IMG/VR virus record: IMGVR_UViG_3300043410_000542
Coordinates: 1 to 64,000 of that record
Reading direction: 5' to 3' (one strand)
Source: a virus
DNA: 64,000 nt
How positions within the stretch are numbered: position 1 is the first letter of the stretch; each line of letters opens with the position of its first letter. The notes beneath the pieces are model-generated. The model did no database searches, was not told where the DNA came from, and saw nothing but the letters and a program-made list of their open reading frames with translations. Made by a program: the position numbers and the translations under genes. Shown here piece by piece: positions 1 through 64,000 of this stretch.

Positions 1-246
1 CTATGTAAAGAAATTGTTTTGCCTATGTTTGCTACAAAACCTAAATATCAATTCAGCCGTGCCAAATGGTACGAGGGTAAGTTTGACTGGCGCAAGTATG
101 AAGAGGTACATAACTGGTGTGAGCAACACTTTGGTAAGCATCCCAAGAGACCAGATGCTTGGTCACGCTGGAATCACATGTATGAAGATATGATTCTTTT
201 CCGTGATGAAAAAGATTACATGATGTTTGTATTGAGGTGGTCGTGA
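1..246 (+). CDS. LRW-array small protein 1 (frame open from position 1, probably 5'-partial)
   Basis: Ends FRDEKDYMMFVLRWS; internal WCEQHFG..W motif; no stop in frame back to base 1. Confidence 0.8.
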   Translation, partial: LCKEIVLPMFATKPKYQFSRAKWYEGKFDWRKYEEVHNWCEQHFGKHPKRPDAWSRWNHMYEDMILFRDEKDYMMFVLRWS

Positions 247-455
247 GATTAGAAAATGATTTAGACGGACTGCTCGTAAAAGAGCGTGTTAAATTTCATT
301 ATAAAGAAATACCATGGACCCAATTGCTTGAAATATCAGCATGGTGCGATAAACAGTTTGGTAAAAATAATTGGGGTTTTGACACGGGACATGTTGTATT
401 CAACGGTCGTTGTCCTGAAGGTAGCTCTACAATGTTTGTGTTGAGATGGTCATGA
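243..455 (+). CDS. LRW-array small protein 2
   Basis: GTG start overlaps upstream stop (GTGA) after GAGGTG; WCDKQFG..W; ends MFVLRWS. Confidence 0.8.
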   Translation: MRLENDLDGLLVKERVKFHYKEIPWTQLLEISAWCDKQFGKNNWGFDTGHVVFNGRCPEGSSTMFVLRWS

Positions 456-688
456 AAGTTGAAATTATATTTGATCCAGGGAAATATCCCTATCGTGCTG
501 AAATCAAATGGCATTCCTCTACTGATTGGAACTCAACTGAGGCATACGATTGGTGCGAGAGAAACTTTGGTCACAGAAATGCCAAGTATGAAAATCCTCG
601 CTGGTATGCTAACACTAGATACTTCACCGGTAACTTCAGGTTTCGTGACAAAAAAGATGCTGAATGGTTCTTATTGAGGTGGGGATGA
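452..688 (+). CDS. LRW-array small protein 3
   Basis: ATGA overlap; WCERNFG..W; ends FRDKKDAEWFLLRWG. Confidence 0.85.
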   Translation: MKVEIIFDPGKYPYRAEIKWHSSTDWNSTEAYDWCERNFGHRNAKYENPRWYANTRYFTGNFRFRDKKDAEWFLLRWG

Positions 689-942
689 GAGTGGAGTTTA
701 ATCAAGGCGTACCCGCAGGATGTAAGCAATGGCTTTGGGATAACGTCGGACCCGGGAATATAACATTGACTAGACCTGGTATCATTGATGCGGAGGATAG
801 TCCCGAGTATGCTTGGTTCTTTGAGCGTATTAAGAAACCAACAACCCCGGAATCGTTTTATGACGACCCGTTTTATTTTGTCCCTACTATCACAGTTAAA
901 GACCCGAAGATGGCGATGGTATTTGCGTTGAGGTGGCAATGA
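685..942 (+). CDS. LRW-array small protein 4
   Basis: ATGA overlap after GAGGTG; WLWDNVG; ends DPKMAMVFALRWQ. Confidence 0.85.
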   Translation: MRVEFNQGVPAGCKQWLWDNVGPGNITLTRPGIIDAEDSPEYAWFFERIKKPTTPESFYDDPFYFVPTITVKDPKMAMVFALRWQ

Positions 943-1136
943 AACAATATGGAATAGCCATTGAGAGTTGGCCGGCTACACGTAAAGTAGATGTTAAGTG
1001 GTGGCTGCTTGAAAACTTTGGACCCGAAGACTCTCCGACACAAAAGGGACGTTGGGGTTGTGCGTATGACTATGGGCTGGATAATATCTACATGGATGAA
1101 GATGTTTTTATAATGTATCAATTGAGGTGGGGATGA
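939..1136 (+). CDS. LRW-array small protein 5
   Basis: ATGA overlap; WLLENFG..RW; ends DEDVFIMYQLRWG. Confidence 0.85.
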   Translation: MKQYGIAIESWPATRKVDVKWWLLENFGPEDSPTQKGRWGCAYDYGLDNIYMDEDVFIMYQLRWG

Positions 1137-1381
1137 TGGATTTAGAACTTGTAAAAAAGATTGTAGTCAGACAAGGGCAGAATGAATTTCTGAAAAACCC
1201 CATCGTATGTCCACCCGAAGCAAAAGTTGTCACTGGTATAATGAAGGAGGATGCTTACTTACATTTTTTAGAAACCAAATGCGGCGTGGAGATTCTGTTG
1301 TCAGAATATCATCACGAGATAGTTGGGTACAATGTTCTTGATGAAAAGAAGTTTTCTTGGTTTGTGTTGAAGTGGGCATGA
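1133..1381 (+). CDS. LRW-array small protein 6
   Basis: ATGA overlap; ends DEKKFSWFVLKWA. Confidence 0.85.
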   Translation: MMDLELVKKIVVRQGQNEFLKNPIVCPPEAKVVTGIMKEDAYLHFLETKCGVEILLSEYHHEIVGYNVLDEKKFSWFVLKWA

Positions 1382-1545
1382 AGTTCTTTCGTAAAGTTAA
1401 GCTAGCCGAAGCATACGCTAGGGTAGAGTGGTGTAAAACAACTTTGGGCAAAGAAGTTAAAGGTGGTAACTGGTGGCGATACAAAGGACATCTTTACTTT
1501 ACAGATGAAAAGTGTTATACTTGGTATATATTGAGGTGGTTATGA
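1378..1545 (+). CDS. LRW-array small protein 7
   Basis: ATGA overlap; WCKTTLG..WW; ends FTDEKCYTWYILRWL. Confidence 0.85.
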   Translation: MKFFRKVKLAEAYARVEWCKTTLGKEVKGGNWWRYKGHLYFTDEKCYTWYILRWL

Positions 1546-1802
1546 GAGAACCTTATTTTGTTAGAGAAAGATACATCGTTCCTGTAGGCAGACTGTGGGC
1601 TGACCCTTGGCCTGACTACTTTAATAATTTTTGGGCACACTGTGGTTATGTTGCTGATGTGAATAACTGGAAACAAATCACAGTCGCTAATTATGAACTT
1701 AAACTATTAGGTGGTAAACTGATTCAAACTAGCACACAGGGTTGGTACTTGCGTTGGGATGATGAAAAGAGTCACACATTTTTTGTATTGAAGTGGTCAT
1801 GA
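1542..1802 (+). CDS. LRW-array small protein 8
   Basis: ATGA overlap; ends WDDEKSHTFFVLKWS. Confidence 0.85.
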   Translation: MREPYFVRERYIVPVGRLWADPWPDYFNNFWAHCGYVADVNNWKQITVANYELKLLGGKLIQTSTQGWYLRWDDEKSHTFFVLKWS

Positions 1803-2011
1803 AAATTATCAAATGGTATGAGCCAACTTTCAAGCCAATCATACAATTGATTGCGAAAGAAGCAAAAGAGTCAAAGTGGGGCAACAGTGAAGGTATGCGT
1901 GTGATTGCCAAACACAAGTTCGGACTTAAGATTAGTAAGGCTTCAGGTGATTGGCATAGAATCGTTGTATTAGATGAACAGAAGTATGCTTGGATGATGC
2001 TGAAACTATGA
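1799..2011 (+). CDS. LRW-array small protein 9 (variant end LKL)
   Basis: ATGA overlap; ends DEQKYAWMMLKL. Confidence 0.8.
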   Translation: MKIIKWYEPTFKPIIQLIAKEAKESKWGNSEGMRVIAKHKFGLKISKASGDWHRIVVLDEQKYAWMMLKL

Positions 2012-2289
2012 TACAATGGAATCGTAGCATAGGCTATAACATTGATAGACATAAAGCGAAAAAGATGGATTACCATATTATTACAGACGGAGCAGACTGC
2101 TACCCCTGGCACGAATACTTTGCTATTCTTCCTAGAAAGACAGTCACAGGTAAACGTATCTTCTGGGAGAAAGCATACAAACGCAAAGTGTGGGTAGTGT
2201 GGGGCACAGGGTTTCATATGGAACCTGAAACCCAGTACGCAACTATATTTGATTTATTGACTTATGAAAATACTAAACCTAAGACTTAA
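2008..2289 (+). CDS. hypothetical protein inside the array (no LRW motif)
   Basis: ATGA overlap; ORF with WHEYFAILPRKTVTGKRIFW. Confidence 0.7.
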   Translation: MIQWNRSIGYNIDRHKAKKMDYHIITDGADCYPWHEYFAILPRKTVTGKRIFWEKAYKRKVWVVWGTGFHMEPETQYATIFDLLTYENTKPKT

Positions 2290-2722
2290 GGCACGCTGGC
2301 GCAAGTATCTTGCTGACCGCAAGTTAGCAAAGAGTGGCTATAGTTCATGGCGTGTGTATAGACATTGCCGTGATGTTGATGTTATGCGTCATGCTGACAA
2401 AGTAAGTGATTTCTATTGGAAGTACAAGCATGTATTCGTGTGTGGTGGAAGTCCATCATCACACTATGCTTACAGCGTAGCACGTGATTACGGTCCTGCT
2501 GGGTTAGTGTTCGGCTACGAACTTATGAGAGACTGGTGTGAAACTAAATGCAGATTCAAGTATCGTGTTGACATTCACAGAGTATTGAAACAAACAGGTC
2601 TGGGTATTAACGGTGAAGAATATCCTGAATGGTACTTCAATGATATCGGTGGCACAGACCTAGTGTTCTTTGCTTTTATGAACGAACAAGATTATATTCA
2701 TTTTATGTTGAGGTGGGGATGA
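2264..2722 (+). CDS. LRW-array protein with N-terminal extension
   Basis: DWCETKC; ends FMNEQDYIHFMLRWG. Confidence 0.85.
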   Translation: MKILNLRLKARWRKYLADRKLAKSGYSSWRVYRHCRDVDVMRHADKVSDFYWKYKHVFVCGGSPSSHYAYSVARDYGPAGLVFGYELMRDWCETKCRFKYRVDIHRVLKQTGLGINGEEYPEWYFNDIGGTDLVFFAFMNEQDYIHFMLRWG

Positions 2723-2967
2723 GTAGTTTTAAGCACAAATCAGAACGCTACTATGGTAGCAAACATCAAGTACACACTGTATCTTGGAAGGGTCAAGGTG
2801 AAGTTGACGGAGATGCGATACGTGAGTGGTGCATTAGTAAGTTTGGACCAGCTGGATATCGTGAAGACCTAGGTGAGACTATATGGTTGGATGACATTAC
2901 CGGAAACGGTGAAATCTTCTTGTGTAAAGATGAATACTTGACTATGTTCTTATTGAGGTGGGATTGA
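2719..2967 (+). CDS. LRW-array small protein
   Basis: ATGA overlap; EWCISKFG..W; ends KDEYLTMFLLRWD. Confidence 0.85.
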   Translation: MSSFKHKSERYYGSKHQVHTVSWKGQGEVDGDAIREWCISKFGPAGYREDLGETIWLDDITGNGEIFLCKDEYLTMFLLRWD

Positions 2968-3245
2968 TGGAATACTTTTATGGTGGTGGCGGCAATAGTC
3001 GCCCGGTCTTCATATACAGATTCAAGGTTGATCCTTGTACTACTAAAATGTACCAGTGGGCCCAAGCATACCCAGAGAAAGGACCCTTCAGTCGTTTCCA
3101 TGTTGAATGGCGTTCAGTGTACAGCAAAATGGATTACCCGCTAGACTATGATATTATACAGTTTGAACATAGTGAAGCCGCTAAAGTATTCAGAATCGCA
3201 TTCGCCGGTGAGTATGAAGAAACCACCATGAAAGAATACAGATGA
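2967..3245 (+). CDS. array protein, degenerate LRW-like helix (FEHSEAAKVFRIAF)
   Basis: TGATG overlap after GAGGTG. Confidence 0.75.
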   Translation: MEYFYGGGGNSRPVFIYRFKVDPCTTKMYQWAQAYPEKGPFSRFHVEWRSVYSKMDYPLDYDIIQFEHSEAAKVFRIAFAGEYEETTMKEYR

Positions 3246-3424
3246 TTGAATGGAAAGTAGTTTATCGTGATATGGCAGCTAGTCAATGGGATGAAAAAGT
3301 TAAATGGTGTGCCAACAACCTCTATAACGGTGGACACTATGAACCGAACTGGCAGACGCAGTATCCATTCATTATCTTTACAGATGAAAAAGAGTTTGCT
3401 TGGTTTAAGCTGAGATGGGAATGA
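3242..3424 (+). CDS. LRW-array small protein
   Basis: ATGA overlap; KWCANNL..W; ends FTDEKEFAWFKLRWE. Confidence 0.85.
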   Translation: MIEWKVVYRDMAASQWDEKVKWCANNLYNGGHYEPNWQTQYPFIIFTDEKEFAWFKLRWE

Positions 3425-3627
3425 TTGTTGTTGGTATATACGTCACTGAGGATTTTCACATAGATAATGCGATTGATTGGGTGATAGCAAACTGTGAAAG
3501 TTTTGACAAGTACCAATTGATGGAACTTGATTTTGAAGAACGACAAGAACGAGATTGCTGGTTTAGACTAGATATGTATTTCAAAGAAGAAAAAGATGCG
3601 ATGATGTATAAGTTGAGGTGGGAATAA
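3421..3627 (+). CDS. LRW-array small protein
   Basis: ATGA overlap; ends FKEEKDAMMYKLRWE. Confidence 0.85.
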   Translation: MIVVGIYVTEDFHIDNAIDWVIANCESFDKYQLMELDFEERQERDCWFRLDMYFKEEKDAMMYKLRWE

Positions 3628-3974
3628 TGTTTGAAGAAGTTAATAAATGGTTTAAAATATTTGGTAAAGACATAGGAGAAAAGATGGTTCACAAAGCAGT
3701 GAGCCCGGGCGACCAATTCAGCGTATTTCAAATCAAAAATGGAATGGTTGGATTCAAGCCTTTCCTAATTATTGAGAATCAAAACGAAACTGTGTTATAC
3801 TCTAATCAACATTGCGTAGCAGTTGATGTGCGCCCGGAAGTCGAACAGTGGGTACTTGAACAGCCCATTCACATGTGGAAGTATGCAGAAGAAATTGATG
3901 ATTGTCATCACGGTATGACAAGATTGCTAGTAGATAGAGAATTATTAACTTGGATGACATTGAAATGGATTTGA
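3627..3974 (+). CDS. LRW-array protein
   Basis: TAATG overlap; ends DRELLTWMTLKWI. Confidence 0.8.
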   Translation: MFEEVNKWFKIFGKDIGEKMVHKAVSPGDQFSVFQIKNGMVGFKPFLIIENQNETVLYSNQHCVAVDVRPEVEQWVLEQPIHMWKYAEEIDDCHHGMTRLLVDRELLTWMTLKWI

Positions 3975-4402
3975 ATAGCCTGTCAGATAACGAATTGATT
4001 GATTATATCATTAAGCATGATACAGATCCTGTTAGGGTTCGTCTTGCCACTCACATGCAACGAGTAGCCGGTTCAATCATTGATGGATTAGTTGATGTTG
4101 GTATGGATGATACATGGTGTACGTTTAGAAGTGAGGTTAATGGTGCTAACTATCACCCTGGACAATATATCAACCACCTTGAGAATGAGGTTGAATATCT
4201 CAATGACAAACTAAGTGATGCGCTCAAAGAAATCAAAGACCTTCAAGCACGGACTATCATGGACTTTATCGGTGAACTCAAACAAGAGATTAAGACCGTA
4301 GAGTGGTGTCGTGATGAGGCTTACAGAGACAGAGACAAAGCACAAGAGAATGAAAAGATTATGAAAAGTAAACTTGACATGTGGGCAGTGTTGAACCGAT
4401 GA
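3965..4402 (+). CDS. hypothetical coiled-coil protein inside the array
   Basis: ATG lies within the upstream KW codons; heptad-rich C-terminal half; no LRW motif. Confidence 0.7.
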   Translation: MDLNSLSDNELIDYIIKHDTDPVRVRLATHMQRVAGSIIDGLVDVGMDDTWCTFRSEVNGANYHPGQYINHLENEVEYLNDKLSDALKEIKDLQARTIMDFIGELKQEIKTVEWCRDEAYRDRDKAQENEKIMKSKLDMWAVLNR

Positions 4403-4623
4403 ACACTAAAGTGGCAAGTTTTTTAGAACGTTGGTATGAAGAAGCAGAACTTAATGACAAGTACTGGCCCTATCAGTTCACAGTCAAAGACTGGCAGCGC
4501 ATTCGTGAAACTGAACGATTCTGTTATACGAACTTTAAGAGCAAGAACTGGCGCAATCGTGGAAGATACTTTGGATTCAAACGCAAAGAAGACTATGAGT
4601 GGTTTGTATTGAGGTGGGGATGA
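4399..4623 (+). CDS. LRW-array small protein
   Basis: ATGA overlap; FCYTNF..NW; ends FKRKEDYEWFVLRWG. Confidence 0.85.
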   Translation: MNTKVASFLERWYEEAELNDKYWPYQFTVKDWQRIRETERFCYTNFKSKNWRNRGRYFGFKRKEDYEWFVLRWG

Positions 4624-4877
4624 AAACTAAAGAAGAAGAAATGATGGACATCATGGCTGAAGAAATTCGCAAAGAGATTGATGAGGGTATTATTTCAAAC
4701 ATACTAGTTGAGTCTGGTTGGACACCTGTAAAATTTTATTTTAAGAACGGTCCTCAAGCGACTGATATACAGATTTGGTTAGCCGGGACATGCACCGGAG
4801 ATTATCGTAGATTGGGTAGTGACTACGTGTTTGAAAACAAACAAGACGCTGAATGGTTTATGCTACGATGGCTTTAA
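4620..4877 (+). CDS. LRW-array small protein
   Basis: ATGA overlap; ends FENKQDAEWFMLRWL. Confidence 0.85.
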   Translation: MKTKEEEMMDIMAEEIRKEIDEGIISNILVESGWTPVKFYFKNGPQATDIQIWLAGTCTGDYRRLGSDYVFENKQDAEWFMLRWL

Positions 4878-5134
4878 CGTTCAAAATAGATGAGGGTAGA
4901 GTATACGGAGCACGATACTACACGGCCGAACCTCACTGTGATGATTGGAATGAAGCAGTCCCGTGGTATTTACTACAAGACTGGGTAGAAGAAATGTATG
5001 GAGAGAGTAAAGGTTCTATCTGGTTTGACAGAAATAAAGCCCCCGAACCCGGTGAAAGATGGTATGTGAACAATGCGAAATTTTGGTTTCGCAACAAAGA
5101 AGATTTGGAATGGTTTTTACTAAGATGGCAGTAA
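4868..5134 (+). CDS. LRW-array small protein
   Basis: ATG within upstream RW codons; WVEEMYG..RWY; ends FRNKEDLEWFLLRWQ. Confidence 0.85.
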   Translation: MALTFKIDEGRVYGARYYTAEPHCDDWNEAVPWYLLQDWVEEMYGESKGSIWFDRNKAPEPGERWYVNNAKFWFRNKEDLEWFLLRWQ

Positions 5135-5373
5135 CGATTAAACTCAAACAACTGTACGGTGAACAAGAAAACTGGCTTGCTAAGAATGTAGGACCAAGAA
5201 TGCACTACCTTCACAATTCAATAGGTGGTCAGGGTTGGATCGCAAAGAAAGGTTCAGAAGAAGTAGAAATGGAAGGTCATGGTGGGACATACAGGGGTCA
5301 TATAACAGTTTGGAATCTAACATTTGCAGAAGATAAGTATGCTACTTGGTTTAGGATAATGTTTCCAGAATGA
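5125..5373 (+). CDS. array protein, degenerate end (FAEDKYATWFRIMFPE)
   Basis: WLAKNVG motif like member 4; ATG within upstream RW codons. Confidence 0.8.
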   Translation: MAVTIKLKQLYGEQENWLAKNVGPRMHYLHNSIGGQGWIAKKGSEEVEMEGHGGTYRGHITVWNLTFAEDKYATWFRIMFPE

Positions 5374-5588
5374 TAGAAGTCAAAATCATAGATATGTTGC
5401 CAAACGAGATTATGGACATAGTCAAAGAACTAAGAAAAAGTGGGCATGTTCAGGGCACAGACTTTGACTTTGAATATCACAAGCCCGAATACGATGACTT
5501 TAGTTACGAACCAGTGTATAATAGATATACAATCTTCAAGTTTTACAAAGAAGAATTAGCGACTTGGTTCGCATTGAGGTATCAGTAA
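5370..5588 (+). CDS. LRW-array small protein (variant LRY)
   Basis: ATGA overlap; ends FYKEELATWFALRYQ. Confidence 0.85.
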   Translation: MIEVKIIDMLPNEIMDIVKELRKSGHVQGTDFDFEYHKPEYDDFSYEPVYNRYTIFKFYKEELATWFALRYQ

Positions 5589-5875
5589 TGGCAGTATCAA
5601 GAGTAGGTGGGTTAAGCACAGGTACATTTACGACATACACTAGTATGTCTAAACCAGTGGACGAATCAGTTTACGAAGTGAAACAGAACGGACACATCCT
5701 ACATAGAATTGACCTGAGATATAATAAAGTTGATCCTGCTGATTATATCAAATGGTGTCGTAGAAACTTGGGCAATCGACAAGAGACATGGGACTTCTGG
5801 TTAGCAGGTGGTATCTTGTACGTTGAAGTCTGGGGTGACAAGGCAAAAGTCACCTATGAAATGTGGAAGCATTAA
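5588..5875 (+). CDS. last array member, degenerate
   Basis: TAATG overlap after GAGGT; KWCRRNLG..WDF motif. Confidence 0.75.
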   Translation: MAVSRVGGLSTGTFTTYTSMSKPVDESVYEVKQNGHILHRIDLRYNKVDPADYIKWCRRNLGNRQETWDFWLAGGILYVEVWGDKAKVTYEMWKH

Positions 5876-5876
5876 C

Positions 5877-6170
5877 ATGAGTGAACTAGTAGTAATAAAC
5901 GGAATAATACAACACAAACACGCATACATGGTGTCAGGCGATTCGATTGTATTTCACACTGCACCTCCCAACCGTTCTGATGTTAGTATTCTCATGGATG
6001 ACACTAGATATGAATACATAGGAGACGGTACTACGTTCGTATTTCAAGGAACACCTTCAGGTAGAATGAAATTTAGAAAGTTCATGGAAGAAGTGTACGA
6101 GAAGAAAGATGACCCGACAGTCAAAGACGCATTAGAGAAATTGAAAATAGTAATGGAGTTAGTAAAGTAA
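5877..6170 (+). CDS. hypothetical protein with tail-fibre-like beta-repeat motifs
   Basis: VINGIIQ..YMVSGDSIVFHTAP and GDGTTFVF; ATG just after the upstream stop. Confidence 0.65.
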   Translation: MSELVVINGIIQHKHAYMVSGDSIVFHTAPPNRSDVSILMDDTRYEYIGDGTTFVFQGTPSGRMKFRKFMEEVYEKKDDPTVKDALEKLKIVMELVK

Positions 6171-6727
6171 TGGCAGATATAATGATTGACATTGAGAGTT
6201 TGGATACAGGTCCAGACTGCGTGATACTAACAATCGGTGCAGTATTGTTCGACCCTAAAGGTCAAGGAATCATCGACAAGTTAGAACTTAGACCTACGAT
6301 TGAAGAACAAACAGATGTGTTCAATCGCACAATCAATCCAGATACATTGCGCTGGTGGGGTGAACAATCAGAAGCCGCACAAGAAGAAGCACTAGGTGAC
6401 AGAGACAGAGTATCATTTAAAGAATGCATGGATACATTGTACAAATGGTGCTGGAAGTATAACAACGGCAAAGTATGGTCGAATGGTGCATCATTTGACG
6501 TTGTGGTTATGGAGTCAGCATGGCGCAATCACAATCAGATGCCACCGTGGAACTTCTGGAACATTAGAGATACTAGAACCATCTACGATATCTGCGGCGT
6601 AAGTCTCAAAGACGGTGGACATTCCACTAGCCACAAGGCTGTAGAAGATGCTGAACGTCAAGCCATTGTCGTACAGAAAGCATACATGAAATTAATCAAA
6701 GCAGAATTGGTAGCAGCACCACGATGA
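6170..6727 (+). CDS. DEDDh 3'-5' exonuclease (DnaQ superfamily)
   Basis: ExoI MIDIESL, ExoII WSNGASFDV, ExoIII HKAVEDA. Confidence 0.9.
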   Translation: MADIMIDIESLDTGPDCVILTIGAVLFDPKGQGIIDKLELRPTIEEQTDVFNRTINPDTLRWWGEQSEAAQEEALGDRDRVSFKECMDTLYKWCWKYNNGKVWSNGASFDVVVMESAWRNHNQMPPWNFWNIRDTRTIYDICGVSLKDGGHSTSHKAVEDAERQAIVVQKAYMKLIKAELVAAPR

Positions 6728-7296
6728 AATTCAATTCAGATATTGACATTGACTTCGGTAACAGGGATGATATCTTAAAACATATCAATCATATCCCTGC
6801 TGCCATGCGTAATAACACACTGAGAAAACATGCGACTGGTATCTATGTAACTGAGATTCCTAGGGATGCATTACACGACATGGCTAACATTGACTATGTG
6901 GTAGCAGAGAAGCGTGGCTATGTCAAACTAGACTTGTTAAATGTTCACGTTTATTCTCAGGTCAAAGATGAAACACATCTAGCTGAATTGATGAATCGTG
7001 AGCCTGATTGGGAAAAGCTAAAAGAAAAGAAGTTTGTGGAACAATTGATTCATTTAGCAAATCACTATCAGAGTATTAGAAAGATGCCTGAACCCATTGA
7101 TAGTATTCCTAGACTAGCAATGTTTCTTGCTGTGATTCGACCGGCAAAGAAGCATTTGATCGGCTTGCCCTGGAAAGAAGTCGCTAAAACTGTGTGGGAT
7201 AAAGATGATACAGGGTATACTTTTAAGAAAAGTCACTCTGTTAGTTATGCACATTTAGTTGCTGTGCATATGAACTTGCTTAGTTCATCCTCTTGA
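6724..7296 (+). CDS. DNA polymerase III alpha (DnaE)-like catalytic fragment, miniaturised
   Basis: SDIDIDF, KHATGIYV, GYVKLDLL, IRPAK and GYTFKKSHSVSYA occur in DnaE order. Confidence 0.85.
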   Translation: MKFNSDIDIDFGNRDDILKHINHIPAAMRNNTLRKHATGIYVTEIPRDALHDMANIDYVVAEKRGYVKLDLLNVHVYSQVKDETHLAELMNREPDWEKLKEKKFVEQLIHLANHYQSIRKMPEPIDSIPRLAMFLAVIRPAKKHLIGLPWKEVAKTVWDKDDTGYTFKKSHSVSYAHLVAVHMNLLSSSS

Positions 7297-7660
7297 CAAG
7301 CGTAATCGACTTTCGTTTACTCTTACGCTTTGCTAACTCTAGCATACTACACGCAGGACCGTGAACTACAGTTAGACTTTTGTTATTGAACGTTCTTAGA
7401 TAGGGTCTAAAGATAGCCCATTCTTCTTTTAAGAACATATTGATGGGCACTAGTCTATTGGATTCCCACCACCACGTGTCCCCTAATTCTAAGAATCTAT
7501 CACGCAATACCTGGTCTAGGATCGCACCATAGTCATATATAGTGGTAACAATGTCGTCCCTGTTTTGAACGATCCCTACATAGTCTTGCCCAGCATATGA
7601 GCAGACAGTTATGAAGGGATGATTTTTGCTAAGTCGTGCGAAGAATTCGTTGTGAATCAT
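7280..7660 (-). CDS. hypothetical protein
   Basis: ORF preceded by minus-strand late promoter GATAAATA at 7681-7688; start MIHNEFF. Confidence 0.7.
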   Translation of the reverse strand: MIHNEFFARLSKNHPFITVCSYAGQDYVGIVQNRDDIVTTIYDYGAILDQVLRDRFLELGDTWWWESNRLVPINMFLKEEWAIFRPYLRTFNNKSLTVVHGPACSMLELAKRKSKRKSITLVKRMN

Positions 7661-7680
7661 TATTTTAAAACGTCTAGGAA

Positions 7681-7724
7681 TATTTATCTTCGGGTAAAAC
7701 CCAATATAATATTTGTCATAAATA
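7681..7724. promoter_or_regulatory. Divergent pair of T4-type late promoters
   Basis: GATAAATA on - strand (7681-7688) and CATAAATA on + strand (7717-7724). Confidence 0.7.
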
Positions 7725-7741
7725 GAGTAAAGGACCTTCAA

Positions 7742-8494
7742 ATGCAATCTACATCAGTAACCTACTACATTCCAAGACAAACGGTTGTGTTGTATGACGG
7801 CACCTCATCTAGGAGATATCAAACCGTGTACGCTAAAAATCTAAAAATCCATAAAGGGATTGACAACCGCCTGCAGTTCCAGTTCATCAATCAGGACCAA
7901 AAAGCAGTAGACATAACAGGTAAGACTCTATCTTGTAGATTGATTAGCTATGATGGCTCTAAGATTCTATTACAGAAGGCACTTACCCCGGTGTTCCCGT
8001 TGACTGGTATCTGTCAACTAGATGTTACTATGAACGAGACATTGGAAATGGAAGCTACTATGTGCTATTACTCAATCACTATCCCTAATGGGACATTTGA
8101 GTTTCCTGTATTCGTAGATGATAACTCGGGTGGCAGAGGTGTAGTTGATGTAGTCAATAGTGTGTTACCGAAATACACAAAGTCAACCGAGTTAAATATT
8201 TTACCACACACTGATCCTAGTGATGTTCAACCTGTAACATACTTCACAGGTCAATACATAACCCAAGACTCTGACTTTTTAACATTCCAAACTGTATTAA
8301 ATAACTACGTTGGTACAATCAAAGTTCAGGGTTCTGCTACAGGTAATAACACTGAATGGTATGATTTAACTGATGAGCAAGTATACGACGGCTATACAAG
8401 CACCGACTACTTTAACGTTAGCGGGTATCATGCATACATGCAAGTAGTGTTCACAAGCACTGCGGGCACCGTAGATAAAGTTCTGGTCAGATAA
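7742..8494 (+). CDS. putative virion structural protein (beta-rich)
   Basis: Late promoter and AAGGA RBS upstream; T/S/V/Y-rich. Confidence 0.65.
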   Translation: MQSTSVTYYIPRQTVVLYDGTSSRRYQTVYAKNLKIHKGIDNRLQFQFINQDQKAVDITGKTLSCRLISYDGSKILLQKALTPVFPLTGICQLDVTMNETLEMEATMCYYSITIPNGTFEFPVFVDDNSGGRGVVDVVNSVLPKYTKSTELNILPHTDPSDVQPVTYFTGQYITQDSDFLTFQTVLNNYVGTIKVQGSATGNNTEWYDLTDEQVYDGYTSTDYFNVSGYHAYMQVVFTSTAGTVDKVLVR

Positions 8495-8507
8495 TTATCC
8501 ATCTCTG

Positions 8508-8536
8508 TTGTAAAGCGATACATATTGTGTTACACT
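8508..8536 (+). promoter_or_regulatory. sigma70-type promoter, probably leaderless primase mRNA
   Basis: TTGTAA-17nt-TACACT with extended TG; ATG 7 nt downstream; no SD. Confidence 0.6.
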
Positions 8537-8543
8537 AACACAG

Positions 8544-9524
8544 ATGTTTGATATCCTATCTTTAATTCCGGGCAAGAAAAAACAAACGAATAGTGGTTGG
8601 ACAAGTTTCAACGGCATTTGTTGTTCCCATAGAGGTCATCGCCCTGATACTAGACAGCGGGGTGGTGTCAGATTTGAAGGGCCTAATAACTGGGTAATGC
8701 ATTGCTTCAATTGTGGCTTTACATGTAGCTTTGTATTAGGCAAAACCATCAACGGAAAGACAAGAGACTTTCTCGTATGGTGCGGAGTTGATATTCAGCA
8801 AGTACAACGATGGAGTTTAGAAAGTTTACAACACAAAGACTTACTAGACTTCACACATGAACGAAAGAAGCGTACTAACATTAAGTTCAAAACAAAAGAA
8901 CTTCCTGACAGTGAACCGCTTGACATTAATAACTACAAACATTTACCCGCTATTACCTACCTAGAGAATAGAGGCATACATTATGATAGTTATCCATTCG
9001 TTGTAACTCCCGATGATAAAGGTCGTAACAGCAACAGAGTTATCATACCATATTTCTACAACAACAGAGTTGTAGGTAATACCAGTAGATTCTTAGATAA
9101 CAGAATCCCGAAATATTTGAATGACCAACAACCAGGCTACGTTTTCAATATCGATGCACAGAAACCAGAATGGCAAATCTGTATCGTCACTGAAGGCATA
9201 TTTGATGCATTGAGCATTAATGGTGTGGCTGTCATGCACGATGACATTAGCCCAGAGCAAGTAGAGTTGTTAGCGACATTAAACAAACGAATTATCGTAG
9301 TTCCCGATTTCGATAAGACAGGCATGAACATGATTGACCGTGCTTTAGAATTGGGTTACTCGGTAAGTTTACCAGAATGGCATCCAGGAGTAAAGGATGT
9401 CAATGATGCAGTCGTGCGATATGGTAAGCTACCTACTGTACTTTCTATACTAGAAAATGCTACAATGAGTAAAATAAAACTAGAATTACAAAGGAAGAAA
9501 ATTGGCAAAAGAAACGGATTCTAA
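8544..9524 (+). CDS. DNA primase (T4 gp61/DnaG type)
   Basis: N-terminal Zn finger (CC..H..HCFNC); TOPRIM TEGIFDA, PDFD, KDVND. Confidence 0.9.
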   Translation: MFDILSLIPGKKKQTNSGWTSFNGICCSHRGHRPDTRQRGGVRFEGPNNWVMHCFNCGFTCSFVLGKTINGKTRDFLVWCGVDIQQVQRWSLESLQHKDLLDFTHERKKRTNIKFKTKELPDSEPLDINNYKHLPAITYLENRGIHYDSYPFVVTPDDKGRNSNRVIIPYFYNNRVVGNTSRFLDNRIPKYLNDQQPGYVFNIDAQKPEWQICIVTEGIFDALSINGVAVMHDDISPEQVELLATLNKRIIVVPDFDKTGMNMIDRALELGYSVSLPEWHPGVKDVNDAVVRYGKLPTVLSILENATMSKIKLELQRKKIGKRNGF

Positions 9525-10935
9525 ACAGATAGAATACACAGCAGACGTACAGAAGTTATTTTTAAGAATGATGTTGAGTAACCCTGAGTTGTACACTCGG
9601 GTTATGAACATTATGAACACTGAGAACTTTGACAAGTCACTTAGACCAGTGGCTGAGTTTTATAAAGAACACACAGACAATTACAAAGTTCTACCAGACG
9701 TAGAACAAATTAAAGCGATGACTGGGGTTGAGATTGAACTCATCCCTGAGTTGAATGACGGACACCTTGAATGGTTCTTGGATGCATTTGAAGCGTTTAC
9801 TAAACGACAAGAACTAGAACGAGCAATTCTTAAAGCAGCCGATATGCTTGAGAAGGGTGACTTTGCACCTGTTGAAAAACTAATCAAAGACGCAGTTCAA
9901 ATCAGTCTACAAAAAGATATGGGTACTGATTACTTTGCTGACCCTAAGTATCGTATCAACAAATACTTCAATGCAGGCGGACAAGTTTCTACAGGCTGGC
10001 CGCAGATGGACAAACTATTATATGGTGGTTTCAGTCGCGGTGAATTGAATATCTTTGCAGGTGGCTCAGGTTCAGGTAAGTCTCTTGTTATGATGAACTT
10101 GGCGTTAAACTGGTTAGCAGTAGGTATGAGTGGTGTTTATATCTCATTAGAACTTTCAGAAGAACTAACTTCATTGCGTACTGATGCGATGTTGACCAGC
10201 ATGAGTACAAGAGATATTCGTAAAAACATTGACGATGCACACTTGAAGATTAAGATGATGGAAAAGAAAGCAGGTCAGTATCGTGTTAAAGCGATGCCTG
10301 CGCAAAGTAATGTCAATGCGATTCGTTCATACTTAAAAGAAGTACAGATTCAAACAGGGATTAGAATTGACTTTGTGATGATTGACTATTTGGATCTTGT
10401 TATGCCGGTGTCAGTTAAAGTTAATCCAAACGACCAGTTCATCAAAGACAAGTATGTATCAGAAGAACTGCGTAACTTGGCAAAAGAATTAGGGATTTTG
10501 ATGGTAACCGCGTCACAGTTGAATCGCTCAGCCGTTGAAGAAATCGAATTCGACCACAGTCACATCGCAGGTGGTATCTCAAAGATTAACACAGCAGACA
10601 ACGTGTTTGGTATCTTTACAAGTCGTTCAATGAGAGAGCGCGGTAAGTATCAGATTCAGTGTATGAAATCACGTAGTTCGACGGGTGTAGGTCAGAAAGT
10701 TGACTTGGAATACAACATTGAGACTATGCGTATTACAGACGAGGATCCAGATGGATATGCTGACCAACAAGCAAAATATAAGCCAGCACCGAGTCCGAGC
10801 GATATTATGAGCAAATTGAAGCCTCAGGCGACAGTTGTAGGCGAACAAATACACATCGAACCGGAAACAAAGCGGGTAGTTGCAGACGTTCAGGGTAGCA
10901 AACTTAAAGCAATGCTGAACAACCTCAAAAATTGA
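9502..10935 (+). CDS. replicative DNA helicase (gp41/DnaB family)
   Basis: Walker A GGSGSGKS, ISLEL, IDYLDL, TASQLNR, KSRSS; TTG start. Confidence 0.95.
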   Translation: MAKETDSKQIEYTADVQKLFLRMMLSNPELYTRVMNIMNTENFDKSLRPVAEFYKEHTDNYKVLPDVEQIKAMTGVEIELIPELNDGHLEWFLDAFEAFTKRQELERAILKAADMLEKGDFAPVEKLIKDAVQISLQKDMGTDYFADPKYRINKYFNAGGQVSTGWPQMDKLLYGGFSRGELNIFAGGSGSGKSLVMMNLALNWLAVGMSGVYISLELSEELTSLRTDAMLTSMSTRDIRKNIDDAHLKIKMMEKKAGQYRVKAMPAQSNVNAIRSYLKEVQIQTGIRIDFVMIDYLDLVMPVSVKVNPNDQFIKDKYVSEELRNLAKELGILMVTASQLNRSAVEEIEFDHSHIAGGISKINTADNVFGIFTSRSMRERGKYQIQCMKSRSSTGVGQKVDLEYNIETMRITDEDPDGYADQQAKYKPAPSPSDIMSKLKPQATVVGEQIHIEPETKRVVADVQGSKLKAMLNNLKN

Positions 10936-10941
10936 TAAATA
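10934..10941 (+). promoter_or_regulatory. late promoter
   Basis: GATAAATA upstream of the 10962 ATG. Confidence 0.6.
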
Positions 10942-10961
10942 CTATTAGGATCTATACCATT

Positions 10962-11213
10962 ATGCAAAGAAAAACTCGCAGTCTTTTAGAGGAATTAGAA
11001 GCACTTGGACAAAACCGTGACACTAAACATGTCATTGAAAGTCGTGCCCATAATATCATCACCAGTGCGATTAATCTATTAGAAATGATTAACAAACACT
11101 ATGATGCCGAAAAAGCTCAGATTTTGGAGAAAAAACTTCTCAGTGCTATCAAAGCACGAGACCAGGGTAGATTCTCAAAAAGTTTGAGGAAAAATGATAA
11201 TGAGAGCCAATGA
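10962..11213 (+). CDS. hypothetical helical protein
   Basis: ORF after late promoter and AGGA. Confidence 0.7.
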   Translation: MQRKTRSLLEELEALGQNRDTKHVIESRAHNIITSAINLLEMINKHYDAEKAQILEKKLLSAIKARDQGRFSKSLRKNDNESQ

Positions 11214-11895
11214 GTTCATCAACGAAGGTTGGTTTGACGATGCAAAAGCTAAAGTAAAAACTTACAATAGAAGGCTTAATACTGACGCAAAACGTGCCGC
11301 GAACGCAATTAAAACATCTAAAATAGGACAAGCGGCAACTACAGGGGCAAACGCAGTGAAGGCTGCTGTTGCCTCTCCATACGTTCAACGTCCAGCAAGT
11401 GCATTAGCACGTGGTTTAGGTAAACTCGGTATGGGCGGGGATAAATTCTTGGGCTTCAATAATCCATTGAAGAACAGCACAAGAGCCGCAATGAGTACTG
11501 AGATTTTTATGAAGAATTTCTTAGGGTCATTGGCAGCTACAGAAAAAAGACAAGCACAACTTAATCAACCATTCGACTTGGGTACATTTGCCACCCAGTA
11601 TATGAAAAAACAGAACTGGGAACCAGGTAACTTTACACAACAGTTGCAAACAGCAGTTACAAGCCGTGACAAAAAAGCACTTGCAAGAGTTATGGATCAG
11701 ATCGGTGCTGCAAACACAGTAGACCCTGCCGCACAAGGTCCAGAAATCAACATGACACCGGGTGCGTATGATAACAAATACGGACAAATGGGTAATTTGA
11801 TGGCTCAAGCCGCAACCGCTGCGGCACAACCTAGACAGAGTTTAGCTCAGAAGATGGCATCTAAAGGTATGACACCACAAGGCGTTAGAAGATGA
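11200..11895 (+). CDS. putative internal head protein
   Basis: N-terminus MRANEFINEG resembles T4 capsid-targeting propeptides; A/K/Q-rich. Confidence 0.6.
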   Translation: MRANEFINEGWFDDAKAKVKTYNRRLNTDAKRAANAIKTSKIGQAATTGANAVKAAVASPYVQRPASALARGLGKLGMGGDKFLGFNNPLKNSTRAAMSTEIFMKNFLGSLAATEKRQAQLNQPFDLGTFATQYMKKQNWEPGNFTQQLQTAVTSRDKKALARVMDQIGAANTVDPAAQGPEINMTPGAYDNKYGQMGNLMAQAATAAAQPRQSLAQKMASKGMTPQGVRR

Positions 11896-13046
11896 ATTTC
11901 GCAGAATCATTAAGAGCATTGGCTGATAAGATATTCGCTATTAACGAAGCGGATGAATTAACAAAAGCTCACGTTGAACATCCTGAAGATTTAGTATTTC
12001 ATTCAGGTAGTAGAGGCGCCGCACAAGGCTTACAAGCGATTGTTGACACAGCCGCAAATCCTGGCGCAATTACTATCAAGTGGGACGGGTATCCTGCATT
12101 AGTATTTGGTCGTGGTGTAGACGGACAGTTTGTTGTGTGTGACAAGCATATGTTCAACAAGAAAGACGGTTCAGGTCGTGTGACGAGCCCACAAGCATTC
12201 GCAGAATACGATAGAGCAAGAGGAATTCAACGTGGTGAACTAGAGCACATCATTGCTAGAATCTGGCCTGGTCTAGAAAAGTCATTCAATGGCTCTGGTT
12301 TCTACTGGGGTGATTTGTTGTTTCATCAGCCGTTAAAAGATGAAGGTGGTTTGTATAGATTCAAAGCAAACCCAAATGGTATCACTTACACAGTTGAAAC
12401 TAACAGTGAGATGGGTAAGTTGATCGGTGGCAAAGTGGGTGGCATTGCAGTCCATCAGTATATTCCACCAAGTGCTATGAACGTACAACAGTCTACATTA
12501 CTAAACGGTAGCATTGGTCAATTAAAGAATAACAGTAACGTAGCAATCATTCCAGCTAAGATGCCAATCGTACCTAAACTAAAGATTACTAAAGCTGATG
12601 TTGCTAATGTACAGAAAGCAATCAAGCAATATGGCGCAGCAGCAGATGCATGGTTGTCACAACCACCAGCTGGTGTCAAAACAGTATTCCCGTTAATGTG
12701 TACAGTATACATCAACCGAAAGATTATGTCTGGTAACTTGAATAACTTAGTAGGTGACTTCTATGAGTTCTTCAAAACAAGACCAATGAGTGATAGCATT
12801 CGTGCTAAACTAACTCAACACTTCCAACAAAACGAAGCAGGCATTCAGGGTGCATTCGCTATTTGGATTGCACTATACAACTTAAAAATGAAAGTTGTAC
12901 CTCAATTAGACAAAGCCGCAGAAGAAAGTCCTGTTAAGGGATACTTACAAGATGGCACACAAAGTCAAGAAGGCTTTGTAAGTCATGGCATTAAGCTAGT
13001 CAATCGCATGGGCTTCAGTCGTCAAAACTTTGCCGGTAGAGCATAA
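11892..13046 (+). CDS. ligase-superfamily nucleotidyltransferase-like protein (RNA ligase-like), putatively virion-packaged
   Basis: HVEHPED, IKWDGYPA (KxDG), EGFV, KLVNR; N-terminal ..AINE propeptide. Confidence 0.6.
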   Translation: MNFAESLRALADKIFAINEADELTKAHVEHPEDLVFHSGSRGAAQGLQAIVDTAANPGAITIKWDGYPALVFGRGVDGQFVVCDKHMFNKKDGSGRVTSPQAFAEYDRARGIQRGELEHIIARIWPGLEKSFNGSGFYWGDLLFHQPLKDEGGLYRFKANPNGITYTVETNSEMGKLIGGKVGGIAVHQYIPPSAMNVQQSTLLNGSIGQLKNNSNVAIIPAKMPIVPKLKITKADVANVQKAIKQYGAAADAWLSQPPAGVKTVFPLMCTVYINRKIMSGNLNNLVGDFYEFFKTRPMSDSIRAKLTQHFQQNEAGIQGAFAIWIALYNLKMKVVPQLDKAAEESPVKGYLQDGTQSQEGFVSHGIKLVNRMGFSRQNFAGRA

Positions 13047-13067
13047 ATATTATAATAAGGAATTATC

Positions 13068-13466
13068 ATGGCATTCATTACAAGAGCGCACGGTGACGCA
13101 AAGCCGGTCTTCTCAACAGATACATTAAACGGATCAGGTTCAGCAACTACTGGAGTGCCAGTTATGCTATCAGGTCCTAAACTAGACTTCTTCGGCATTG
13201 ATTTAGGTGCTGATCCTGCAACTGAAATGGATCCAGACGAAGCAATCGAGGCAGTGCTACGTGTGATTACGTCAGTCGCTACTGTCCACTTCTATCAAGT
13301 AGAAGCTAGCGGAACTGCAAACAACATGTCAGTTGCAGTTTATCAATCATCATCATGTACAGCTAGCGGATTGCAAGCAGCTATTCGTGAACTAGGCACA
13401 GTTAGCGGATACACTCTATCAGGTGCAACAGTTACTAACGTAGGCTTCAAGTTAGCAACAGCTTAA
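13068..13466 (+). CDS. small putative structural protein
   Basis: CATAAATA at 13042 and AAGGA RBS; followed by a terminator. Confidence 0.7.
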   Translation: MAFITRAHGDAKPVFSTDTLNGSGSATTGVPVMLSGPKLDFFGIDLGADPATEMDPDEAIEAVLRVITSVATVHFYQVEASGTANNMSVAVYQSSSCTASGLQAAIRELGTVSGYTLSGATVTNVGFKLATA

Positions 13467-13472
13467 TAAATT

Positions 13473-13497
13473 GCCCGAGAATTTCTCGGGCTTTTTT
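13473..13497 (+). terminator. rho-independent terminator
   Basis: GCCCGAGA/TCTCGGGC stem followed by T6. Confidence 0.85.
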
Positions 13498-13502
13498 GCC
13501 TC

Positions 13503-13510
13503 TATAAATA
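13503..13510 (+). promoter_or_regulatory. late promoter (consensus)
   Basis: TATAAATA 4 nt before ATG 13515. Confidence 0.7.
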
Positions 13511-13514
13511 CTAT

Positions 13515-13979
13515 ATGGCGGCAACAAAGATTAGATGTTACACACTGTTTGATATCACACAAACAGGCGTGACCAACAGACGAAACAACACTAAAACTAG
13601 TCAGTGGGAAAAAGATAGAAATACGCAATGTAATTTCGATACAATCGTGCAGGTTATATCCCTACGCAGTCAACCAGAAAACATCACATCACCAGAACAA
13701 AGCATCATCATCTTTGACGAGACTAACGAGTTCGGGTTCTTATTTGAACAAGAGGAAGAGGCACATTCATACTGGCACTTTGACTTTGATATCAACTATC
13801 AAGGTGCGTATGATGATGGTATCAACGAGTTCGGGCATTTGTATTCAGACTGTGACGGAGTCCCGATGATTAAAGTGGGAACTGAGTGGGACAAGCTCCC
13901 TGAGTTCTTGGACTCTAGTGTTGAGTTGAGAAATATTTACTTTGAGGTAATACCCAATGAAACTGAAGAAGAAAACTGA
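13515..13979 (+). CDS. hypothetical protein
   Basis: ORF with typical codon usage. Confidence 0.75.
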   Translation: MAATKIRCYTLFDITQTGVTNRRNNTKTSQWEKDRNTQCNFDTIVQVISLRSQPENITSPEQSIIIFDETNEFGFLFEQEEEAHSYWHFDFDINYQGAYDDGINEFGHLYSDCDGVPMIKVGTEWDKLPEFLDSSVELRNIYFEVIPNETEEEN

Positions 13980-14451
13980 ACAACGGATGTTCAACACCTT
14001 AGCTAGGATCCTTGAAAAGGGGAACTTAGAGAAGTTAGAAGGTAAACTAGTATATCAAGACAATGACGGGTCCTATAATTTGTACGGTGAATACGTCATT
14101 CAGAAGTCTTCCAAGGGCTACGTCTTGGAGAAGAAACACACATTTACAGTCCTCGTCTTCGGCGAACTGAGACATGCAGTTACATGGGCAGCATTCGATA
14201 AACTAAATAGAATAATAGAATCTAACAAGATATTGGAGCTGGACCGACAGTTATCAGGAACATCGGAGAACATGAAAGCACATGATAAGCTGTGTAAGTC
14301 TGCTAAGGATCTTGATAAAAAGACTATCTATCTTAACAAGCTAAACGAGGACCGCGTCAAGAAAAGACGAATTTTATCTGAAATGGAAGATTTTGTGGAG
14401 AAAGCTAAGATTTGGCAGTACCGTCAATTTGAAAAGAATCCCATAAAATAA
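13957..14451 (+). CDS. hypothetical protein
   Basis: GAGGT RBS upstream. Confidence 0.7.
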   Translation: MKLKKKTEQRMFNTLARILEKGNLEKLEGKLVYQDNDGSYNLYGEYVIQKSSKGYVLEKKHTFTVLVFGELRHAVTWAAFDKLNRIIESNKILELDRQLSGTSENMKAHDKLCKSAKDLDKKTIYLNKLNEDRVKKRRILSEMEDFVEKAKIWQYRQFEKNPIK

Positions 14452-14493
14452 TTAAAAGAAGATAAATACATTATTAGTACTCTAGGAATAACT

Positions 14494-15225
14494 ATGAAAC
14501 TTACAGAATTTAACAACAAATCATCTTTAAACGCCAAGAAGGCTCTTAAAGAACACTTCAACACAACTTTTGAAGTTGACAAGCTAGGTCTTTTTGAGAC
14601 CAAGAAAATGCTTGGCAAAGTCAAGGGCTTGATGAATGAAGCAAAGCAGGGTTCAGTTCAGGGTGAACAAAATCCAGCATACTTGAAGCTAGTATTCATG
14701 GAACAAGCATTGACAAATCACTACGGTGAATTGAAAGCACTTCCAATGTACAACCAACGTATCGTTGTAGAAAACGAGCAAGTTGAGAAGTCACAAGTTG
14801 TTCTAGCAGCCCAAGAAATGGTTGATGCTATGCAAAAGATGGTTGAGCAAGTATCTGACATGTTAGTTAAAGAATTGCCAGCAGTAGTTGACGGTGTTAA
14901 CTCAGAGTTCGGTACAAACGAAGGCGAACAATTCAGCAGCCAAGTAGCAGAAGCATTGACTTCTTTACAAGCAGCTATCACACAATCTAAGACAGGTCTA
15001 CAAGGCGCATTAGGTGTTATCACTGGCGTAGGCGGTGGTGCAGACACTGGCTTCGGAGACACAATGGCTGGTGGCGATATGGGTGCTGACATGGGCGGCG
15101 ACATGGCTGGTGGCGATATGGGTGACGATATGGGTGCTGACATGGGCGGCGAAGAAGATATCGGTGCTGATATCCCAGCAGAAGAACCAGAAGAAGTTCC
15201 AGCAGTAGGCCGCGCAAAGCGTTAA
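14494..15225 (+). CDS. putative head/scaffold-like protein with acidic GDMG tail
   Basis: GATAAATA at 14461; MKLTEF start; helical body; low-complexity C-terminus. Confidence 0.65.
   Translation: MKLTEFNNKSSLNAKKALKEHFNTTFEVDKLGLFETKKMLGKVKGLMNEAKQGSVQGEQNPAYLKLVFMEQALTNHYGELKALPMYNQRIVVENEQVEKSQVVLAAQEMVDAMQKMVEQVSDMLVKELPAVVDGVNSEFGTNEGEQFSSQVAEALTSLQAAITQSKTGLQGALGVITGVGGGADTGFGDTMAGGDMGADMGGDMAGGDMGDDMGADMGGEEDIGADIPAEEPEEVPAVGRAKR
15064..15152 (+). repeat. short tandem coding repeats (GGDMGADM)
   Basis: ATGGCTGGTGGCGATATGGGTG twice and ATGGGTGCTGACATGGGCGGCGA twice. Confidence 0.7.
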
Positions 15226-15226
15226 T

Positions 15227-15550
15227 ATGAGACTGTTCGAATTCAGTGATGCTGATCCGTTACGTGTGAAGTTGGTTGCGGTTGCTAGCCAACTTCAATC
15301 TACTAGCGAGCCGATGTCCACTGATGAATTCTTAACTGTTTTAAACAAGAACGGTATCAGCTTAGACAAAACAGATTTGTTTGATATCGTTCAAAAAGAA
15401 CCCTTAAAGAACGTTGTAGCTAACATCAATGATGATGAAGTTATCTTTAAAGGACAAGAAGGTGATGTAACTCAAGGGGCAGAACAACAACCCGACGAGA
15501 ACGAACGAATACGACAGCAACTGGCAAGCAAACAAGCTGGTAAAATGTAA
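15227..15550 (+). CDS. putative head protein
   Basis: MRLFEF N-terminus. Confidence 0.7.
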   Translation: MRLFEFSDADPLRVKLVAVASQLQSTSEPMSTDEFLTVLNKNGISLDKTDLFDIVQKEPLKNVVANINDDEVIFKGQEGDVTQGAEQQPDENERIRQQLASKQAGKM

Positions 15551-15558
15551 CCAAAACG

Positions 15559-15588
15559 ATTGTACTACAGAGAAATTTGTAGTACAAT
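15559..15588 (+). promoter_or_regulatory. sigma70-type promoter inside an 11-bp inverted repeat
   Basis: TTGTAC-17nt-TACAAT; ATTGTACTACA/TGTAGTACAAT; ATG 6 nt downstream. Confidence 0.65.
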
Positions 15589-15594
15589 TTCCAT

Positions 15595-16281
15595 ATGTAC
15601 ATACCAGATAAATTTATATACGAAGCGATTAAGCGTGTAGACACGCCCGAAGGTAGACGTTATGCTACACCGGACGGACAGAAGCTACCCTCAGTAACAA
15701 CAATACTTTCAGCGACACAGCCCGAAGAAAAGAAACAAGCACTACAACAATGGCGCAATCGGGTAGGACACGCTAAAGCACAAGAAATCACAACAGAAGC
15801 CGCAGGACGCGGTACAAGAATGCACAAGTTTTTGGAAGATTGGATCAAGACAGGAGAATTAAGTGCGTCAGGCTCTAACCCATACAGTATCCAAAGTCAC
15901 AAGATGGCTGACTCAATTATCCGTCAAGGCTTGGCTCAATGTAGCGAGTTCTGGGGTACAGAAGTTCCGTTATACTTCCCTAGTGTCTATGCTGGAACTA
16001 CTGATTTGGTCGGCGTCCATGATGGTAGTGAATCTATCATGGATCATAAGCAGACTAATAAACCCAAGAAACGAGAGTGGATTGATGACTACTTTATCCA
16101 ACTTGCGGCTTATGCAACAGCGCATAATGAACTTCACGGAACGAAAATCCGTAAAGGAGTTATTTTTATGTGTGACCCGAACGCTGTGTACCAAGAGTTC
16201 ATCATAGAGGGTACTGAATTCGACCACTATCAAAACGAGTGGTACAAGAAGCTAGAACAGTACTACTTACAGTTCGTATAA
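15595..16281 (+). CDS. PD-(D/E)xK exonuclease (Cas4/RecB-like)
   Basis: PSVTTIL, RGTRMH, EVPLY, YAGTTDL, DHKQT, QLAAYA. Confidence 0.85.
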   Translation: MYIPDKFIYEAIKRVDTPEGRRYATPDGQKLPSVTTILSATQPEEKKQALQQWRNRVGHAKAQEITTEAAGRGTRMHKFLEDWIKTGELSASGSNPYSIQSHKMADSIIRQGLAQCSEFWGTEVPLYFPSVYAGTTDLVGVHDGSESIMDHKQTNKPKKREWIDDYFIQLAAYATAHNELHGTKIRKGVIFMCDPNAVYQEFIIEGTEFDHYQNEWYKKLEQYYLQFV

Positions 16282-16284
16282 AAC

Positions 16285-16315
16285 GATAAATAGTATAATC
16301 AACGGATTATACTAT
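16285..16315 (+). promoter_or_regulatory. late promoter with RBS-sequestering hairpin
   Basis: GATAAATA 16285-16292; ATAGTATAATC/GATTATACTAT perfect stem. Confidence 0.75.
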
Positions 16316-18077
16316 GGCAATCGTACAAATATCAAAGATTCAGCACAGAACTGGTGCAAACATCGACCTACCCCAACTAGACGAAGGGGAATTAGGTTTC
16401 TCTACTGACGAACAAAAATTGTTCATTGGTAATGATCCTATCCTTTATCCTGTGCCCGAAGGGGAAACAACTACTCAGTTAGAAATTCTAACTGAAGTTT
16501 CTAATCTAGACCACGCTAAGATTACAGGGTCAGCCAACACAGAACTACAAATTACTAGCCCTAAGATAGGTCAAGTGTTAGTTTTAGATGGAAGCAGTTC
16601 AACTTTAGTCGGCAATAAGTGGGTTAACTGGTCAGGTAACCTGCTTGGTAACGGCGCATTACATAGCAATAACAAATTACATTTAGGTGCCCCTGCTAAT
16701 ATTCAAATTACAGGAGGCATGAACGGTGGTGTGTTGTCTACTGACGGAGCCGGTAATCTATATTGGACTACTGTAGCAGGTGGTAGCGGAGACGGTTTAC
16801 CTGCTCAAAACAACAACGGTGGTAACTACTTAATCACTAACGGCACAGTCGCAACATGGGGTAATGTATTCACTGACATTCACTTTGCCCCTGCTGTTCG
16901 TTCTAACATCAGTATAACAGACAGCGGCGGCGATGGTGGATTGTCGTATAACAGCACATCCGGTGTAATCACATACACTGGTCCTAGCGCAAGCGAAGCA
17001 AGAGCACACTTTAGTGCAGGCACCGGTGTAACATATGATACTGCTAATGGTGAATTCAGTATCGCACAAGATGTATCGGCTACAGCATCACCTACATTTG
17101 ATAACTTAACATTGAGCAATGTAACTGTTAGTGGATTGTACCAAGTAGATGATCCTCAAGCAGAAGTTCCTACAGTACGAAACGGTATTGTTTACAACAA
17201 CAACTCAAACACTTTAGCTACTAATAACGAGTTCTACTACCAAAGTTCAGTGTTGCACGTAGGCAAAGTTGAAACATTAGAAACAATTACAACCGGTACT
17301 ACATTCAAGATAGCAAACATTGACAACTCAACCAAAGCGCCTAATGATCCAGGCTTCAAGGGGGAAATCTGCTGGGATGCAAACTATATCTATGTTTGTA
17401 CTGAGGGTGACGGATTTACAGCAACATGGGAAAAAGTTGAATTGGGTTCTACTGTGTCAAGTGGCGGCAGCGGCTTCAGTGGTAGTTATAACGACTTGAC
17501 TGACACACCGACACTATTCAGTGGTAGTTATAACGATTTGACTGACACACCGGTATTGTTTGATGGTGCTTATTCTAGTTTAACGGGTACACCGACGCTA
17601 TTCAGTGGTAGTTATAACGACTTGACTGACACACCAACATTATTCAGTGGTAGTTATCTAGACTTAAGTAATACACCAACTATTCCATCTAAGACTAGCG
17701 ATTTGTCTAATGATAGTGGATTTGTCACTGGTGCAGCCGGATCAAACACCCAAATTCAGTATAACATCGACGGTGCATTTAGCTCATCATCTAAGTTGAC
17801 ATTTGATCCAGATTACGGTGGCGGCGCATTAACTGCACCATATATCCATGCAAATGGTTTTGGTGGACTTGAAGTTACAAATAGTGCTAATATTTACGGT
17901 AACATGAATGTCAATGGAAATATTCAGGTAGGTGAGGCAGCAAACGTTCCTAATTTGAATTTAAAGTGGAATGGTGGCGCAAATACATTCAGAATATTTG
18001 CAAACATCGACGGGGTATTCTTAGAAGATACTAGTGACCATACCTTCTTCCGGTTCACATTAACCGCAGTGGTTTGA
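16314..18077 (+). CDS. tail fibre-like structural protein
   Basis: N-terminal LPQLDEGELGFSTD, GEICWDANYIYVC, SGSYNDLTDTP repeats, GSNTQIQYN. Confidence 0.8.
   Translation: MAIVQISKIQHRTGANIDLPQLDEGELGFSTDEQKLFIGNDPILYPVPEGETTTQLEILTEVSNLDHAKITGSANTELQITSPKIGQVLVLDGSSSTLVGNKWVNWSGNLLGNGALHSNNKLHLGAPANIQITGGMNGGVLSTDGAGNLYWTTVAGGSGDGLPAQNNNGGNYLITNGTVATWGNVFTDIHFAPAVRSNISITDSGGDGGLSYNSTSGVITYTGPSASEARAHFSAGTGVTYDTANGEFSIAQDVSATASPTFDNLTLSNVTVSGLYQVDDPQAEVPTVRNGIVYNNNSNTLATNNEFYYQSSVLHVGKVETLETITTGTTFKIANIDNSTKAPNDPGFKGEICWDANYIYVCTEGDGFTATWEKVELGSTVSSGGSGFSGSYNDLTDTPTLFSGSYNDLTDTPVLFDGAYSSLTGTPTLFSGSYNDLTDTPTLFSGSYLDLSNTPTIPSKTSDLSNDSGFVTGAAGSNTQIQYNIDGAFSSSSKLTFDPDYGGGALTAPYIHANGFGGLEVTNSANIYGNMNVNGNIQVGEAANVPNLNLKWNGGANTFRIFANIDGVFLEDTSDHTFFRFTLTAVV
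17475..17684 (+). repeat. 5 x 42-bp tandem coding repeat (FSGSYNDLTDTPTL)
   Basis: Units start at 17475, 17517, 17559 (diverged), 17601 and 17643. Confidence 0.9.
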
Positions 18078-18086
18078 TAAATACTA

Positions 18087-18140
18087 TGTTCGCTCTTAAT
18101 TGAGAGTTTATGCAGTAAGCCACTGCGTAGGCCTAGAACG
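18087..18140 (+). ncRNA. candidate structured 5' leader RNA (three-way junction)
   Basis: UGUUC/GAACG encloses stems GCUCUU/GAGAGU and UUAUGCAGU/ACUGCGUAG; directly follows late promoter 18076-18083. Confidence 0.5.
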
Positions 18141-18163
18141 CCAATCATTTAAAGGAAAACAAA

Positions 18164-19369
18164 ATGGCAAGAAGTTTAAACAAAAAATATTTCGGTAACC
18201 GTAACCTCGGTACGTCAGGTACATCTGATAACGCTATCGGCGGTGAAGGTGTAGCAGCAGTTACAATTACGGCTGAAGGTTCATATACATCAGCATTACC
18301 AACAGCAACATTCTCAACACCAGACTTACCGGGCGGTGTTCGTGCTACTGGTGTAGTTCATGGTCATGCATTGTCAGCCGTTGCAACAGCAGCTGGTTCT
18401 GGCTATAACTTGGGTGATGTATTAACGCCAGCAAGTACTGGTACATATACAGTAGGTTCTACTTTCACCGTTACTGGTTTAACAGTAACAGGTATCACAC
18501 TTAACAACGGTGGTACAGCTAATGACCCTAATGACGAATTCACATTTGCTATCGCTGGTTTCGCAACTCCATTGAGAGTTCGTGTCACAGCAGCATCAGG
18601 TGGCACTGCTACAGCAGTCACTATCGTTAACGGTGGTGTATGGACAGCAGGCGCATTGCCAACTAACACTATCGGTATGACTCGTACTCAAGTAGTTGCA
18701 GGTCAAGACATGAATGGTCAAGGTCTACAAGTTAACATCACCGGATGGGGTGTTGCTACAGTTGCAGTTGCTAACCAAGGTAACTACACTGCTATTACAG
18801 GCGGTGCAAAAGCTACTACTGTTTCTCCAGCAGGCGGCACAGGTTCTACATTGACTGTTACTTACGGTGTTAGTGGTGTTGAGCCAAGCGAAAAAGGTTC
18901 TGGTTATACATCAGCAGCAGACGCAGCAGTTACATTCAGCGCAGGCGCAGCAGCAGGTACAGCAGTATTGACTACTGATTCAGGTGTATTATCTCCAAGC
19001 AATAATGACCAAGGTCAAAACGCTAGCAATAACCAAGAAAACGCAATCGTTCCTTATGCTAAGACAACTTCAGGTGGTACAAGCAAGCCAGCAGACATTA
19101 TTCGTCAAGTTGGTGCACGCCGCTTCAAAGTTAAAACAGCAGACGGTACAGCTATTTGCGAACTAAAAGGTTCAGCAGTTTCAGCAGAAGGTGAAATGAC
19201 TATCACTGCTACTGACAGTGCAGGTGGTACATACTTTGTAACAAAGATTGGTGGTCGTAAGGCTACTGTAACTCGTGGTACAGGCACACAGTTCGCTACT
19301 GATTCAGCAGTTCAATGGACATTCGATGCTCCAACATTGAATACAACTGTTAAAATCAACAACGCTTAA
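18164..19369 (+). CDS. virion structural protein (G/T/A-rich)
   Basis: Late promoter, strong RBS, strongly biased codon usage, downstream terminator. Confidence 0.75.
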   Translation: MARSLNKKYFGNRNLGTSGTSDNAIGGEGVAAVTITAEGSYTSALPTATFSTPDLPGGVRATGVVHGHALSAVATAAGSGYNLGDVLTPASTGTYTVGSTFTVTGLTVTGITLNNGGTANDPNDEFTFAIAGFATPLRVRVTAASGGTATAVTIVNGGVWTAGALPTNTIGMTRTQVVAGQDMNGQGLQVNITGWGVATVAVANQGNYTAITGGAKATTVSPAGGTGSTLTVTYGVSGVEPSEKGSGYTSAADAAVTFSAGAAAGTAVLTTDSGVLSPSNNDQGQNASNNQENAIVPYAKTTSGGTSKPADIIRQVGARRFKVKTADGTAICELKGSAVSAEGEMTITATDSAGGTYFVTKIGGRKATVTRGTGTQFATDSAVQWTFDAPTLNTTVKINNA

Positions 19370-19385
19370 TATTTTTAAGCCCAAC

Positions 19386-19411
19386 AAAAAAGCCGCTATG
19401 CGGCTTTTTTT
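19386..19411. terminator. bidirectional terminator
   Basis: A6-GCCGC-TAT-GCGGC-T7 between convergent genes. Confidence 0.85.
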
Positions 19412-19812
19412 ATTAGTTGTTGTAGCTTGTCAATTACTACATCAAAGTTTACTGTGTTAAACAATCCCGGATGCATCGGCTTGGGGTAACTTTTAAATTC
19501 AACCCATGCGTAACCACAATGTTCATGGTTTAACGTTGGCATGAATTCTTCATTCAACATACAGAAGAATGTGTGATATGTAAATGAGTTATTTACAAAC
19601 TTCTGAATGGGTACTATTTTTGCTTCAGGTGGAAAGAAACCTACTTCTTCTAAACACTCACGTTCGATGCCTTCGAACAATGTTTCTCCGTCCTCGACTT
19701 TGCCACCGGGTATACCCCAGTTGCTACTGTTCTTGTCATTTCTTAGTAAGTAAAGGAATCTTTGTGTGTTACTTGCGTAGAAAAAGATTCCTGCCGATAC
19801 ATTCTCTTTCAT
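19396..19812 (-). CDS. NUDIX hydrolase
   Basis: Nudix box GGKVEDGETLFEGIERECLEEVG. Confidence 0.9.
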   Translation of the reverse strand: MKENVSAGIFFYASNTQRFLYLLRNDKNSSNWGIPGGKVEDGETLFEGIERECLEEVGFFPPEAKIVPIQKFVNNSFTYHTFFCMLNEEFMPTLNHEHCGYAWVEFKSYPKPMHPGLFNTVNFDVVIDKLQQLIKKAA

Positions 19813-19831
19813 ATACTATGATTTATCATAG

Positions 19832-21190
19832 TTAGATGACGATAGAATAATCTCCTGCTTCATAGAAGCCTTCGTATGACTTTACCCATACTCTATCAGC
19901 GTAACGATATTGAATACCGCTAGTTAAGTTTCTTACGTATTCAACTGAAGAAACCTCAGCACTATTGAATGCAACAGTCCAAGCACCGCCGTTGAATTCA
20001 ATGATATCGTTTGCACTAGCATTTAGATGACCCCATGCACCAGTCACATCAGATATGATATCTTCAACTAAGAGATAACGTTGTCCGTTTGATGATTCAG
20101 GTAGTCCTTGACCAGGACCTTTTGTGTGAGGATTGATAACACTGTCTACTGGATCTAGTGTATTCTGAGGTAGTGTGTCTGGATCAATAGTATATACTAA
20201 CAAGCGGTCATCGGTTGGATTGAAGTTGATAGTACCTACAATATCCGTATCCATGTAAGGATTTTGTAACCAAATCTGACTGACGCCCGGTTTGACGGTG
20301 CCGTATACGTTCAGTACACTAGACCAAAATACAGAAGTATCAGGGTTAGTCGGATCTTCGGGTGTATTATTACTCGGAGATAGAACTTCTGTAGCCGGTA
20401 AGATTTGTAGACTGTTGCCAATCAACAACAACTTATACCCGTATGGCGTAATCTTTTGTCTAGTACCTAACAACAAGTCATCATCTTGCATATCTGTGAT
20501 AGCATTGCCTTGGAAGATACTTGCGATAATCTTGTGAATGACACCGAGTTTTCTAACCTTAGCTGAACTACTGATCCAGATAGGCATGTAGAACTTCCAA
20601 CTCATAATGTCAACTGCATTGCCTGTACCGGTAGGGATACTGCGTGAACTAAATGTGATACCATCTTGATATACGACTGATAGTGATGTCCAATCAATGA
20701 AGTTGTCAGTGGATTGAATCTCCATAGCAGGGTTAAACAATACACCAATCTGTTCAATCAACTCTAGTTTTTGCTGATAGTTAGTAGTCCAGAAATCAAC
20801 CGTGATACTTAGTTTGTATGGAACAGGCATGATACGTTCAATCGTAAATGCTTGTCCTTGTGTTTGTTCATATGTTTGTGAATCAGAATTGTAAGTGCGT
20901 TGACGAACATTCAACTTGTCAACGAAGTACGGGTCTTGAGTTCTAGTCTGTTCGTAATCTAAACCTGTAATGTAATAAGTGATTAAAGGTGCGCTAGGTA
21001 AACTGCTAGGACTGTTATTAGCAATGACAGTCTGCGCCATGCGACTTGAATCACCGTACTGGACAGGAACTCTAACAAGAATATCATTACCTGCAGGATC
21101 TTTGCCTTTAGTAACTTGCCAATCACTAAAGATACGTGCGAATTGAATTAAGAACCTACGTATCTGGTTATCGTAAAAGTGTTGTGCCAT
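19832..21190 (-). CDS. tail sheath stabiliser/terminator (T4 gp15-like)
   Basis: FYDNQIRRFLIQF, VPVQYG, PVPYKLSI, LELIEQIGVLFNP. Confidence 0.8.
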   Translation of the reverse strand: MAQHFYDNQIRRFLIQFARIFSDWQVTKGKDPAGNDILVRVPVQYGDSSRMAQTVIANNSPSSLPSAPLITYYITGLDYEQTRTQDPYFVDKLNVRQRTYNSDSQTYEQTQGQAFTIERIMPVPYKLSITVDFWTTNYQQKLELIEQIGVLFNPAMEIQSTDNFIDWTSLSVVYQDGITFSSRSIPTGTGNAVDIMSWKFYMPIWISSSAKVRKLGVIHKIIASIFQGNAITDMQDDDLLLGTRQKITPYGYKLLLIGNSLQILPATEVLSPSNNTPEDPTNPDTSVFWSSVLNVYGTVKPGVSQIWLQNPYMDTDIVGTINFNPTDDRLLVYTIDPDTLPQNTLDPVDSVINPHTKGPGQGLPESSNGQRYLLVEDIISDVTGAWGHLNASANDIIEFNGGAWTVAFNSAEVSSVEYVRNLTSGIQYRYADRVWVKSYEGFYEAGDYSIVI

Positions 21191-21193
21191 TGT

Positions 21194-22849
21194 TTAGTCT
21201 GCTTGTATTTTGAAAATTTGTGACAATGCTTGTTTCTCTGGCATTGTTGTACCATCTGTGCGTACAGTAACGTTGCTGTTGTTGATGAAACTTGCTCTTA
21301 GTGACTTGTCATCCTCACCTAACGCTGTACCTGTACGTACATTCTCGCTAATCTTGACCCACAATGTACCACTCCAGCGGAATAGTTGTTGCGGTAAGTA
21401 ATCTGTTCTTAAGAAGTAATCACCTGATTTTGGATTACTTGGGAATGTTATTCCTGAACCCATCGGCAATCCGTTAGGTGCAGCAGCATCTCCTACCAAA
21501 TAACCACGTGTATAACCGAAGCCACGTGGAGTGAATCTAGCAACGAAGTGATATCTTGGATCAGTATCAGCACGATAGTCCATGATATCTTTGATGATAG
21601 TACCGTCAAATCCCGGTTGTGTTGGATCTTGATCGGCTTCTGAATACTCGTTATCAGTAGTACCGTATGGTCCAGTTACTTCACCCAATGGCTCTAACGT
21701 TAATGCAAGAGTTGGTGCAACTTGTCCTGAACCTGAATCTGTGGTAGTAGGTGCAATAGAACCCAACTTCAAACTGACCTTTACTAAGCTATTCAACTGA
21801 GTAAAGTCAGAGTCGGCAGTCATATCCCAAATAGACTTCATTTGTTCTGGTGATATACGAACTGCAGGAGCTTTGTTTTTATATCCAGGTGACTCCATCA
21901 TCGTAACTAAGCCAGATGGTAGTGTAGGAGAACCCTTTAAGTAAACAACGTTAACTGAGTTAACTGGTTTGTTGTTGTCATCTAATGGAGCAACGTATAA
22001 TTGAGTACGGTCATATCCTGATGCTGGTAGTAAACGTGCAGCCTCAGCAATCGCAGCATCATTGATTTCAATGTTCTTGTTGTAACGACCTAGAATGTCT
22101 GCTAAGTTGTCAGCAGTATCTAACTCCCAGTATGTGTCGTCAGGAGGAGGTGTGTCGATCGGCGTATCAATCTTAGCAATGTAAGTTTTATCACCGAACG
22201 TAATAGCGTACCCTTGAGGATACATTGTTGTGTTATTCCAGTCACCCAAATAGTTGTCTTTGTTAGTTGGTTGTGAAAGGATACTACTGAATTCTTGACT
22301 ATCAACTAGCGGCTCGCATTTGATACGCCACAAGTGAGGATACCATGTTTGACTAAAGCCTTCACTAGCAAAGTTACCATCTGTAACTTGATAATATCTA
22401 CGCAATGCGACAGGAATAGTTTCGTTCAATGGATGAAAGTCTGTCAAGTGCGGCAATTCTAGAACGTCACCGACCATCAACTTACGTCCTATAGTTTCAA
22501 TCATTTCGTTATAATGGATCGTGATGAAAATAATGTCGTTGTTTAAGAACAAACCAAACTGACTCAAATCGAAGTCTAGGTTTTGAACGTTATAGTGACC
22601 TCTGATTCTATAGATATCAGGTGCATACTTGCGGTCACGATTTTCGAGGAACAATAGATCCTGAATGTTAGTAGGGTCTAGTTGGTCATAAGCAGGTTGC
22701 GTAAGATCGGGTCCACTTGTACCGGGAACACCTAGATACTTGTGAACGTACAAATCTGTACCACCCACAGTGAATTGCTCTTTGATTAAGCGGTCAAAGA
22801 ACTTGTAATCATTGGATTTTTTGTCGCGGTAAAGTGATAATCTTGGCAT
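21194..22849 (-). CDS. neck protein (T4 gp14-like), extended
   Basis: DLLFLENRDRKY, DLSQFGL, GDVLELPHL, CEPLVDSQE; late promoter at 22857-22864 on - strand. Confidence 0.75.
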   Translation of the reverse strand: MPRLSLYRDKKSNDYKFFDRLIKEQFTVGGTDLYVHKYLGVPGTSGPDLTQPAYDQLDPTNIQDLLFLENRDRKYAPDIYRIRGHYNVQNLDFDLSQFGLFLNNDIIFITIHYNEMIETIGRKLMVGDVLELPHLTDFHPLNETIPVALRRYYQVTDGNFASEGFSQTWYPHLWRIKCEPLVDSQEFSSILSQPTNKDNYLGDWNNTTMYPQGYAITFGDKTYIAKIDTPIDTPPPDDTYWELDTADNLADILGRYNKNIEINDAAIAEAARLLPASGYDRTQLYVAPLDDNNKPVNSVNVVYLKGSPTLPSGLVTMMESPGYKNKAPAVRISPEQMKSIWDMTADSDFTQLNSLVKVSLKLGSIAPTTTDSGSGQVAPTLALTLEPLGEVTGPYGTTDNEYSEADQDPTQPGFDGTIIKDIMDYRADTDPRYHFVARFTPRGFGYTRGYLVGDAAAPNGLPMGSGITFPSNPKSGDYFLRTDYLPQQLFRWSGTLWVKISENVRTGTALGEDDKSLRASFINNSNVTVRTDGTTMPEKQALSQIFKIQAD

Positions 22850-22898
22850 AGTCTATTATTTATCGTACCCGTAAGTGAAAAGTACTACTTTTTAGGTG

Positions 22899-22927
22899 TT
22901 GACAAATAATGGAAACTCATATATAAT
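22899..22927 (+). promoter_or_regulatory. consensus sigma70 early promoter
   Basis: TTGACA-17nt-TATAAT; AGGAG RBS follows. Confidence 0.9.
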
Positions 22928-22952
22928 TACTGTATTGTTAATAGGAGAACGT

Positions 22953-24116
22953 ATGGCAACTCGCAAGCCCAAACAGACAGCAGACCATTTCATTAAAGCA
23001 TTGAATCCACGTGAAGCAGACACGAAGTATTTGGGTGACGAACCCTTCTTCCCATTGCAACCCGATTCTGACTTGCGAACTACTGCATTGACCCGAGGAT
23101 TCACTTGGTACAATCGTTTCTATGGCAAAAAAGATGCTAAAGACCTGTTGTGTCAGTATCTAGAACTTAACAATCGCACAGACGAAGCTAAAAAACTCCG
23201 CAAAGTTGATGAAAAAGAGTTTTTGATGACATTGTGCTGGCTTGCACGTATGACATTGCGTGGTCTTGAGTTGAATGAACACGAGGAAATGACACTTGAG
23301 AACGAAATTTCACGTTTGTTGCTGTGTGTCAATAAGCCTGAAGTTATTGAGAAGGAAGAAGACAAGCCGGTGAGCAATCGGCCTAACATTCAGGAGCTTA
23401 TGAAAGAAAAAGCACGTGATGCGGCTGGCGAACTTGAGGGTTCATTTGACGAATTCTACGCAGGTGAAAAAGTTACACAAAAGACAGTTGACATTGTTGC
23501 TAAGTTCAACGTCATGTCCCAACATATCCCATTGATTGTCGATATTTGGAAAAAGAAGCAAGCTGAGTTTGAAGAATTGTCCGAAACTGATGACAAAGAG
23601 TTGAAGGAAGCCTATGGTAACATGGGTAAAATTCAAATTCGCAACATTCTTAAGTTCATCGAAGGCGTGCTCGGTGACTTGAATTCATATATCTCAATTA
23701 AGAAAGCTAGCAAAGCTCCTCGTAAGCGTAAAGCTGTTCCAGTCGAGAAGATTGTGGCTAAACTCAAATACTTGAAAGAATTCAAAGATGCCGCAAACAA
23801 ATTGGACTTGGTCTCAGTCCACCCAACTAAGCTACACGGAGCTAGTGAAGCATGGGTATACGACACTGCCAAGCGGAAGCTCCATCATTATATTGCTGAC
23901 GAATATTCAAAGAGTTTCACAGTCAAAGGCAACACTATTCTTGGTTTCGATACTAATGCTTCCGAAATCAAAACTTTGCGAAAGCCAGGTGAACAAATTA
24001 AAGAAGTCATGGGTTCTAAGCCCGCGGCACGAAAGTACTTCAAAGAGATTAAAGCAGTTGCGGCAATTCCTAATGGTCGATTCAACGAGAACATGATTAT
24101 TCTAAAGGCATTCTAA
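22953..24116 (+). CDS. hypothetical early protein
   Basis: AGGAG RBS before MATRKPK. Confidence 0.8.
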   Translation: MATRKPKQTADHFIKALNPREADTKYLGDEPFFPLQPDSDLRTTALTRGFTWYNRFYGKKDAKDLLCQYLELNNRTDEAKKLRKVDEKEFLMTLCWLARMTLRGLELNEHEEMTLENEISRLLLCVNKPEVIEKEEDKPVSNRPNIQELMKEKARDAAGELEGSFDEFYAGEKVTQKTVDIVAKFNVMSQHIPLIVDIWKKKQAEFEELSETDDKELKEAYGNMGKIQIRNILKFIEGVLGDLNSYISIKKASKAPRKRKAVPVEKIVAKLKYLKEFKDAANKLDLVSVHPTKLHGASEAWVYDTAKRKLHHYIADEYSKSFTVKGNTILGFDTNASEIKTLRKPGEQIKEVMGSKPAARKYFKEIKAVAAIPNGRFNENMIILKAF

Positions 24117-24117
24117 T

Positions 24118-24435
24118 ATGAAGATGTACATTTGTATCAAAGAAGATATTCCAGTTGGTATCGCAATGAATAGTGCCGCACACGCAGGGTTGATGTGTCA
24201 CTTGCGGTTCGGTGAGGATGAAGGCGATGAAAACTATGCGACTTGGCTTGCTAAAAGTTTTAAGAAAGTAACCTGTGCGGTTACTCCAGCAGAGTTTGCT
24301 ATGCTTAAAGAAGTATCAAATTCATTCGTTGTAACCGAAAGCAGAATGAATGGGCAAGAAGTTGCTGTTGTACTTTGTCCGCGCCCTGAGACTGAGTATC
24401 CTGAATTTGTTTCACTCTTAAAACTTTGGAAATAA
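24118..24435 (+). CDS. peptidyl-tRNA hydrolase, Pth2 family
   Basis: KMYICIK..GIAMNSAAHA..W..SFKKVT..P..LKLW matches the Pth2 pattern. Confidence 0.75.
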   Translation: MKMYICIKEDIPVGIAMNSAAHAGLMCHLRFGEDEGDENYATWLAKSFKKVTCAVTPAEFAMLKEVSNSFVVTESRMNGQEVAVVLCPRPETEYPEFVSLLKLWK

Positions 24436-24436
24436 C

Positions 24437-24799
24437 ATGTGGCGAATTAAAATGTTTTTCAAGTTCACTCTTTGGCTTTTGAAGAAAGTTTTCAAAGTGC
24501 CCTTGATGTTGGTTGCTTACACTCACCTCTATCTTGACTACTGGAAGGATCAATGTAGACATGACTGGGGAATGGCAGCGTTGTTAATGGTATTGACAAC
24601 CGCAAGTTGTACAGTTTCCGGTCTATTGGGAGTTCTCATATTCGTACCTGAAGCCGACGTAACTAGGCACATGTTGGGTGAAGCAGTGATCCGCGGTTTC
24701 TTATTCGCAGTGGGAACATTTGTCGTTGTGATGTTGCTTGCCGCATACGAAGCCTTCCTTGAAGAATACGAACAATCATTTACTAAGTTGAAGGAATAA
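24437..24799 (+). CDS. hypothetical membrane protein
   Basis: Two to three hydrophobic segments. Confidence 0.7.
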   Translation: MWRIKMFFKFTLWLLKKVFKVPLMLVAYTHLYLDYWKDQCRHDWGMAALLMVLTTASCTVSGLLGVLIFVPEADVTRHMLGEAVIRGFLFAVGTFVVVMLLAAYEAFLEEYEQSFTKLKE

Positions 24800-24800
24800 T

Positions 24801-25043
24801 ATGAAAATTCTAGGAGTACGTTGGTTTGCAGGACGTAACTGCGTAGGTATCGTTCAATATATTGAAGACGAGGAGGTGTCCGTTTATCGTCAAACAGGTG
24901 ATGCTGATTACAAGTATTACATCGGTGTAGGTAACGGTCGTGACGAGAAAGAAGACATGCAAACCATCGCCGATTGGGGCAGTACCTTTGATAAGGCTGC
25001 AGGTGATGTATTGTTCAACGTCATTCCGGGAACACCTGTATAA
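24801..25043 (+). CDS. hypothetical protein
   Basis: AAGGA RBS. Confidence 0.7.
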   Translation: MKILGVRWFAGRNCVGIVQYIEDEEVSVYRQTGDADYKYYIGVGNGRDEKEDMQTIADWGSTFDKAAGDVLFNVIPGTPV

Positions 25044-25382
25044 ATGATTAACATTCAATTACTTGAAGCTGACGACATTGTAGAACCAGAAGATTGGTGT
25101 CGTCCCCTCTCCATTACATCAATGAGCGGTGGATACTCAGACTACTACAGTTTTCAAAGTCAGTACACTGGTGCCCCAGAGAACAATGTCAAATGGGTAA
25201 AAGTAAAGTACATTTTAGGTAAACCGTGGCATGGTTCTACTGTGAAAGCTATTGACAGCGGACTCGGAAAGTATGTAAAATATGAGTTCATTCGAGGTGA
25301 TATCCCTAGTCGTAGCAAACTTAGTTTGAGAGGATACAATGTCACTGACCACACAAAAGTATATAAGGAAGAAGATGAATAA
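25044..25382 (+). CDS. hypothetical protein
   Basis: Contiguous ORF in the operon. Confidence 0.65.
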   Translation: MINIQLLEADDIVEPEDWCRPLSITSMSGGYSDYYSFQSQYTGAPENNVKWVKVKYILGKPWHGSTVKAIDSGLGKYVKYEFIRGDIPSRSKLSLRGYNVTDHTKVYKEEDE

Positions 25383-25788
25383 CATAGATTTAAACAAATA
25401 CAAAAATTTCGTAGAGGCTGTAACAAGCCGCCCAAGCAATGACCTAACTGACTTTATCAATCGGGTAGACAACTTAGATGCTAACGAGTTGAATATCAAT
25501 GTCCCGTTGTTGATGACAGCATGTATGGGACTTGCCGCAGAAGCAGGTGAGTTCATCGAAGTGCCCAAGAAAATCATTTTTCAGGGTAAGCCACTTGACG
25601 CTGATAACATCTTCCACATGAAGCGTGAATTGGGTGATGTTATGTGGTACTGGATTAATGCTTGCAGAGCGTTGAATCTTGACCCTAACGAAGTCATTGA
25701 CGAAAACGTGCGTAAGTTAGAATCACGCTACCCCGGTGGTTCATTTGATGCACATTACAGTGAGAATCGTCAAGCCGGCGACCTCTGA
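25375..25788 (+). CDS. mazG: MazG-like nucleotide pyrophosphohydrolase
   Basis: GLAAEAGEFIE..KK..ELGDVMWY..NVRKLESRYP. Confidence 0.85.
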   Translation: MNNIDLNKYKNFVEAVTSRPSNDLTDFINRVDNLDANELNINVPLLMTACMGLAAEAGEFIEVPKKIIFQGKPLDADNIFHMKRELGDVMWYWINACRALNLDPNEVIDENVRKLESRYPGGSFDAHYSENRQAGDL

Positions 25789-25804
25789 TAAAGTCTAAAG
25801 CCCG

Positions 25805-25833
25805 AACTCCAGATAAATACACTATCTGGAGTT
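25805..25833 (+). promoter_or_regulatory. late promoter in an RBS-sequestering hairpin (may also act as terminator)
   Basis: AACTCCAGATA/TATCTGGAGTT perfect stem; GATAAATA at 25812-25819; GGAG in the 3' arm. Confidence 0.75.
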
Positions 25834-25837
25834 TTTT

Positions 25838-26608
25838 ATGGCTATTTTGCAATCAGCGACACTTAATGAATTAAAAGAAGAATTGTTTAGAAATCTTCGC
25901 CTACGTTTGGGTGAGGGTATGGTCGATCTTGAATTAGATCCTGAACATTTTGAAGCAGCCTACAAATATGCTGTGCAAATCTATCGCCAACGAGCGCAGA
26001 ATGCTACTGAGGAAACATATACTCTGATGACACTACATGCACATCAGGATGTTTATACTCTACCGAAAGAATTCATCAACGTAAGACAAGTATTCCGTAG
26101 AACTGTTGGTATGGAAACGGGCCCTGCAGCTAGTTCTTTCGATCCTTTCTCAAGTGCTATTTTGAACACGTACTTATTAAACTATAACTTAGCAGGTGGC
26201 CTAGCAACTTACGACATGTATGCTGGATACGTTGAATTGTCAGCACGTATGTTTGGTGGCTACATCGTCTACACATTCAATAATGTGACTAAAGAAATTC
26301 GTTTAGTTCGTAATATCAAGGGTGATGGTGAACAGATTCTTATCTGGGCTGACATTCAAAAGCCGGAATCTACATTACTACAAGACCCCGGTTCAAGTGT
26401 ATGGATCGGTGACTGGACATTGAGCCAGTTAAAGTACACACTAGGAGAAGCACGTGAGAAGTTCGCTCAAATCGCAGGTCCAGGTGGCGGTACATCGTTG
26501 AACGGTGCTTCATTAAAGAACGAAGCAAAAGAAATGCAACTAGCGTTGTTAGAAGACTTGAAACGTTACGTTGACTACTCACAACCACTAACTTGGATTC
26601 AAGGATAA
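25838..26608 (+). CDS. neck protein (T4 gp13-like)
   Basis: LRLG..VDLELD, GEAREKFAQIAGPGGGTSLNG. Confidence 0.85.
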   Translation: MAILQSATLNELKEELFRNLRLRLGEGMVDLELDPEHFEAAYKYAVQIYRQRAQNATEETYTLMTLHAHQDVYTLPKEFINVRQVFRRTVGMETGPAASSFDPFSSAILNTYLLNYNLAGGLATYDMYAGYVELSARMFGGYIVYTFNNVTKEIRLVRNIKGDGEQILIWADIQKPESTLLQDPGSSVWIGDWTLSQLKYTLGEAREKFAQIAGPGGGTSLNGASLKNEAKEMQLALLEDLKRYVDYSQPLTWIQG

Positions 26609-27577
26609 TTGGCTGACTTCTTCTGTCCCTTGCCCTTTAAGGGTTTATTCGTACATACTGACAAAGTTGCAGTATGTTGTGCTTCCGTAAAACCAATAAA
26701 AAACATTACCCCTAATGATTTTCTAAACAGCGATTATCTAAAGAATCTTAGAGAGAAGTTCCTAGCAGGCGAGATAGATGAATCTTGTAGTTTCTGTGTG
26801 CAAGCAGAAGCTAAAGGGTTACAGAGTATTCGTCAGCATACATTGAAATCATTGGGATATGATACGACACCCAAAGTAGAGTACATGGAACTAAGAGCTA
26901 GTAATCTATGCAACTTTTCATGTAAAATGTGCAACGGGTCTAACAGTTCTTCTATCTCAGGTGTTGTAGAAAACATGACAGATGAAAGCTGGCAGCAAGT
27001 TCTATCAAACACAAAAGACTTGAAAAGTGTAAGTCTGACGGGCGGTGAGCCGTTTTTGATTAAACAGTATCACGAACTATTAGACCACTTAATCGCTACA
27101 GGGAAAGAAGATATCAATATGAGAATATACACAAACTGTAGCGTGTACAACAAGAAGTTCCTAGATAAACTTGAGCATTTCAAATCCTGCGAACTTCATA
27201 TGAGTATTGACGGGGTAGGGAAGACAGCAGAACTTCAACGTGCAGGTTCTGACTGGACTGTGGTAGATGAAAATGTAAGACGATTCATGGACTTAAAGAT
27301 TGGACTAGCATTTCATACAACGTTTACTAAGATGAACTTGTTAAGCGTAGATAAGTTAGCTGCGTACTTTGTGGAAATGCAACAGAAACGCCCTGACTTG
27401 AAATTCATTGCACACACTATATTCACCCCTAGTGATTTGACGGTAGAACAGACTCCGGAATCCTATAGACAATTTGTGATAGCAAGTATAGATAGGGCAA
27501 TTGATATCTTGCAGGATGATGCATTCTCACAACTCAGAAATGAGTTAACCAATAACAAGCGCAAACTAACCGTTTGA
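26609..27577 (+). CDS. radical SAM protein with an extra Cys-rich N-terminal cluster
   Basis: CNFSCKMC, GGEPF, YTN, SIDG; N-terminal CPLPF..CC..C..C; TTG start. Confidence 0.85.
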   Translation: MADFFCPLPFKGLFVHTDKVAVCCASVKPIKNITPNDFLNSDYLKNLREKFLAGEIDESCSFCVQAEAKGLQSIRQHTLKSLGYDTTPKVEYMELRASNLCNFSCKMCNGSNSSSISGVVENMTDESWQQVLSNTKDLKSVSLTGGEPFLIKQYHELLDHLIATGKEDINMRIYTNCSVYNKKFLDKLEHFKSCELHMSIDGVGKTAELQRAGSDWTVVDENVRRFMDLKIGLAFHTTFTKMNLLSVDKLAAYFVEMQQKRPDLKFIAHTIFTPSDLTVEQTPESYRQFVIASIDRAIDILQDDAFSQLRNELTNNKRKLTV

Positions 27578-27616
27578 CTTTTATTCGGTGTAGACTAGAG
27601 TATAATAAGTAGCTAT

Positions 27617-28264
27617 ATGATTCTAGGCGTAACAGGACTGATAGGCTCCGGAAAAGACACTATCGCAGATTATTTGGTTACTGAGCATGGCTTCAAGCGA
27701 GTTTCATTCGCAGCCAGCTTAAAAGACGCTGTAGCAGCCGTTTTTGGCTGGGACAGAGACTTATTAGAGGGTACTACTAAACAGAGTCGTCAATGGCGTG
27801 AAGAAGTTGACACTTGGTGGGCTACTCGCTTAAACATCCCCCATTTGACTCCTAGATGGGTCTTACAGCATTGGGGAACGGATGTTCTTAGAAATCATTT
27901 CCATACTGATATATGGGTTGCATCAGTTGAAAACAAACTTAGACAGACTAAGGACAACGTTGTTATTACTGACTGTCGTTTCTCAAACGAAGTAAATGCT
28001 ATCAAAAACGCAGGTGGTACAACTTGTAGAGTCTTTAGGGGAGAGAACCCTGAATGGTATCAGGCTGCGATTGATTACAACAGAGGTCCAAATGGTAATG
28101 AGGGATGGTCTCTAGGTAAGCGCAAGCTAGACACCTGCAAAGTACACGCTAGCGAATATAGCTCAGTTGGATTAAAGTACGACCACTTTATTCAAAACGA
28201 TGGGACTATCCTAGACTTACACGAGCAAATCAATCAACTTCTAAATCACCCCGACGCCAGTTAA
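27617..28264 (+). CDS. deoxynucleoside monophosphate kinase (T4 gp1-like)
   Basis: GLIGSGKDT, FAASLK, TPRWVLQHWGT, ITDCRFSNE, HASE. Confidence 0.9.
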   Translation: MILGVTGLIGSGKDTIADYLVTEHGFKRVSFAASLKDAVAAVFGWDRDLLEGTTKQSRQWREEVDTWWATRLNIPHLTPRWVLQHWGTDVLRNHFHTDIWVASVENKLRQTKDNVVITDCRFSNEVNAIKNAGGTTCRVFRGENPEWYQAAIDYNRGPNGNEGWSLGKRKLDTCKVHASEYSSVGLKYDHFIQNDGTILDLHEQINQLLNHPDAS

Positions 28265-28571
28265 CTTCTTTCTTCTTAACGACCTCAACACAGTTAAGAC
28301 ATACAGTTCTCAAGTTAACTAGTTCAGTATTTTCTAGTTTACCATCTACATGAAACACTGTTAACTGACTAGCTAACAAAGCCTTAAAGCCACATAAATC
28401 ACATGTGGCTTTTTTCTTGTACCCACTCTTTTGCCAAGTAGGCTTTCTTGGTTTAAGTTTGTTTTTCTTACGACCACACTCATCACATATGCTACGATAG
28501 TGGGTTACTCCGGCACGGATATAGTTCACTGCACAGTGATTCTTACCGCAAGTCTTACATATAGGTCTCAT
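28230..28571 (-). CDS. Zn-binding HNH-like protein
   Basis: Four CxxC pairs; VFHVDG..N..NLRTVCLNC; CTAAATA upstream on - strand. Confidence 0.7.
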   Translation of the reverse strand: MRPICKTCGKNHCAVNYIRAGVTHYRSICDECGRKKNKLKPRKPTWQKSGYKKKATCDLCGFKALLASQLTVFHVDGKLENTELVNLRTVCLNCVEVVKKKEVNWRRGDLEVD

Positions 28572-28681
28572 ACTGTATTTAGCCTTCGAAGGCACGGTTA
28601 TTGGTGCTTTTTTAATTTTTTCACTAAATAATAGTACACTAGGGAGTTAACCCTCACAATCATAACATAAAGGAAATAAAA

Positions 28682-31600
28682 ATGGCACTAGTATCACCAG
28701 GCGTAGAAGTAAACATTATCGACCAAAGTCAATATTTACCAGCTGCCTCAAATTCAGTTCCGCTTATCGTTTTAGCCACAGCGCAAAGCAAGGCAAACGC
28801 AGCGGGAACAGCAGTTGCAGCGGCTACGACCAAAGCAACAGCTAACAAGCTATATCAGGTAACAAGTCAGCGTGACCTAGTTACATTGTACGGTAATCCG
28901 TTCTTCTATAAAACAACGAACGGCACTCCAATTCATGGATATGAATTGAACGAATACGGTCTATTGGCTGCTTATTCATTGTTAGGTACAACAAATCGTG
29001 CGTATATCTTACGTGCTGACGTTGACCTAGCTGCATTCGTCGGTTCTGTCTCTCGTCCTTCTGGTGCTCCTGCATCAGATTCATATTGGTTAGACACAAC
29101 TAACTCTACATGGGGTATCAATGAATTTGATGCTGTAACAGGTACATTCAGTGGTATGGAACCAATCGTATTGACAGACCCTAACGATGTAGTAGACGGA
29201 GCTCCAAAAGCTACTCTAGGTAACATCGGTGACTATGCAGTTATTGCATATGCACAAGAAGGTGCTGGCTTAGACGTAAGCACATATTTCTTCAAGAACC
29301 GTTTCAACACATGGGTTGCATTAGGTTCAAGAGAGTGGAAAGAAGGTATCCCTGCAGTAACAGGTACAGTTTCTAACCCAACATTGACTTCAGGTAATAC
29401 AATCATCATTACTCCATACAATGCAGTATCAGGTTCTATTACTCCTATCGCTCCTATCACAGTTACATTGACAGGATCTACAGTTGACAGTTTAGTTACA
29501 GCAATCAACGACTTGAATTTACAAAACGTTGTTGCTTCTAACATCTCAGGTAAGTTGTCATTAGCATTCACGAACCTACAAACAGAACAGCAAACTCTAT
29601 TCCCATATGGTTTGGCTAACGGTTCAGGTTCTCCATTGACAACATTGGGTATTGCCCCAGGCATCTACTACTCACCATCTGTTGTATACGGTGTTTCTTC
29701 TAGAATGCCATTATGGACAGCAAGTCAAACAACACCGCACCCAACAGGTTCTGTATGGGTTAAGGTTAACGCTGTTAATAACGGTATGAGCCTAGCATTG
29801 TCTAAGTTCAATGGTACAACAAGTTCGTATGAAAATATTAACGTAGCTACATATAGAACAGACGCAGACGCTACTGTTGCTATCGATAGTACTGGCGGCA
29901 AAGCGGTACCAGCTGGTACTGTATACGCACAATTTGGTCTAGACGGTCTAAACCCAACAGCACCAGTTCAGTTGTTCAAGCGTTTAGCTACAGGTGCTAC
30001 AGTTGTTACTGGTATCACTACACCAACTACAGTTCCACAGAACACAACATTGCGTGTGTTCGTAACTACTCCAGGCGTAGCTACTGGTTCTACAACATCA
30101 TCATCAGGTATCCCTGGTACAGCACACATTATCGTAACGACAGGTACGACAATCGAATCATTCATTAATGATTGGACTGCTGCACAGATTCCTTACACAA
30201 CAATTAAGTTAACAACTGCAGGTAATCTACAGATTACACATACTGCAGGCGGTGAAATTTTAATGTCAGACAGAGATCCATCAACTGGTGACTTCAACAC
30301 ATTAATGGAAGACTTAGGCTTTGTTGCTGGTACTACAATTGGTGTTAAGAAAAGTCGTCCTGCCCCATTCACTAACCCTACTGTAAACCCATCATCTACA
30401 TCAGGTGCAGGTACAGGTGCTTCATTGAGCATCACTAGCTTGGGTTACGAGTACATCGTTAACAGCGTAGCAGGCGGTTCAGGTTATCAATTGGGTGACA
30501 CTATCACTATCAACGGTAGCGAATTAGGTGGCTCAACTCCTGAAAACAACTTGGTTCTTAAAGTTGTTGCTATTTCAGGTGGTTCAGTAACTAGAGTTGT
30601 TGTTGAATCAGGTTACGGTGTTGCAGACTACGGTCTTGTATTGTCTAACTGGGTTCCAGTAACATACACTGCGAACGAAGGTGCTCCAGTTGCAATCCCA
30701 AGCAACGGTACATATTGGTATTACTCAACTCCAAGCCAAGTTGACATTATGATTAACAAAGGCAACGTATGGAGAGGTTATAGAAACATCGCATTTGATG
30801 CGAATGGTCACCCAGCATCATCAGGTACTGTTGGTCTAACTGACGCTGCAGGTCCAATCATCGCAGCAGCAGCTCCAACTACACAAACAGATGGTACAGC
30901 TTTAGAGTACGGTGATCTATGGGTCGATACAAGTGACTTAGAAAACTACCCAATGATTTATCGTTGGAAGTCAGTAAACAATCTACCACAGTGGGTCTTG
31001 ATTGACAAGACAGACCAAACATCTAGCGAAGGTATTGTATTTGCAGATGCACGTTGGGCAGCAAGAGGTGATGTAGATCCAGTTGAAGATCCGATCCCAA
31101 CAATCGCTAGCTTATTAGTAAGCGATCACTTAGACCTAGACGCACCAAGCGCAACATTGTATCCACAAGGTACAATCTTGTTCAATACACGCCGTTCAGG
31201 TTACAACGTTAAAGAGTTCAAGACTAACTATTTCAGTGGTAAGAACTATCCTAACGCAGGTGCATACAACTCAGGTGCCCCGGCATCAAACACTAACTTG
31301 CCTAAAGTAAGTTATGCATGGGTTTCTGCTAGCGGTCTAGCAGCAGATGGTTCAGCTTACATGGGTCGTAAGGCTCAACGTAACATGGTTGTTCAAGCAT
31401 TGAAGGCAGCAGTTGCTACTAACCAGACAATCCGTGAAGAAGATAACTTCTTCAACTTGATTGCTACTCCTGGTTACCCAGAACTACAACCTGATATGGT
31501 TGCATTGAACAATGACCGTCACAACACAGCGTATATCGTTGGTGACACTCCATTGCGCTTGAAGGATCAAGCAACAGACTTGACCAACTGGGCTACTAAC

Positions 31601-32305
31601 GCAGCCGGTGCAACAGCATCTGGTGAAGATGGTTGGGTTACACGTGACAGCTACTTGGGCGTATTCTACCCAAGCGGTATCACAACAGACTTGTCAGGTT
31701 CTCCTGCAGTAGTTCCAGCATCACACATGATGTTGCGTACATTGTTGCGTAATGATACTATCGCTTATCCTTGGTTAGCTCCAGCTGGTACACGCCGTGG
31801 TACAATCGACAATGCTACAAACATCGGTTACTTAGATTCAACAACTGGTGAATTCCACACAGTTAAGAATCGTATGAGCATCCGTGATGTATTGTACACA
31901 AATCAAATCAACCCATTAGCATTCTTCACAGGCGTAGGCTTGTTGAACTATGGTAACAAGAACTCATTTGATTCACAATCAGCATTGGATCGTATCAACG
32001 TAGCACGTTTAGTTGCATACATTCGTCAACAATTGATGATTGCAGCACGTCCATTCGTATTCGAACCAAACGATGCGTTGACTCGTCAACAAATCACAGC
32101 GGTAGTTCAATCATTGTTTATCGACTTGGTTGCTAAACGTGGTCTATACGACTATCTAGTTGTATGTGATAGTTCAAACAACACACCATCACGTATCGAC
32201 AGAAACGAACTATGGATCGACATTGCGATTGAGCCAGTGAAAGCTGCGGAATTCATTTACATTCCAGTACGCTTATTGAACACAGGGGCTCTAGGAGCAG
32301 CGTAA
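28682..32305 (+). CDS. tail sheath protein (T4 gp18-like), enlarged
   Basis: LVSPGVEV, HGYELNEYGL, PWLAPAGTRRG, RINVARL, FEPND, IEPVKAAEFIYI. Confidence 0.95.
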   Translation: MALVSPGVEVNIIDQSQYLPAASNSVPLIVLATAQSKANAAGTAVAAATTKATANKLYQVTSQRDLVTLYGNPFFYKTTNGTPIHGYELNEYGLLAAYSLLGTTNRAYILRADVDLAAFVGSVSRPSGAPASDSYWLDTTNSTWGINEFDAVTGTFSGMEPIVLTDPNDVVDGAPKATLGNIGDYAVIAYAQEGAGLDVSTYFFKNRFNTWVALGSREWKEGIPAVTGTVSNPTLTSGNTIIITPYNAVSGSITPIAPITVTLTGSTVDSLVTAINDLNLQNVVASNISGKLSLAFTNLQTEQQTLFPYGLANGSGSPLTTLGIAPGIYYSPSVVYGVSSRMPLWTASQTTPHPTGSVWVKVNAVNNGMSLALSKFNGTTSSYENINVATYRTDADATVAIDSTGGKAVPAGTVYAQFGLDGLNPTAPVQLFKRLATGATVVTGITTPTTVPQNTTLRVFVTTPGVATGSTTSSSGIPGTAHIIVTTGTTIESFINDWTAAQIPYTTIKLTTAGNLQITHTAGGEILMSDRDPSTGDFNTLMEDLGFVAGTTIGVKKSRPAPFTNPTVNPSSTSGAGTGASLSITSLGYEYIVNSVAGGSGYQLGDTITINGSELGGSTPENNLVLKVVAISGGSVTRVVVESGYGVADYGLVLSNWVPVTYTANEGAPVAIPSNGTYWYYSTPSQVDIMINKGNVWRGYRNIAFDANGHPASSGTVGLTDAAGPIIAAAAPTTQTDGTALEYGDLWVDTSDLENYPMIYRWKSVNNLPQWVLIDKTDQTSSEGIVFADARWAARGDVDPVEDPIPTIASLLVSDHLDLDAPSATLYPQGTILFNTRRSGYNVKEFKTNYFSGKNYPNAGAYNSGAPASNTNLPKVSYAWVSASGLAADGSAYMGRKAQRNMVVQALKAAVATNQTIREEDNFFNLIATPGYPELQPDMVALNNDRHNTAYIVGDTPLRLKDQATDLTNWATNAAGATASGEDGWVTRDSYLGVFYPSGITTDLSGSPAVVPASHMMLRTLLRNDTIAYPWLAPAGTRRGTIDNATNIGYLDSTTGEFHTVKNRMSIRDVLYTNQINPLAFFTGVGLLNYGNKNSFDSQSALDRINVARLVAYIRQQLMIAARPFVFEPNDALTRQQITAVVQSLFIDLVAKRGLYDYLVVCDSSNNTPSRIDRNELWIDIAIEPVKAAEFIYIPVRLLNTGALGAA

Positions 32306-32311
32306 ATATAG

Positions 32312-32335
32312 TCCCCCGGAGACGGGGGATTATTT
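32312..32335 (+). terminator. GNRA hairpin terminator
   Basis: TCCCCCG-GAGA-CGGGGGA-TTATTT; late promoter GATAAATA follows at 32338. Confidence 0.75.
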
Positions 32336-32366
32336 AAGATAAATAAGTATAACAGGAGAAACACAA

Positions 32367-32993
32367 ATGGCAACAGCCTCACAATCACTCTTTAACATGA
32401 CAGTTGGCGCAGACAACACACCTAGTTCTCAAGGTTTGTTGATGCCTAAGTTGCAATATCGTTTCAGAGCTTTATTCATTAACTTCGGTACAGGCGGTTC
32501 TACTCAAGAATTGACTAAGCAAGTTATGGACATTCAACGTCCTAACGTTCAGTTTGAAGAAGTTACATTGGACATCTATAACAGCAAAGTGTATCTAGCT
32601 GGTAAGCACTCATGGCAAGAAACTCAAATCAACTTGCGTGACGATGCTGCTGGTAACGTATCTAAGTTAGTTGGTCAACAATTACAAAAGCAATTTGACT
32701 TTGTTGAGCAAGCATCTGCTGCTACAGGTCAAGATTACAAGTTCCAAATCAACTATGAAATCTTAGACGGTGGTAACGGTACACTAACTCCAAACGTATT
32801 AGAGACATGGGAATTGTACGGTTGCTTCATCAAATCAGCAAACTACAACAACATGGATTACAAATCAAACGATCCAGCAACTATTCAGTTGTCAATTCGT
32901 TTCGATAACGCAATTCAAAGTCCTCTATCTTCTGGTATTGGTACTAATGTCGGTCGTGCATTCGGCGGTACAGCGGTTACTGGTCTAGGTTAA
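32367..32993 (+). CDS. tail tube protein (gp19-like)
   Basis: Follows the sheath gene; PKLQYRFR, YLAGKHSW, WELYGCF, IRFDNA. Confidence 0.85.
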   Translation: MATASQSLFNMTVGADNTPSSQGLLMPKLQYRFRALFINFGTGGSTQELTKQVMDIQRPNVQFEEVTLDIYNSKVYLAGKHSWQETQINLRDDAAGNVSKLVGQQLQKQFDFVEQASAATGQDYKFQINYEILDGGNGTLTPNVLETWELYGCFIKSANYNNMDYKSNDPATIQLSIRFDNAIQSPLSSGIGTNVGRAFGGTAVTGLG

Positions 32994-33006
32994 TATTTAG
33001 GATATT

Positions 33007-34167
33007 ATGTCTGGATTTTTCCAAGACTTACTGCAATCTGCCGTTTCTACTGTAAAGAAAGAATCTGGCAACGCAGTCAAAGCATTCTTCGGTAATGAAT
33101 ACTTGCGTGATTACACTCACGCAAGTAAAACCTTTAGGTCTAATTCATATGGCTATGCACCGAAGTTCAAATTCTTATTCCACGTTTATTTCGATATCAA
33201 CAAAGACTTGATATCTGCTACTGGTAGATTACCTACAGACCAGAACTTTGGTCTTGCAGTGAAAACAGTTCAATTACCTAAGTTTAGTTTTGACTTAGCA
33301 ACAATGAATCAATACAATCGTAAACGTGTAATTCAAACAAAAATCAAATACGATCCTATTACTATCACATTCCATGATGACCACAGTAATTTGATTCGTA
33401 AGTTATGGCACACATACTACACTTACTATTATAAAGATGCGGCTCAAACTGACATGAGTCCTGGTAGTACTAGTGGAAGAAACGTATATACTAACATAAC
33501 TCAAAATGACCACGATTGGGGTTATATCGGTGAAGGTAACGACAAACCTACACCAACAGGAGCAGCACTAGGTGCTACAAAACCTGTATTCTTCAAGACT
33601 ATTGATATCTATGGAATGAGTCAACATAACTTCTCATTGTATAGATTAGTCAATCCAGTCATTGAGAGTTTCCAACATGATACACACAGCTATTCTGAAG
33701 GTAGTGGCATCATGGAAAACACAATGACACTTCAGTACGAAACAGTTAAGTATTACGAAGGTGCATTGGATGGTAAGAGACCAGACGAAATCGTTAAGAT
33801 GTTTGGTCAAGATGCTCATTATGACAGAACAGTTAGTCCTATTGCTAAACCAGGTAGCCAATCAAGTATTCTTGGTCAAGGTGGTTTGGTTGATGCCGCA
33901 GGTGGTATCTTAGATGACTTGACAAACATTCCACCGAACTTCTTGGGTGCTATTCAGAAAGCTGGCACAACAGCACAGACATTTAAGAATCCTAAGAATG
34001 TATTGAACATTGCTAAAGGTGAAGCACTTGGTATGGCAGCAGATGCCATCACCGGAACACCTAATAGAAATACGATGTTCAACTTCCCTAACGCTGCATC
34101 ATCAGTTGTCAAATCAACTAATGCGGCAATCGGGCGTGTAGTTCCTCCTATCACTATTAACAAGTAA
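33007..34167 (+). CDS. baseplate/tail-tube-like protein (gp48/gp54-like)
   Basis: Tube-fold motifs VQLPKF..NQYNRKR..YDPITITFHDD, MTLQYE. Confidence 0.7.
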   Translation: MSGFFQDLLQSAVSTVKKESGNAVKAFFGNEYLRDYTHASKTFRSNSYGYAPKFKFLFHVYFDINKDLISATGRLPTDQNFGLAVKTVQLPKFSFDLATMNQYNRKRVIQTKIKYDPITITFHDDHSNLIRKLWHTYYTYYYKDAAQTDMSPGSTSGRNVYTNITQNDHDWGYIGEGNDKPTPTGAALGATKPVFFKTIDIYGMSQHNFSLYRLVNPVIESFQHDTHSYSEGSGIMENTMTLQYETVKYYEGALDGKRPDEIVKMFGQDAHYDRTVSPIAKPGSQSSILGQGGLVDAAGGILDDLTNIPPNFLGAIQKAGTTAQTFKNPKNVLNIAKGEALGMAADAITGTPNRNTMFNFPNAASSVVKSTNAAIGRVVPPITINK

Positions 34168-34188
34168 TAAATATACTACGAGGTATAT

Positions 34189-34551
34189 ATGGCACAAATC
34201 GTAGACGGACCAAGAACACATTTAGACAACACAGTAAGAGTATTTGATAGCTTTTACAATTTTGAAATTAGCATCGATGCTAACACATATGAAATTGTGA
34301 GATCCTATTTCTATTCTGTATCAGATAATGCTGACATAGCAGATAACTTCACTGCTATGTTGTTTAGAATTTCAAGTATCACAGATGAAGAACCCTTAAA
34401 CTTGTTAGGCTACTTGCAAGGTACTTCTAAGTTAGAAACTACCGCATTGATGGCTTACTACTTAAACAGTTTAAAGAGTAAGACGACATTATACGGAGTT
34501 AGCGCAACGCCTACTCCCAACGAAAACGTACAACGTAACGTGGTGGTATAA
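34189..34551 (+). CDS. hypothetical late protein
   Basis: AATAAATA at 34166; GAGGT RBS. Confidence 0.7.
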   Translation: MAQIVDGPRTHLDNTVRVFDSFYNFEISIDANTYEIVRSYFYSVSDNADIADNFTAMLFRISSITDEEPLNLLGYLQGTSKLETTALMAYYLNSLKSKTTLYGVSATPTPNENVQRNVVV

Positions 34552-34988
34552 TGGCTAAGTGGGCACAGGGTATTTATGAAGTAAGAAATCCAGAGAAGTA
34601 CATAGGTAATCACAAACCTAAGTATCGTTCAGGATGGGAATTTACTTTCATGCAGTTCTGTGACAACAACAAAGCAGTGTTGAAATGGGCAAGCGAGGCA
34701 ATCGCAATTCCCTATATGAATCCTATAACTGGCAAGAGAGCCAACTACATCCCTGACTTTTTCGTAGTCTACCAAAACAAACATGGCAAGCAAATTGCCG
34801 AAATGATTGAAATCAAACCCAAGAAACAAAGTCTTATTGAAAGTCGTGTAGCGTCAGCACGTGATAGGGCAGTTGTAGCAGTGAATCATGCTAAGTGGGC
34901 AAGTGCAAAAGCATATTGCATTCAAAGCGGATTCACATTTAGAGTCATCACCGAAGATGACCTTTTCTACAACGGCAGACGCAAGTAA
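34551..34988 (+). CDS. head completion nuclease (T4 gp4-like)
   Basis: NPEKYIG, YRSGWE, WASE, YIPDF, EIKP, KWASA, FRVITE. Confidence 0.9.
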   Translation: MAKWAQGIYEVRNPEKYIGNHKPKYRSGWEFTFMQFCDNNKAVLKWASEAIAIPYMNPITGKRANYIPDFFVVYQNKHGKQIAEMIEIKPKKQSLIESRVASARDRAVVAVNHAKWASAKAYCIQSGFTFRVITEDDLFYNGRRK

Positions 34989-35017
34989 TAAATACTACTA
35001 TTATAGGATAGTAGTAT
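34987..35017 (+). promoter_or_regulatory. late promoter with RBS-sequestering hairpin
   Basis: AATAAATA; ATACTACTAT/ATAGTAGTAT stem reaching the AT of ATG 35016. Confidence 0.7.
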
Positions 35018-35507
35018 GACCAAGAAACTCAGTGAATTATTTGAACTGCCGGAAGATGAGCAGACTCCTGAGCCACATGAATTACAAGCAGAGCAAGCAT
35101 TCGAAGTAACACAAGAAGCATACTCTACATTAGAAAAGATTGAAAATGCACTGCCTCAAGTCAGAGGATTAGAAGCAAGTGACAATGAGATGGATGAATT
35201 AGCAACTTTAGCCACAGAATCATACAAAGACTTGATGGATTTAGGCATGCAAGTTGACAGTAGATTTGCTAGTGAGATTTTCAACTCGGCAAGTAGTATG
35301 TTAGGTCATGCTATCACTGCTAAGACTGCAAAGATTAACAAGAAGCTAAAAATGCTTGATTTGCAGTTGAAAAAAGCAGGTTTAGATGCTAAGAAAGCTG
35401 GCAAAGAAGAAGAAATAGAAAATATTCCACTAGGGGAAGGGTCACTAGTAGACAGAAACGAACTACTAAGAACGATCCTAGCAAAAAAACCCACTAGTGA
35501 TAAATAA
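35016..35507 (+). CDS. possible terminase small subunit (gp16-like)
   Basis: Helical; size and layout resemble gp16 (C-terminal DRNELL); late promoter. Confidence 0.45.
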   Translation: MTKKLSELFELPEDEQTPEPHELQAEQAFEVTQEAYSTLEKIENALPQVRGLEASDNEMDELATLATESYKDLMDLGMQVDSRFASEIFNSASSMLGHAITAKTAKINKKLKMLDLQLKKAGLDAKKAGKEEEIENIPLGEGSLVDRNELLRTILAKKPTSDK

Positions 35508-35525
35508 TATAATAGGAATAACACA

Positions 35526-36134
35526 ATGAAAAGCCTTCGACATTACTTAACAGAAAGTGCTCGTACATATCACTACACGATTAAAATCTTGGGTGATGTT
35601 GACAAGAACTTTTTAGACTTATTCAAGCACAACTTGAGCAAATTCGATCCTGTAAAGATTGAAGAACCAAAGACAACACCTATTCAGAAGAACCCATACG
35701 GTTTTACTGATGCTGAACCTAATCAGAGTGTTACTATCATCAAAGCAGAATTCAGATATCCAGCGACTGAACCAATGATTCAGCAAGTTGCGATGCAACA
35801 AGGATTTAACATTAATAGAATTCGTGCGTTGACTACAGATTTCAATGACAGTTTGAATGCAGAAAATGACATGTATGCAAATGAAATGTCCGATGAAGAT
35901 AAAGAACCATTGTTGAACACTGAAGAAATGGGAGACAATGGTAAGCAAGCAGGTGAAGATTATTCAAAACAATATCTAGACAAAGTTGTTCCTACAAAGC
36001 CTAGTATTGATTATGCGTTCGCAGGAAAGCCAGCCCCGAAGGATGTCAACAAGACCAAAGAAGGTATACAGACCAAGAGCCCGTTTAGCAAAATTAATAT
36101 GCCTCCTAAGCCAACGACTGGAGCGAGCCGATAA
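35526..36134 (+). CDS. putative head protein
   Basis: MKSLRHYLTES propeptide-like start; GATAAATA at 35499. Confidence 0.65.
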   Translation: MKSLRHYLTESARTYHYTIKILGDVDKNFLDLFKHNLSKFDPVKIEEPKTTPIQKNPYGFTDAEPNQSVTIIKAEFRYPATEPMIQQVAMQQGFNINRIRALTTDFNDSLNAENDMYANEMSDEDKEPLLNTEEMGDNGKQAGEDYSKQYLDKVVPTKPSIDYAFAGKPAPKDVNKTKEGIQTKSPFSKINMPPKPTTGASR

Positions 36135-36135
36135 A

Positions 36136-36348
36136 ATGATTGACTTCACAGCAAAACAATTGAGTTGGATTGTTCTTACTGCATGTGGCATTGGTGGCGG
36201 TGGCTACTTAACTATTGACGGTAAGATTAAAGAAGTTGATAACAAGCTAACAGTTAACAGTGTTAGACAAGAATCAATTAATGATAAACTAGCCGAGTTG
36301 ACTAAACAGCTAGGTAGAATCGAAGATAAATTAGATAGAAGAAGATAA
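36136..36348 (+). CDS. small single-TM coiled-coil protein (holin/XhlA-like)
   Basis: TM segment followed by LTKQLGRIEDKLD. Confidence 0.55.
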   Translation: MIDFTAKQLSWIVLTACGIGGGGYLTIDGKIKEVDNKLTVNSVRQESINDKLAELTKQLGRIEDKLDRRR

Positions 36349-36358
36349 GGAAACGAAT

Positions 36359-38419
36359 ATGGATTTCAGAAGCCTATTACAATCAATTACTGACCTTTCT
36401 GAGTCAGAAGGTAGTCGAGTACATAAAGGTACATACGGTACAAGTTACGGCAAAGAAGATGTTCGTGACCAATATGGCCATAAAGTTGGTAAAGTAGATA
36501 AGGGTGCAGAAGCATCTAAAGAAGCACCAAAGAAAGGTCGCGGTCGTCCAAAGAAGGATGGTGGTGAAGGTGCTAAGTTTGATTCATCAGCATTAAGCGC
36601 AGCATTTGGTAGCAAGAAGCCAAGCGGTAAAGTTGGTACAGTTTCAGCAAAGCATTCATTAAAAGAATACATTGAATCACAGGAACAACTGAAAAGATTT
36701 GAAACTGTTATGGAAGGCATCTTCGGTGGTAGTGTTGACCATTCATCAATCGCAGCTAACTTATCTAAACTAGCAAGAGTTATCAAGTCAGTACAAACTC
36801 CAGAACAATTTGCAGTTGCACAAAAGTACGCTCAACGTATGTCTGGTACTATTCAAAAACATCAGCACGACGGAATGGGTTTTGGTCCAGGCTTGAGAGC
36901 TAACATTGGTGTATCTAGAGATATCCAGAAAGACCTAGCAGCTAAGGCTCGTGAGTTAGGTATTGAATACAAAGCGTTGGAAGAAGAAGAATTAACAATC
37001 AAGCCTTTGCCAGGTGCAAGTCAAATTGTTGACCCTACAGGTAAAACAATCGGTACAGCAGATGCACAAACAGCAAACGTATTGAAGCAAGCTGCCGCAA
37101 AAGGCACATTAAACTTAGGTGGACAAAATATGGCAGAAGGTAAAAAAGCAAAGCCAGATTTCTTAGACGTTGATGACGATAAAAATGAAAAGGAATCATT
37201 TAAAAAGGCTGTATCTGATAAAGAAAAAGACAAGAAAGAAGTTAAAGAAAGTATCAGCTTTAACGAAATGTCACAAGAAACTCAAAATGATGCACAAGAA
37301 ATGTTGGCTGAATTGCAATCAGACATTGATGAATTCATCAACACCGGTCATTGCAGTGATAAGTTAGAAGCATTCTTAAAAGTGCATGGTCATAGCAAGA
37401 AGAAAATTGCAGATGAAGCAACTACAATCCCTACATCTTCATTTACAAAACCAGGTAGCCCGATGGCAGAACCTAGAACTTCAGCTCCTTTAAGTCCTGC
37501 AGTTCCAGCAACAGGTGGTGCAGCTCCAATGGACGGTGGTTCTTTCCTTAAGAATCTAACAATGCCTACAAAAACATTTGAAAGTACAGATATGAAAGAT
37601 ATTCAATTAGAAGGCTGGGAAAAGCAGCTAAACGGTTTATTAACAGAAGGTATCACTGTATCTTCAAGTCAAGGTCAACAAGGTGCTCCTGATTCAGTAT
37701 CAGTGACAGCTAATGATGCAGATGCACAACAGTTATTAGCTGTATTGCGTCAAGCAGGTTTAGGTGTATTCGGTGGCGGTGAGCAACCAACTAGTAACTA
37801 TGGTGCTCCGATGCCCGCACATGGTGAAGAGCCAGAAGGTAACGGTACAGAGCCAGAAGCTAGCCCAGAAGTAGCTGATGCAGATGACGATATCATGTCT
37901 CTAATCAAGAAAATGACTGGTATTGAGCAAGGTGGTGAACAGCCTCAAACTCTAGAGCCAGCGCAAGGCGGTGAAGAAGGCAGCGAAGATTACAAAGATG
38001 AAGAAGGTTCAGAAGAACAATCTCAAGGTTCAGAAGAACAATCAGGTGAAGAAGAAGTTACTGACGAAGGTAACGACGGTAATCTAGCTAATAACGCTGA
38101 ACCATACGATGAAATCACTCAAGGTGACGTAGTTGCAGGTCGTTTAGGTAAAGATGAAGAAGGCGGCGAAGCAGAGCACGAGCATGAAGAAACTTGTTCT
38201 GATTGCGGTCAAGCATCATGCGAATGCGATGACGAAGAATCTAAAGTAGAAGAAGGTTATGCTAATGAGCCAGACGAAGAAATGGCTAAATTGAAAGCAT
38301 TGCTATCAATGGGCAACGACATGCACCGCATGAAAGGCTCACAAGCAGTTGGTAATCCTGTAAGAGTTGCAGAATCTAACATGATTAACGACTGGAAAAA
38401 GTTAAGCGGAATAAAATAA
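36359..38419 (+). CDS. large acidic internal head protein with AT-hook
   Basis: KKGRGRPKK, PDFLDVDDDKNEKESFKKA, CSDCGQASCEC; many hydrophobic-x-E sites. Confidence 0.7.
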   Translation: MDFRSLLQSITDLSESEGSRVHKGTYGTSYGKEDVRDQYGHKVGKVDKGAEASKEAPKKGRGRPKKDGGEGAKFDSSALSAAFGSKKPSGKVGTVSAKHSLKEYIESQEQLKRFETVMEGIFGGSVDHSSIAANLSKLARVIKSVQTPEQFAVAQKYAQRMSGTIQKHQHDGMGFGPGLRANIGVSRDIQKDLAAKARELGIEYKALEEEELTIKPLPGASQIVDPTGKTIGTADAQTANVLKQAAAKGTLNLGGQNMAEGKKAKPDFLDVDDDKNEKESFKKAVSDKEKDKKEVKESISFNEMSQETQNDAQEMLAELQSDIDEFINTGHCSDKLEAFLKVHGHSKKKIADEATTIPTSSFTKPGSPMAEPRTSAPLSPAVPATGGAAPMDGGSFLKNLTMPTKTFESTDMKDIQLEGWEKQLNGLLTEGITVSSSQGQQGAPDSVSVTANDADAQQLLAVLRQAGLGVFGGGEQPTSNYGAPMPAHGEEPEGNGTEPEASPEVADADDDIMSLIKKMTGIEQGGEQPQTLEPAQGGEEGSEDYKDEEGSEEQSQGSEEQSGEEEVTDEGNDGNLANNAEPYDEITQGDVVAGRLGKDEEGGEAEHEHEETCSDCGQASCECDDEESKVEEGYANEPDEEMAKLKALLSMGNDMHRMKGSQAVGNPVRVAESNMINDWKKLSGIK

Positions 38420-38436
38420 TAAAAATCCGCATTTTT

Positions 38437-38466
38437 AAATAGCACTCTTCGGGGTGCTATTTTTTT
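38437..38466 (+). terminator. UUCG terminator
   Basis: TAGCACTC-TTCG-GGGTGCTA-T7. Confidence 0.9.
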
Positions 38467-38517
38467 GGGCATGTGTTTATTTAAAAACGATAAATACATA
38501 ATAAGGTGTAATAGAAC

Positions 38518-41500
38518 ATGGCACAACAAATTATCGACTTCGGCGCATTCCCTAACGATCCTGCAGCCGATCCTATACGAGCAGCCTTTGCAAAGGTACA
38601 GAACAACTTCACGGACTTGTATTCAGCTACATTGAATACAGGTGTACAATCGCTTCAAACTGGACCTGGGTTAACTCAGAATAGAACGACTGGTAACGTA
38701 GTAATATCAGCAAACATATCAAATATCACAATTCAGACTGGACCTGGATTGTTTGTCGGCGCGGGCGTTGCAGGCACAAATAGCTCTGCTACTATCAGTA
38801 GTTATAACACCCCATTCGTTATTACCCTATCACCTAACGTTACTACTTCAAACATCACTGCGAGTAACATTAGTGGTACTATTAGAACTGGTGCACAACC
38901 TTATATCACATCGGTAGGTACTTTAACTAGCTTATCCGTAACAGGTGGTATTACTGCAAGTTCATTCTCCGGTAACGTAGTTGGTGGGCAAATTTCAGGT
39001 ACAATTACTGCACCTGGTTCTAACACACAAATCTTATTCAATAACAGAGGTAACGTAGGTGCTACTTCTAACTTAGTATACACTGGTACCACATTGACAT
39101 TGACTGGTGCATTGTCAGTTGTAGGTAACATCACAGCACGTAACGTAGACGGTGGTAACTTAGTTTCTGCTAACTACTTCCAAGGTACATTCTTGGGCCC
39201 TGCTGCTAACGCAAGTACAGTTAGTGCTAGTTCACAACCTAACATTACATCAGTTGGTGTATTGACTGGTCTACAAGTTGCAGGTACATTGAATGCTCCT
39301 AGCGTTCAGGGTAACTTGTTAGGTAACGTTACTGGTAACGTTATCGGTAACCTAGTAGGTACTGCTGCAAACTCAGTAACAGTTACAGCAAGTAATCAAC
39401 CAAACATCACTGCACTGGGTAACCTAGTATTACTAAACGTTGACGGCAATGCGAACATCGGTAACATTAGCGCAACGTATGTAACAGCATCATTGACTGC
39501 TGATGCAAGTAATCAGCCTAACATTCGTAAAGTTGGTTTACTAGACGGTCTACAAGTTTCAGGTACAATGGAAGGTGGCAACATCACCTTGACTGGTAAC
39601 TTAGTAGCTCCTAACATGAGCGTTACGACATTCAGTGCAACGTCAATGTCTGGTAACTTGGTAGGTAATGTACAAGGTAATATTTCTGGCAACGTATCAG
39701 GTAACGTATCAGGTAACATCAGTGGTAATATCTCTGGTAACATCAGCATCCCAGGTCAAAACACATACGTTGTATTCAATGATGGTGGGTTAGCTAACAC
39801 ACATAGCGGCATGTCATATAATAGAACAACAGCGTTGTTGTCTATTACAGGTAACGTTCAAGGCGGTAACGTAACTGCTGCTGGTATTATGTTTGCTACA
39901 GTTGCAGCCAACGTAGGTCGTGTAGAATCTGCTAGCAGAACTATCACACTTGCACCTAGCAATCCAATTACATATTCTGGTACAAGAGTAACAGTTAACA
40001 CAGCTTCACCTCATGGATTGTCTGTTGGAAATGAAGTCACGTTGAGTGGCATCACTGGTCCTACTCTAGGTAGTCCTACAAGTGAACCTAACGGTAGCTG
40101 GGCAATTGATACAGTACCATCAGCAACATCTTTCACAATCGTTACGGCAAGTACATATACAGGTACATTCGGTGGTACACAAGTATTGACAGCACTAGGT
40201 ACAGTAAGTGCAACTGGTACTATTAAAGGTGCTAACTTAGTTACAAACGGTTTCTTAAGTGTTCAAGGTAACGCTAACGTTGGTAACATCTATGCAACAA
40301 CTCACACTGGTGTTGCAGTATCAGTTTCCGGTAACGTATCAGGCGCTAACTTAGTTGCTAGCGGATTGTTGAACGTTGTCGGTACATCTAACTTGTCAGG
40401 TGGTGCAAACATCAATGGTACTATCGTTAACAACGGTAATATTACAACACCTAACGTAAACGTAACAACAAAATTAACCACACTAGACTTGTCTGCACGT
40501 GGTAACTTAGACGGTGCAAACATCAGTACTGGTGGTATTCTATCAGTAACAGGTAATGCTTCTACTGGTAACTTAGCTACAGGTATCATCGTAGCAACTG
40601 GCAACATTACAGGTGGTGCTGGCACTAACATCAGTATCGGTGGCAACTTTGTAACAACAAGTGGTGTACAAGGTGCAACATTAAGATCAACCGGTGGTGC
40701 AAACGTAGGTGGCACTGCTAACGTAGGTAGCTTAGAAACACCGGGCACAATTACTGCTACTGGTAACATCAATGCTAATGCTGCAACTGTTAACGCTGCA
40801 AACTTAGTTGCAACTAACTCAATGACAGCCGGTAATCTAGTGACACCGGGTACTCTCGCAGTAACTGGTAATGCGAACGTAGGTAACTTAGGTGCAACTA
40901 CAATGACTGGTGTAACTTTGATTGCATCAGGTAACGTATCGGGTGCTAACTTAGTTGCTAGTGGTTTACTATCAGTAACCGGTAATGCTAATGCAGGTAA
41001 CGTCGGCACTCAACATATTGTTGCAACCGGTGATATCACTGCATCTTCTGGCACACTAACATCTAACGTTGCTAACGCTAACTTAATCAATGCCGGTAAT
41101 GTACAATCAGGTAACATTTATGCAAACAGTGGTTTAATCAGAGCATTGAATCATACTGTAACTGGACAAGCGACATTGTTGCACGTTGCAGCTTCGGGTA
41201 CTGCTAGCTTCACTGGTGCTACATTCAGCGTATCTGGTACAGCTACATTAGGTGAAGTTCCTACAGTCGGTAACATTACATCGCAAGCAAACGTTCAAGC
41301 TGCAAACTTAGTTGCAACTAACACATTGACCGGTGGTAACTTAACAACTCCTGGACAATTGAGCGTTGCTGGTACAGCTAACGTATCACATATGACATTG
41401 CCTACAGTCACATTGACTGGCACAGGCAGTATCACTTCTATTGCATATAGTAGCACTACAATTCGTGTTACTACAGTAAACCCACACGGCATGACAATCG

Positions 41501-44247
41501 TGGGTGCAACAATCACGGTAACAAACGCATCTGCTACATCAAACGCACCTAATGGTACATATGTAGTAAGCAACATCATCGATCCTAATAAGTTTGAATT
41601 TATTGCTGCGTTAACACCATCAAACACACCATCTGGCTCAATTACAATTAGTTCTTCTACTACTATCGTAATCAAGCCATTATTGTCAAGTACTGGTTCA
41701 GGGTCATTCGGCGGCACATTGAGCGTATCTGGTAACAGCAACGTAGGTAACGTCGGTACTCAGCACGTAGTTGCGTCGGGTGACGTTTACGCTAACAGCG
41801 GTACATTGTACTCTAACGTTGCTAATGCAAACACTATTAATACAGGTAACTTAGCAACTACAGGTAACTTGTATGCTAATACTGGTTTAATTAAGTCTGC
41901 AAACAGTACTATCACTGATACTCTATCAGCATTGCATGTTACCGGTACAGGTAACTTAGTCTTTACTAATGCGGCAGCAAACTTCACTGTAGCTGCGAAT
42001 GCTAACATCGGTAACATTGCAAGTGTAATGCACATCAATGCGACTGGTGACTTCACAGCATTGAATGGTACAGTGAAGTCATTGAATGCTAACGTAACTG
42101 GCTTACACACTGCTGGCAACTTGAAGATTACAACTGATGCAAACATAGTAGGTAACAGTACGCACGGTAACATTGAATCGTTAGGTTTATTGAACGTTAG
42201 AGGTAATGCTAACATCGGTAACGTGGGTATACAACACATCGTTGCTACTGGTAATGCAAACATTTCCGGTGCAATCAAAGTTACTGGGCAAGCTAACGTA
42301 GGTAACTTGAGCTTCCCACCAACAGCAACTATAGCAATGTCAAGTGTAGGTTATTCAAGTACAACTATTACAGTTGGCACTTCTGCTCCACACGGTTTAG
42401 CAGTTGGTAACGAAATTATCTTAGCTGGTCTAACTGCAACCACGAATGCTCCTAACGGAATCTATTTGATTGCAACTGTCCCTAGCGACTCTACATTTAC
42501 TATTACTGCAACAGTAGCTCCGACAGGCGCTATTGGTTTCGGCAGTGCTACATTGACAGTACGTCCATTGATTACTTCACAAGGTTCTGGTATATTCAAT
42601 GGTAGATTAGTAGTCGGTGGTGATGCTTCATTGGGTAACATCCCATCAGTAATGCACATCACTGCAACCGGTAACGTACAAGCTGCGTTTATGGCATCAG
42701 GCAATGCTAATATCAGTTCTAACTTAAGCGTACTTGGTACTGCTAACTTGAACAACGTCAACATGACTGGTGTATTAGGTACAACAGGTGGTGCTAACTT
42801 CGGTAGCGGTAATGCAGTGTTCTATGCCAACGGTGCAGCTAACTTGACCGGAAATATCGGCGCACCTCATGTATTCGTTTCAGGCAACGTTGAAGCAGGT
42901 ATATTGAAATCATCTGGTATCATGTTCGCTACTGGTAACGTAACAGGTGGCAACTTAGTAACCAACGGTGTACTAGATGTTAAAGGTGATGCTAGTGTTG
43001 GTAACATCACTACGAAAGATATCAATGGTACATTAGTAACTGTATCAGGTAACGTATCGGGTGCTAACTTAGTTGCTAGCGGCGTATTGAAAGTTGCAGG
43101 TACTGCTAACGTAGGTAACTTGAACTTACCAAGTACATTAGTAGGTATCACAAGTGTATCTTATTCAGGTACGACTATCACTGTTGTTACAGCGACAGCA
43201 CATGGTGCATCAGTTGGTACAGAATTCACATTAACTGGTATTACAACATCAGGTGCTAATCCACCAAACATCAATGCAGGCGGTAACCCAGCATGGTTCA
43301 CAGTTACAAGCGTAACTAACACAACAACATTCGTGTTCACGGCTGCTGTTGCACCGTCTGGTACATTGAATACTAGTGCAGGTTCATTGAACATTCGCCC
43401 ATACTTAATCAGTACAGGTTCTGCTACATATGGTGGTAACTTAACTGCTACCGGTAACGTTGTTGCTGGTGCATTTACTGGTGTAGGTTCTGGGTTAACT
43501 TCATTGAATGCTAGTGCGATTACGTCAGGTACTATCTCATCTAGCTTGATCCCTACATTGAATCAAAGCACAACAGGTTATGCAGGTACCGTATCAGCAT
43601 CAAATCAACCTAACATTACAGCAGTTGGTCAATTGCTATCATTGGCAGTTGGTGCAGCAGGTGGAGGTGCGAACGTTAACTTGTATGCTAACGGTGCAGC
43701 TAACTTCAGTGGTAACTTGAATGCATCGTACATCAGTGCTAACGGTTCATTGCTAACATCTATTAACGGTAGCAACGTAAGTAAAGTTGGTACTGCAGGC
43801 ACTGCTGATATTGCAAACGATATTAAAGCAGGTTCATACACTAACATTACTGGTGTAGGTACATTGAACGCATTGAGCATGAGCGGTGCTATCACCGGTG
43901 TTACTAACATCACTGCTAGCGGCTTTGTAATGCACAGTGCAGGTACTGGTATTGCAGCTACAGGTACTACACAAGGTACTTCAACTCCGTTGACTAAACA
44001 GATTAACGTAGTTACAAGTTCAACTCCTGCAGTAAATGATGGTGTTATGTTACCGACAGTTGCAGCTGGTATGACATGTATCATCATTAATACAGCAGTA
44101 GCGAACATCAAAGTATATCCACAATCATCAGGATATGTTGATGGTTTAGCAGTTAACACACCATTCGTATTAGGGCCAGGTGCAAGACTAATGTTCGTTG
44201 GAACAAGTTTGACACAATGGTACACAATGACAGCAGTTTATGGATAA
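38518..44247 (+). CDS. giant N/G/T-rich tail fibre/adhesin (1909 aa)
   Basis: N-terminal PND..ADPIRAAFAKVQNNFTDLY fibre anchor; QPNIT and GNV repeats; GATAAATA at 38489. Confidence 0.85.
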   Translation: MAQQIIDFGAFPNDPAADPIRAAFAKVQNNFTDLYSATLNTGVQSLQTGPGLTQNRTTGNVVISANISNITIQTGPGLFVGAGVAGTNSSATISSYNTPFVITLSPNVTTSNITASNISGTIRTGAQPYITSVGTLTSLSVTGGITASSFSGNVVGGQISGTITAPGSNTQILFNNRGNVGATSNLVYTGTTLTLTGALSVVGNITARNVDGGNLVSANYFQGTFLGPAANASTVSASSQPNITSVGVLTGLQVAGTLNAPSVQGNLLGNVTGNVIGNLVGTAANSVTVTASNQPNITALGNLVLLNVDGNANIGNISATYVTASLTADASNQPNIRKVGLLDGLQVSGTMEGGNITLTGNLVAPNMSVTTFSATSMSGNLVGNVQGNISGNVSGNVSGNISGNISGNISIPGQNTYVVFNDGGLANTHSGMSYNRTTALLSITGNVQGGNVTAAGIMFATVAANVGRVESASRTITLAPSNPITYSGTRVTVNTASPHGLSVGNEVTLSGITGPTLGSPTSEPNGSWAIDTVPSATSFTIVTASTYTGTFGGTQVLTALGTVSATGTIKGANLVTNGFLSVQGNANVGNIYATTHTGVAVSVSGNVSGANLVASGLLNVVGTSNLSGGANINGTIVNNGNITTPNVNVTTKLTTLDLSARGNLDGANISTGGILSVTGNASTGNLATGIIVATGNITGGAGTNISIGGNFVTTSGVQGATLRSTGGANVGGTANVGSLETPGTITATGNINANAATVNAANLVATNSMTAGNLVTPGTLAVTGNANVGNLGATTMTGVTLIASGNVSGANLVASGLLSVTGNANAGNVGTQHIVATGDITASSGTLTSNVANANLINAGNVQSGNIYANSGLIRALNHTVTGQATLLHVAASGTASFTGATFSVSGTATLGEVPTVGNITSQANVQAANLVATNTLTGGNLTTPGQLSVAGTANVSHMTLPTVTLTGTGSITSIAYSSTTIRVTTVNPHGMTIVGATITVTNASATSNAPNGTYVVSNIIDPNKFEFIAALTPSNTPSGSITISSSTTIVIKPLLSSTGSGSFGGTLSVSGNSNVGNVGTQHVVASGDVYANSGTLYSNVANANTINTGNLATTGNLYANTGLIKSANSTITDTLSALHVTGTGNLVFTNAAANFTVAANANIGNIASVMHINATGDFTALNGTVKSLNANVTGLHTAGNLKITTDANIVGNSTHGNIESLGLLNVRGNANIGNVGIQHIVATGNANISGAIKVTGQANVGNLSFPPTATIAMSSVGYSSTTITVGTSAPHGLAVGNEIILAGLTATTNAPNGIYLIATVPSDSTFTITATVAPTGAIGFGSATLTVRPLITSQGSGIFNGRLVVGGDASLGNIPSVMHITATGNVQAAFMASGNANISSNLSVLGTANLNNVNMTGVLGTTGGANFGSGNAVFYANGAANLTGNIGAPHVFVSGNVEAGILKSSGIMFATGNVTGGNLVTNGVLDVKGDASVGNITTKDINGTLVTVSGNVSGANLVASGVLKVAGTANVGNLNLPSTLVGITSVSYSGTTITVVTATAHGASVGTEFTLTGITTSGANPPNINAGGNPAWFTVTSVTNTTTFVFTAAVAPSGTLNTSAGSLNIRPYLISTGSATYGGNLTATGNVVAGAFTGVGSGLTSLNASAITSGTISSSLIPTLNQSTTGYAGTVSASNQPNITAVGQLLSLAVGAAGGGANVNLYANGAANFSGNLNASYISANGSLLTSINGSNVSKVGTAGTADIANDIKAGSYTNITGVGTLNALSMSGAITGVTNITASGFVMHSAGTGIAATGTTQGTSTPLTKQINVVTSSTPAVNDGVMLPTVAAGMTCIIINTAVANIKVYPQSSGYVDGLAVNTPFVLGPGARLMFVGTSLTQWYTMTAVYG

Positions 44248-44259
44248 TAAGGAAATATT

Positions 44260-44883
44260 ATGATTACAGTAGATTTATTACAGGCACTATGCCCAAAGAC
44301 AAAGCGTTCAGTTTTAGAATTGTACGCACAACCTCTACACGAAGTTGCAACATACTACGATATGTATGATAATATGCATCGTGCGGCCGCATTCGTTGCT
44401 CAGACAGCACACGAATCAGGTGGCTTTAATTTTGTTAAAGAAAACTTGAACTACAGTGCTAAAGGTTTGATGGGTACTTTCAAAAAGTACTTCCCTAACG
44501 AAGCAATTGCTAAAGAGTATGAGCGTAAACCAGAGAAGATTGCTAACAGAGTTTATGCTAATCGTATGTCTAATGGCGATGAAGCATCAGGTGATGGCTA
44601 CAAGTTCTGTGGTCGTGGTTTGATTCAATTGACTGGTCGTGCTAACTATACAAAGTTTGCAGAAGACTTGGGTATCAGCTTAGATGAAACAGTAGCATAC
44701 CTAGAAACACCAGAAGGTGCTGTAAGTTCAGCTGGTTGGTTCTGGGACAATAACAACTTGAACAGCTATTGCGACAAAGACGATTTTGTTACATTGACAA
44801 AACGTATCAACGGCGGTACTATTGGATTAGAAGATAGACAACATCATTATCACATTGCACTAGACTTGTTACAAGGTCATTAA
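44260..44883 (+). CDS. glycoside hydrolase family 19 endolysin
   Basis: AQTAHESGGF, ENLNYS, GRGLIQLTGRANY, TKRINGG. Confidence 0.92.
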   Translation: MITVDLLQALCPKTKRSVLELYAQPLHEVATYYDMYDNMHRAAAFVAQTAHESGGFNFVKENLNYSAKGLMGTFKKYFPNEAIAKEYERKPEKIANRVYANRMSNGDEASGDGYKFCGRGLIQLTGRANYTKFAEDLGISLDETVAYLETPEGAVSSAGWFWDNNNLNSYCDKDDFVTLTKRINGGTIGLEDRQHHYHIALDLLQGH

Positions 44884-44884
44884 T

Positions 44885-47044
44885 ATGTCACAACCAGTAT
44901 GGAAAACGCAAGCAGGTAGCTTAGGAACATACCCTACAGGAATCCCGATATCTATTCAATTAGCAGCGACTCCTGAAATACCTGCGACAATGGTATCATA
45001 TACGTTGTTGAGTGGTAACTTACCAGCTGGTGCATTGACCTTAAGTTATTCAGGATTGTTGTCGGGAACTCCTGACAATATTTCAACTGAAGAAACATCT
45101 ACGTTTACAATACGTGCCAAAGATGATTTGAACAACATAAGAGACAGAACATTTTCGTTGACTGTATCAGGATCTAATCGTCCTACGTTTACAGTTCCAC
45201 CTGGTGAACTGTTGCACATACAAGACAGTGTTTATGTAGAGTATCATCTAAGTTATTCTAATCCTATCAGTGACAATGAAGTTACTGTATCAGTATCATC
45301 TGGTAGTTTGCCACCTGGTCTGTATATGGATCCTAAGGGTATCATTAAGGGATATCCTGAGATTCCCGTAATGGCTGATAGAAGCCCTACAACTACAGTG
45401 TCTACATTCTCAGTGCAATTGAGAAGTGCGCTGGGCGATGATTTGACTGTATATTCAATAACCATTATGAATCAGCAATTACGCAATCCACCTAATACAC
45501 GATTGCCTGTAATTCTAAATAAGAAACCATTGAGCGAGCCTATTGCTAATGATGACTTGAACTACGATTTTTATTTGTTGAACAATAAACAGATTCCCAC
45601 TATTCGTGCGAATGAAAACTTCTCATTCAAAATCATAGGTCATGACTTTGACCGAAATGAACTTCAGTATCATTACGGTGATTTGCCACCTGGACTAGTC
45701 GGAGATCCTAGCACAGGCTGGATAACAGGTGCACCTGTTCTTCCTGATTTCTCCATTAAGAGATACGATGTTACTGTCAGCGTAGCTAAGAAATTTGCTT
45801 TGGGTATTACCAGTCGCCCTGAAACATTCACCATACTTGTAACTAATCAAGTACCAGAAGATATTGTATGGGTAACTAAACCTGACTTGGGTACTATCTT
45901 TAATGGCACTGTCAGTACCATGACACTAGAAGCAACTTCTACGTTGGATTTGGTTTATAGAATAACAGATGGATCATTGCCACCTAACTTAGTATTATTA
46001 GATACAGGTGAGATAGTAGGTCGTGTAGCAGAACAACCAACCGAGTATATCTTGCCAGAAGGTGCAGATACATTATACACATTTACAGTAGAAGCGTTGA
46101 ACCCAAACAATCCTGCATTGTCTAAGTTTCAAACATTTACTCTCGTTGTAAATCAGTATTACCCTGAACCTTTAGAGAACGTATATTTTAAGGCAGCATC
46201 GTCAATCAAAGAGAAAAGAACAATTCATAGTTTGTTGACAAATGAAGCTATCATCCCTACTGAGATGTTATACAGACCACGAGATCCGTATTACGGTAAG
46301 GCAACAGATGTTAGAATCATTCAAGCATATGGCATGAAAGCTAGCACTGTAAATGATTACGTCAATGCTGTAAGAGAGAACCACTATCAACGAACAATCG
46401 TATTGGGCGAGATACAAACCGCAGTTGCTACAGACGCACACGGCAATGTAATCTACGAAGTTGTCTACAGTAAAGTTATGGATGACTTAGTAAATGAAAA
46501 AGACGTTAGTGTATCAAAAACTTTGATATGGCCTAGACCTATCAATTTACGTTTAGGTCCATGGACTATCAATAATTCTTCAATCAAACCTAAAGAAATG
46601 AGGACGTTGCATACTAACTTAAGTCCTGGCAATATCAGTTCTTTGAACACCGGTAGTTTGGAGAATATGCGTAAAGAGCTAACAGATAATATAAGCCAAA
46701 ACGTAGATAGTCGCTTGTTGCCACAATGGATGGTAACACAACAAACAGATAGCACAACATTGGGCTTCACATTAGCATGGGTAATCTGCTACACAAAGCC
46801 AGGAATGTCTGCCACTATCAAAAACAACATTGAGACATTGTGGGGTCACAAACTCAATGAAATCGACTTTACAATAGATAGATATGTAGTCGATAAGAGT
46901 GCAACCTATAATTGGAACACAAATCTTGCTGTTCCTACATGGAACTCATTACCTAGCGGAGTTCCGGTGCCCGATCCATTCGATTCTAATGACATTGTAG
47001 TTCTATTCCCTAGAAAAACAATTTTGCCTAAAGAAATCGAATAA
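44885..47044 (+). CDS. Ig-repeat structural/baseplate protein
   Basis: Repeated G.LPPGL..G.I.G.P (putative Ig, He_PIG-like) units. Confidence 0.75.
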   Translation: MSQPVWKTQAGSLGTYPTGIPISIQLAATPEIPATMVSYTLLSGNLPAGALTLSYSGLLSGTPDNISTEETSTFTIRAKDDLNNIRDRTFSLTVSGSNRPTFTVPPGELLHIQDSVYVEYHLSYSNPISDNEVTVSVSSGSLPPGLYMDPKGIIKGYPEIPVMADRSPTTTVSTFSVQLRSALGDDLTVYSITIMNQQLRNPPNTRLPVILNKKPLSEPIANDDLNYDFYLLNNKQIPTIRANENFSFKIIGHDFDRNELQYHYGDLPPGLVGDPSTGWITGAPVLPDFSIKRYDVTVSVAKKFALGITSRPETFTILVTNQVPEDIVWVTKPDLGTIFNGTVSTMTLEATSTLDLVYRITDGSLPPNLVLLDTGEIVGRVAEQPTEYILPEGADTLYTFTVEALNPNNPALSKFQTFTLVVNQYYPEPLENVYFKAASSIKEKRTIHSLLTNEAIIPTEMLYRPRDPYYGKATDVRIIQAYGMKASTVNDYVNAVRENHYQRTIVLGEIQTAVATDAHGNVIYEVVYSKVMDDLVNEKDVSVSKTLIWPRPINLRLGPWTINNSSIKPKEMRTLHTNLSPGNISSLNTGSLENMRKELTDNISQNVDSRLLPQWMVTQQTDSTTLGFTLAWVICYTKPGMSATIKNNIETLWGHKLNEIDFTIDRYVVDKSATYNWNTNLAVPTWNSLPSGVPVPDPFDSNDIVVLFPRKTILPKEIE

Positions 47045-47067
47045 TAAATACATCACGGAACAACAAT

Positions 47068-47874
47068 ATGAGCGCAATCAACACTAACAGCATTAATGTA
47101 AATTATCCAACTCCCGGAGTCAACAACAGTACTCAGGGTTTCAGAGATAACTTTGCTGGAATCAAAAATAACTTAGATACTATCAAGACTGAGATTACTG
47201 ATATCCAAAGCAAAGCAGTAGTTAAAACAGGTTTAAACGGAGTAACGTTGAACAATGACATGGCTAACACATTGATTAGCAATGCATTAGTACGTTCATT
47301 CAGAGCATCGACTTACCCATTGGGTAATGACTTGCAAGGAACTGTCATTGTTGACGTATCTAAAGGTGATGTGCAGTATGGTACTATTGTTGCTGATACT
47401 ACAATCAACTTTGGTGGATGGGCACCCACTAACACACAAAGTAATGTTCAATTGAATTTGACAATTGCAAACTCTGCGGCAATAATCCACTTCCCTGATA
47501 GCAATTATCAAAACCAAGTATTAGTATCTGGTATGACTAAGACTGCGTTCGTGCTAGAAAACTACGAATCTGAATCTACAATCAGCGGTGCTAACGAAAC
47601 ATTGACAAATCAAGTCGCTATCCCTGTTGGAGTGACAGAACTACAATACACATTCAGTACAACAGATTGCGGAACAACAATTGACATTTACCCACTAAAC
47701 AGAAGTCAATCTGCAAGTAGAGTTACACTTAGATCACCTTCAGCAGTGGGACTTCCAGGTGACCAAGCTGGCGCCATATGTGTTGCTGACAACTTGCTAT
47801 ATGTATGTGTTGGTACATATGATGGTAGCACACCTATCTGGGGCTACACTCCTCTATACGCAGTAGGTAGTTAA
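47068..47874 (+). CDS. virion structural protein
   Basis: AATAAATA at 47043; YPTPGVNNSTQGFRDNF; C-terminal GAICVADNLLYVC. Confidence 0.7.
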   Translation: MSAINTNSINVNYPTPGVNNSTQGFRDNFAGIKNNLDTIKTEITDIQSKAVVKTGLNGVTLNNDMANTLISNALVRSFRASTYPLGNDLQGTVIVDVSKGDVQYGTIVADTTINFGGWAPTNTQSNVQLNLTIANSAAIIHFPDSNYQNQVLVSGMTKTAFVLENYESESTISGANETLTNQVAIPVGVTELQYTFSTTDCGTTIDIYPLNRSQSASRVTLRSPSAVGLPGDQAGAICVADNLLYVCVGTYDGSTPIWGYTPLYAVGS

Positions 47875-47875
47875 T

Positions 47876-48109
47876 ATGTCACATCCCTTCATGCCTGATA
47901 TATCTGGTAAGTCGATGGAAGAAATTCAGAATTCGATACAAGACCTAACGAGCAAACTCACATTCGCATATAGAATGGGCAAGCCTATGATGGTCAATCA
48001 GATTCAGATGGTACTTGAAGGGTACAAGACTGAATACGCAAAGAAAATGGATGAGCTTTACAAGAAGCAAAACATCCAAAATAAAATTAGCATCAATAAT
48101 TCCAAATAA
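47876..48109 (+). CDS. hypothetical protein
   Basis: Short helical ORF. Confidence 0.7.
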   Translation: MSHPFMPDISGKSMEEIQNSIQDLTSKLTFAYRMGKPMMVNQIQMVLEGYKTEYAKKMDELYKKQNIQNKISINNSK

Positions 48110-48122
48110 GGGCAAATCGCTC

Positions 48123-48150
48123 TTGCTTTTTGTTAAGTCTATGTTATAAT
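48123..48150 (+). promoter_or_regulatory. extended -10 sigma70 promoter, probably leaderless
   Basis: TTGCTT-16nt-TATAAT with TG; ATG 5 nt downstream. Confidence 0.65.
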
Positions 48151-48155
48151 AGGCT

Positions 48156-48662
48156 ATGCGTAATGACAAATACAGCCAGCAAATTTTAGACGAGAACGAC
48201 CTAATCAGTGCGTACTTGACTGATCCAGGTAGAGATTTACATGATGCATTTGTTTCGGATGAAATCAAATTCGATGACATCCTAGAAGTACAAAACAAAC
48301 CCAAACTAATTCAATACATAGACCCGAAACTCTCTGTAGCAGAATTTGACAAGCAGAAACAATCTAACTGGTTTATGCCGGACGAGTACAAGCAATTTGA
48401 CATTGCTAAGTGGGTTCTAGACCAATGCAAAACAGATGTAGAGTTACAACGAGTTGGAGACGAACTAATCAAATTCCAAGAACGTGACTTGTTTCCATTA
48501 CTACAGTACACAAAATACCTAGTTGATACAATGCGTAAGCATAATGTACTTTGGGGAGTAGGTCGTGGTAGTAGCGTAGCCAGTTATGTATTGTTTTTGA
48601 TAGGGGTACACCGTATAAATAGTTTGCATTTTGACTTGTCTATAGACGAGTTCTTAAAATAA
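48156..48662 (+). CDS. DNA polymerase III alpha (DnaE)-like N-terminal palm fragment
   Basis: RVGDEL..F..YLVD..WGVGRGSSVASYVLFLIGVHRINSLHFDLSIDEFLK matches DnaE GPGRGS.AGSLV.Y.LGIT..DP..LLFERFL. Confidence 0.85.
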   Translation: MRNDKYSQQILDENDLISAYLTDPGRDLHDAFVSDEIKFDDILEVQNKPKLIQYIDPKLSVAEFDKQKQSNWFMPDEYKQFDIAKWVLDQCKTDVELQRVGDELIKFQERDLFPLLQYTKYLVDTMRKHNVLWGVGRGSSVASYVLFLIGVHRINSLHFDLSIDEFLK

Positions 48663-48672
48663 GGAGAATAAA

Positions 48673-49020
48673 ATGGCAATACACAGATCCGCAATGGGAA
48701 AGACAGTTGATATGGCTTCCCTGTCAGGAAGAAATGAAAAAGTAAGAGCAGTCGGCAATATGAACGTCAATGCCCGTGGTGATGTATTAGACAGTCACAA
48801 TCGTGTGATTCAGGATAACACACAACGAGTTCAAGCATCTTACCGAAATACAGTGTCAGAGACACCGGCGCACTTGACACCTAGTAGACCTACAAGTACA
48901 ATTCAAGAAGATACTGTTGTCCAAGAAGTACCAGTTGAACTACCAGTTGAAGAACCGGTTGAATTGACAGCAGAAGAACAAGAATTGTTTGACGACACTG
49001 ACGAGGAAGAAACTAAGTGA
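48673..49020 (+). CDS. hypothetical protein
   Basis: AAGGAG RBS; AVGNMNVNARGD. Confidence 0.75.
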   Translation: MAIHRSAMGKTVDMASLSGRNEKVRAVGNMNVNARGDVLDSHNRVIQDNTQRVQASYRNTVSETPAHLTPSRPTSTIQEDTVVQEVPVELPVEEPVELTAEEQELFDDTDEEETK

Positions 49021-49397
49021 CCGATGAAAAGAAATTAGCATTTGAACCACACAAGTTCAATAAAAGCCAATTTAAAGCAATCAGTGACCACGTGATTGTG
49101 TGCGATATGAACTTTGAAGAACGTATCACACACAGTGGCATTGTGCTACCCAATGACGATATGAAGTCTGCGGGTATTCGCCCAAGATGGGCAAGGATTT
49201 ATGCTGTTGGCCCTGACCAGAAAGATCCTGAACTAGTTGTAGGTAAATGGATTTGGATTAGTCACGGACGATGGACACGCGGTGTTAATATCGAAGACGA
49301 AGAGGGTAAAAAGACCATACGCAGAGTAGATAATAATGATATACTACTTGCATCAGATGAACCAGTATACGACATGACATGGAGTGATAAGATATAA
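49017..49397 (+). CDS. groES: co-chaperonin GroES family
   Basis: DHVIV..ERITHSGIVLP..AVGP..VG..DILL. Confidence 0.8.
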   Translation: MTDEKKLAFEPHKFNKSQFKAISDHVIVCDMNFEERITHSGIVLPNDDMKSAGIRPRWARIYAVGPDQKDPELVVGKWIWISHGRWTRGVNIEDEEGKKTIRRVDNNDILLASDEPVYDMTWSDKI

Positions 49398-49750
49398 TGA
49401 AATGGTTTTTTAATTGGCTCTATAAGGGTCTTAAGAATGTAGAATCGGATGAGGAAGAAAGACGGGCAGATAGAGACAGTCCGCTTATTCCCCGTGTTCG
49501 TGCAGCTAGGTCACCTGGACTAAAGATTAATATGGCTGTGGGAACATCCACTCCTGAAGGTCATGTTCACCTTAATCAACAACCTCTACACTTTAAGATT
49601 TACCCAGCAACGGGCGGACACATCGTAGAATACACATTCTACAATGAAAAAAGAGATAACAATGACCAAGCACTTCACTTGATACCCAGTGAGCTTGACT
49701 TAGGCACAGAACTTGCTAAAATTATGACTTTAGAGGCATTGAAGCGATGA
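49397..49750 (+). CDS. hypothetical protein
   Basis: Translationally coupled ORF. Confidence 0.7.
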   Translation: MKWFFNWLYKGLKNVESDEEERRADRDSPLIPRVRAARSPGLKINMAVGTSTPEGHVHLNQQPLHFKIYPATGGHIVEYTFYNEKRDNNDQALHLIPSELDLGTELAKIMTLEALKR

Positions 49751-50670
49751 ACAATCAATTATGGGTAGAAAAGTATCGTCCACAATCTGTTGAAGATTAT
49801 GTGTTTGTGGATGAGCGTCAAAAGCAACAAGTTACTGGTTGGATTGAGAATGAATCAATCCCGCATCTATTGCTTTCAGGTGAACCGGGTACAGGTAAAA
49901 CAACACTAGCAAAAGTGTTGATGAAAGAACTAGGTGTAGAAGAATTCGATATCTTGGAAATCAACGCATCACGTGAAAATAGTGTTGACGTTGTTCGTAA
50001 CAAGATTGTTGGCTTTGTTCAAACTATGCCATTCGGTAAGTTCAAAGTTGTTTTGCTAGACGAAGCAGATTATTTGACTCCAGCTGGGCAGGCTGCTTTG
50101 CGTAATGATATGGAAGCATATCACATGACTGCACGTTTCATTCTAACTTGTAACTATGAGCATAGAATTATCCCTGCACTTAAGAGCAGATGCCATGAAT
50201 TCCGTATCACTAAGACTGATAAGACAGAATTTACAGCAAGAGCCGCAACAGTTTTAGTATCAGAGCAAGTTGAGTTTGATTTAGACGTGTTGGATAGCTA
50301 TGTAGATGCTACATATCCAGACTTGCGTAAGTGTTTGAATCAGCTACAAGTAAATAGTAGCACAGGTAAGTTGTTGCCACCAGTCGATTCAGGTAACGGC
50401 GAAGATGAATTGTTGTTCCAAGCAACTGAGTTGTTTAAGAATGGTAAAATCTTAGAAGGTCGTCAACAACTATTGCAATATCTAGGAATGTATCCTACAC
50501 GTTTAGAAGATATCTATCGTTGGATGTACAACAACTTAGATTTGTGGGGAGATTCTAATGAGAAGCGTGATGCTAGCATCATTATCATTAGAAATGGTCT
50601 AGCCAACTTGAGTCTCGTGGGTATTCCCGAGATTAGCTTGGCAGCAACATTAGTAGAATTAACGGGTTAA
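49747..50670 (+). CDS. clamp loader AAA+ subunit (gp44/RFC small)
   Basis: WVEKYRP, GEPGTGKTT, EINAS, LDEADYL, SRC, PDLRK. Confidence 0.95.
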   Translation: MNNQLWVEKYRPQSVEDYVFVDERQKQQVTGWIENESIPHLLLSGEPGTGKTTLAKVLMKELGVEEFDILEINASRENSVDVVRNKIVGFVQTMPFGKFKVVLLDEADYLTPAGQAALRNDMEAYHMTARFILTCNYEHRIIPALKSRCHEFRITKTDKTEFTARAATVLVSEQVEFDLDVLDSYVDATYPDLRKCLNQLQVNSSTGKLLPPVDSGNGEDELLFQATELFKNGKILEGRQQLLQYLGMYPTRLEDIYRWMYNNLDLWGDSNEKRDASIIIIRNGLANLSLVGIPEISLAATLVELTG

Positions 50671-50671
50671 T

Positions 50672-50923
50672 ATGAGATATCTAGTAGTTACATACGTAAA
50701 GAAACCAGACGGTAAAATTGACGAACAAGTTGAGATTACGAAGAATTTAAAAGAGCGTGACCTAACAATGTCAAACATCATTTTGGATTTCAAAGAAAAG
50801 AAAGTTCAAAAGAGTACAGTGAATGGTCAGCAAATTAATACAAGCTGGGATGTGTTAGTAGAACACTATCGCAAAATCTATCCAGACTATATTGCAGAAT
50901 TAGAAAAACTGCAAGACGAATAA
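50672..50923 (+). CDS. hypothetical protein
   Basis: ORF before the terminator. Confidence 0.7.
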   Translation: MRYLVVTYVKKPDGKIDEQVEITKNLKERDLTMSNIILDFKEKKVQKSTVNGQQINTSWDVLVEHYRKIYPDYIAELEKLQDE

Positions 50924-50947
50924 AAAGGGGCGTTAAGCCCCTTTTTT
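50922..50947. terminator. bidirectional terminator
   Basis: AAAAAGGGGC-GTTAA-GCCCCTTTTTT between convergent genes. Confidence 0.85.
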
Positions 50948-50948
50948 A

Positions 50949-51734
50949 TTAAGCATACAAGCGAAGTACATGCTCAATGATACGATGCCTTTGAACATCT
51001 TTTAGTTCAAAGTGGCATAGTTGCAACCCTGGAATCACCCCCTTCCTCAATCGATTTTGTAAGTCTAGTAGCCCATTGTCGGCTGTTTTTCTATCGGCTT
51101 GTTCAATGTCACCAGTAATTACAATCTTACTGTTAACGCCGATTCTAGTCATAATCATCTTGAGTTGACCAGGTGTTGCATTTTGAGCTTCATCTAAGAT
51201 TATCCAGCTATTTTTAAAGTTTCGACCTCGACAGAATGCTAGGGGTGCTATTTCCACTATCTGTTCTTCTAGCATGTGGGCGATTTCCGCTGCCGTATAA
51301 TACTCTCTCAGCACATCCAATAAAGGTCTTGTCCAAGGTTCCATCTTCTGATTGATATCACCTGGCAAGAATCCATGTTGTTCGTCATCTACGGTTACCG
51401 CAGGTCTAGTCAAGATAATACGGTCTGTCTCACCTGCTTTTAGAGCCTTGATGGCTGCTAACATAGCAAGATAAGTCTTACCTGTACCTGCAGGTCCACC
51501 GACTACTACAATATCTGTAGTCTCATCAGTAAGTGCTAGGATGTATTTTTCTTGATTGACTGACTTAGGGACCAATGTAATCGGTCTTTTGTCAACTTTA
51601 GCGCGGACTTGATTGAAATTTATTGTCTTGTTTTCATTTACGTAGAATGTTTGCTGACTATCGTGTTTTTTGCTGTGTGAGTAACGTGTGTCTTGTTCTG
51701 TTTTGCGTAATGCGCTAGTTTTTCGCTTGCTCAA
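50949..51734 (-). CDS. phoH: PhoH family ATPase
   Basis: GPAGTGKT, GFLPG, RGRNF, DEAQN, TRIG, GDIEQAD; TTG start after AAGGAG. Confidence 0.92.
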   Translation of the reverse strand: MSKRKTSALRKTEQDTRYSHSKKHDSQQTFYVNENKTINFNQVRAKVDKRPITLVPKSVNQEKYILALTDETTDIVVVGGPAGTGKTYLAMLAAIKALKAGETDRIILTRPAVTVDDEQHGFLPGDINQKMEPWTRPLLDVLREYYTAAEIAHMLEEQIVEIAPLAFCRGRNFKNSWIILDEAQNATPGQLKMIMTRIGVNSKIVITGDIEQADRKTADNGLLDLQNRLRKGVIPGLQLCHFELKDVQRHRIIEHVLRLYA

Positions 51735-51905
51735 AGTATTCTCCTTCTCTAGAGCCTGTGTGTTCTCATAAAACACAAAGATATTTACAGGCTAATGATA
51801 TGCGTCAAGTAGTGTACTTTAAACGCAACAGATTTTGATAAATATTAAGCTAACCCCAGAAGGTTCTTTAATGCTCAAAGTCATTGCAAGAATGATAAAT
51901 ACAAC

Positions 51906-52541
51906 ATGAGCAAACTACCAGCAGACGATTTTTTCAAAGATGTGGACTACGAACACATCATTGACACCATTAAGGGTATCTATACCAGCGACGGTTCCAT
52001 CAGCACTTTGTTAGACTTTGAACGTGTGTTGGATGAAGCAGATTTGTATGCGTACAAAAACTGGATTCTAGGGGAACTTGTAGACGGACCCATCATCAAG
52101 AAATACACCGTAGCGTGTATCTTTATGTACCCTGAAACACTTATGCCCGATCCGAGAGGTGGCAAGCGATTGACGCACTTGGACTGTATGATTCACTTTA
52201 AGAAAACTCAGATTGAAGTTCCAGTAAAAGTTGAAGGGCATGATGACTTTCAGCCCGGAACTACTTATCCTAAGATGGTTAAGAAGTGGGTTTGGTTAGT
52301 TCGTATTGAGATTCCAAAAGAACTAATGAACGATATCCGTGAAGGATCGATTGACTTAGCGGGTGAGACACTTGATTTAGAAGAACTAGATGATGCATAT
52401 GACGAGGATCTAGATAAAGCAGGTGTTGAGGAAGAAGAAGGACAGGCTCCTGCTGACCAAGGTATGGGTGGCGGAATGGGTGGCCCTGCTCCAGCAATGG
52501 GCGGCGCAGCTCCGTTGCCAATGCCCGGAGGACAGATGTAA
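51906..52541 (+). CDS. hypothetical late protein
   Basis: GATAAATA at 51837 and 51894. Confidence 0.75.
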   Translation: MSKLPADDFFKDVDYEHIIDTIKGIYTSDGSISTLLDFERVLDEADLYAYKNWILGELVDGPIIKKYTVACIFMYPETLMPDPRGGKRLTHLDCMIHFKKTQIEVPVKVEGHDDFQPGTTYPKMVKKWVWLVRIEIPKELMNDIREGSIDLAGETLDLEELDDAYDEDLDKAGVEEEEGQAPADQGMGGGMGGPAPAMGGAAPLPMPGGQM

Positions 52542-53089
52542 TGCAACTTAATGAAAACTTAGATTACCATGATTTGGCTGGACAAGTTATCTCTACTTTA
52601 TCAGTGGATGAATACTCAGCTAAAGCAGGTACAGATGATGAAATCGTTACATTAGCTTTCATCGTTAGAGGCACACAAGCAAGTCAGGATATTACTGATT
52701 GGTTTGAACGTGGGTATGATTGGGTTCTTGATGCTCAAGTAAGTGAAGGCGAATATGTACCGGGTAAAAACTTGGTGTTTGTTGAAATGCCAAGACGTAC
52801 TAAGTCAGCAGAAAGAATCATTGAACTATTACAGGACTTAGAAACTTTGACTGATATTAAATTAACCGAATGGACTATTAGCGTTGACGGTGAAGAGTAT
52901 GACGCAGACGTTGAAGTACTGAAATCAGTTATTATCTCATCACCACATGATTATCGTGAAGCACACCCAGAGGGCGAAGAAGAAGCAGAATTAAACGAGA
53001 TGCGTGAAATTGCAGGTATCCCGCATAAAGATGTTTACAAAGAACACGACCAGACATTAAAGAATTTTTTAGCAAAGGCAGGATTATAA
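52541..53089 (+). CDS. hypothetical (putative head) protein
   Basis: MQLNE start; coupled to the upstream gene. Confidence 0.7.
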   Translation: MQLNENLDYHDLAGQVISTLSVDEYSAKAGTDDEIVTLAFIVRGTQASQDITDWFERGYDWVLDAQVSEGEYVPGKNLVFVEMPRRTKSAERIIELLQDLETLTDIKLTEWTISVDGEEYDADVEVLKSVIISSPHDYREAHPEGEEEAELNEMREIAGIPHKDVYKEHDQTLKNFLAKAGL

Positions 53090-53090
53090 A

Positions 53091-53702
53091 ATGGCAACAT
53101 TACTAGCAAGAAAAGCAGGAACAGAAACGCCAATCGCAACTGATGATGACCATCACGAAGCATTAGCATCTGATCCAGCAGTATCAGCATTCCCTACAGG
53201 GAGTTCATTTGGTGGAGGATTCGGAAATGCAACAAGCAGCACAGCAGCACCTGGCGCTACGCCAGCAGGAGGCTTCGGTAGTACCGGTGGCTTTAGTTCT
53301 ACAACATCAACATCTACAACAACGAGCAGTTTCGGATCAGGTTCGCCAGTATCAGGAGCAGCAGCCCCTCAACACAACCCAGCAGACTTATTAAAGTCAG
53401 GTGGCGGTGCAATGTCAGAAGGTGGAGAATCTACTGTAGCACTAGACAAAGACGCAACAGATTGGATCAACAAGAAGATGCGCCCGATGATGGGTTGGAT
53501 CTATATGTTGACATGTACTTGCGACTTCGTTATCTTCCCAATCTTATGGTCACTGTTACAAGCATTAACACACGGTAACGTTACAAGTCAATGGCAACCA
53601 TTAACACTTCAAGGCGCTGGTCTATACCATATCGCTATGGGTGCTGTTCTTGGTATCGCAGCATACGGCAGAACAAAAGAAAAGGTTGCCGGGGTAGCTT
53701 AA
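53091..53702 (+). CDS. 3TM holin-like protein (GTA holin family)
   Basis: W..KMRPMMGW..DFVIFP..GAVLGIAAYGRTKEK. Confidence 0.75.
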   Translation: MATLLARKAGTETPIATDDDHHEALASDPAVSAFPTGSSFGGGFGNATSSTAAPGATPAGGFGSTGGFSSTTSTSTTTSSFGSGSPVSGAAAPQHNPADLLKSGGGAMSEGGESTVALDKDATDWINKKMRPMMGWIYMLTCTCDFVIFPILWSLLQALTHGNVTSQWQPLTLQGAGLYHIAMGAVLGIAAYGRTKEKVAGVA

Positions 53703-53708
53703 TAAATA

Positions 53709-53737
53709 TTGACTTAGCAGACAAACTCTGCTAAAAT
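53709..53737 (+). promoter_or_regulatory. sigma70-type promoter overlapping an inverted repeat, probably leaderless
   Basis: TTGACT-17nt-TAAAAT; TTAGCAGA/TCTGCTAA; ATG 6 nt downstream. Confidence 0.65.
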
Positions 53738-53743
53738 CAATAC

Positions 53744-54547
53744 ATGAGTGACCATTATCAAACTCTCGGGGTAGCACGTGATGCTACTCCCGACGAAATC
53801 AAAAAAGCATATAGAAAATTAGCAGCCATTCATCACCCAGACAAGGGTGGTGATACTGCTACATTCCAAAAGGTACAAGCTGCCTACGAAATATTGTCTG
53901 ACCCACAAAAGAAACAAGAATATGACAGCCCTCGCCAACAATTTGGTGGCAGTGGATTCCCGGGCGGATTCAGTTTCCATACTCAAGGATTTGATATCAA
54001 TGATATTATCGGGCAAATGTTTGGTGGAGGAGGCGGTCCCTTTCACAATCCATTCCAACAGAATTTCAGAACTACAATTTGGGTAACGCTTGAACAAGTG
54101 TATTCGGGTAGCGAACAAATGCTACAGATGCAAGGCCCTAATGGGGTTCAAGTTGTAAAGATTCAGATTCCTAAGGGTGTAGAGAATGGACAAACAATGC
54201 GCTTTGATAACATCATTCAAGGTGCTATACTGTTAGTGGATTTTAGAATTCATCCGCATGCTAAGTTCACTAGAATTGGGCAAGATTTACAAGTCACACA
54301 GCGAATCAGTGTTTTAGATTTACTTGCCGGAACGAGTTTTGAAGTAACAACTATTTCGGGCAAAACGTTCACTGTTGCAGTGAAACCCGGAACGCAGCCT
54401 GATGCTACATTGAAAGTAGCGGGTCAGGGTTTACCAATTCAAAATAGTACCCAATTTGGTGACCAATTAATCTTGCTAAAACCCTTCATACCTGATAAAA
54501 TAGACGACAGAATCATTGATAGCATTAAACAATTTAAAGGAAACTAA
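53744..54547 (+). CDS. dnaJ: DnaJ-class co-chaperone (class B, no Zn finger)
   Basis: J-domain with HPD, G/F-rich linker, DnaJ C-terminal domain. Confidence 0.92.
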   Translation: MSDHYQTLGVARDATPDEIKKAYRKLAAIHHPDKGGDTATFQKVQAAYEILSDPQKKQEYDSPRQQFGGSGFPGGFSFHTQGFDINDIIGQMFGGGGGPFHNPFQQNFRTTIWVTLEQVYSGSEQMLQMQGPNGVQVVKIQIPKGVENGQTMRFDNIIQGAILLVDFRIHPHAKFTRIGQDLQVTQRISVLDLLAGTSFEVTTISGKTFTVAVKPGTQPDATLKVAGQGLPIQNSTQFGDQLILLKPFIPDKIDDRIIDSIKQFKGN

Positions 54548-56827
54548 ATGCACTCACCCGAAATCGAATCAATCATCGAACATGCGATTGGTTTAGCTAA
54601 AGAGCGTAACCATCAGTATTGTACTGTAGAGCATTTGTTACTAGCCCTAGTCACCCATGCACCGTTTAAAAAGTGCATCGAGCAGTTTGGCACTAATGTT
54701 GAGGGTCTAACAGGTGATATCAATGCATACTTAGATAGCCTCAAATCTATCGTAGTTAATGTAGACCAAGGTCAAGAAGTTGCACCGCGCAAAACTAACA
54801 GCTTGGAACGAGTAATGAACCGTTCTGTGACGCAGGTTATGTTCACTGGTCGTAAAATGATTACTACAGTTGATTTGTACTTGTCAATCTCAGCAGAAAC
54901 TAACAGTCACGCCCATTACTTCTTATTGAAGTATGGTTTCTCTAAGACAGAGTTTGTTCCCTTCTGGCAGAAGAATTACAAGAGCAATCAATCTGAAGTT
55001 AATATGAGCGAAGACCAGGCTGACGAAGTTCTGGAAGAATACACAACTAATCTTACAGCAATGGCACGTGCTGATAAGCTAGAACCAGTTATCGGTCGCA
55101 ACAAAGAAGCGGAAGACATTGTTAACGTACTCGCTAAACGTTTCAAGTCGAACGTATTGATGGTCGGCGACCCTGGTGTAGGTAAAACTGCTATTGCAGA
55201 AGGTCTAGCACAGAAGATTATCGCAAAAGATGTACCTGACTTCTTGCAGGGCCACGAATTGTACTCACTTGAAATCGGTTCATTGCTTGCTGGTTCTAAA
55301 TATCGCGGTGACTTTGAAGAAAAGGTCAAAGCTGTACTAGAAGCACTAAACACTAAGAAGAAATCTATCCTATTCATTGACGAAGCACACACAATGCAAA
55401 GTGCAGGTAGTTCAACGAATGGTTCAGTTGACTTTGCTAACATGATTAAGCCTGCATTGACTAAAGGCACAATCAAAGTTATTGCAAGCACAACTTGGGA
55501 AGAGTATTACGAGAGTTTCGAGAAGGATCGTGCGTTGATGCGCCGATTCTACAAAGTCTCAGTTGACGAACCAAGTCAAGAATCTACAGTTCGCATTTTG
55601 AAGGGCTTGTCAGCACGACTTAACGACTTCCACAGTGTTGAAATCACTGACGAAGCTATCGAAGCCGCAGTTGAAGGTGCTACTCGTTACATTCAGGATC
55701 GTAAGAACCCGGATAAGTCAATCGACTTGATTGATGCCGCGTGTGCTAAACAACGTGTAGCAGAAAACAAGGGTGCAATCATCACTAAAGAACTTGTCTA
55801 CGAACAAATTGAGAAGTACACAGGTGTTCCTGCTGATAAGTTGAGCGATGACCGCAGTGACCGCATTGTTAACTTGGAATCTAACGTTAAAGACAAGCTA
55901 TACGGTCAAGAAGAATCAGTTGACAAAGTACTTGAACGTGTCTATGTGTCATTCGCCGGTATCGGCAACGAAACTAAGCCTCTAGCAAGTTTCTTGTTCT
56001 TAGGTCCAACTGGTACAGGTAAAACTGAACTTGCTAAGTTGTTGAGTAAGAACTTAGACATGCCATTGCACAAATACGATATGTCAGAATACGGCGAGAA
56101 GTTCTCTGTATCTAGCTTGATCGGTGCTCCCCCCGGATATGTAGGTTACGGTGAAGGTAACTTAGGTGGTGGTCGTTTGATTAACGACTTGAGCAAGAAC
56201 CCTCATGCTATCTTGTTGTTTGATGAAGTTGAAAAAGCTCACCCTGATATCTTCAACATCTTCTTGCAGTTGTTGGATGAAGGTCGTATCACTGGTAGTA
56301 ACGGTAAAGTCGTTAACGCTAAGAACACTATTGTTATTATGACTAGTAACTTGGGTTCTGCTGACAGTGAAAAGAACGTCATTGGCTTCGGTTCACAAGA
56401 AAAAGTCGGTGAAGATGACAAAGCATTGAAAGAGTTCTTTAAGCCAGAATTTAGAAACCGTATTGACTTGATTTGTAAGTTCAACAAGTTGGACATGCTT
56501 GCTATTAAGAAGATTGTGGTTAAGTTTGCAGATGATTTGAAGAAGTCATTGAAGTCTGTACACGATATCACATTGAATCTAAGTGAGCCAGTTATTGAAT
56601 ACTTGGCAGAAAAAGGTTACGATCCTAAGATGGGTGCTCGTCCGTTGTCTCGTAAGATTGATGAATTGATTCGGGTGCCTCTATCTAAGAAAATCTTGTT
56701 TGAGCGAATCAAAAGTGCTACAATCAACGTACACATTGGACTCTCTAATGAGATTGAGTTTGATGTAGTACAGAAATTAGTAGCGAAAGTAGGAGAAGAT
56801 GGCATTATCGAAGTCACATCCGAATAA
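54548..56827 (+). CDS. clpA: ClpA-like AAA+ unfoldase
   Basis: Clp N-domain; two Walker A motifs (GDPGVGKT, GPTGTGKT); KYRGDFE; GAPPGYVG; IGF loop; no ClpB middle domain. Confidence 0.9.
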   Translation: MHSPEIESIIEHAIGLAKERNHQYCTVEHLLLALVTHAPFKKCIEQFGTNVEGLTGDINAYLDSLKSIVVNVDQGQEVAPRKTNSLERVMNRSVTQVMFTGRKMITTVDLYLSISAETNSHAHYFLLKYGFSKTEFVPFWQKNYKSNQSEVNMSEDQADEVLEEYTTNLTAMARADKLEPVIGRNKEAEDIVNVLAKRFKSNVLMVGDPGVGKTAIAEGLAQKIIAKDVPDFLQGHELYSLEIGSLLAGSKYRGDFEEKVKAVLEALNTKKKSILFIDEAHTMQSAGSSTNGSVDFANMIKPALTKGTIKVIASTTWEEYYESFEKDRALMRRFYKVSVDEPSQESTVRILKGLSARLNDFHSVEITDEAIEAAVEGATRYIQDRKNPDKSIDLIDAACAKQRVAENKGAIITKELVYEQIEKYTGVPADKLSDDRSDRIVNLESNVKDKLYGQEESVDKVLERVYVSFAGIGNETKPLASFLFLGPTGTGKTELAKLLSKNLDMPLHKYDMSEYGEKFSVSSLIGAPPGYVGYGEGNLGGGRLINDLSKNPHAILLFDEVEKAHPDIFNIFLQLLDEGRITGSNGKVVNAKNTIVIMTSNLGSADSEKNVIGFGSQEKVGEDDKALKEFFKPEFRNRIDLICKFNKLDMLAIKKIVVKFADDLKKSLKSVHDITLNLSEPVIEYLAEKGYDPKMGARPLSRKIDELIRVPLSKKILFERIKSATINVHIGLSNEIEFDVVQKLVAKVGEDGIIEVTSE

Positions 56828-57539
56828 AGCAACTACAGGGATCGACCTAGTCGACCAACGTAGCACACTTTATTACAGTAAGTATCAGTTTAGGGCACGT
56901 ATTACGCTAGATGGTTTGAACAGAACCTACTATGCTAAGAACTTTGCGGAGTACCAAAAAGTTATTGACCGTAACAAAAACAAGTCTAGTAAACGTTTGC
57001 GTGAGGAACTTGACAAAATCGATATGGCTAGTGTAGAACGTTATATTGATTGGCGGAACAAAGCCAAGGGCAATAAAACTGCAATGATTCGTGTCGAGGG
57101 CAACACTGCAGGCGTTTTCAGTAACGATTTGCAGTTATTGAAAACGCTAGAAGCTATTGCACCGGGTATTGCGACGGTCGATTACACTGAGGTAGACCAG
57201 TCTATCCCGCATGGCACAAAGTATTACGTCAAACAACCTAAACATAACTATCGTGTTTATCTAAAATCTAAGCGAGTAGATAAAGCATGGAAAGAAAGTT
57301 TATCTAGGTTCATTGACAGATACAAGAATACTGAGACGGTTGTGGTTCCTAGCACAGCATTGAAATGGTGGTTAGAACCTAATAAAAATTCAAATCATTG
57401 GTACTGGAATGATAGCTATTGTTCTAGTCATTATTTCATTGATTTTGACCAAGAATCAACCGACACACTGTTTGCATTGATGTTCGGGGACATGATTAGC
57501 AGACGTTTCAAACTAGAAAAACGACCCGATCCTGTTTAA
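56799..57539 (+). CDS. hypothetical protein
   Basis: AGGAG RBS upstream. Confidence 0.75.
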   Translation: MALSKSHPNKATTGIDLVDQRSTLYYSKYQFRARITLDGLNRTYYAKNFAEYQKVIDRNKNKSSKRLREELDKIDMASVERYIDWRNKAKGNKTAMIRVEGNTAGVFSNDLQLLKTLEAIAPGIATVDYTEVDQSIPHGTKYYVKQPKHNYRVYLKSKRVDKAWKESLSRFIDRYKNTETVVVPSTALKWWLEPNKNSNHWYWNDSYCSSHYFIDFDQESTDTLFALMFGDMISRRFKLEKRPDPV

Positions 57540-57543
57540 CTAT

Positions 57544-57572
57544 GATAAATACTCTATTACATAGGGTATTTA
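57544..57572 (+). promoter_or_regulatory. late promoter with RBS-sequestering hairpin
   Basis: GATAAATA; TAAATACTCTAT/ATAGGGTATTTA stem (one G-U pair). Confidence 0.7.
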
Positions 57573-57574
57573 CC

Positions 57575-57742
57575 ATGGCAAAGATCGTAGAAGATGTACT
57601 AGTCATCAAATTCAGCAAAATCGTTAAAGATTCTGAAACAGAAACTTCAGGAATCGCAGGACATGACGTTCAGCAAGCATTAGAACAAGTCGCCCAAGAA
57701 TTAGTTGGCGACACCGTTGTCGTAGAAGTGGTAAGAGCATAA
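57575..57742 (+). CDS. small late protein
   Basis: MAKIVEDV start after the late promoter. Confidence 0.7.
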   Translation: MAKIVEDVLVIKFSKIVKDSETETSGIAGHDVQQALEQVAQELVGDTVVVEVVRA

Positions 57743-58098
57743 TGGCACAAACTACTATATTAACTCTTTTGCCTCAAACTAACGCAGTTGTAGTTGGTAC
57801 TAAACAGCCTGCAGCCTGCTACTACGTTTCAGGTAAGATTATGCAAACAATCACATGGAAAGCTACAGGTTTCATCGGAACAGCAGTAGTTCAAGCTAGT
57901 CTAGTTGACGATCCACAAACTGACAGTGATTGGTTTACTGTGTATAACTTAGTTTGTACATTGAACAACGGCAACGGCGGAACATTAGATACCCCTAAAT
58001 TTGCGTACATGAACATTCAAGGTAACTTTGCATGGGTTCGTGCTAAAGTTACATCATATACTTCAGGTACATTAGATTATTTGAAGGTCTGTTACTAA
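57742..58098 (+). CDS. putative structural beta-sandwich protein
   Basis: Resembles the C-terminal part of 7742-8494 (GT..VQ.S....DW). Confidence 0.65.
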   Translation: MAQTTILTLLPQTNAVVVGTKQPAACYYVSGKIMQTITWKATGFIGTAVVQASLVDDPQTDSDWFTVYNLVCTLNNGNGGTLDTPKFAYMNIQGNFAWVRAKVTSYTSGTLDYLKVCY

Positions 58099-58099
58099 G

Positions 58100-60793
58100 A
58101 TGGCTACGATTGTTGTTTATGGCGGTGGTTTTCAGCCGTTTCACGTAGGTCATTTATCTAGTTACCTACAAGCAAAGAAAGCATTCCCTAATGCCGCTTT
58201 ATATGTTGCTGCTAGTAACGATACTAAGCAACGTCCTATCCCGTTCAAAGATAAACAATTCTTAGCACAGCAAGCTGGTGTTAAGGATCCAATGGTCGAG
58301 ACTAGAAATCCTATCAACCCAGTTGAGATTTTAAGTCAGTACGATCCAAACAAAGATGTGTATATCATTGTTCGCAGTGAACGTGATCCTATGCCATATA
58401 CAAAGAAAGATGGTAGTCCTGCATATTATCAGCCATATGTTCCGGGCGAACCAATGCAACCTTTCAGCAAACATGGTTATGTGTTTGTGACAAAGAAGCA
58501 CACGTTCATGGTCGGTGGACATGAAATCTATTCAGGTACTCAGGTGCGTGACATGTATACTAGTGCAAATGACAAAGGTAGAATGGAATTGATCCATGAA
58601 CTTTATCCTAATAGCAAACAACAACTAACAATTAAGAAAATGCTAGACAAGTATTTGGCTGCAGGCCCAATAACTACAGGAAGTGCTGTGTCTAAACTAA
58701 AACAAAAGAAATTAGCGGAACATATTAAGAAGATTCGTCCTCTGTTGAAAGAAGCTACAGGTGAACAAAAGTTAAAGTTAATGAAACTTATGAAATCTGC
58801 TTTAAATGAGAATAGAATCATGGATCGTAACGCATTGATTAATGCTTACTATGTTTCTACAAAAGGTGACCGTCACAAAGTTGCAGAGAAGATTCCCTAT
58901 TATCTATTAGACAGGCTAGTGGGGTTATTGACTAAGAAATACAATATCACAATGAACGATATTGAAGTTCGTCCTGCCGACAAGAATCAATATCGTAGAA
59001 CACACCAGCCTGAATTAGCAGAGAAGAAAGAAAATGATATCGGTGACGAGTTCACAGATCCAACTGCTAAACGTGCATTAGACTTAGCTAAACAACATTA
59101 TCCGGGTTCCAAGTCTAAACAAGAAGCGTTTATTAAGTTTGTCCAACGTTCATTAGCTCACGCCGAGCAAGATGATAGACAACAGGATCAACAGATTCAA
59201 CGTTTAGAACAAGAGTTAGCACAGATTAAACAAGCGTTGTTGAATCAACAAGGTGTTCAAGAAACAGCATTGCAAGGTCAAGATGATTTAGATGCAAAAC
59301 GTCAATCACTACAGCAGATGGAGCTTGAGCCTGGTCATGACAAAGAAGCTATTCGTCAACGTAAGTTAGACTTAGATAGAGAAGCACGTGCCAAGAACTT
59401 ACAAGAGTTCGCAGTAGATGACAACAGTGGTGACAGTGAAGATGCATTCTTCAAATACGCCAAAATGTGGTACAATGGTGACTTGCAAGTACAACAACAA
59501 GTTGAACAAATCTTAGCTAATGCTGGTTGGGAAATCGGTGAATTAGAATCAGAAGAAGGTGGCGCATTCATCGTTCAATCTGGTGATGAAAATGGTGACA
59601 CTTACCTGGGTTGGTCAGCAGAACAACTTCAAGGTTTAAATGAGTTCGCACCGAACGGCTTTGATGGATTTGAAGATGACAATAGAGTACCGATGCACTT
59701 TGTCGTTGAAAAAGAATTGTATAACCGTCGTAGTAAGTGGAAGAAGTCTAGAGATGCTGATGGCGTTATCTTATTTGCTACTAAACAACAAGCAATTCAA
59801 GCCGCAGAAAAGTTCAACAAGCTAGATCCAAATCGTGAATTCGCTTACGGTGGGACACAAATGGTTCATGTAGATGATGAAGATTTAGATGAAGGTTTCG
59901 ACAAAGAAGAATTCCGCAGACACATGAAAGATTTGGAAGCACGTGAAGAATTACGCAAGACTGATCCAGTAAGTGCAAAAGCATTAGACTTGCGTGGACA
60001 ACTGCCACAACAATCTAAAAAGAAACCAGAAGATGATTCAATGAGCATCAATGATCCACGTCATCCTGGCTACTCTTATACTGAGATAGGGCATCACAAA
60101 GTTGACGAAGGTGATGTAGTTCAATTTCCTAAGAAGCATCGCGGTGATATAAGTGACATGCACGAATGTCCAAAGTGTGGCGGAGACTTACAAGGCGGCA
60201 AGTACATGGGGCATCAAGTTCAAGTATGTATGCCATGCAAGCAAGTATATCTTCCACCTAATAGTGGTATTGACCAACAGGGCAATAAGATTAAAGAAGC
60301 TATCGGTCGTAGAGGTATTCTTAAAGGCTTAGGTGCAGCAATGGCTGCAGGTGCAGCAGGTAAAGCAAGTGCTATCGCAGGAGCTTTTCCAACACCAAGT
60401 CATCAACAAGCTATGTACAAAGCGGCCGCAGATAGTAACGCTGCCCAAGCTCGTGCTGATGCAGCCGAGAAAGCAAAGCGTGATGCACAGCGTTTGAAAC
60501 AAGGTACAGCCGACATTGAAAGACTAAACAAAATCAACTATCACGGTGGCAAAGTTACTCCTATCAATGCTACATGGGATGGCGACAGTGACTTCATGGA
60601 TGTAGATGGTACAAAGTACGCTATGGCAAGTAGAATGCCTATCAAAGGTGATGAGCCTGGCAATATGAAACTTGTATCTACTAAAGAAGGACGTCAAGTT
60701 TACATGTGGACACGCAACAGCTTGAAAGGTGTTGTAGGTCGTTACTTCTACCCAGCACCAGCAAACGAATCCGACGACTATTTGGACGAATAA
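58100..60793 (+). CDS. cytidylyltransferase-like (HIGH) domain fused to a multi-module tail; putative head polyprotein
   Basis: YGGGFQPFHVGH, SGTQVR; modules separated by [LIV]xE; CPKC..CMPC; GRRGILK. Confidence 0.8.
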   Translation: MATIVVYGGGFQPFHVGHLSSYLQAKKAFPNAALYVAASNDTKQRPIPFKDKQFLAQQAGVKDPMVETRNPINPVEILSQYDPNKDVYIIVRSERDPMPYTKKDGSPAYYQPYVPGEPMQPFSKHGYVFVTKKHTFMVGGHEIYSGTQVRDMYTSANDKGRMELIHELYPNSKQQLTIKKMLDKYLAAGPITTGSAVSKLKQKKLAEHIKKIRPLLKEATGEQKLKLMKLMKSALNENRIMDRNALINAYYVSTKGDRHKVAEKIPYYLLDRLVGLLTKKYNITMNDIEVRPADKNQYRRTHQPELAEKKENDIGDEFTDPTAKRALDLAKQHYPGSKSKQEAFIKFVQRSLAHAEQDDRQQDQQIQRLEQELAQIKQALLNQQGVQETALQGQDDLDAKRQSLQQMELEPGHDKEAIRQRKLDLDREARAKNLQEFAVDDNSGDSEDAFFKYAKMWYNGDLQVQQQVEQILANAGWEIGELESEEGGAFIVQSGDENGDTYLGWSAEQLQGLNEFAPNGFDGFEDDNRVPMHFVVEKELYNRRSKWKKSRDADGVILFATKQQAIQAAEKFNKLDPNREFAYGGTQMVHVDDEDLDEGFDKEEFRRHMKDLEAREELRKTDPVSAKALDLRGQLPQQSKKKPEDDSMSINDPRHPGYSYTEIGHHKVDEGDVVQFPKKHRGDISDMHECPKCGGDLQGGKYMGHQVQVCMPCKQVYLPPNSGIDQQGNKIKEAIGRRGILKGLGAAMAAGAAGKASAIAGAFPTPSHQQAMYKAAADSNAAQARADAAEKAKRDAQRLKQGTADIERLNKINYHGGKVTPINATWDGDSDFMDVDGTKYAMASRMPIKGDEPGNMKLVSTKEGRQVYMWTRNSLKGVVGRYFYPAPANESDDYLDE

Positions 60794-60807
60794 AAATATT
60801 TCGTACC

Positions 60808-60844
60808 CCTCTTTAAAGTGTAAATATTTTCATCTTTAAAGAGG
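60808..60844 (+). promoter_or_regulatory. late-like promoter in the loop of an RBS-sequestering hairpin
   Basis: CCTCTTTAAAG/CTTTAAAGAGG perfect stem; TGTAAATA at 60819-60826. Confidence 0.7.
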
Positions 60845-60849
60845 ACCAA

Positions 60850-61815
60850 ATGGCAACAAAGAAAACAACAGCAAAACCCGCAGCAAAAAAAGCTGCTCCA
60901 GTTAAAGCAGCAGCGGCTAAGAAAGCTCCTGCAAAGGCACCGGCAAAAGCAACTAAGGCTACGAAATCTGTCGAACCAAAGACAGTTCCAGTAGAACGAG
61001 TTCAAGAAATTGCTGAACAGGCTGCACAAGAACAACAACAAAAACAGGCTCAACAAGGGCAAGTTCAAGTTAACGTTGACTTCTTGAAAACAACTAAAGT
61101 CCACATTGCAATGCCATGCTATGGTGGCATGTTGACAGAATCTACATTCATGTCATTCATCAAATGGGCTAACACTGCTCGTCAATTGGGTATTGATTGG
61201 ACATTGGAAACAATGGTCAACGAATCACTAATCTCACGTGCTCGTAACACACTAACAGCTAAGTTTTTAGAGCAAGAGGGTGCAACTCACTTGTTCTTCG
61301 TTGACGCTGACATTGGTTGGGAGCCATGGCACTTGTTAGTATTGTTGAACCGTGACGTTGATGTTATCGGTGGTTTATACCCAATGAAGACTATGCCAAT
61401 CAAGTGGGTAGTTAATGGCTTTGAAGGCGCAGAAGAAGGACCAGACGGTCTACAAGAAGTATCTAAAGCAGGTACAGGTTTCTTGTTGATGAAGCGTCAT
61501 GTATTTGAGAAATTGAAGTCTCACCCAGCTGTTAAGCAATACAAGAACGACATTGGTTTAGATCCAAAGTACGACCAACACTTGAAGACCTACTTCGATA
61601 CAGCAGTTCGTCAGAATCGTTACTACAGTGAAGACTGGACATTCTGTGAAAACTGGCGTGACTTAGGTGGTAAGATTTGGGTTGACAAGCGTGTATTGTT
61701 ACGTCACTCAGGATCTTATGTATTCTGTATGGAGAATCAAACTCACTTGTTGAATACAATCGGACCTATGTACGTTGAAGAACAACGCAAACAACAAGGT
61801 CAACAACCCCAATAA
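60850..61815 (+). CDS. GT-A fold glycosyltransferase with histone-H1-like N-terminal tail
   Basis: AMPCYGG, ESLISRARN, FFVDADIGW (DxD), GTGFLLM, SEDWTFC; K/A/P-rich start. Confidence 0.75.
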   Translation: MATKKTTAKPAAKKAAPVKAAAAKKAPAKAPAKATKATKSVEPKTVPVERVQEIAEQAAQEQQQKQAQQGQVQVNVDFLKTTKVHIAMPCYGGMLTESTFMSFIKWANTARQLGIDWTLETMVNESLISRARNTLTAKFLEQEGATHLFFVDADIGWEPWHLLVLLNRDVDVIGGLYPMKTMPIKWVVNGFEGAEEGPDGLQEVSKAGTGFLLMKRHVFEKLKSHPAVKQYKNDIGLDPKYDQHLKTYFDTAVRQNRYYSEDWTFCENWRDLGGKIWVDKRVLLRHSGSYVFCMENQTHLLNTIGPMYVEEQRKQQGQQPQ

Positions 61816-61834
61816 TAGTCTACTATTATGACAC

Positions 61835-61869
61835 AATGGTTATCGCGGAAACGTGATAACCATTTTTTT
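61835..61869 (+). terminator. GAAA terminator followed by late promoter TATAAATA (61871-61878)
   Basis: AATGGTTATCGCG-GAAA-CGTGATAACCATT followed by a T-tract. Confidence 0.85.
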
Positions 61870-61882
61870 ATATAAATACAAT

Positions 61883-62800
61883 ATGCACTTTAGAGAATTA
61901 GAGAACTTTAGCCTGAAAGATGTGGTTCACTTCCATGATGAACTGAATCAGGCCCTCTTTGATGGCGACCACTTAAACCCTGAAGTCAGAGAGCAACTAT
62001 TAGTGATTGCTAATGATTTCATGGAACATCTAGGATTACCTGATATCCATGTCCAAGACATTACATTGTCAGGATCCAACGCAGCGTACAGTTATACAAG
62101 ATTAAGTGATATCGACTTGCATTTGCTAGTGGATATATCACAGTTTGAGCATGATGACGTTTACCGTGAACTATTTGACGCTAAAAAGACAGTTTACAAC
62201 GAGAACCATGACATTATCATCAAGGGGTTTGAAGTAGAGTTATACATACAGGATGCTAACATGCCTGTTATTAGTCTAGGTGAGTACTCAGTATTAAACG
62301 ATAAGTGGATCAAGTTACCTAGAAAGAGAAAAGCAGACTTTGACCAAGTTGCTACTAAAGAAAAGTATCGTAAGATTTTCAAACTAGCACAATATGCGTT
62401 GAAGACTAGTAATGCAGAGAAGATTACCCGAGTTATCAAAACACTAAAGAAATACAGACAAGTTGGATTAGATAAGGCCGGTGAATTCAGCCCTGAGAAT
62501 CTAGCATTCAAAATATTGCGTAGGAAAGGTACAATCAAAGATTTGTACGAGAAACTAAGAGAACTACACGATGAACATTTAAGTTTAGCAGAGAATGAAC
62601 CTGATATCATGCCTGGAATTCAACAAGAATGGCAGATGTATGAATGTTCGGGGTACATTCCTAGCGAATCTGAAAAAGACGACCCACGTTGGAAGATGGC
62701 ACTGTCTGTGGACGTAACCCCACAATCAATCAAAGACAATGCACGTAGATTGGGAAGTAACATAAAAAGAAACGGCAGACCGCCGTTATTGAGACCTTAA
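61883..62800 (+). CDS. Pol-beta superfamily nucleotidyltransferase
   Basis: LSGSNAAYSY..SDIDLHL and VELY (GS..DxD..E). Confidence 0.8.
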   Translation: MHFRELENFSLKDVVHFHDELNQALFDGDHLNPEVREQLLVIANDFMEHLGLPDIHVQDITLSGSNAAYSYTRLSDIDLHLLVDISQFEHDDVYRELFDAKKTVYNENHDIIIKGFEVELYIQDANMPVISLGEYSVLNDKWIKLPRKRKADFDQVATKEKYRKIFKLAQYALKTSNAEKITRVIKTLKKYRQVGLDKAGEFSPENLAFKILRRKGTIKDLYEKLRELHDEHLSLAENEPDIMPGIQQEWQMYECSGYIPSESEKDDPRWKMALSVDVTPQSIKDNARRLGSNIKRNGRPPLLRP

Positions 62801-62809
62801 GGAATAAAC

Positions 62810-63277
62810 ATGTCAACTATTTTATATAGACCACCGTCAGTCAATACTAAATTCGATCCTGGTTTAGAATACATAGCTCAACACGAACAGCAAACAGTGT
62901 TGAATAGTACCACTGCAGCCGGCGATACTAAACAAGGTGTTGTGTTGGAACAAATCAATAACGTCATTACAAATATTGTACGTAATGACCCTGCCGATAC
63001 TGTATTGGACTTGGTTGATTTGAATCTAGTAGAATACATTTTGATTGACTCAAGCGTAACAGCCACGATCCTAACCGGCGCGCCAATAAATATTGATAGA
63101 ACAATTCGTTTAGCTCCAGCTGTAACAATGACAGGTAGAAGAATGATTGTTATTAACAGAAGTCCTTTCCAACATCTAATTGTACAGGATAGTCAGTTAA
63201 ATACTATAGTGGTTGTCGAGGGAGAGACGAGTGAAGAAATCTTGTCAGATGGATACGATTGGATAGCGGTAAACTAA
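62810..63277 (+). CDS. putative structural protein
   Basis: AAGGA RBS; C-terminal SDGYDW fibre-like motif. Confidence 0.65.
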   Translation: MSTILYRPPSVNTKFDPGLEYIAQHEQQTVLNSTTAAGDTKQGVVLEQINNVITNIVRNDPADTVLDLVDLNLVEYILIDSSVTATILTGAPINIDRTIRLAPAVTMTGRRMIVINRSPFQHLIVQDSQLNTIVVVEGETSEEILSDGYDWIAVN

Positions 63278-63278
63278 T

Positions 63279-63515
63279 ATGAAAATACAAGATTTAATTA
63301 AAGTACTAACTGATATGGCTGGCGCAGAAGAAGCTGCGGCCGCACCCGAAGAAAAACAAGAAACAATGGTATCTCCGCTACAACAAGAGTTAGAGTTACT
63401 AAAGAAAGCAACCGGCGTAGAGAGTATGTACGATGATTGCGAAGAGGAAGAATTGACAATAATAAAAAAGAACGCTGGCATACCAGTGCAACAAATACAA
63501 AGGGGAGAAATCTAA
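63279..63515 (+). CDS. small acidic putative head protein
   Basis: MKIQDLIK start; SPLQQELELLKK; IKKNAGI. Confidence 0.65.
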   Translation: MKIQDLIKVLTDMAGAEEAAAAPEEKQETMVSPLQQELELLKKATGVESMYDDCEEEELTIIKKNAGIPVQQIQRGEI

Positions 63516-64000
63516 GTGTCAAATACAAAAAAGATTAAAGCAGGCTTAGTATTACAAGAACCATCAGAGTTCATTGGACATGCTGGCACACTATTTTATA
63601 ATCCAGATACAGGTTCAATGTATCTTAGTGACGGCGTTACTCCCGGTGGTATTTCATTAGGTCAGGGCGGTGGCGGCGGTGGCTTCAGCGGTAACTATGC
63701 TGATTTGACAAACAAGCCAAACCTACAAGTTTACGCTACAAACACATATGTTGATAACAAGACAACATGGGGCAATATCACAAGCAAGCCAAGTTTTGCT
63801 GCTGTGGCAACTAGTGGTTCATATAATGACTTGACAAATAAACCTAGTATCCCTAGCTTGAGTGGCTATGCTACTGAATCATATGTTAGTAGTGCAGTAT
63901 CAGGTAAGGTTGATTCTAGCAGTTTAGCAACTGTTGCGACTAGCGGTAACTACCATGATTTGGAATACTTACCAACTATTTCTACAGTTGGTACTACTGG
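63516..64000 (+). CDS. tail fibre-like protein (3'-partial; absent from the ORF track)
   Basis: GTG start; LFYNPDTGSMYLSDGVTPGG; FSGNYADLTNKP and SGSYNDLTNKP repeats; open to the window end. Confidence 0.75.
   Translation, partial: MSNTKKIKAGLVLQEPSEFIGHAGTLFYNPDTGSMYLSDGVTPGGISLGQGGGGGGFSGNYADLTNKPNLQVYATNTYVDNKTTWGNITSKPSFAAVATSGSYNDLTNKPSIPSLSGYATESYVSSAVSGKVDSSSLATVATSGNYHDLEYLPTISTVGTT

Follow-up and report, generated by a model that had tools for sequence, protein, structure and literature searches.

Genes of bacterial and phage operons can be translationally coupled at ATGA or TAATG stop-start overlaps, with the Shine-Dalgarno sequence located inside the upstream gene. The array described here, at positions 1-5875 on the plus strand of a 64,000-nt viral DNA stretch (the window), resembles such operons in its stop/start overlaps and in the purine-rich GAGG located 5 nt ahead of the ATG in the preceding coding sequence. 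However, it differs from general operon coupling in that the signal appears to be supplied at nearly every junction by a single motif conserved in a family of paralogous proteins, and in that the same Trp codon forms the tail of the Shine-Dalgarno sequence or part of the start codon. The hyperplastic regions of T4-type phages, as described in two papers (PMC2839356, PMC4122927), are shuffled through promoter-early stem-loop (PeSL) cassettes and share with the array small, mostly uncharacterised genes that lie in blocks among core genes and that relatives acquire, lose and exchange at a short repeated DNA motif. Compared with the PeSL cassettes in those descriptions, the repeated motif of the array is a coding and translational junction rather than a promoter plus terminator, and the array genes are paralogues of one domain. 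Neither promoter-like sites (31 vs. 27 ± 4.9 in shuffles) nor terminator-like sites (5 vs. 5.2 ± 2.4) are in excess in the array, showing no sign of an early promoter and a stem-loop flanking each cassette, and the overlapping junctions leave no intergenic room.

The array comprises 23 small chained genes (g01 to g23) of 55-152 aa, counted from the junction start codons, at the extreme end of an 86-kb IMG/VR contig. All the back-to-back ORFs of the original prediction, which was made from the sequence alone, are present, and the left edge at which it saw the array run off is the end of the contig, where g01 is cut. The source phage is an uncultured freshwater jumbo myovirus, whose tail sheath shares 45-47% identity with the Atu_ph07 and PA5oct sheaths. 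Directly downstream of the array and in the same direction lie genes for an exonuclease, a primase and a helicase, a position that makes expression in the early or middle phase of infection probable. As predicted, L[RK]W-x-stop is the ending of exactly 16 of the 23 genes, and LKL or LRY that of two more. Among plus-strand stop-to-stop ORFs no shorter than 50 aa, the L[RK]W-x-stop ending occurs in 16 of 33 in the array vs. none of 313 elsewhere in the window, and is thus not a chance feature. Trp accounts for 5.1% of the array residues (0.86% in 15 long ORFs), and the pI of the members spreads from 4.4 to 9.9, in keeping with varied surfaces.

The family was defined by two profiles (A1 and A3) with leave-one-out tests at Z=1000. 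Fifteen of 20 candidates are clear members (E≤0.01) and four (g21, g22, g08 and g23) are marginal (E 0.011-0.11), so that about 19 of the 23 array genes are copies of one small domain. The membership of g16 is doubtful (E=11) despite its LKWI ending, and g10, g13, g17 and g24 fall outside the family (E 8-73). The family contains 966 clusters at 50% identity (representative library, E≤1e-3), and 77 IMG/VR loci contain 574 copies, invariably on the same strand as the seed gene. The domain itself has no Pfam or PHROG match above threshold, in agreement with the predicted amplified family lacking a characterised relative; no paper on it was found in the literature. Pfam Gp23 matches in 15 of 150 members are placed on N-terminal extensions rather than on the domain. 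The domain is unnamed, Trp-rich, ~55 residues long and always at the protein C-terminus; it was not found in any protein of 267-2000 aa, although this search is weak evidence. L[RK]W lies within the last 12 residues in 135 of the 150 top matches, 94 of them with exactly one residue after it. Among 649 distinct proteins, the ending (L70 94%, R/K71 93%, W72 95%) is conserved to the same degree as the core (W33 96%, W50 90%, F59 85%, F68 91%), and the upstream W(C/L)xxNFG...W motif noted originally is seen in the A1 alignment. The predicted constancy of the C-terminus holds for the ending, but the final helix is not the sole conserved part, since the whole ~55-residue domain is conserved. The periodicity of the conserved residues suggests an order of helix, loop with the invariant Trp, strand and final helix, in which LRW would close the final helix and belong to the conserved core.

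All genes are on the plus strand; E values are from the leave-one-out family profile. The truncated g01 (1..246, E=2.3e-11, LRWS) retains only 'LCKEIVLP' of its N-terminal extension, and its orthologue in locus L004 (94% identical) carries terminase-like and ribonucleotide reductase (RNR)-like N-terminal modules. The second member, g02 (243..455, E=6.8e-5, LRWS), begins with GTG in a GTGA overlap and has a best orthologue only 34% identical. The top-scoring member is g03 (452..688, E=1.7e-13, 78 aa, LRWG), with orthologues that share 67-72% identity within the loci and, in the protein collection, 74-92%. It is followed by g04 (685..942, E=5.1e-4, LRWQ), g05 (939..1136, E=1.5e-5, LRWG) and g06 (1133..1381, E=0.002, LKWA; orthologue 89%); in locus L034, which has a 93% identical g04, g05 is missing between g04 and g06. 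The minimal member g07 (1378..1545, E=1.7e-8, LRWL) has 55 aa and precedes the marginal g08 (1542..1802, E=0.095, LKWS; orthologues 78%) and the member g09 (1799..2011, E=0.0073), which ends in LKL. Coupled non-family genes conserved in 36 loci each are g10 (2008..2289, E=22, no Pfam or PHROG match) and g13 (2967..3245). Between them are g11 (2264..2722, E=3.2e-6, LRWG), a 152-aa member with a long N-terminal extension, and g12 (2719..2967, E=2.7e-6, LRWD).

Two further members, g14 (3242..3424, E=7.9e-9) and g15 (3421..3627, E=8.5e-6), both end in LRWE. The doubtful g16 (3627..3974) matches only the profile containing itself; the ATG of g17 (3965..4402), a 145-aa non-family gene with sub-threshold Pfam matches only, lies within the K-W codons of g16. 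Members g18 (4399..4623, E=3.5e-4, LRWG) and g19 (4620..4877, E=4.6e-7, LRWL encoded by CTA CGA TGG) come next, and the ATGs of g20 (4868..5134, E=1.1e-5, LRWQ) and of the marginal g21 (5125..5373, E=0.013, ending IMFPE) lie within the R-W codons of g19 and g20, respectively. The array closes with the marginal g22 (5370..5588, E=0.011, LRYQ) and g23 (5588..5875, E=0.11), which keeps a WCxxNLG motif and ends in EMWKH. The non-family g24 (5877..6170), 1 nt past g23, is still chained and joins the exonuclease gene through a TAATG junction.

From g01 to g24, genes overlap at 22 of 23 junctions: 14 ATGA overlaps, one GTGA overlap, three TGATG/TAATG overlaps, three starts within R/K-W codons (10-nt overlap) and one of 26 nt; the remaining junction is the 1-nt gap. 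In the arrangement TTG AGG TGG nnA TGA, GAGG(TGG) is placed 5 nt ahead of the ATG overlapping the stop, whereas in NNA TGG the start codon of the next gene is formed inside the R/K-W codons. At the motif, 10 of the 14 Arg codons are AGG, compared with 2.9% of the 450 found in 35 long ORFs of the window (p=4e-13), and TTG is used in 14 of 17 cases vs. a background of 37%. Other window genes have AGGA/GGAG-type sites 6-8 nt ahead of the ATG; no evident Shine-Dalgarno sequence was seen upstream of the three window junctions starting inside R/K-W codons. Across the family, 460 of the 476 distinct C-termini have a start codon between -17 and +4 relative to the stop. Ends with an ATGA overlap use AGG for Arg in 157 of 206 cases, and the R/K codon ends in A (AGA/AAA/CGA) in all 78 ends with a start inside the R/K-W codons. 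At the nucleotide level, the uniformity of LRW is in large part due to selection for translation initiation. The LRW codons would drive translation of the next gene, as Shine-Dalgarno sequence or as start codon, so that each cassette would bring the initiation signal for its successor, and the chain is predicted to be translationally coupled through re-initiation.

Comparison with related phages indicated that the window paralogues are old, stable and under purifying selection. Orthologues at 53-97% identity were found in another phage for 23 of the 24 genes (g02 is the exception), and the 20 of 24 pairs without saturation have dN/dS values of 0.03-0.40, contradicting the original description of the array as hypervariable. 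Orthologues of g19 are present in 50 loci. In 22 loci, the same orthologues occur in varying order and number, and most nucleotide homology blocks have their upstream border 8-41 nt ahead of the stop of the preceding gene and their downstream border no more than 6 nt from the stop of the cassette itself; the four non-family genes are shuffled like family members. The comparison shows that entire cassettes were acquired, lost and rearranged at the junctions among related phages.

The array as a whole is probably best explained as one polycistronic run of paralogous cassettes, in which old paralogues share the C-terminal mini-domain, LRW is used twice and the products would be small binders. A single transcription unit is consistent with the lack of a surplus of promoter- or terminator-like sites. 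The domain would be a stable mini-scaffold, as judged from conservation patterns only, specificity would reside in the N-terminal parts and loops, which vary, and the set of binders may target proteins of the host or the phage during takeover; no fusion, neighbouring gene or interaction partner that would indicate a function was found. That LRW is purely a ribosome-binding-site artefact selected in the DNA and not in the protein, the objection raised in the original prediction, is highly improbable. The strong synonymous bias to TTG AGG and the near-universal coupling would be expected of it, but the codon counts and the upstream residues contradict it: the residues are kept with AGA, AAA or CGA in every end with a start inside R/K-W, [LM][RK]W persists in 14 of the small set of 16 uncoupled C-termini (with AGG as only one of nine Arg codons), and W33, W50, F59 and F68, equally conserved, are found 12-120 nt ahead of the junction. 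Selection on LRW therefore appears to act at two levels, on the protein residues and on the codons for initiation. Self-coupling could also serve the cassettes themselves, spreading them through the shared junction into any array with little benefit to the phage. Such selfish spread is consistent with the 5 to 24 family copies per record among five large related records, with order and content varying between close relatives at borders on the junction, and with the repetition of the junction word 9-11 times in the window DNA. It is nevertheless unlikely, given the purifying selection over the full length of every cassette with unsaturated dS, the persistence of orthologues in many phages and the absence of a nuclease or recombinase accompanying the cassettes. 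A role in the virion or head interior, as packaged cargo or capsid-assembly accessories, is very unlikely. Capsid-protein segments on 37 of 649 members and a sub-threshold Phage_scaffold match of g17 (17.9 bits vs. a cut-off of 35) point to it; however, the array lies beside replication genes and distant from head genes, and G001, a complete relative, has its arrays at 51-58 kb and 200-205 kb and its capsid gene at 283 kb. Moreover, members have no common N-terminal leader, and the record of PA5oct gp237 lacks the 'ESI-MS/MS' note borne by several of its neighbours.

The N-terminal parts of some members carry copies of phage core motifs. Terminase, RNR or capsid motifs were detected in 70 of 649 family proteins vs. 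none of 649 reversed controls, and a capsid profile matched 37 of the 649 at E≤0.01, again with no match in the reversed sequences. The terminase-like module aligns to the TerL of the same phage with E=1e-4 (0.09 against reversed TerL), and the RNR loop resembles a Pfam-confirmed RNR at 79-83% identity across 12-14 aa. The capsid stretch equivalent to the Gol region of T4 gp23, which we take to be residues 93-122, is copied in 31 of the 649 proteins, and family protein P0022 aligns to gp23 residues 74-123 with 42% identity. Gol binds EF-Tu and activates the e14 protease Lit, acting as its cofactor through EF-Tu (PMC3014915). Unlike Gol in gp23, the family copies are short and sit on small non-capsid proteins, and the stretch is not present in the window: the GVQPM region is absent from the L004 orthologue of g01 and from what remains of g01, the start of which is missing. 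These copies may fit a display or decoy role for the 70 members that carry them, the original prediction having envisaged a putative adaptor or decoy arsenal with a shared docking end. The mini-domain would then show core peptides of essential phage proteins (terminase strand and Walker A, RNR catalytic loop, capsid N-arm with the Gol region, capsid helix), occupying or blunting host sensors. Besides Gol/Lit, precedents are Avs7, a sensor of the capsid protein and EF-Tu in combination (PMC13581612), and Upx, modelled as binding unfolded terminase ATPase strands (PMC13601566).

Such a decoy arsenal is nonetheless a doubtful account of the array. Only 11% of family proteins carry the motifs, which within the window are confined to the RNR-like piece of the cut g01 and, weakly, to g19. 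The N-terminal helix of g19 weakly resembles capsid protein residues 192-225 (hhalign E=4.7e-4, the remaining 23 genes giving 0.063 or more), and its Pfam Gp23 score of 15.8 bits is under the cut-off. The pieces could also be recombination scars beside conserved genes, and a look-alike could harm the phage, since sensor binding usually triggers abortive-infection defence. We know of no sensor of RNR. A fuller version, to which we likewise give little weight, is a display system in which the self-coupling scaffold would carry copies of the phage's least changeable core peptides, the same four, made before the real proteins, saturating or mis-engaging host pattern-recognition defences such as Lit-, Avs7- and Upx-type systems, with the motif-less members as binders of other targets. 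If so, the targeted defences would be those reading such cores, sometimes unfolded.

The domain family also has carriers among cultured phages. T4 and Vibrio phage 2.275.O have no family profile match; 29 matches were found in Sinorhizobium phage Phosso, three in Agrobacterium phage Atu_ph07 and two, including gp237, in Pseudomonas phage PA5oct. The matches are modest (E 1e-11 to 8e-3) and all are annotated as hypothetical proteins. Like those of the window, these members are small proteins of related jumbo myoviruses with the WC..F/V and F.F.E..DA..F.L patterns. However, their endings differ, being LRY-KGT in Phosso and LYF plus a tail in PA5oct gp237.

The array combines a conserved family of small domains, double coding at the gene junctions and an exchange of gene cassettes between phages. 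As described in the original prediction, 23 small genes (g01-g23) lie back to back on the + strand in 1-5875 with no intergenic room, and the array reaches the left edge of the window, where the contig begins. Read from the start codons at the junctions, the products are 55-152 aa long. The junctions from g01 to g24 comprise 14 ATGA overlaps, one GTGA overlap, three TGATG/TAATG overlaps, three starts within the preceding R/K-W codons, one 26-nt overlap and one 1-nt gap. The chain extends past the end first assigned to it, through g24 (5877-6170) to an exonuclease gene at 6170. Endings of the L[RK]W-x-stop type were confirmed in 16 array genes and occur in 0 of the 313 other window ORFs of at least 50 aa. 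The array proteins contain 5.1% Trp compared with 0.86% in the long ORFs, and their pI values range from 4.4 to 9.9. Promoter-like and terminator-like sites showed no enrichment within the array, which, judged from its position, would be expressed early or middle, as one message.

The assignment of all these genes to one paralogue family held only in part. Leave-one-out profiles recovered 15 members with E<=0.01 and four marginal ones (g08, g21, g22 and g23), whereas g16 failed the test despite its LKWI ending and g10, g13 and g17 are unrelated. The genes outside the family, g10 (2008-2289), g13 (2967-3245), g17 (3965-4402) and g24, are coupled and shuffled with the family, are conserved in 3-36 related loci and gave nothing above threshold against Pfam and PHROG. 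A likeness of g21 to the capsid C-terminus was discarded as chance (E 0.39).

Alignment of 649 distinct family proteins showed a Trp-rich mini-domain of ~55 residues ending in L[RK]W, in which W33 (96%), C34 (68%), G39 (72%), W50 (90%), F59 (85%), D64 (75%), F68 (91%), L70 (94%), R/K71 (93%) and W72 (95%) are conserved. The periodicity of the conserved hydrophobic residues, the sole basis of this prediction, suggests four elements: a helix at ~29-39, a loop bearing W50, a strand at 56-60 and a final helix at 62-73. The description of the array as hypervariable was not borne out. An orthologue 53-97% identical was found elsewhere for 23 of the 24 window genes, with g02 reaching only 34%, and for the 20 of 24 pairs with unsaturated dS, comparison with the best orthologue gave dN/dS values of 0.03-0.40. 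The best paralogues within the window share 29-44% identity over partial lengths; the paralogues are old. The unrelated genes g10, g13 and g17 are conserved to an equal degree and are found in 27-36 loci.

The absence of a characterised relative was confirmed, the family members having no Pfam or PHROG match. The profile search proposed in the original prediction, run with a profile of 20 window sequences against a representative library of 1.84 billion proteins, returned 966 clusters (50% identity) at E<=1e-3. The family is very large and phage-only, and occupies 5-29 genes per jumbo phage record examined. The cluster members are nearly all small proteins, the profile match extends to their last residues, and 135 of the 150 top hits have L[RK]W among their final 12 residues. 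A sequence profile search of the PDB gave only chance-level rows (ErmC' at E 0.11, HerA at E 0.57), and the ESM Atlas matches were exclusively unnamed viral clusters, at 0.89-0.90, none of them with a structure model. In IMG/VR, 574 further copies were found in the 77 loci retrieved with the g01-type alignment, invariably in same-strand arrays; the copy numbers in five large related records are 5, 8, 22, 23 and 24. A further protein-collection search, the source of g03 orthologues with 74-92% identity, yielded only 7 proteins. Among prokaryotes (one genome per species), a pattern limited to the g01 type gave 27 matches, of which 0 were confirmed. No carrier of the domain with a length of 267-2000 aa was found, which is weak evidence on long fusions.

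Searches of phage records with tblastn, using g03 and the protein-collection sequence P0004, returned no match. The profile search later picked up weak members, each with a hypothetical-protein annotation, in three cultured phages: Sinorhizobium phage Phosso (PV764938.1; 29 matches, best E 1.4e-11), Agrobacterium phage Atu_ph07 (3 matches, best E 1.8e-4) and Pseudomonas phage PA5oct (2 matches, best E 3.7e-6, including gp237 at NC_071039.1 165381-165596). The members in Phosso and PA5oct are distant ones. T4 and Vibrio phage 2.275.O each gave 0 profile matches to the family. The three cultured carriers offer experimental access. No paper on the family was found by motif strings or descriptive terms, and gp236-238 go unmentioned in the main text of the PA5oct paper; so far as the literature was searched, the family is a new one. 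Operons of coupled genes are a known kind, as are the regions of large phages in which small genes are shuffled; the family that builds this array is undescribed.

The usual junction in the window reads TTG AGG TGG nnA TGA, placing GAGG 5 nt before the stop-overlapping ATG; other window genes have AGGA/GGAG-type sites at comparable distances. At the motif, Arg is encoded by AGG in 10 of 14 cases compared with 2.9% of 450 Arg codons in 35 long ORFs (p=4e-13), and Leu by TTG in 14 of 17 cases against a background of 37%, indicating that codon choice at the motif is not neutral. The junctions of the wider family were counted on 476 distinct C-termini, obtained from 594 domain hits after removing 118 with a duplicate 88-nt context, a profile match short of position 70, a domain followed by more than 8 residues, or downstream DNA shorter than 60 nt. 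The next ATG lies in an ATGA overlap at 229 ends (AGG in 157 of the 206 bearing the motif), at -1 in TAATG/TGATG at 75 ends (AGG in 56/69) and inside the R/K-W codons at 84 ends. In the last class AGA, AAA or CGA is used in 78 of 78 motif-bearing ends, since the final A of the R/K codon joins the TG of TGG to form the start codon.

The original prediction would have been refuted by a motif fully explained by selection for a ribosome-binding site, with the residues not conserved where no coupled gene follows. With GTG/TTG accepted as starts and a minimum ORF length of 30 codons, 460 of the 476 ends are coupled and 16 are uncoupled; [LM][RK]W is kept in 14 of the 16 uncoupled ends, where AGG makes up only 1 of 9 Arg codons. 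This outcome favours a real protein motif, the residues serving the protein and the spelling serving the next gene. The junction offers a clean natural example of double selection on a single short sequence, which at once ends a protein core and starts the next gene. The array genes are probably coupled by re-initiation.

The order and combination of orthologues vary among the related loci. In L034, one of the related IMG/VR loci, the order is g08-g05-g16-g17-g18-g04-g06, followed further on by g19-g20 and g21-g24; g05, which separates g04 from g06 in the window, is absent from that position and the two genes adjoin. Comparisons with the closest loci (blastn) showed that most homology blocks start in the junction word common to all cassettes, 8-41 nt ahead of the preceding gene's stop, and end no more than 6 nt from the stop of the cassette itself. 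Exceptions are the blocks in g10, g16 and g21, which begin or end deeper within the gene. The junction word is repeated 9-11 times at the DNA level in the window. The double coding at the junction would explain why the small genes are exchangeable between phages without loss of expression. This mode of shuffling resembles that of the PeSL cassettes of T4-type phages. However, the repeat there is a promoter-terminator, whereas in the array it is a coding junction.

The extensions on the N-terminal side of the domain carry copies of core phage motifs. A search of 234 distinct extensions of at least 25 aa against the large proteins of G001, a complete 364-kb relative with terminal repeats, gave 46 hits at E<=0.01 compared with 4 in a shuffled control. 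Single weak hits to an aminotransferase, a radical-SAM protein and an unknown 569-aa protein were each rejected against these 4 control hits at the same threshold. The capsid protein is the target of 37 of the 46 hits. With a capsid-protein profile, 37/649 family proteins were hit compared with 0/649 reversed sequences, 31 of them on capsid residues 45-102 and 6 on residues 156-238; the capsid motif GVQPM occurs in 29 family proteins. The first 55 positions of the Pfam Gp23 model were matched by 15 of 150 homologues. Capsid residues 45-102 correspond to T4 gp23 residues 74-123, which include the Gol region. Excerpts of PMC3014915 describe a 29-residue stretch of gp23, its most conserved part, as a binder of EF-Tu and an activator of the Lit protease. 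The capsid gene of G001 lies at 283390-284595 (homologues P0165-P0284 in the protein collection), and its product is very uniform and abundant in this phage lineage: 8000/8000 scored candidates have E<=1e-20, and the best 120 of the 8000 scored are 87-97% identical.

Two further modules were found. A terminase-like module, xRQxGK[ST] after a hydrophobic strand plus a YQ motif (YQ plus Walker A), is present in 18/649 family proteins and aligns with residues 57-94 of the phage's own large terminase (hhalign probability 56%, E 1e-4; reversed-terminase control, E 0.09). The motif (I)Y.xNLCxEIxLP, in 37/649 family proteins, matches residues 438-451 of the Pfam-confirmed ribonucleotide reductase (RNR) large subunit of G001, a loop that presumably holds the catalytic Cys. 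At least one motif occurs in 70/649 family proteins, and in 13 the terminase module is followed by the RNR module; the extensions of motif-bearing members are mosaics in which conserved motifs recur as short copies. In the window, only LCKEIVLP in g01 remains of these modules, whereas the g01 orthologue in a related locus (L004:6927-7466, 94% identical) carries the terminase-like module as well as the RNR-like one. The N-terminus of g19 (4632-4733) forms a helix of 22-34 residues weakly similar to capsid residues 192-225 (Pfam 15.8 bits, below cut-off; hhalign E 4.7e-4, compared with E >=0.063 for the remaining 23 genes, the best reversed control reaching 0.028).

The array proteins may be built as a scaffold plus a variable part, and our best guess is that they are putative small binders for host or phage takeover. 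An attractive reading of the motif-bearing subset is that its members act on host sensors as decoys of core phage peptides, because host sensors read exactly the copied cores. According to excerpts of PMC13581612, Avs7 recognises the capsid protein in combination with EF-Tu, and Upx has been modelled, in excerpts of PMC13601566, as threading unfolded terminase ATPase strands. However, a look-alike might equally trigger such sensors, and recombination scars offer a plainer account of the copied motifs. To our knowledge, no sensor of RNR has been described. On balance, action as decoys seems unlikely; if the copies did act on host sensors, they would represent a counter-defence of a new type, directed at pattern-recognition immunity.

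The window makes up the initial 64 kb of an 86,257-base IMG/VR contig with a CheckV completeness of 25%. Its large genes identify the phage as a jumbo myovirus, the markers being a tail sheath (1207 aa), a tube protein, a T4 gp15-like protein, a DnaB-like helicase, a Toprim primase, the Rv2179c-like exonuclease chained to g24 and a ClpA-like two-AAA ATPase (54548-56827, 759 aa; phrog_4871 'ATP-dependent protease', E 4e-238). The sheath shares 45-47% identity with its counterparts in Agrobacterium phage Atu_ph07, Sinorhizobium phage Phosso and the PA5oct group, and megablast found no DNA-level relatives of the window among phage records. Two freshwater metagenome runs from one sample, a possible source of the contig, contain 93-95% of the array words; no RNA run was among the matches listed. 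The GC skew is 0.21-0.25 over positions 1-6000 and ~0.05 in most of the remaining window, the high skew of the array being consistent with its many TGG and GAGGTGG words.

Follow-up and report, generated by a model that had tools for sequence, protein, structure and literature searches.

Integrons consist of an intI integrase gene, an attI site, promoterless cassettes flanked by attC sites and a Pc promoter, and tandem multigene families evolve by unequal crossing-over. Closer to the locus described here, and, to judge from the available portions of the reports, the closest known system, are the promoter-early stem-loop (PeSL) cassettes found in hyperplastic regions of T4-type phages (Arbiol et al., 2010, PMC2839356; Comeau et al., 2014, PMC4122927). 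In the lambdoid linker model of Botstein, Susskind and Campbell, as outlined in the available part of one of these papers, short conserved border sequences guide homologous exchange of modules (PMC2839356). Stop/start overlaps of the ATGA and TGATG types have been linked with termination-reinitiation coupling (Huber et al., 2019, PMC6728339, available in part).

The window analyzed in this work, i.e., positions 1–64,000 of the virus record IMGVR_UViG_3300043410_000542, opens at positions 1–5875 with a hyperplastic early-gene region of an uncultured freshwater jumbo myovirus of the T4 type (Gp23 capsid). This region is a row of about 23 small, overlapping, co-directional genes set head-to-tail with no intergenic DNA, about 20 of which are paralogues from one uncharacterized family. 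The genes and the right-hand flank are as follows.

g1, 1..246, + strand: family, 5' end cut by the contig start; end FVLRWS; joint TTG-AGG-TGG-TCG-TGA, GTGA being the start of g2
g2, 243..455, + strand: family, GTG start; end FVLRWS; joint TTG-AGA-TGG-TCA-TGA
g3, 452..688, + strand: family; end WFLLRWG; joint TTGAGGTGGGGATGA
g4, 685..942, + strand: family; end FALRWQ; joint TTGAGGTGGCAATGA
g5, 939..1136, + strand: family; end YQLRWG; joint TTGAGGTGGGGATGA
g6, 1133..1381, + strand: family; end FVLKWA; joint TTGAAGTGGGCATGA
g7, 1378..1545, + strand: family; end YILRWL; joint TTGAGGTGGTTATGA
g8, 1542..1802, + strand: family; end FVLKWS; joint TTGAAGTGGTCATGA
g9, 1799..2011, + strand: family; degenerate end WMMLKL; ATGA overlap with g10
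g10, 2008..2289, + strand: non-family small gene within the array; 26-nt overlap with g11
g11, 2264..2722, + strand: family, 152 aa; end FMLRWG; joint TTGAGGTGGGGATGA
g12, 2719..2967, + strand: family; end FLLRWD; joint TTGAGGTGGGATTGATG, TGATG overlap
g13, 2967..3245, + strand: non-family small gene; ATGA overlap with g14
g14, 3242..3424, + strand: family; end FKLRWE; joint CTG-AGA-TGG-GAA-TGA
g15, 3421..3627, + strand: family; end YKLRWE; joint TTGAGGTGGGAATAATG, TAATG overlap
g16, 3627..3974, + strand: family; end MTLKWI; no SD core; next start ATG 3965 inside AAA-TGG
g17, 3965..4402, + strand: non-family, 145 aa; ATGA overlap with g18
g18, 4399..4623, + strand: family; end WFVLRWG; joint TTGAGGTGGGGATGA
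g19, 4620..4877, + strand: family; end WFMLRWL; joint CTA-CGA-TGG-CTT-TAA; next start ATG 4868 inside CGA-TGG
g20, 4868..5134, + strand: family; end WFLLRWQ; joint CTA-AGA-TGG-CAG-TAA; next start ATG 5125 inside AGA-TGG
g21, 5125..5373, + strand: family; degenerate end WFRIMFPE; ATGA overlap
g22, 5370..5588, + strand: family; end WFALRYQ (TTG-AGG-TAT); TAATG overlap
g23, 5588..5875, + strand: last family member; degenerate end YEMWKH
g24, 5877..6170, + strand: non-family small gene between array and exonuclease; TAATG overlap with the exonuclease gene
exonuclease (phrog_255), 6170..6727, + strand: conserved right-hand flank, used as bait for 160 related loci

The first residues of g1 form an LCKEIVLP leader, and at the end of g2 the ATG codons at 446 and 452 share one frame.

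The family is found only in viruses and is recognized by the C-terminus W-F-x-L-R-W-x-stop. A profile search retrieved 966 cluster representatives at E<=1e-3, most of them matching at their own extreme C-terminus, and no match to the domain was found in Pfam, PHROG or PDB. In protein alignments the window paralogues are approximately 16–33% identical. In 345 of 362 cases the motif is followed by exactly one codon past Trp, and all 564 family ORFs from the 160 related loci and the window lie on the + strand.

The sequence-only reading had noticed a repeated DNA word that reads as L-R-W-x-stop, and the counts it gave are reproduced. TTGAGGTGG has nine matches (232, 674, 928, 1122, 1531, 2708, 2953, 3613, and 4609), all on the + strand and inside 232–4617, compared to a mean of 0.30 and a maximum of 3 in shuffled sequences (0 of 100 shuffles reach nine); over the whole 86,257-base contig the counts are nine on the + strand and zero on the other. 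The 15-mer TTGAGGTGGGGATGA is exact at 674, 1122, 2708, and 4609 (0.00 expected), and longer stretches are shared as well, TTCTTATTGAGGTGGG at 668 and 2947, and TTTGTATTGAGGTGG at 226 and 4603. At the gene ends the word is indeed read as L-R-W-x-stop, with the next start supplied by ATGA, GTGA, TGATG, or TAATG, so the last five codons of about 20 genes are dual-coded, carrying both the protein end and the predicted ribosome-binding site and start of the downstream gene. In the usual joint, TTG-AGG-TGG-NNA-TGA, Leu-Arg-Trp is retained, the rare AGG spells the SD core GAGGTG, and NNA-TGA spells the next ATG. In the alternative joint, YTN-(A/C)GA-TGG-NNN-TAA, the SD is dropped and the ATG is taken, in the same frame, from within the Arg-Trp codons. 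As had been suggested, starts 3965, 4868, and 5125 lie inside K/R-W codons (AAATGG, CGATGG, and AGATGG, respectively), and they agree with orthologue N-termini in two relatives, L002 and L055. Genes outside the array use TAAGGA, AAGGA, or AGGAG with spacers of 6–8 nt, which gives the start an aligned distance equal to that of GAGGTG with 3 nt.

Compared with the PeSL system, as described in the available portions of the papers (PMC2839356, PMC4122927), the array shares small genes, mostly of unknown function, that sit in a plastic part of a T4-type myovirus genome, a repeated short expression signal at gene boundaries that serves as the exchange point, and recourse to general phage recombination without an integrase. 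Unlike it, where the element is intergenic and transcriptional, combining a sigma-70-like promoter with a terminator stem-loop so that each cassette is transcriptionally insulated, the repeat here is coding and translational, packing C-terminus, SD, stop, and start into about 15 nt, and the cassettes belong together as paralogues in a single family. For PeSL cassettes, mini-circles have been demonstrated. The array has neither intergenic DNA nor an excess of promoter-like (31 vs 27 expected) or terminator-like (5 vs 5.2 expected) sites, and RNA structure at the joints does not exceed that in shuffles (z from –0.51 to +1.42, 8 of 9 joints at or above zero). The whole chain would be a single polycistronic message read through translational coupling. 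Overlaps of 4 or 1 nt with the SD inside the upstream coding sequence are, as far as the available coupling literature goes, a standard prokaryotic arrangement; here, one dual-coded word recurs about 20 times in one chain, falls on a conserved protein motif and sits where exchanges have occurred in evolution. As in the lambdoid linker model, in the outline available, an incoming module is placed in a working context, but lambdoid modules comprise functional groups of genes, linked by non-coding sequence or gene ends, whereas in the array a single small paralogous gene makes up the module and its last five codons serve as the linker. Copy-number change and homogenization via recombination between repeated units recall tandem multigene families, but DNA is alike here only over the last 9–35 nt and gene bodies are 16–33% identical in protein, which restricts exchange to the edges of the units and means that entire genes of very different sequence are moved.

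Related loci share flanks, a UvsW-like helicase block at one end and the exonuclease at the other, and between them array length varies from about 1.6 to 7.9 kb. The array is not fixed: L002 and L055 carry many orthologues of the window genes in differing orders, with g17–g18 adjacency common to all three and g21–g24 syntenic. At all seven junctions inspected base by base, homology switches between window genes inside the 15-nt joint, as the sequence-only reading had predicted; among the related phages, comparison of sequences reveals whole genes lost, gained, or reordered, with the change inside the joint. Alternative joins at the same places are spanned by contigs of the window's own sample and of further public runs (eight runs found, none recorded as RNA), e.g., 243->453 (g2 precisely absent), 902->1122 (g5 absent), 1802->2017 (g9 absent), g6->g13, g16->g19, and g11->g8; at likeness of at least 88%, these come from related phages and bear neither on circles nor on events inside a single lineage. 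The relatives compared are 70–90% identical in DNA, so no event is dated as recent. In 21 locus pairs tried, a two-piece solution was obtained in 14, and in nine of these, with L-R-W-type joints at both places, the overlap is 8–35 nt; single- or few-cassette indels in closer relatives have junction repeats of 8–35 nt on both sides.

The observed breakpoints support the earlier proposal of shuffling at the joints. We infer that ordinary short-homology recombination is the most likely mechanism, with junction homology as the probable cause of the exchanges. An alternative, which we hold to be rather unlikely, keeps the translational reading and denies the joint any mediating role: the region tolerates change, illegitimate or microhomology joins occur everywhere, and only those between genes survive selection. 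Indeed, any precise cassette indel here is inevitably bounded by direct repeats, and these do not prove homology guidance as they are built into the array. Neighbors also vary for non-family genes that lack the motif (clusters 13 and 27), e.g., g10 (cluster 13) is widespread among relatives with differing right-hand neighbors, and at breakpoints in non-family joints the shared sequence measures –6 to 1 nt, with 11 nt in a single mixed case. Neighbor variability is only modestly higher at L-R-W-type ends (0.52 vs 0.32, p=0.037, uncorrected for relatedness), a weak association. On the other hand, all new junctions inspected are seamless and preserve the frame and an overlap of 4 or 1 nt, and random joining would seldom yield such junctions given zero intergenic DNA. 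Moreover, ranked by longest exact identity among the array's joint pairs, the flanking joints place 1/45, 11/45, 1/28, 2/15, 1/6, and 11/21, that is, first or second in four of six evaluable events and mid-rank in two. Relatives also carry a RecA/UvsX-like gene and a UvsW-like helicase.

That the word merely reflects a conserved C-terminal Leu-Arg-Trp of paralogues sharing common descent, with no function at the nucleotide level, is very improbable. The end is retained across hundreds of family clusters and survives codon changes (CTA-CGA-TGG, CTA-AGA-TGG, CTG-AGA-TGG), so the protein motif itself is under selection; still, in paralogues as divergent as these synonymous sites should be randomized, and the codon data already contradict this explanation. 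The favored Arg codons in 72 non-array ORFs are, as had been judged by eye for the highly expressed genes, CGT (337) and AGA (334), AGG accounting for 23 of 866 (2.7%) and for five of 105 Arg codons in array gene bodies, while AGG occupies 10 of 14 motif Arg positions (binomial p = 1.6e-13, overstated as paralogues are treated as independent). TTG is found at 14 of 18 motif positions, compared to 33% genome-wide. The 564 ORFs reduce to 347 unique joint contexts, 274 with the motif, and here AGG makes up 137 of 241 Arg codons. An overlapping start follows AGG in 121 of 137 cases and AGA in 45 of 78 (p=5e-7), TTG/TTA co-varies with AGG/AGA (114/26/10/36, p=3.5e-13), and before TGA the variable last residue is nearly always encoded by NNA. 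In orthologues of g19 and g20, AGG...NNATGA interchanges with (A/C)GATGG...TAA, Arg and stop codons changing in step with which gene lies downstream. Codon bias, counted in related paralogues, co-variation, and orthologue switching strongly support selection on the nucleotides of the joint for the SD and start.

The integron-like behavior suggested earlier holds as an analogy only, and one already in print, as the authors of the PeSL study, in the part available, liken their own arrangement to integrons (PMC2839356). The array resembles an integron in its ordered promoterless single-gene cassettes, probably expressed from upstream signals, and in whole-cassette gain, loss, and reordering; it differs in the variable crossover span, mutually related cassettes and a lytic-type phage genome. 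A dedicated site-specific system, with an unrecognized recombinase acting on TTGAGGTGG, is extremely improbable, although the motif is strand-specific and present at every exchange point, and some relatives have occasional HNH and endonuclease VII-like genes at the edge of the array. In line with the initial observation of no integrase, this record and two complete relatives yielded none, a tyrosine integrase being absent from all four records searched (two 100% complete), and no hairpin, attC-like folded site or Rfam match was found. Furthermore, joint sequences are freely variable, the AGA, CGA, and AAG forms still marking exchange points, and crossover overlaps of 8–35 nt resemble homology and not a fixed cleavage site.

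Assembly chimeras formed at the repeated joint are an exceedingly unlikely source of the gene-order differences, for although all relatives are metagenome contigs and the array in the window's own sample is spanned by short Logan contigs only, the longest exact joint identities (at most 25 nt) fall below Logan's 31-letter words and the final word sizes of usual assemblers exceed 25 nt, arrangements recur across samples (L055 = L058; L044 = L045 = L051 = L104; L066 = L068 = L070 = L109), and Logan contigs independently contain the L055-type g4->g6 and L002-type g8->g3 joins.

A RecA-family gene is present in three of the four records, about 7.5–8 kb from the array. Exchanges would be produced by the general recombination machinery of the phage (the RecA/UvsX-like gene and the UvsW-like helicase, both next to the array in relatives) acting on the 9–35 nt of identity common to paralogous joints, both within one genome and between co-infecting genomes, and a dedicated recombinase or recombination site would be unnecessary. 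We consider it probable that the whole explanation, a dual-coded joint, a coupled chain, and whole-gene shuffling by general recombination at the joints, is correct; each product of such an exchange would be an intact, seamless, and still-translatable chain.

Twenty-four co-directional genes on the plus strand (g1-g24, in their order along it) fill positions 1-6170 of the window with zero intergenic DNA, neighbors mostly overlapping by 4 nt (ATGA/GTGA) or 1 nt (TGATG/TAATG) between stop and start, and an exonuclease gene follows at 6170-6727. The sequence-only reading had proposed that one short DNA word recurs at the junctions of these genes, and its counts are reproduced: the 9-mer TTGAGGTGG occurs nine times in the window, always on the plus strand and within 232-4617, compared to a mean of 0.30 in shuffled sequences (0 of 100 shuffles reach nine), with no further copies on either strand of the whole 86,257-base contig; the 15-mer TTGAGGTGGGGATGA occurs four times with none expected, and the longer shared stretches are found at 668/2947 and 226/4603. 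Every copy of TTGAGGTGG is located at the end of an ORF and reads Leu-Arg-Trp-x-stop, and the downstream frame begins in ATGA, GTGA, TGATG or TAATG, again as had been described, so that the last codons of one gene also spell the ribosome site and start of the next one; this element is further called the joint. The starts at 3965, 4868 and 5125 indeed lie inside Arg/Lys-Trp codons, producing 10-nt overlaps, while g10 and g11 overlap by 26 nt. Degenerate ends are observed in g21-g23, the three family genes closest to the exonuclease. In relatives, an ATGA, GTGA/TTGA or TAATG/TGATG overlap is present at 188 of the 274 unique motif ends.

A single family accounts for twenty of the genes, which align with pairwise identity of 16-33%, while g10, g13, g17, and g24 are unrelated to it. 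The family consensus, W-C-x3-F-G ... W ... F-x-D-E-K-D-x-x-(W/F)-F-x-L-R-W-x, describes a domain of about 65 residues at the very C-terminus; in the wider family alignment, columns W, C, G, W, F, D, L, and W are each at least 90% conserved. The profile of the 20 paralogues retrieved 966 cluster representatives at E<=1e-3 (1.84 billion proteins, 50% identity clusters), and most of the hits among the matches listed are at the very C-terminus. Comparison of ten array proteins with Pfam and PHROG yielded nothing usable, 90 members of the wider alignment had only scattered chance hits in Pfam, and a PDB profile search gave a single chance hit (E=0.57). No match to P0010, a consensus-like family member, was found by tblastn among 50,697 deposited phage records, nor was there a near match of positions 1-6200 in the phage collection, and the ESM Atlas neighbors of the family are unnamed viral clusters only. 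In complete or near-complete relatives the family is concentrated at the array locus (five of seven matches in G004, both in G003, and all six in G005).

For comparison, 160 related loci were fetched through the neighboring exonuclease. Together with the window they contain 564 family ORFs, all on the strand of the exonuclease, in 347 unique 120-nt contexts, 274 of which carry the motif. The suggestion that the joint is under selection at the nucleotide level is borne out by codon bias, co-variation, and the ends of orthologues. The motif Arg is AGG in 10 of 14 cases in the window, compared to 2.7% of Arg codons in 72 non-array ORFs (CGT 337, AGA 334, CGC 88, CGA 68, AGG 23, CGG 16), and within array gene bodies AGG comprises 5 of 105 Arg codons; TTG encodes the motif Leu at 14 of 18 sites, compared to 33% genome-wide. 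The respective probabilities, 1.6e-13 and 1.2e-4, treat paralogues as independent, which they are not; still, the paralogues share under one third of residues, hence inherited synonymous states should have decayed long ago. In the related loci AGG encodes 137 of 241 motif Arg residues, TTG co-occurs with AGG and TTA with AGA (114/26/10/36, p=3.5e-13), and an overlapping start follows AGG more often than AGA (121/137 vs. 45/78, p=5e-7). Exactly one further codon, typically NNA followed by TGA, is present past the motif in 345 of 362 motif ends.

The clearest evidence of nucleotide selection at the joint is provided by orthologues that switch their ends depending on the partner. The g20-like gene (orthologue cluster 8) ends with ...AGGTGGCAATGA or ...AGATGGCAATGA if an unrelated cassette comes next, and with ...AGATGGCA(A/G)TAA if the g21-like gene comes next, the first codons of the latter, ATG-GCA, being the overlapped Trp-Gln codons of the g20-like gene. 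The same partner-dependent switching is seen in the g19-like gene (cluster 16), which indicates two interchangeable joint grammars; the inner ATG and the ATGA start share one frame.

Recognizable ribosome sites elsewhere in the genome are TAAGGA, AAGGA, or AGGAG, 6-8 nt ahead of the start. At the joints, GAGGTG lies in the upstream coding sequence 3 nt before ATG, and when aligned by the register of pairing with rRNA, its distance to the start equals that of the TAAGGA-type sites with spacers of 6-7 nt. Other signals at the array were sought and rejected. Folding of nine canonical joints is no better than that of shuffles (z from -0.51 to +1.42, eight of nine at or above zero), which speaks against RNA structure at the joint; over positions 1-9000, neither promoter-like sites (31 vs. 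27.0 +/- 4.9 in shuffles) nor terminator-like sites (5 vs. 5.2 expected) are in excess, which speaks against internal promoters and terminators; and the sole match in the Rfam search was a snoRNA at chance level (E=0.6), which speaks against an Rfam element. The array is co-directional with the upstream genes in relatives, and we infer that the chain would be read as one polycistronic message with translational coupling.

The source of the window is an IMG/VR record with a rated completeness of 25%; the tail sheath it encodes shares about 47% identity with the sheaths of Atu_ph07-like and PA5oct-like jumbo phages, and its relatives reach 303-367 kb and have a Gp23-type capsid gene. In relatives, a UvsW-like helicase and three conserved PHROGs of unknown function, followed by the first family gene, form the left boundary of the array, and homologues of g21-g24 together with the exonuclease form the right one. 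Between these flanks its length is about 1.6 kb in locus L004, 2.0 in L024, 2.6 in L045, 6.1 in L003, 7.7 in L002, and 7.9 kb in L055. The ORF at 6724-7296 of the window (g26) is conserved beside the exonuclease in relatives (66-75% identity), several of which have extra DNA between the two genes. Among the cassettes in the middle of the array, L002:4163-5341 and L003:5482-6657 encode an ATP-grasp/GARS-like (purD-like) protein of 391-393 aa (Pfam GARS_A, E=2.8e-28), an auxiliary metabolic gene absent from the window array. The right array edge, just before the exonuclease, holds an HNH/intron-like endonuclease in L055 (9345-9989) and an endonuclease VII-like gene in L004 (9610-10005), neither of them present in the window. 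The contig start (position 1) falls inside g1, and in contigs of the same sample position 1 is joined to the tail of g11 (2716), so that the contig start is probably an assembly break within the variable array, and no genome end.

A fixed, syntenic array in relatives would speak against exchange of genes at the joints, and the arrays prove not to be fixed. Besides the variation in length (1.6-7.9 kb), L002 and L055 contain orthologues of many window genes (63-97% amino acid identity) in a different order:

Gene order in the window array and in two related loci
Window: 1 2 3 ... 24
L002: x x 17 18 6 13 10. 11 1' 8 3 x 5 x 16 19 20 12' 21 22 23 24
L055: x 8 5' 16 17 18 4 6 1' x 13 11' 19 20 12' 10 21 22 23 24

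Breakpoints were predicted to coincide with the motif, and base by base, all seven of seven new adjacencies switch from one window gene to another at the joint/ATGA. Among closer relatives, 21 locus pairs with gene strings differing by an indel were compared; 14 of them gave a two-piece solution, four had no usable HSP pair, and three were not counted, as the right-hand HSP was far off (overlaps of -113, -203, and -221). For pairs in which both joints belong to the L-R-W type, overlaps between the pieces measure 35, 33, 24, 22, 22, 15, 12, 10, and 8 nt, with one to three complete genes (209-585 nt) as the additional DNA; non-family joints show overlaps from -6 to 1 nt, apart from a mixed case of 11 nt. 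In six events the flanking pair could be ranked among all pairs of joints in its own array by the longest exact identity, giving 1/45, 11/45, 1/28, 2/15, 1/6, and 11/21, which is suggestive, not decisive.

Further variants are found in Logan contigs from public sequencing runs matching the window (X1-X8, none of the eight recorded as RNA, with X1 and X2 from its own sample). Contigs were accepted at a likeness to the window of at least 88%, and hence come from related phages.

Joins in Logan contigs, as window positions
243 to 453: g2 precisely absent (X3)
902 to 1122, plus 25 letters of variant tail: g5 absent, L055-type g4 to g6 (X1, X2, X4)
1802 to 2017: g9 absent (X3, X4)
1375 to 2967: g6 to g13 (X3)
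3968 to 4629: g16 to g19 (X3)
2720 to 1547: g11 to g8 (X4)
1807 to 569: g8 to g3 (X1, X2)
2716 to 1: g11 to g1 (X1, X2)

These joins show co-existing array variants, and neither single-lineage events nor circles. The joins that go back along the window, considered as candidate circles, are indistinguishable from orders found in relatives (L002-type g8 to g3 and g11 to g1). The runs with a small share, X3-X8, and the parts without cover are uninformative on habitat. In gene orders, base-level adjacencies, indel pairs, and Logan contigs, insertions, deletions, and replacements between relatives have their ends in the joint repeat.

How much of this is due to the joint itself can be argued. The region may simply be plastic, with selection for intact genes and no special role of the joint: non-family array genes (clusters 13 and 27) change neighbors too; L-R-W-type ends exceed the others in neighbor turnover by a modest margin (0.52 vs. 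0.32, p=0.037, relatedness ignored); and a precise cassette indel in such an architecture is necessarily flanked by joints. Because of these three points we retain plasticity without a role of the joint as a rather unlikely explanation. Assembly chimeras at the repeated joint could also create variant orders, but are unlikely, since exact identity between joints does not exceed 25 nt and the same gene orders recur in contigs from different samples. Integrase-driven exchange was rejected, as the tyrosine integrase domain PF00589, detected in 14 of 14 control genomes, is absent from the record of the window (G000, 25% complete) and from those of its relatives G003 and G004 (both 100%) and G005 (86%).

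The absence of an integrase and of attC sites, reported from the window sequence, is thus extended to relatives for the former, and for the latter agrees with the shuffle-level structure of the joints and the chance-level snoRNA as the only Rfam match. Integrons carry intI beside the array, whereas here PF00589 is absent in all four records and the flanks are a helicase, unknown PHROGs, and the exonuclease; attC is an imperfect inverted repeat at cassette ends, and the joints have no such structure. Integron cassettes are promoterless and depend on an upstream promoter; the array has no excess of internal promoter-like sites and, in relatives, is co-directional with upstream genes. A RecA/UvsX-like gene is located 7.5-8 kb from the array in three relatives, and the UvsW-like helicase flanks it. 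Given these two genes and no tyrosine integrase, the simplest mechanism would be T4-style general recombination acting on short identity patches at the joints.

The closest described system is the PeSL cassettes, where promoter-plus-stem-loop elements are repeated between ORFans in hyperplastic regions of T4-type phages (PMC2839356, PMC4122927). PeSLs are homologous exchange points and yield mini-circles, and the authors compare them with integrons (PMC2839356). A sigma-70-like early promoter stands between PeSL cassettes, whereas the array here has no intergenic gaps and a chance number of promoter-like sites (31 vs. 27.0); PeSLs have a stable stem-loop in the repeat, whereas the joints fold at the shuffle level, with 5 terminator-like sites vs. 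5.2. Mini-circles are described for PeSLs; for the array here, Logan contigs were examined, in which the joins that go back match orders seen in relatives. In both systems, insertions, deletions, and replacements between relatives end in the repeat. Hence the locus lacks the defining PeSL features (promoter, stem-loop, intergenic position) but shares the behavior. Judging by its sequence, the array also appears to fit the ordinary class of ATGA/TGATG overlapping, translationally coupled gene pairs (PMC6728339), with its 4-nt and 1-nt overlaps and an SD within the coding sequence of the upstream gene. The novelty lies in the combination: the conserved C-terminus is recoded for the next ribosome site and start, repeated along paralogues, and serves as the seam of modular exchange. 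A limited literature search retrieved no description of cassettes exchanged at a coding stop/SD/start joint and no account of this L-R-W protein family.

One subfamily, that of g1 (KYKFSRAKWY), is peculiar in that its members bear varied N-terminal leaders, which copy short and highly conserved parts of essential phage proteins:

Positions of g1-subfamily members with leaders
Window: 1-27 (leader of g1)
L055: 5000-5338
L002: 5784-6170
L049: 3204-3719
L056: 2101-2520
L096: 2272-2703

The L055 and L002 leaders match the first ~50 positions of Pfam Gp23 above the cut-off (49.3 and 47.5 bits, respectively). These capsid-like leaders are roughly 40-55 residues long and are 59% (L055) and 47% (L002) identical to the N-terminus of the true MCP of complete relatives. 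Capture of the 5' end of the capsid gene at the nucleotide level was rejected, as only the proteins are similar (47-59%) and blastn-short gave no match there. Other leaders have a Walker-A-like AGRQ(S/T)GKS stretch or an NLCxEI(x)LP stretch, which we take to resemble terminase and ribonucleotide reductase motifs; the truncated g1 of the window begins with the latter type. The leaders may serve as decoys or as targeting tags, or they may be scars of old fusions. Separately, a weak match to positions 171-199 of Gp23 inside g19 (window 4632-4733; 15.8 bits, below the cut-off) is probably due to chance, though a similar one recurs in the record of L055.

In its strongest form, which we consider doubtful, our reading is that the joint may not be a mere by-product of paralogy: selection would maintain one word of about 15 nt in four roles (end of the protein, ribosome site, stop, and start), and this word would be an evolved integrase-free cassette interface through which ordinary recombination reshuffles small early proteins with every recombinant translatable, the library being a diversity-generating arsenal, e.g., against host defenses. 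A hint for the arsenal is given by the capsid-like leaders, which copy the most conserved stretch of the major capsid protein of the phage, and by the terminase Walker-A-like and NLCxEI-type ones, all of them potential decoys or targeting tags.

Much of the unknown gene pool of viruses resides in the hyperplastic regions of phages, whose turnover is only partly understood. PeSL cassettes are the one well-described mechanism of it, relying on intergenic promoter-terminator repeats; the exchange point considered here is coding and translational, and a crossover anywhere inside the joint would yield a working chain. As co-occurring strains differ in the array order, annotation and assembly of aquatic jumbo phages need care. 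The joint raises the questions of how strongly dual coding constrains protein ends and whether ~10-30 nt of identity can drive modular exchange in natural phage populations, and the array, that of the role of hundreds of divergent small one-fold proteins in early infection. If the interface reading is true, a jumbo phage population could maintain a library of small early proteins and keep reshuffling it.

What the first reader, a model, noticed from the sequence alone, without database searches (positions are those of the whole stretch)
6724..7296. Miniature DnaE (family C polymerase) catalytic half; its partner half lies 41 kb away
Seen: 190 aa carry DIDIDF, KHATG, KLDLL, RP and GYTFKKSH in DnaE order. 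Established: these correspond to the three catalytic aspartates (E. coli D401, D403, D555) and the FNKSH finger motif of an enzyme of over 1000 aa. Spacing between motifs is strongly shortened (about 25 aa between DIDIDF and HATG), and PHP, HhH and OB domains are absent. The protein starts where ORF 48156-48662 stops: canonical ..LFERFL-NPER..PDFDVDF versus ..IDEFLK-stop and MKFNSDIDIDF. Neither end has intein motifs. The gene is translationally coupled (ATGA) to a DEDDh exonuclease and lies near the primase and helicase. Inference: a two-subunit minimal Pol III-like nucleotidyltransferase of about 360 aa with a separate proofreading subunit, perhaps for primer extension or repair rather than bulk replication.
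Basis: partly seen in the sequence, partly recalled or inferred. Interest (0 to 1): 0.8.

Follow-up and report, generated by a model that had tools for sequence, protein, structure and literature searches.

The report
Split mini Pol III, catalytic half
This 190-codon gene of an uncultured giant phage is the metal-binding half of a two-gene, stripped-down bacterial-type DNA polymerase core that was described from sequence in 2021 and has still not been tested at the bench.

Summary
ORF 6724-7296 (190 aa) and ORF 48156-48662 (168 aa) are the two halves of a minimal family-C (Pol III alpha/DnaE) core. AlphaFold models map without gap or overlap onto solved polymerases: the N-half onto E. coli alpha 278-393, the C-half onto 397-779. 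The catalytic and nucleotide-binding residues are invariant in the family alignments. The C-half is under purifying selection (median dN/dS 0.16). Both halves sit on the same contig in 8 of 10 long related contigs and in 4 of 4 cultured phages.

It is not new. Iyer et al. 2021 (PMC7824862) described this split minimal Pol III alpha of group 2.2 jumbo phages, and this scan has met it many times. I found no bench test.

- One natural single-chain 375-aa form exists.
- The cut falls at the rigid/mobile boundary of the palm.
- The compaction comes from two deletions, in the thumb and index-finger regions.
- The exonuclease coupling is clade-specific (33 of 62 loci), so it is not a defining partner.

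A family B polymerase accompanies the enzyme in all five complete or near-complete relatives tested. This window comes from an 86-kb fragment and shows none.

The parts
6724..7296 (+). C-terminal (metal- and template-binding) half of the split minimal Pol III alpha: D6, D8, D70 catalytic aspartates, K68, R139-P140, Y165/F167/K168/H171 loop
   Evidence: phrog_11778 at E 3.1e-55. Invariant D6 D8 K68 D70 R139 P140 in 82 sequences. Profile against E. coli alpha at E 4.4e-6. AF2 pLDDT 96.1. VIA Z 9.6 to Taq alpha 458-836 and Z 8.4 to E. coli 397-779; the top 15 rows are all C-family and the next row has Z 2.9. Median dN/dS 0.16.
48156..48662 (+). N-terminal (nucleotide-binding, GS-motif) half of the same enzyme. 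Residues 69-168 form the rigid N-terminal part of the palm. Residues 1-68 are an unassigned extra segment.
   Evidence: phrog_11127 at E 2.4e-40 and PF07733 at E 4.1e-7. phmmer aligns 122-167 to Taq alpha 409-454. GVGRGSS is invariant in 42 sequences, and the rows shown (one in two) all end ...EF[LI]K. AF2 pLDDT 86.5. VIA Z 9.7-11.0 to E. coli alpha 278-393; the top 16 rows are all C-family and the next row has Z 2.6.
6170..6727 (+). DEDDh 3'-5' exonuclease (Rv2179c-like/DexA-like), translationally coupled (ATGA) to the C-half. A clade-specific neighbour, not a defining part.
   Evidence: PF16473 at E 3.4e-34 and phrog_255 at E 2.5e-44. ATGA overlap. Upstream of the C-half in 33 of 62 related loci, 16 of them adjacent. 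PA5oct's upstream gene is unrelated. 684 phage records carry relatives. Median dN/dS 0.128.
7280..7747 (-). Conserved convergent small ORF of unknown function. Its 3' end overlaps the C-half 3' end by 17 bases.
   Evidence: phrog_11637 at E 1.5e-30, no Pfam family. Found next to the C-half in 79 of 80 related loci. A minus-strand ORF sits at the same position in 121Q, PA5oct, Atu_ph07 and Slickus01; homology of those four was not tested.
8544..10935 (+). Primase (8544-9524) and DnaB-type helicase (9502-10935), the conserved downstream neighbours of the C-half
   Evidence: Toprim_2 at E 1e-5 and DnaB_C at E 2.5e-21. Primase in 59 of 80 and helicase in 52 of 80 related loci, many of which are cut short. 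Same order in four cultured phages.
48673..50670 (+). Conserved downstream neighbours of the N-half: small ORF, Cpn10/GroES-like ORF (49017-49397), small ORF, clamp-loader ATPase (49747-50670)
   Evidence: PF00166 at E 3.4e-5. phrog_168 clamp loader at E 7.1e-74. The Cpn10-like ORF is downstream of the N-half in 8 of 8 IMG/VR loci and 3 of 3 cultured phages. The clamp loader is seen in 3 of 8 short loci and in 3 of 3 cultured phages.

Best explanation
Shown by homology and predicted structure: the 190-aa protein is one of two subunits of the split minimal Pol III alpha of T4-like (group 2.2) jumbo phages. The 168-aa N-half supplies the rigid N-terminal part of the palm with the GS motif (R137-G138-S139, matching E. 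coli R362-G363-S364), which holds the triphosphate of the incoming nucleotide. The C-half supplies the two palm strands with the three metal-binding aspartates (D6, D8, D70, matching D401, D403, D555), the primer-phosphate lysine (K68, matching K553), the RP pair next to the templating base (matching R639-P640), and the helix-loop-helix that roofs the incoming nucleotide (Y165, F167, H171, matching Y754, F756, H760).

Inferred: the two chains associate non-covalently to form one composite active site, so neither is active alone. The heterodimer is a template-directed DNA polymerase. Because it lacks the thumb, the index, ring and little fingers, a clamp-binding motif, and the PHP and OB domains, I expect it to be distributive and to work beside the phage's family B replicase on short stretches such as primer extension, gap filling or repair, not on bulk synthesis. 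Each half is encoded in a replisome gene cluster, so I expect it to act at the replication fork.
For: Family identity:
- PHROG, Pfam and profile matches.
- The published description by Iyer et al. 2021, PMC7824862, sections 3.4.1 and 3.5 (passages).

Seamless complement on four solved enzymes:
- E. coli 278-393 | 397-779
- Taq 293-455 | 458-836
- M. tuberculosis DnaE1 306-413 | 417-807
- PolC 825-965 | 968-1294

A natural single-chain form:
- P0276 (375 aa) has a continuous PF07733 match across the seam at E 4.8e-16.
- Its GRGS-to-DxD spacing is 45 aa, against 42 in two cellular DnaE.

Conservation:
- D6 D8 K68 D70 R139 P140 are invariant in 82 C-halves, and GVGRGSS is invariant in 42 N-halves.
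- C-half median dN/dS is 0.16 over 128 pairs, range 0.029-0.373.
- At least 7436 C-half and 7991 N-half clusters occur in metagenomes.

Co-occurrence:
- 5 of 5 contigs of at least 135 kb and 3 of 5 contigs of 62-125 kb carry both halves. The two misses have under 27 kb of sequence downstream.
- 4 of 4 cultured phages carry both halves.
- 96 against 93 INPHARED records.

A second polymerase: PF00136 is present in the 97%-complete relative G001 and in PA5oct, 121Q, Atu_ph07 and Slickus01.

Replisome synteny.

Residue roles in E. coli alpha come from bioRxiv 10.64898/2026.06.29.735100 (passages).
Against: - No assay of any family member was found.
- I could not co-fold the two chains or fold the fused form with a full alignment, so association and the composite site are inferred.
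- The thumb and index finger, which in E. coli alpha make most of the DNA contacts and close on the dNTP, are missing.
- The dNTP-contacting R390 of E. coli is an invariant Glu (E165) here, and N757 is a Lys (K168). Substrate handling may therefore differ.
- The fused form rests on one 2415-bp contig.
- N-half dN/dS was uninformative: dS was saturated in 35 of 36 pairs.
- No family B polymerase lies in this 86-kb, roughly 25%-complete fragment.
- VIA Z scores of 8-12 are moderate, although they stand well clear of the next unrelated rows (Z 2.6-2.9).
Confidence: 0.7

Rival explanations
1. The heterodimer is a Pol-beta-fold nucleotidyltransferase that is no longer a template-directed DNA polymerase. 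It could be a template-independent terminal transferase, an enzyme that adds modified nucleotides, or an enzyme acting on RNA or on small molecules.
For: The thumb and index finger are lost. The index-finger basic residues that contact the dNTP in E. coli (R709, R710, K714, K715) have no counterpart: 10 profile positions stand in for E. coli 642-738. R390 is replaced by the invariant E165, and N757 by K168. Weak Foldseek rows to MenT-type nucleotidyltransferase toxins (probability 0.08-0.14) show only the shared fold.
Against: Residues that touch the templating base (R139-P140) and stack on the incoming base and sugar (Y165, F167, H171) are retained and conserved. Both genes sit in primase-helicase and clamp-loader clusters. 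The best structural matches over the whole length are all C-family polymerases.
Confidence: 0.15
2. One reading: the exonuclease 6170-6727 is the dedicated proofreading subunit of the mini-polymerase, analogous to epsilon of Pol III.
For: ATGA coupling in the window. The exonuclease lies upstream on the same strand in 33 of 62 related loci, and is adjacent (gap of 21 bases or less) in 16 of them. It is under purifying selection (median dN/dS 0.128).
Against: It is absent from the available upstream sequence in 29 of 62 loci. It is not adjacent in the three jumbo relatives looked at: no similarity in PA5oct, and no exonuclease annotation immediately upstream in Atu_ph07 or 121Q. Its family is seven times more widespread than the mini-polymerase (684 against 96 phage records) and includes T4-type dexA. 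The PHP domain, which binds epsilon in E. coli, is missing. At most this is a partnership within one clade.
Confidence: 0.15
3. The two ORFs are decaying remnants of a once full-length phage DnaE and have no function.
For: They are small and far apart, and the C-half alone has no Pfam hit.
Against: All catalytic positions are invariant. All 81 C-half reading frames and all 9 N-half reading frames are intact, with dN far below dS. Thousands of homologue clusters share the same ends. The AF2 models are confident. Spacing and gene order are conserved over very divergent phages.
Confidence: 0.02
4. The halves are joined into one chain after translation, by a split intein as in cyanobacterial DnaE or by another splicing route.
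For: Split-intein DnaE exists in cyanobacteria (listing; details recalled).
Against: The last N-half residue (168) aligns to E. coli 393, and the first C-half residue aligns to 397. That leaves no extra residues for intein fragments. The N-half rows shown stop at ...EF[LI]K, and C-halves start 1-10 residues before the DxD.
Confidence: 0.01

Closest known systems
Split minimal DNA polymerase III alpha of group 2.2 jumbo phages (Iyer, Anantharaman, Krishnan, Burroughs, Aravind 2021, Viruses 13:63, PMC7824862; passages read)
   Same: Two stand-alone proteins from distant genes. The N-terminal unit binds the NTP, and the C-terminal unit binds Mg2+ and the template. No other Pol III domains are present. 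It is found beside a family B polymerase in T4-like jumbo phages. The window's proteins are 35-54% identical to those of PA5oct, Atu_ph07, 121Q/RaK2-like phages and SCTP-2.
   Different: This copy comes from an uncultured phage fragment and differs only in detail. In its clade the C-half is coupled to a DEDDh exonuclease. My calls also show the family in a 141-kb phage, below the usual 200-kb jumbo threshold as I recall it (Slickus01), and as one single-chain form (P0276). I did not see either point in the passages I read.
Bacterial replicative C-family polymerases: Pol III alpha/DnaE (E. coli 2HNH, Taq 2HPI/3E0D, M. tuberculosis DnaE1 5LEW) and PolC (3F2C)
   Same: The Pol-beta-like palm with the GS motif, three aspartates, K553, the R639-P640 pair and the Y754...H760 loop. 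The predicted fold superposes over all 190 residues of the C-half and 100 of the N-half.
   Different: About 290 residues stand in for E. coli 278-779. It has no PHP domain, no ring or little finger, no clamp-binding motif and no OB or tau-binding parts. The regions that hold the thumb (between DxD and HxxG) and the index finger (between RP and FxKSH) are shortened by about 80-90 residues each. The chain is cut at 393|397. R390 is replaced by Glu.
Bacillus subtilis DnaE as primer-extension polymerase that hands off to PolC (review PMC13220808, section 10, passage read)
   Same: A C-family polymerase that works beside the main replicase and next to primase and helicase, adding a few dNMPs to RNA primers. 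This is a functional model for what a second, non-processive polymerase in a replisome can do.
   Different: B. subtilis DnaE is a full-length single chain. No hand-off or primer extension has been shown for the phage enzyme, so the likeness is a hypothesis only.
Cyanobacterial split DnaE with split intein
   Same: DnaE is encoded by two separate genes.
   Different: There the halves carry intein fragments and are ligated. Here no intein residues exist, and the cut lies inside the palm just before the catalytic DxD.
Rv2179c-like / T4 DexA-like DEDDh exonucleases (PF16473)
   Same: The upstream gene matches over its full length at E 3.4e-34. RB49 and other T4-type dexA genes are among its tblastn hits.
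   Different: The link to a polymerase gene is seen only in part of this phage clade.

Membership tests
Split minimal Pol III alpha of group 2.2 jumbo phages (Iyer et al. 2021) | Two stand-alone proteins from distant genes: N-terminal NTP-binding unit and C-terminal Mg2+/template-binding unit | tested here: met
   The ORFs are 41.4 kb apart on the same strand. The N-half has the GS motif and the C-half has the DxD, KxD, RP and FKKSH motifs. They map onto E. coli alpha 278-393 and 397-779.
Split minimal Pol III alpha of group 2.2 jumbo phages (Iyer et al. 2021) | Sequence homology to the phage family itself | tested here: met
   phrog_11778 at E 3.1e-55 and phrog_11127 at E 2.4e-40. tblastn to PA5oct, Atu_ph07, 121Q, GAP32, CBB, SCTP-2 and others at 34-54% identity.
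Split minimal Pol III alpha of group 2.2 jumbo phages (Iyer et al. 2021) | No other Pol III alpha domains (PHP, OB and so on) | tested here: met
   The proteins are 168 and 190 aa long. The only Pfam hit is PF07733, on the N-half. The structural matches end at E. coli 779. N-half residues 1-68 are unassigned.
Split minimal Pol III alpha of group 2.2 jumbo phages (Iyer et al. 2021) | Accompanied by a family B DNA polymerase in the same genome | tested here: inconclusive
   There is no PF00136 match in the 86,257-base, roughly 25%-complete record. It is present in G001 (97% complete), G004, PA5oct, 121Q, Atu_ph07 and Slickus01. It is absent from three half-complete contigs.
C-family DNA polymerases (DnaE/PolC) | Pol-beta-like palm with GS motif and three catalytic aspartates | tested here: met
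   GVGRGSS and D6/D8/D70 are invariant. They align to R362-S364 and D401/D403/D555 (residue roles).
C-family DNA polymerases (DnaE/PolC) | N-terminal PHP domain | tested here: not met
   The N-half match to DnaE starts at E. coli 275-280. There is no PHP Pfam hit.
C-family DNA polymerases (DnaE/PolC) | Thumb and full fingers domain (index, middle, ring, little) | tested here: not met
   DxD to HxxG is 30 aa against 111-123, and RP to FxKSH is 29 aa against 111-119. Ten profile positions replace E. coli 642-738. The chain ends at the equivalent of residue 779. The finger sub-domain borders are recalled from Lamers et al. 2006, which I did not read.
C-family DNA polymerases (DnaE/PolC) | Single polypeptide; clamp-binding motif and OB domain | tested here: not met
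   There are two genes. Nothing lies beyond the equivalent of E. coli 779.
C-family DNA polymerases (DnaE/PolC) | Template-directed DNA polymerase activity | not testable with these tools
   No assay was found in four literature searches.
Pol III epsilon-type dedicated proofreading partner | DEDDh exonuclease conserved together with the polymerase | tested here: not met
   The DEDDh motifs are present. Linkage is seen in only 33 of 62 loci. In cultured relatives, PA5oct's upstream gene is unrelated, and none is annotated immediately upstream in Atu_ph07 or 121Q. The family is found in 684 phage records, most of them without the mini-polymerase.
Split-intein DnaE | Intein fragments at the two junction ends | tested here: not met
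   N-half residue 168 aligns to E. coli 393 and C-half residue 1 aligns to 397. There are no spare residues.

The most novel reading that the evidence does not exclude
The two chains form an obligate composite-active-site polymerase that serves as the phage replisome's primer-extension enzyme. It would be a minimal analogue of eukaryotic Pol alpha or B. subtilis DnaE: it takes RNA primers from the neighbouring primase-helicase and hands short RNA-DNA primers to the clamp-bound family B replicase. The cut falls exactly at the hinge between the rigid palm (E. coli 271-393) and its mobile catalytic part. The halves are also placed in two different replisome operons, the primase-helicase cluster and the clamp-loader cluster. 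Together these features could let the phage control activity through assembly of the two chains. If so, a working DNA polymerase needs only about 290 residues of palm plus one finger element.
Probability: 0.2. Interest if true: 0.7.

Novelty: new member of a known kind. Interest (0 to 1): 0.3.

Why it matters
The family would be the smallest known C-family polymerase core, and the only one I know of whose active site is built from two non-spliced chains. Iyer et al. proposed it as a model of the ancestral Pol III module. It is very abundant in metagenomes (over 7,400 clusters for each half) and conserved in therapeutic-candidate jumbo phages such as PA5oct and the RaK2/121Q group. Even so, I found no bench test of it.

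This particular copy adds nothing categorically new. The session does supply some testable detail:
- a residue-level seam (393|397) that coincides with a known hinge;
- two discrete deletions, in the thumb and index-finger regions;
- substitutions at two dNTP-contacting positions;
- one natural fused form that could serve as a ready-made single-chain construct for biochemistry.

Tried and rejected
- A megablast of window 6000-10000 against phage records found nothing.
- phmmer of the single C-half against PDB sequences found nothing. Only the 82-sequence profile reached DnaE.
- I looked for an adjacent N-half or exonuclease in Alishewanella phage Slickus01. The two upstream ORFs are unrelated, and the N-half lies 11 kb away.
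- Fused forms. The 'longer' search found none, which is weak evidence by the tool's own note. The representative search gave one, P0276. Its DNA could not be placed: it was not in IMG/VR, the JGI metagenome scan returned only two full-length cellular DnaE genes, and the cluster look-up shows a singleton on one 2415-bp contig. The fused form is therefore a lead, not a settled fact. A chimeric assembly seems unlikely to me because the linker has near-canonical length. In a quick tree its C-part groups with two stand-alone C-halves (SH-aLRT 96). The tree has no real root (midpoint only, for drawing), so the direction of change (re-fusion or retention) is open.
- I planned to fold the fused protein with an alignment of both half-families. 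MAFFT always stacked N-halves onto C-halves: 0 of 33 N-half rows were correct whenever 8 or more C-halves were present, and when only 3 were present those 3 were misaligned. I folded the two window halves separately instead. No co-fold was possible with these tools.
- dN/dS for the N-half: dS was saturated in 35 of 36 pairs and only one pair was usable (0.27), so it is uninformative. My attempt at dN/dS for the convergent ORF failed on a length filter of my own and I did not repeat it.
- The protein atlas look-ups for the convergent ORF and for N-half residues 1-70 gave only scores of 0.82-0.84, which is chance level by the tool's note. I make no claim about the fold of N-half 1-68.
- Sequencing runs: no RNA holder was listed, and I laid no reads. 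This says nothing about expression.
- I did not enumerate the overlap of the 96 and 93 INPHARED records one by one. Genus tallies agree except Klebsiella, 11 against 10. At E 0.05 the N-half also picks up full-length phage DnaE genes.
- Supplements of papers were not opened. The supplementary tables of Iyer et al. 2021 may list accessions, and perhaps fused or non-jumbo members, that I could not see.
- Lamers et al. 2006 (finger sub-domain borders), the Taq catalytic residue numbers and Sanders et al. 2010 are recalled and were not read.
Full report
**What is there.** The window is the first 64 kb of an 86,257-base IMG/VR virus record that CheckV rates about 25% complete. The ORF at 6724-7296 (+, 190 aa) carries DIDIDF (6-11), KHATG (35-39), KLDLL (68-72), IRPA (138-141) and GYTFKKSH (164-171). 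Its ATG overlaps the stop of ORF 6170-6727 as ATGA. ORF 48156-48662 (+, 168 aa) carries GVGRGSS (134-140) and ends IDEFLK-stop.

**Identity.**
- The C-half has no Pfam family. It matches phrog_11778 'DNA polymerase' at E 3.1e-55, and the N-half matches phrog_11127 at E 2.4e-40.
- The N-half also matches PF07733 (Pol III alpha NTPase domain, profile positions 25-94 of 260, E 4.1e-7). It aligns to Taq Pol III alpha 409-454, ending at ...LFERFL.
- tblastn finds the C-half in 96 phage records and the N-half in 93. Both sets are the PA5oct, Atu_ph07, SCTP-2 and RaK2/121Q/GAP32/CBB-type jumbo myoviruses, at 28-54% identity, with matching genus tallies except Klebsiella, 11 against 10.

**Prior description.** Iyer et al. 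2021 (PMC7824862; passages of sections 3.2, 3.4.1 and 3.5 and the figure 3 legend read) describe exactly this. [quoted passage not shown] It sits beside a family B polymerase, and they suggest a role in synthesis of one strand or in repair. I reached the paper, before opening this scan's earlier notes. Those notes show the same family and the same verdict in many other genomes.

**Residue-level mapping.**
- An alignment of 82 diverse C-halves (30-59% identical to the window's) has D6, D8, K68, D70, R139 and P140 invariant. D10, H36, G39, K168 and H171 are at least 90% conserved.
- Its profile hits E. coli alpha (2hnh) at E 4.4e-6. Positions 54-140 align to residues 538-641 and positions 151-180 to residues 739-769. 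This places K68/D70 on K553/D555, R139-P140 on R639-P640, and Y165, F167, K168, K169, S170, H171 on Y754, F756, N757, K758, S759, H760.
- An alignment of 42 N-halves has GVGRGSS invariant, and the rows displayed end at ...EF[LI]K.
- With the fused protein as a bridge, the profile runs continuously through the seam on Taq alpha 385-481 and E. coli 321-416. From that alignment D6/D8/D10 correspond to the PDxDxD of DnaE, that is E. coli D401/D403/D405, and N-half E165 sits where E. coli has R390.

**Predicted structures.**
- The C-half folds with mean pLDDT 96.1 and pTM 0.88. The N-half folds with mean pLDDT 86.5, and its weakest blocks (73) are residues 61-70 and 131-140, the second of which holds the GS motif.
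- Foldseek's top 11 PDB rows for the C-half are all Pol III alpha chains, with best E 1.1e-3.
- VIA-align gives the C-half Z 9.6 (186 residues, rmsd 3.8 Å) to Taq alpha 458-836, Z 9.4 to PolC 968-1294, Z 9.3 to M. tuberculosis DnaE1 417-807 and Z 8.4 to E. coli 397-779. The top 15 rows are all C-family polymerases, and the next row has Z 2.9.
- N-half residues 69-168 give Z 11.0-11.9 to PolC-type chains 822-964, Z 11.6 to DnaE1 306-413, Z 9.7-11.0 to E. coli 278-393 and Z 7.5-10.1 to Taq 293-455. The top 16 rows are all C-family, and the next row has Z 2.6.
- In each of four enzymes the N-half ends two to four residues before the C-half begins: 393|397, 455|458, 413|417 and 965|968. There is no room for intein fragments.
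- N-half residues 1-68 are matched by nothing I tried. They are also the part that cultured-phage homologues do not share.

**What was removed.**
- Motif spacing in the window against two cellular DnaE fetched:

| Interval | Window | Cellular DnaE |
|---|---|---|
| GRGS to ERFL | 29 | 29 |
| DxD to HxxG | 30 | 111-123 |
| HxxG to KxD | 32 | 43-44 |
| KxD to RP | 70 | 80-81 |
| RP to FxKSH | 29 | 111-119 |

- Two discrete deletions of about 80-90 residues therefore explain most of the compaction.
- By the borders quoted in a 2026 preprint on E. coli Pol III (10.64898/2026.06.29.735100, passages read), the large palm sub-domain is 271-432 and the small one 511-560. The first deletion thus covers the thumb.
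- The second deletion removes the stretch that carries the index-finger residues R709, R710, K714 and K715, which contact the dNTP.
- The chain ends at the equivalent of residue 779, so the ring and little fingers, the clamp-binding motif and the OB domain are absent. The names and borders of the finger sub-domains are recalled from Lamers et al. 2006, which I did not read.
- The same preprint states that residues 271-393 stay 'mainly unchanged' on DNA binding, while the rest of the palm, carrying D401 and D403, moves. The natural cut at 393|397 thus coincides with that boundary. This coincidence is my observation, and its meaning is inference.

**A single-chain form.**
- Among the 150 best of 366 representative hits, one protein, P0276 (375 aa), matches the C-half at its residues 190-372. 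Upstream it carries an N-half with the GS motif.
- Pfam PF07733 matches it continuously across the seam (residues 97-207, profile 12-121, E 4.8e-16). Its GRGS-to-DxD distance is 45 residues, against 42 in cellular DnaE.
- It is a singleton on one 2415-bp contig, and I could not fetch its DNA.
- In a quick tree, its C-part groups (SH-aLRT 96) with two stand-alone C-halves inside the radiation of split forms.
- I take it as modest 'Rosetta-stone' support that the halves work as one enzyme.

**Conservation, selection and co-occurrence.**
- The large protein collection holds 7436 C-half clusters and at least 7991 N-half clusters, on contigs up to 364 kb.
- Among 81 C-half genes (the window plus 80 IMG/VR loci), all frames are intact. 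The 128 pairs with dS of 0.05-1.5 give a median dN/dS of 0.16, range 0.029-0.373.
- N-half dS is saturated in 35 of 36 pairs, so I draw nothing from it beyond nine intact frames.
- The N-half is never within 10 kb of the C-half (0 of 80 loci). It is on the same contig in 5 of 5 contigs of at least 135 kb and in 3 of 5 contigs of 62-125 kb. The two misses have less than 27 kb of sequence downstream of the C-half (coordinates).
- In 7 of these 8 contigs the halves lie 35-47 kb apart, in the same order and on the same strand as in the window (41.4 kb). In the 97%-complete G001 they are 237 kb apart on the linear record.
- PA5oct, 121Q, Atu_ph07 and the 141-kb Slickus01 each carry both halves as separate genes (4 of 4).

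**Context.**
- Downstream of the C-half come a convergent small ORF (phrog_11637, in 79 of 80 loci), a virion protein (69 of 80), primase (59 of 80) and a DnaB-type helicase (52 of 80). Many loci are cut short. Four cultured phages show the same order.
- Downstream of the N-half come a small ORF, a Cpn10-like ORF (PF00166, E 3.4e-5) and the clamp loader. The Cpn10-like ORF is seen in 8 of 8 IMG/VR loci and 3 of 3 cultured phages. The clamp loader is seen in 3 of 8 short loci and in 3 of 3 cultured phages.
- Both halves thus sit in replisome clusters.
- A family B polymerase (PF00136) is present in G001, G004, PA5oct, 121Q, Atu_ph07 and Slickus01. It is absent from three roughly half-complete contigs and from this fragment.

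**The exonuclease.**
- ORF 6170-6727 is a full-length PF16473 (Rv2179c-like) DEDD exonuclease with an H-x4-D motif.
- Among 62 related loci with at least 2 kb of upstream sequence, 33 have it upstream on the same strand: 16 with a gap of 21 bases or less and 17 with 206-1251 bases in between. The other 29 lack it, and these are mostly the more distant C-halves at 58-64% identity.
- PA5oct's upstream gene is unrelated. The genes immediately upstream in Atu_ph07 and 121Q are annotated as hypothetical or virion proteins. 121Q annotates a 'DNA polymerase exonuclease subunit' about 4 kb upstream, which I did not compare.
- Relatives of this exonuclease occur in 684 phage records, including T4-type dexA.
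- The coupling is real here, but it is a feature of one clade and not of the enzyme.

**Mechanism, with what is shown and what is inferred.**
- Shown by homology and prediction: the two proteins are complementary parts of one Pol-beta-like C-family palm plus one finger element, with every catalytic and nucleotide- or template-contacting residue of that part conserved.
- Inferred: they associate non-covalently into a composite active site and catalyse template-directed DNA synthesis. Without a thumb, index finger or clamp contact, they would act distributively beside the family B replicase.
- A precedent for such a division of labour is B. subtilis DnaE, which adds a few dNMPs to RNA primers and hands them to PolC (PMC13220808, section 10, passage read).
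- Points against a classical polymerase: the loss of the DNA-gripping thumb and the dNTP-closing index finger, and the changes R390 to E165 and N757 to K168. I therefore keep a non-templated or altered-substrate nucleotidyltransferase as the main rival, at 0.15.

**Literature on function.** Four full-text searches found no biochemical or genetic study of the phage mini-enzyme. A 2025 genome paper on phage Sharanji merely lists a 'DNA polymerase III DnaE' gene (passage read).

**Verdict.** This is a real, conserved and correctly read feature. It is a new member of a family described in 2021 and re-found many times by this scan. I score interest at 0.3, mainly because the family is still untested and because of the small additions made here: the fused form, the coincidence with the hinge, the two deletions and the altered dNTP contacts.

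Noticed in passing
window 7280-7747 (-): A small ORF of unknown function (phrog_11637, E 1.5e-30; no Pfam family) converges on the C-half, and the 3' ends overlap by 17 bases. It is the most constant neighbour: 79 of 80 related loci, and a minus-strand ORF at the same place in four cultured phages. Whether it is a partner of the mini-polymerase is open. The atlas look-up gave only chance-level scores.
   Followed up: partly
window 48673-50670 (+): The N-half heads a conserved row of genes: small ORF, Cpn10/GroES-like ORF (PF00166, E 3.4e-5), small ORF and clamp-loader ATPase. The row is kept in IMG/VR relatives and in PA5oct, Atu_ph07 and 121Q.
   Followed up: partly
protein P0276 (375 aa, one 2415-bp ENA contig): A natural single-chain fusion of N-half and C-half with a near-canonical linker. 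It groups with stand-alone C-halves in a tree. Its genomic context could not be fetched.
   Followed up: partly
The family is therefore not confined to genomes over 200 kb.
   Followed up: partly
protein P0299 (5774 aa): A 5774-residue protein matches the C-half in 19 separate stretches (E 6e-27). The best stretch covers only query residues 34-63. It may be a repeat protein or an artefact. I did not look at it.
   Followed up: no
protein P0368 (233 aa): The first 108 residues are a C-half N-terminus. The rest is unrelated sequence, possibly a chimera, a frameshift or a domain swap. I did not examine it.
   Followed up: no
window 58100-60793 (+): An 897-aa ORF with only a cytidylyltransferase-like N-terminus (PF01467, E 1.4e-7) and no PHROG family. 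Earlier notes of this scan read it as a protease-cut polyprotein. It is not the family B polymerase.
   Followed up: no
window 54548-56827 (+): A 759-aa ATP-dependent protease homologue with two AAA+ regions (phrog_4871, E 3.7e-238).
   Followed up: no
window 11892-13046 (+) and 19832-21190 (-): A DUF6267 protein (E 3.3e-37) and a T4 gp15-like tail-sheath stabiliser (E 1.4e-20). Both are consistent with a T4-like myovirus.
   Followed up: no
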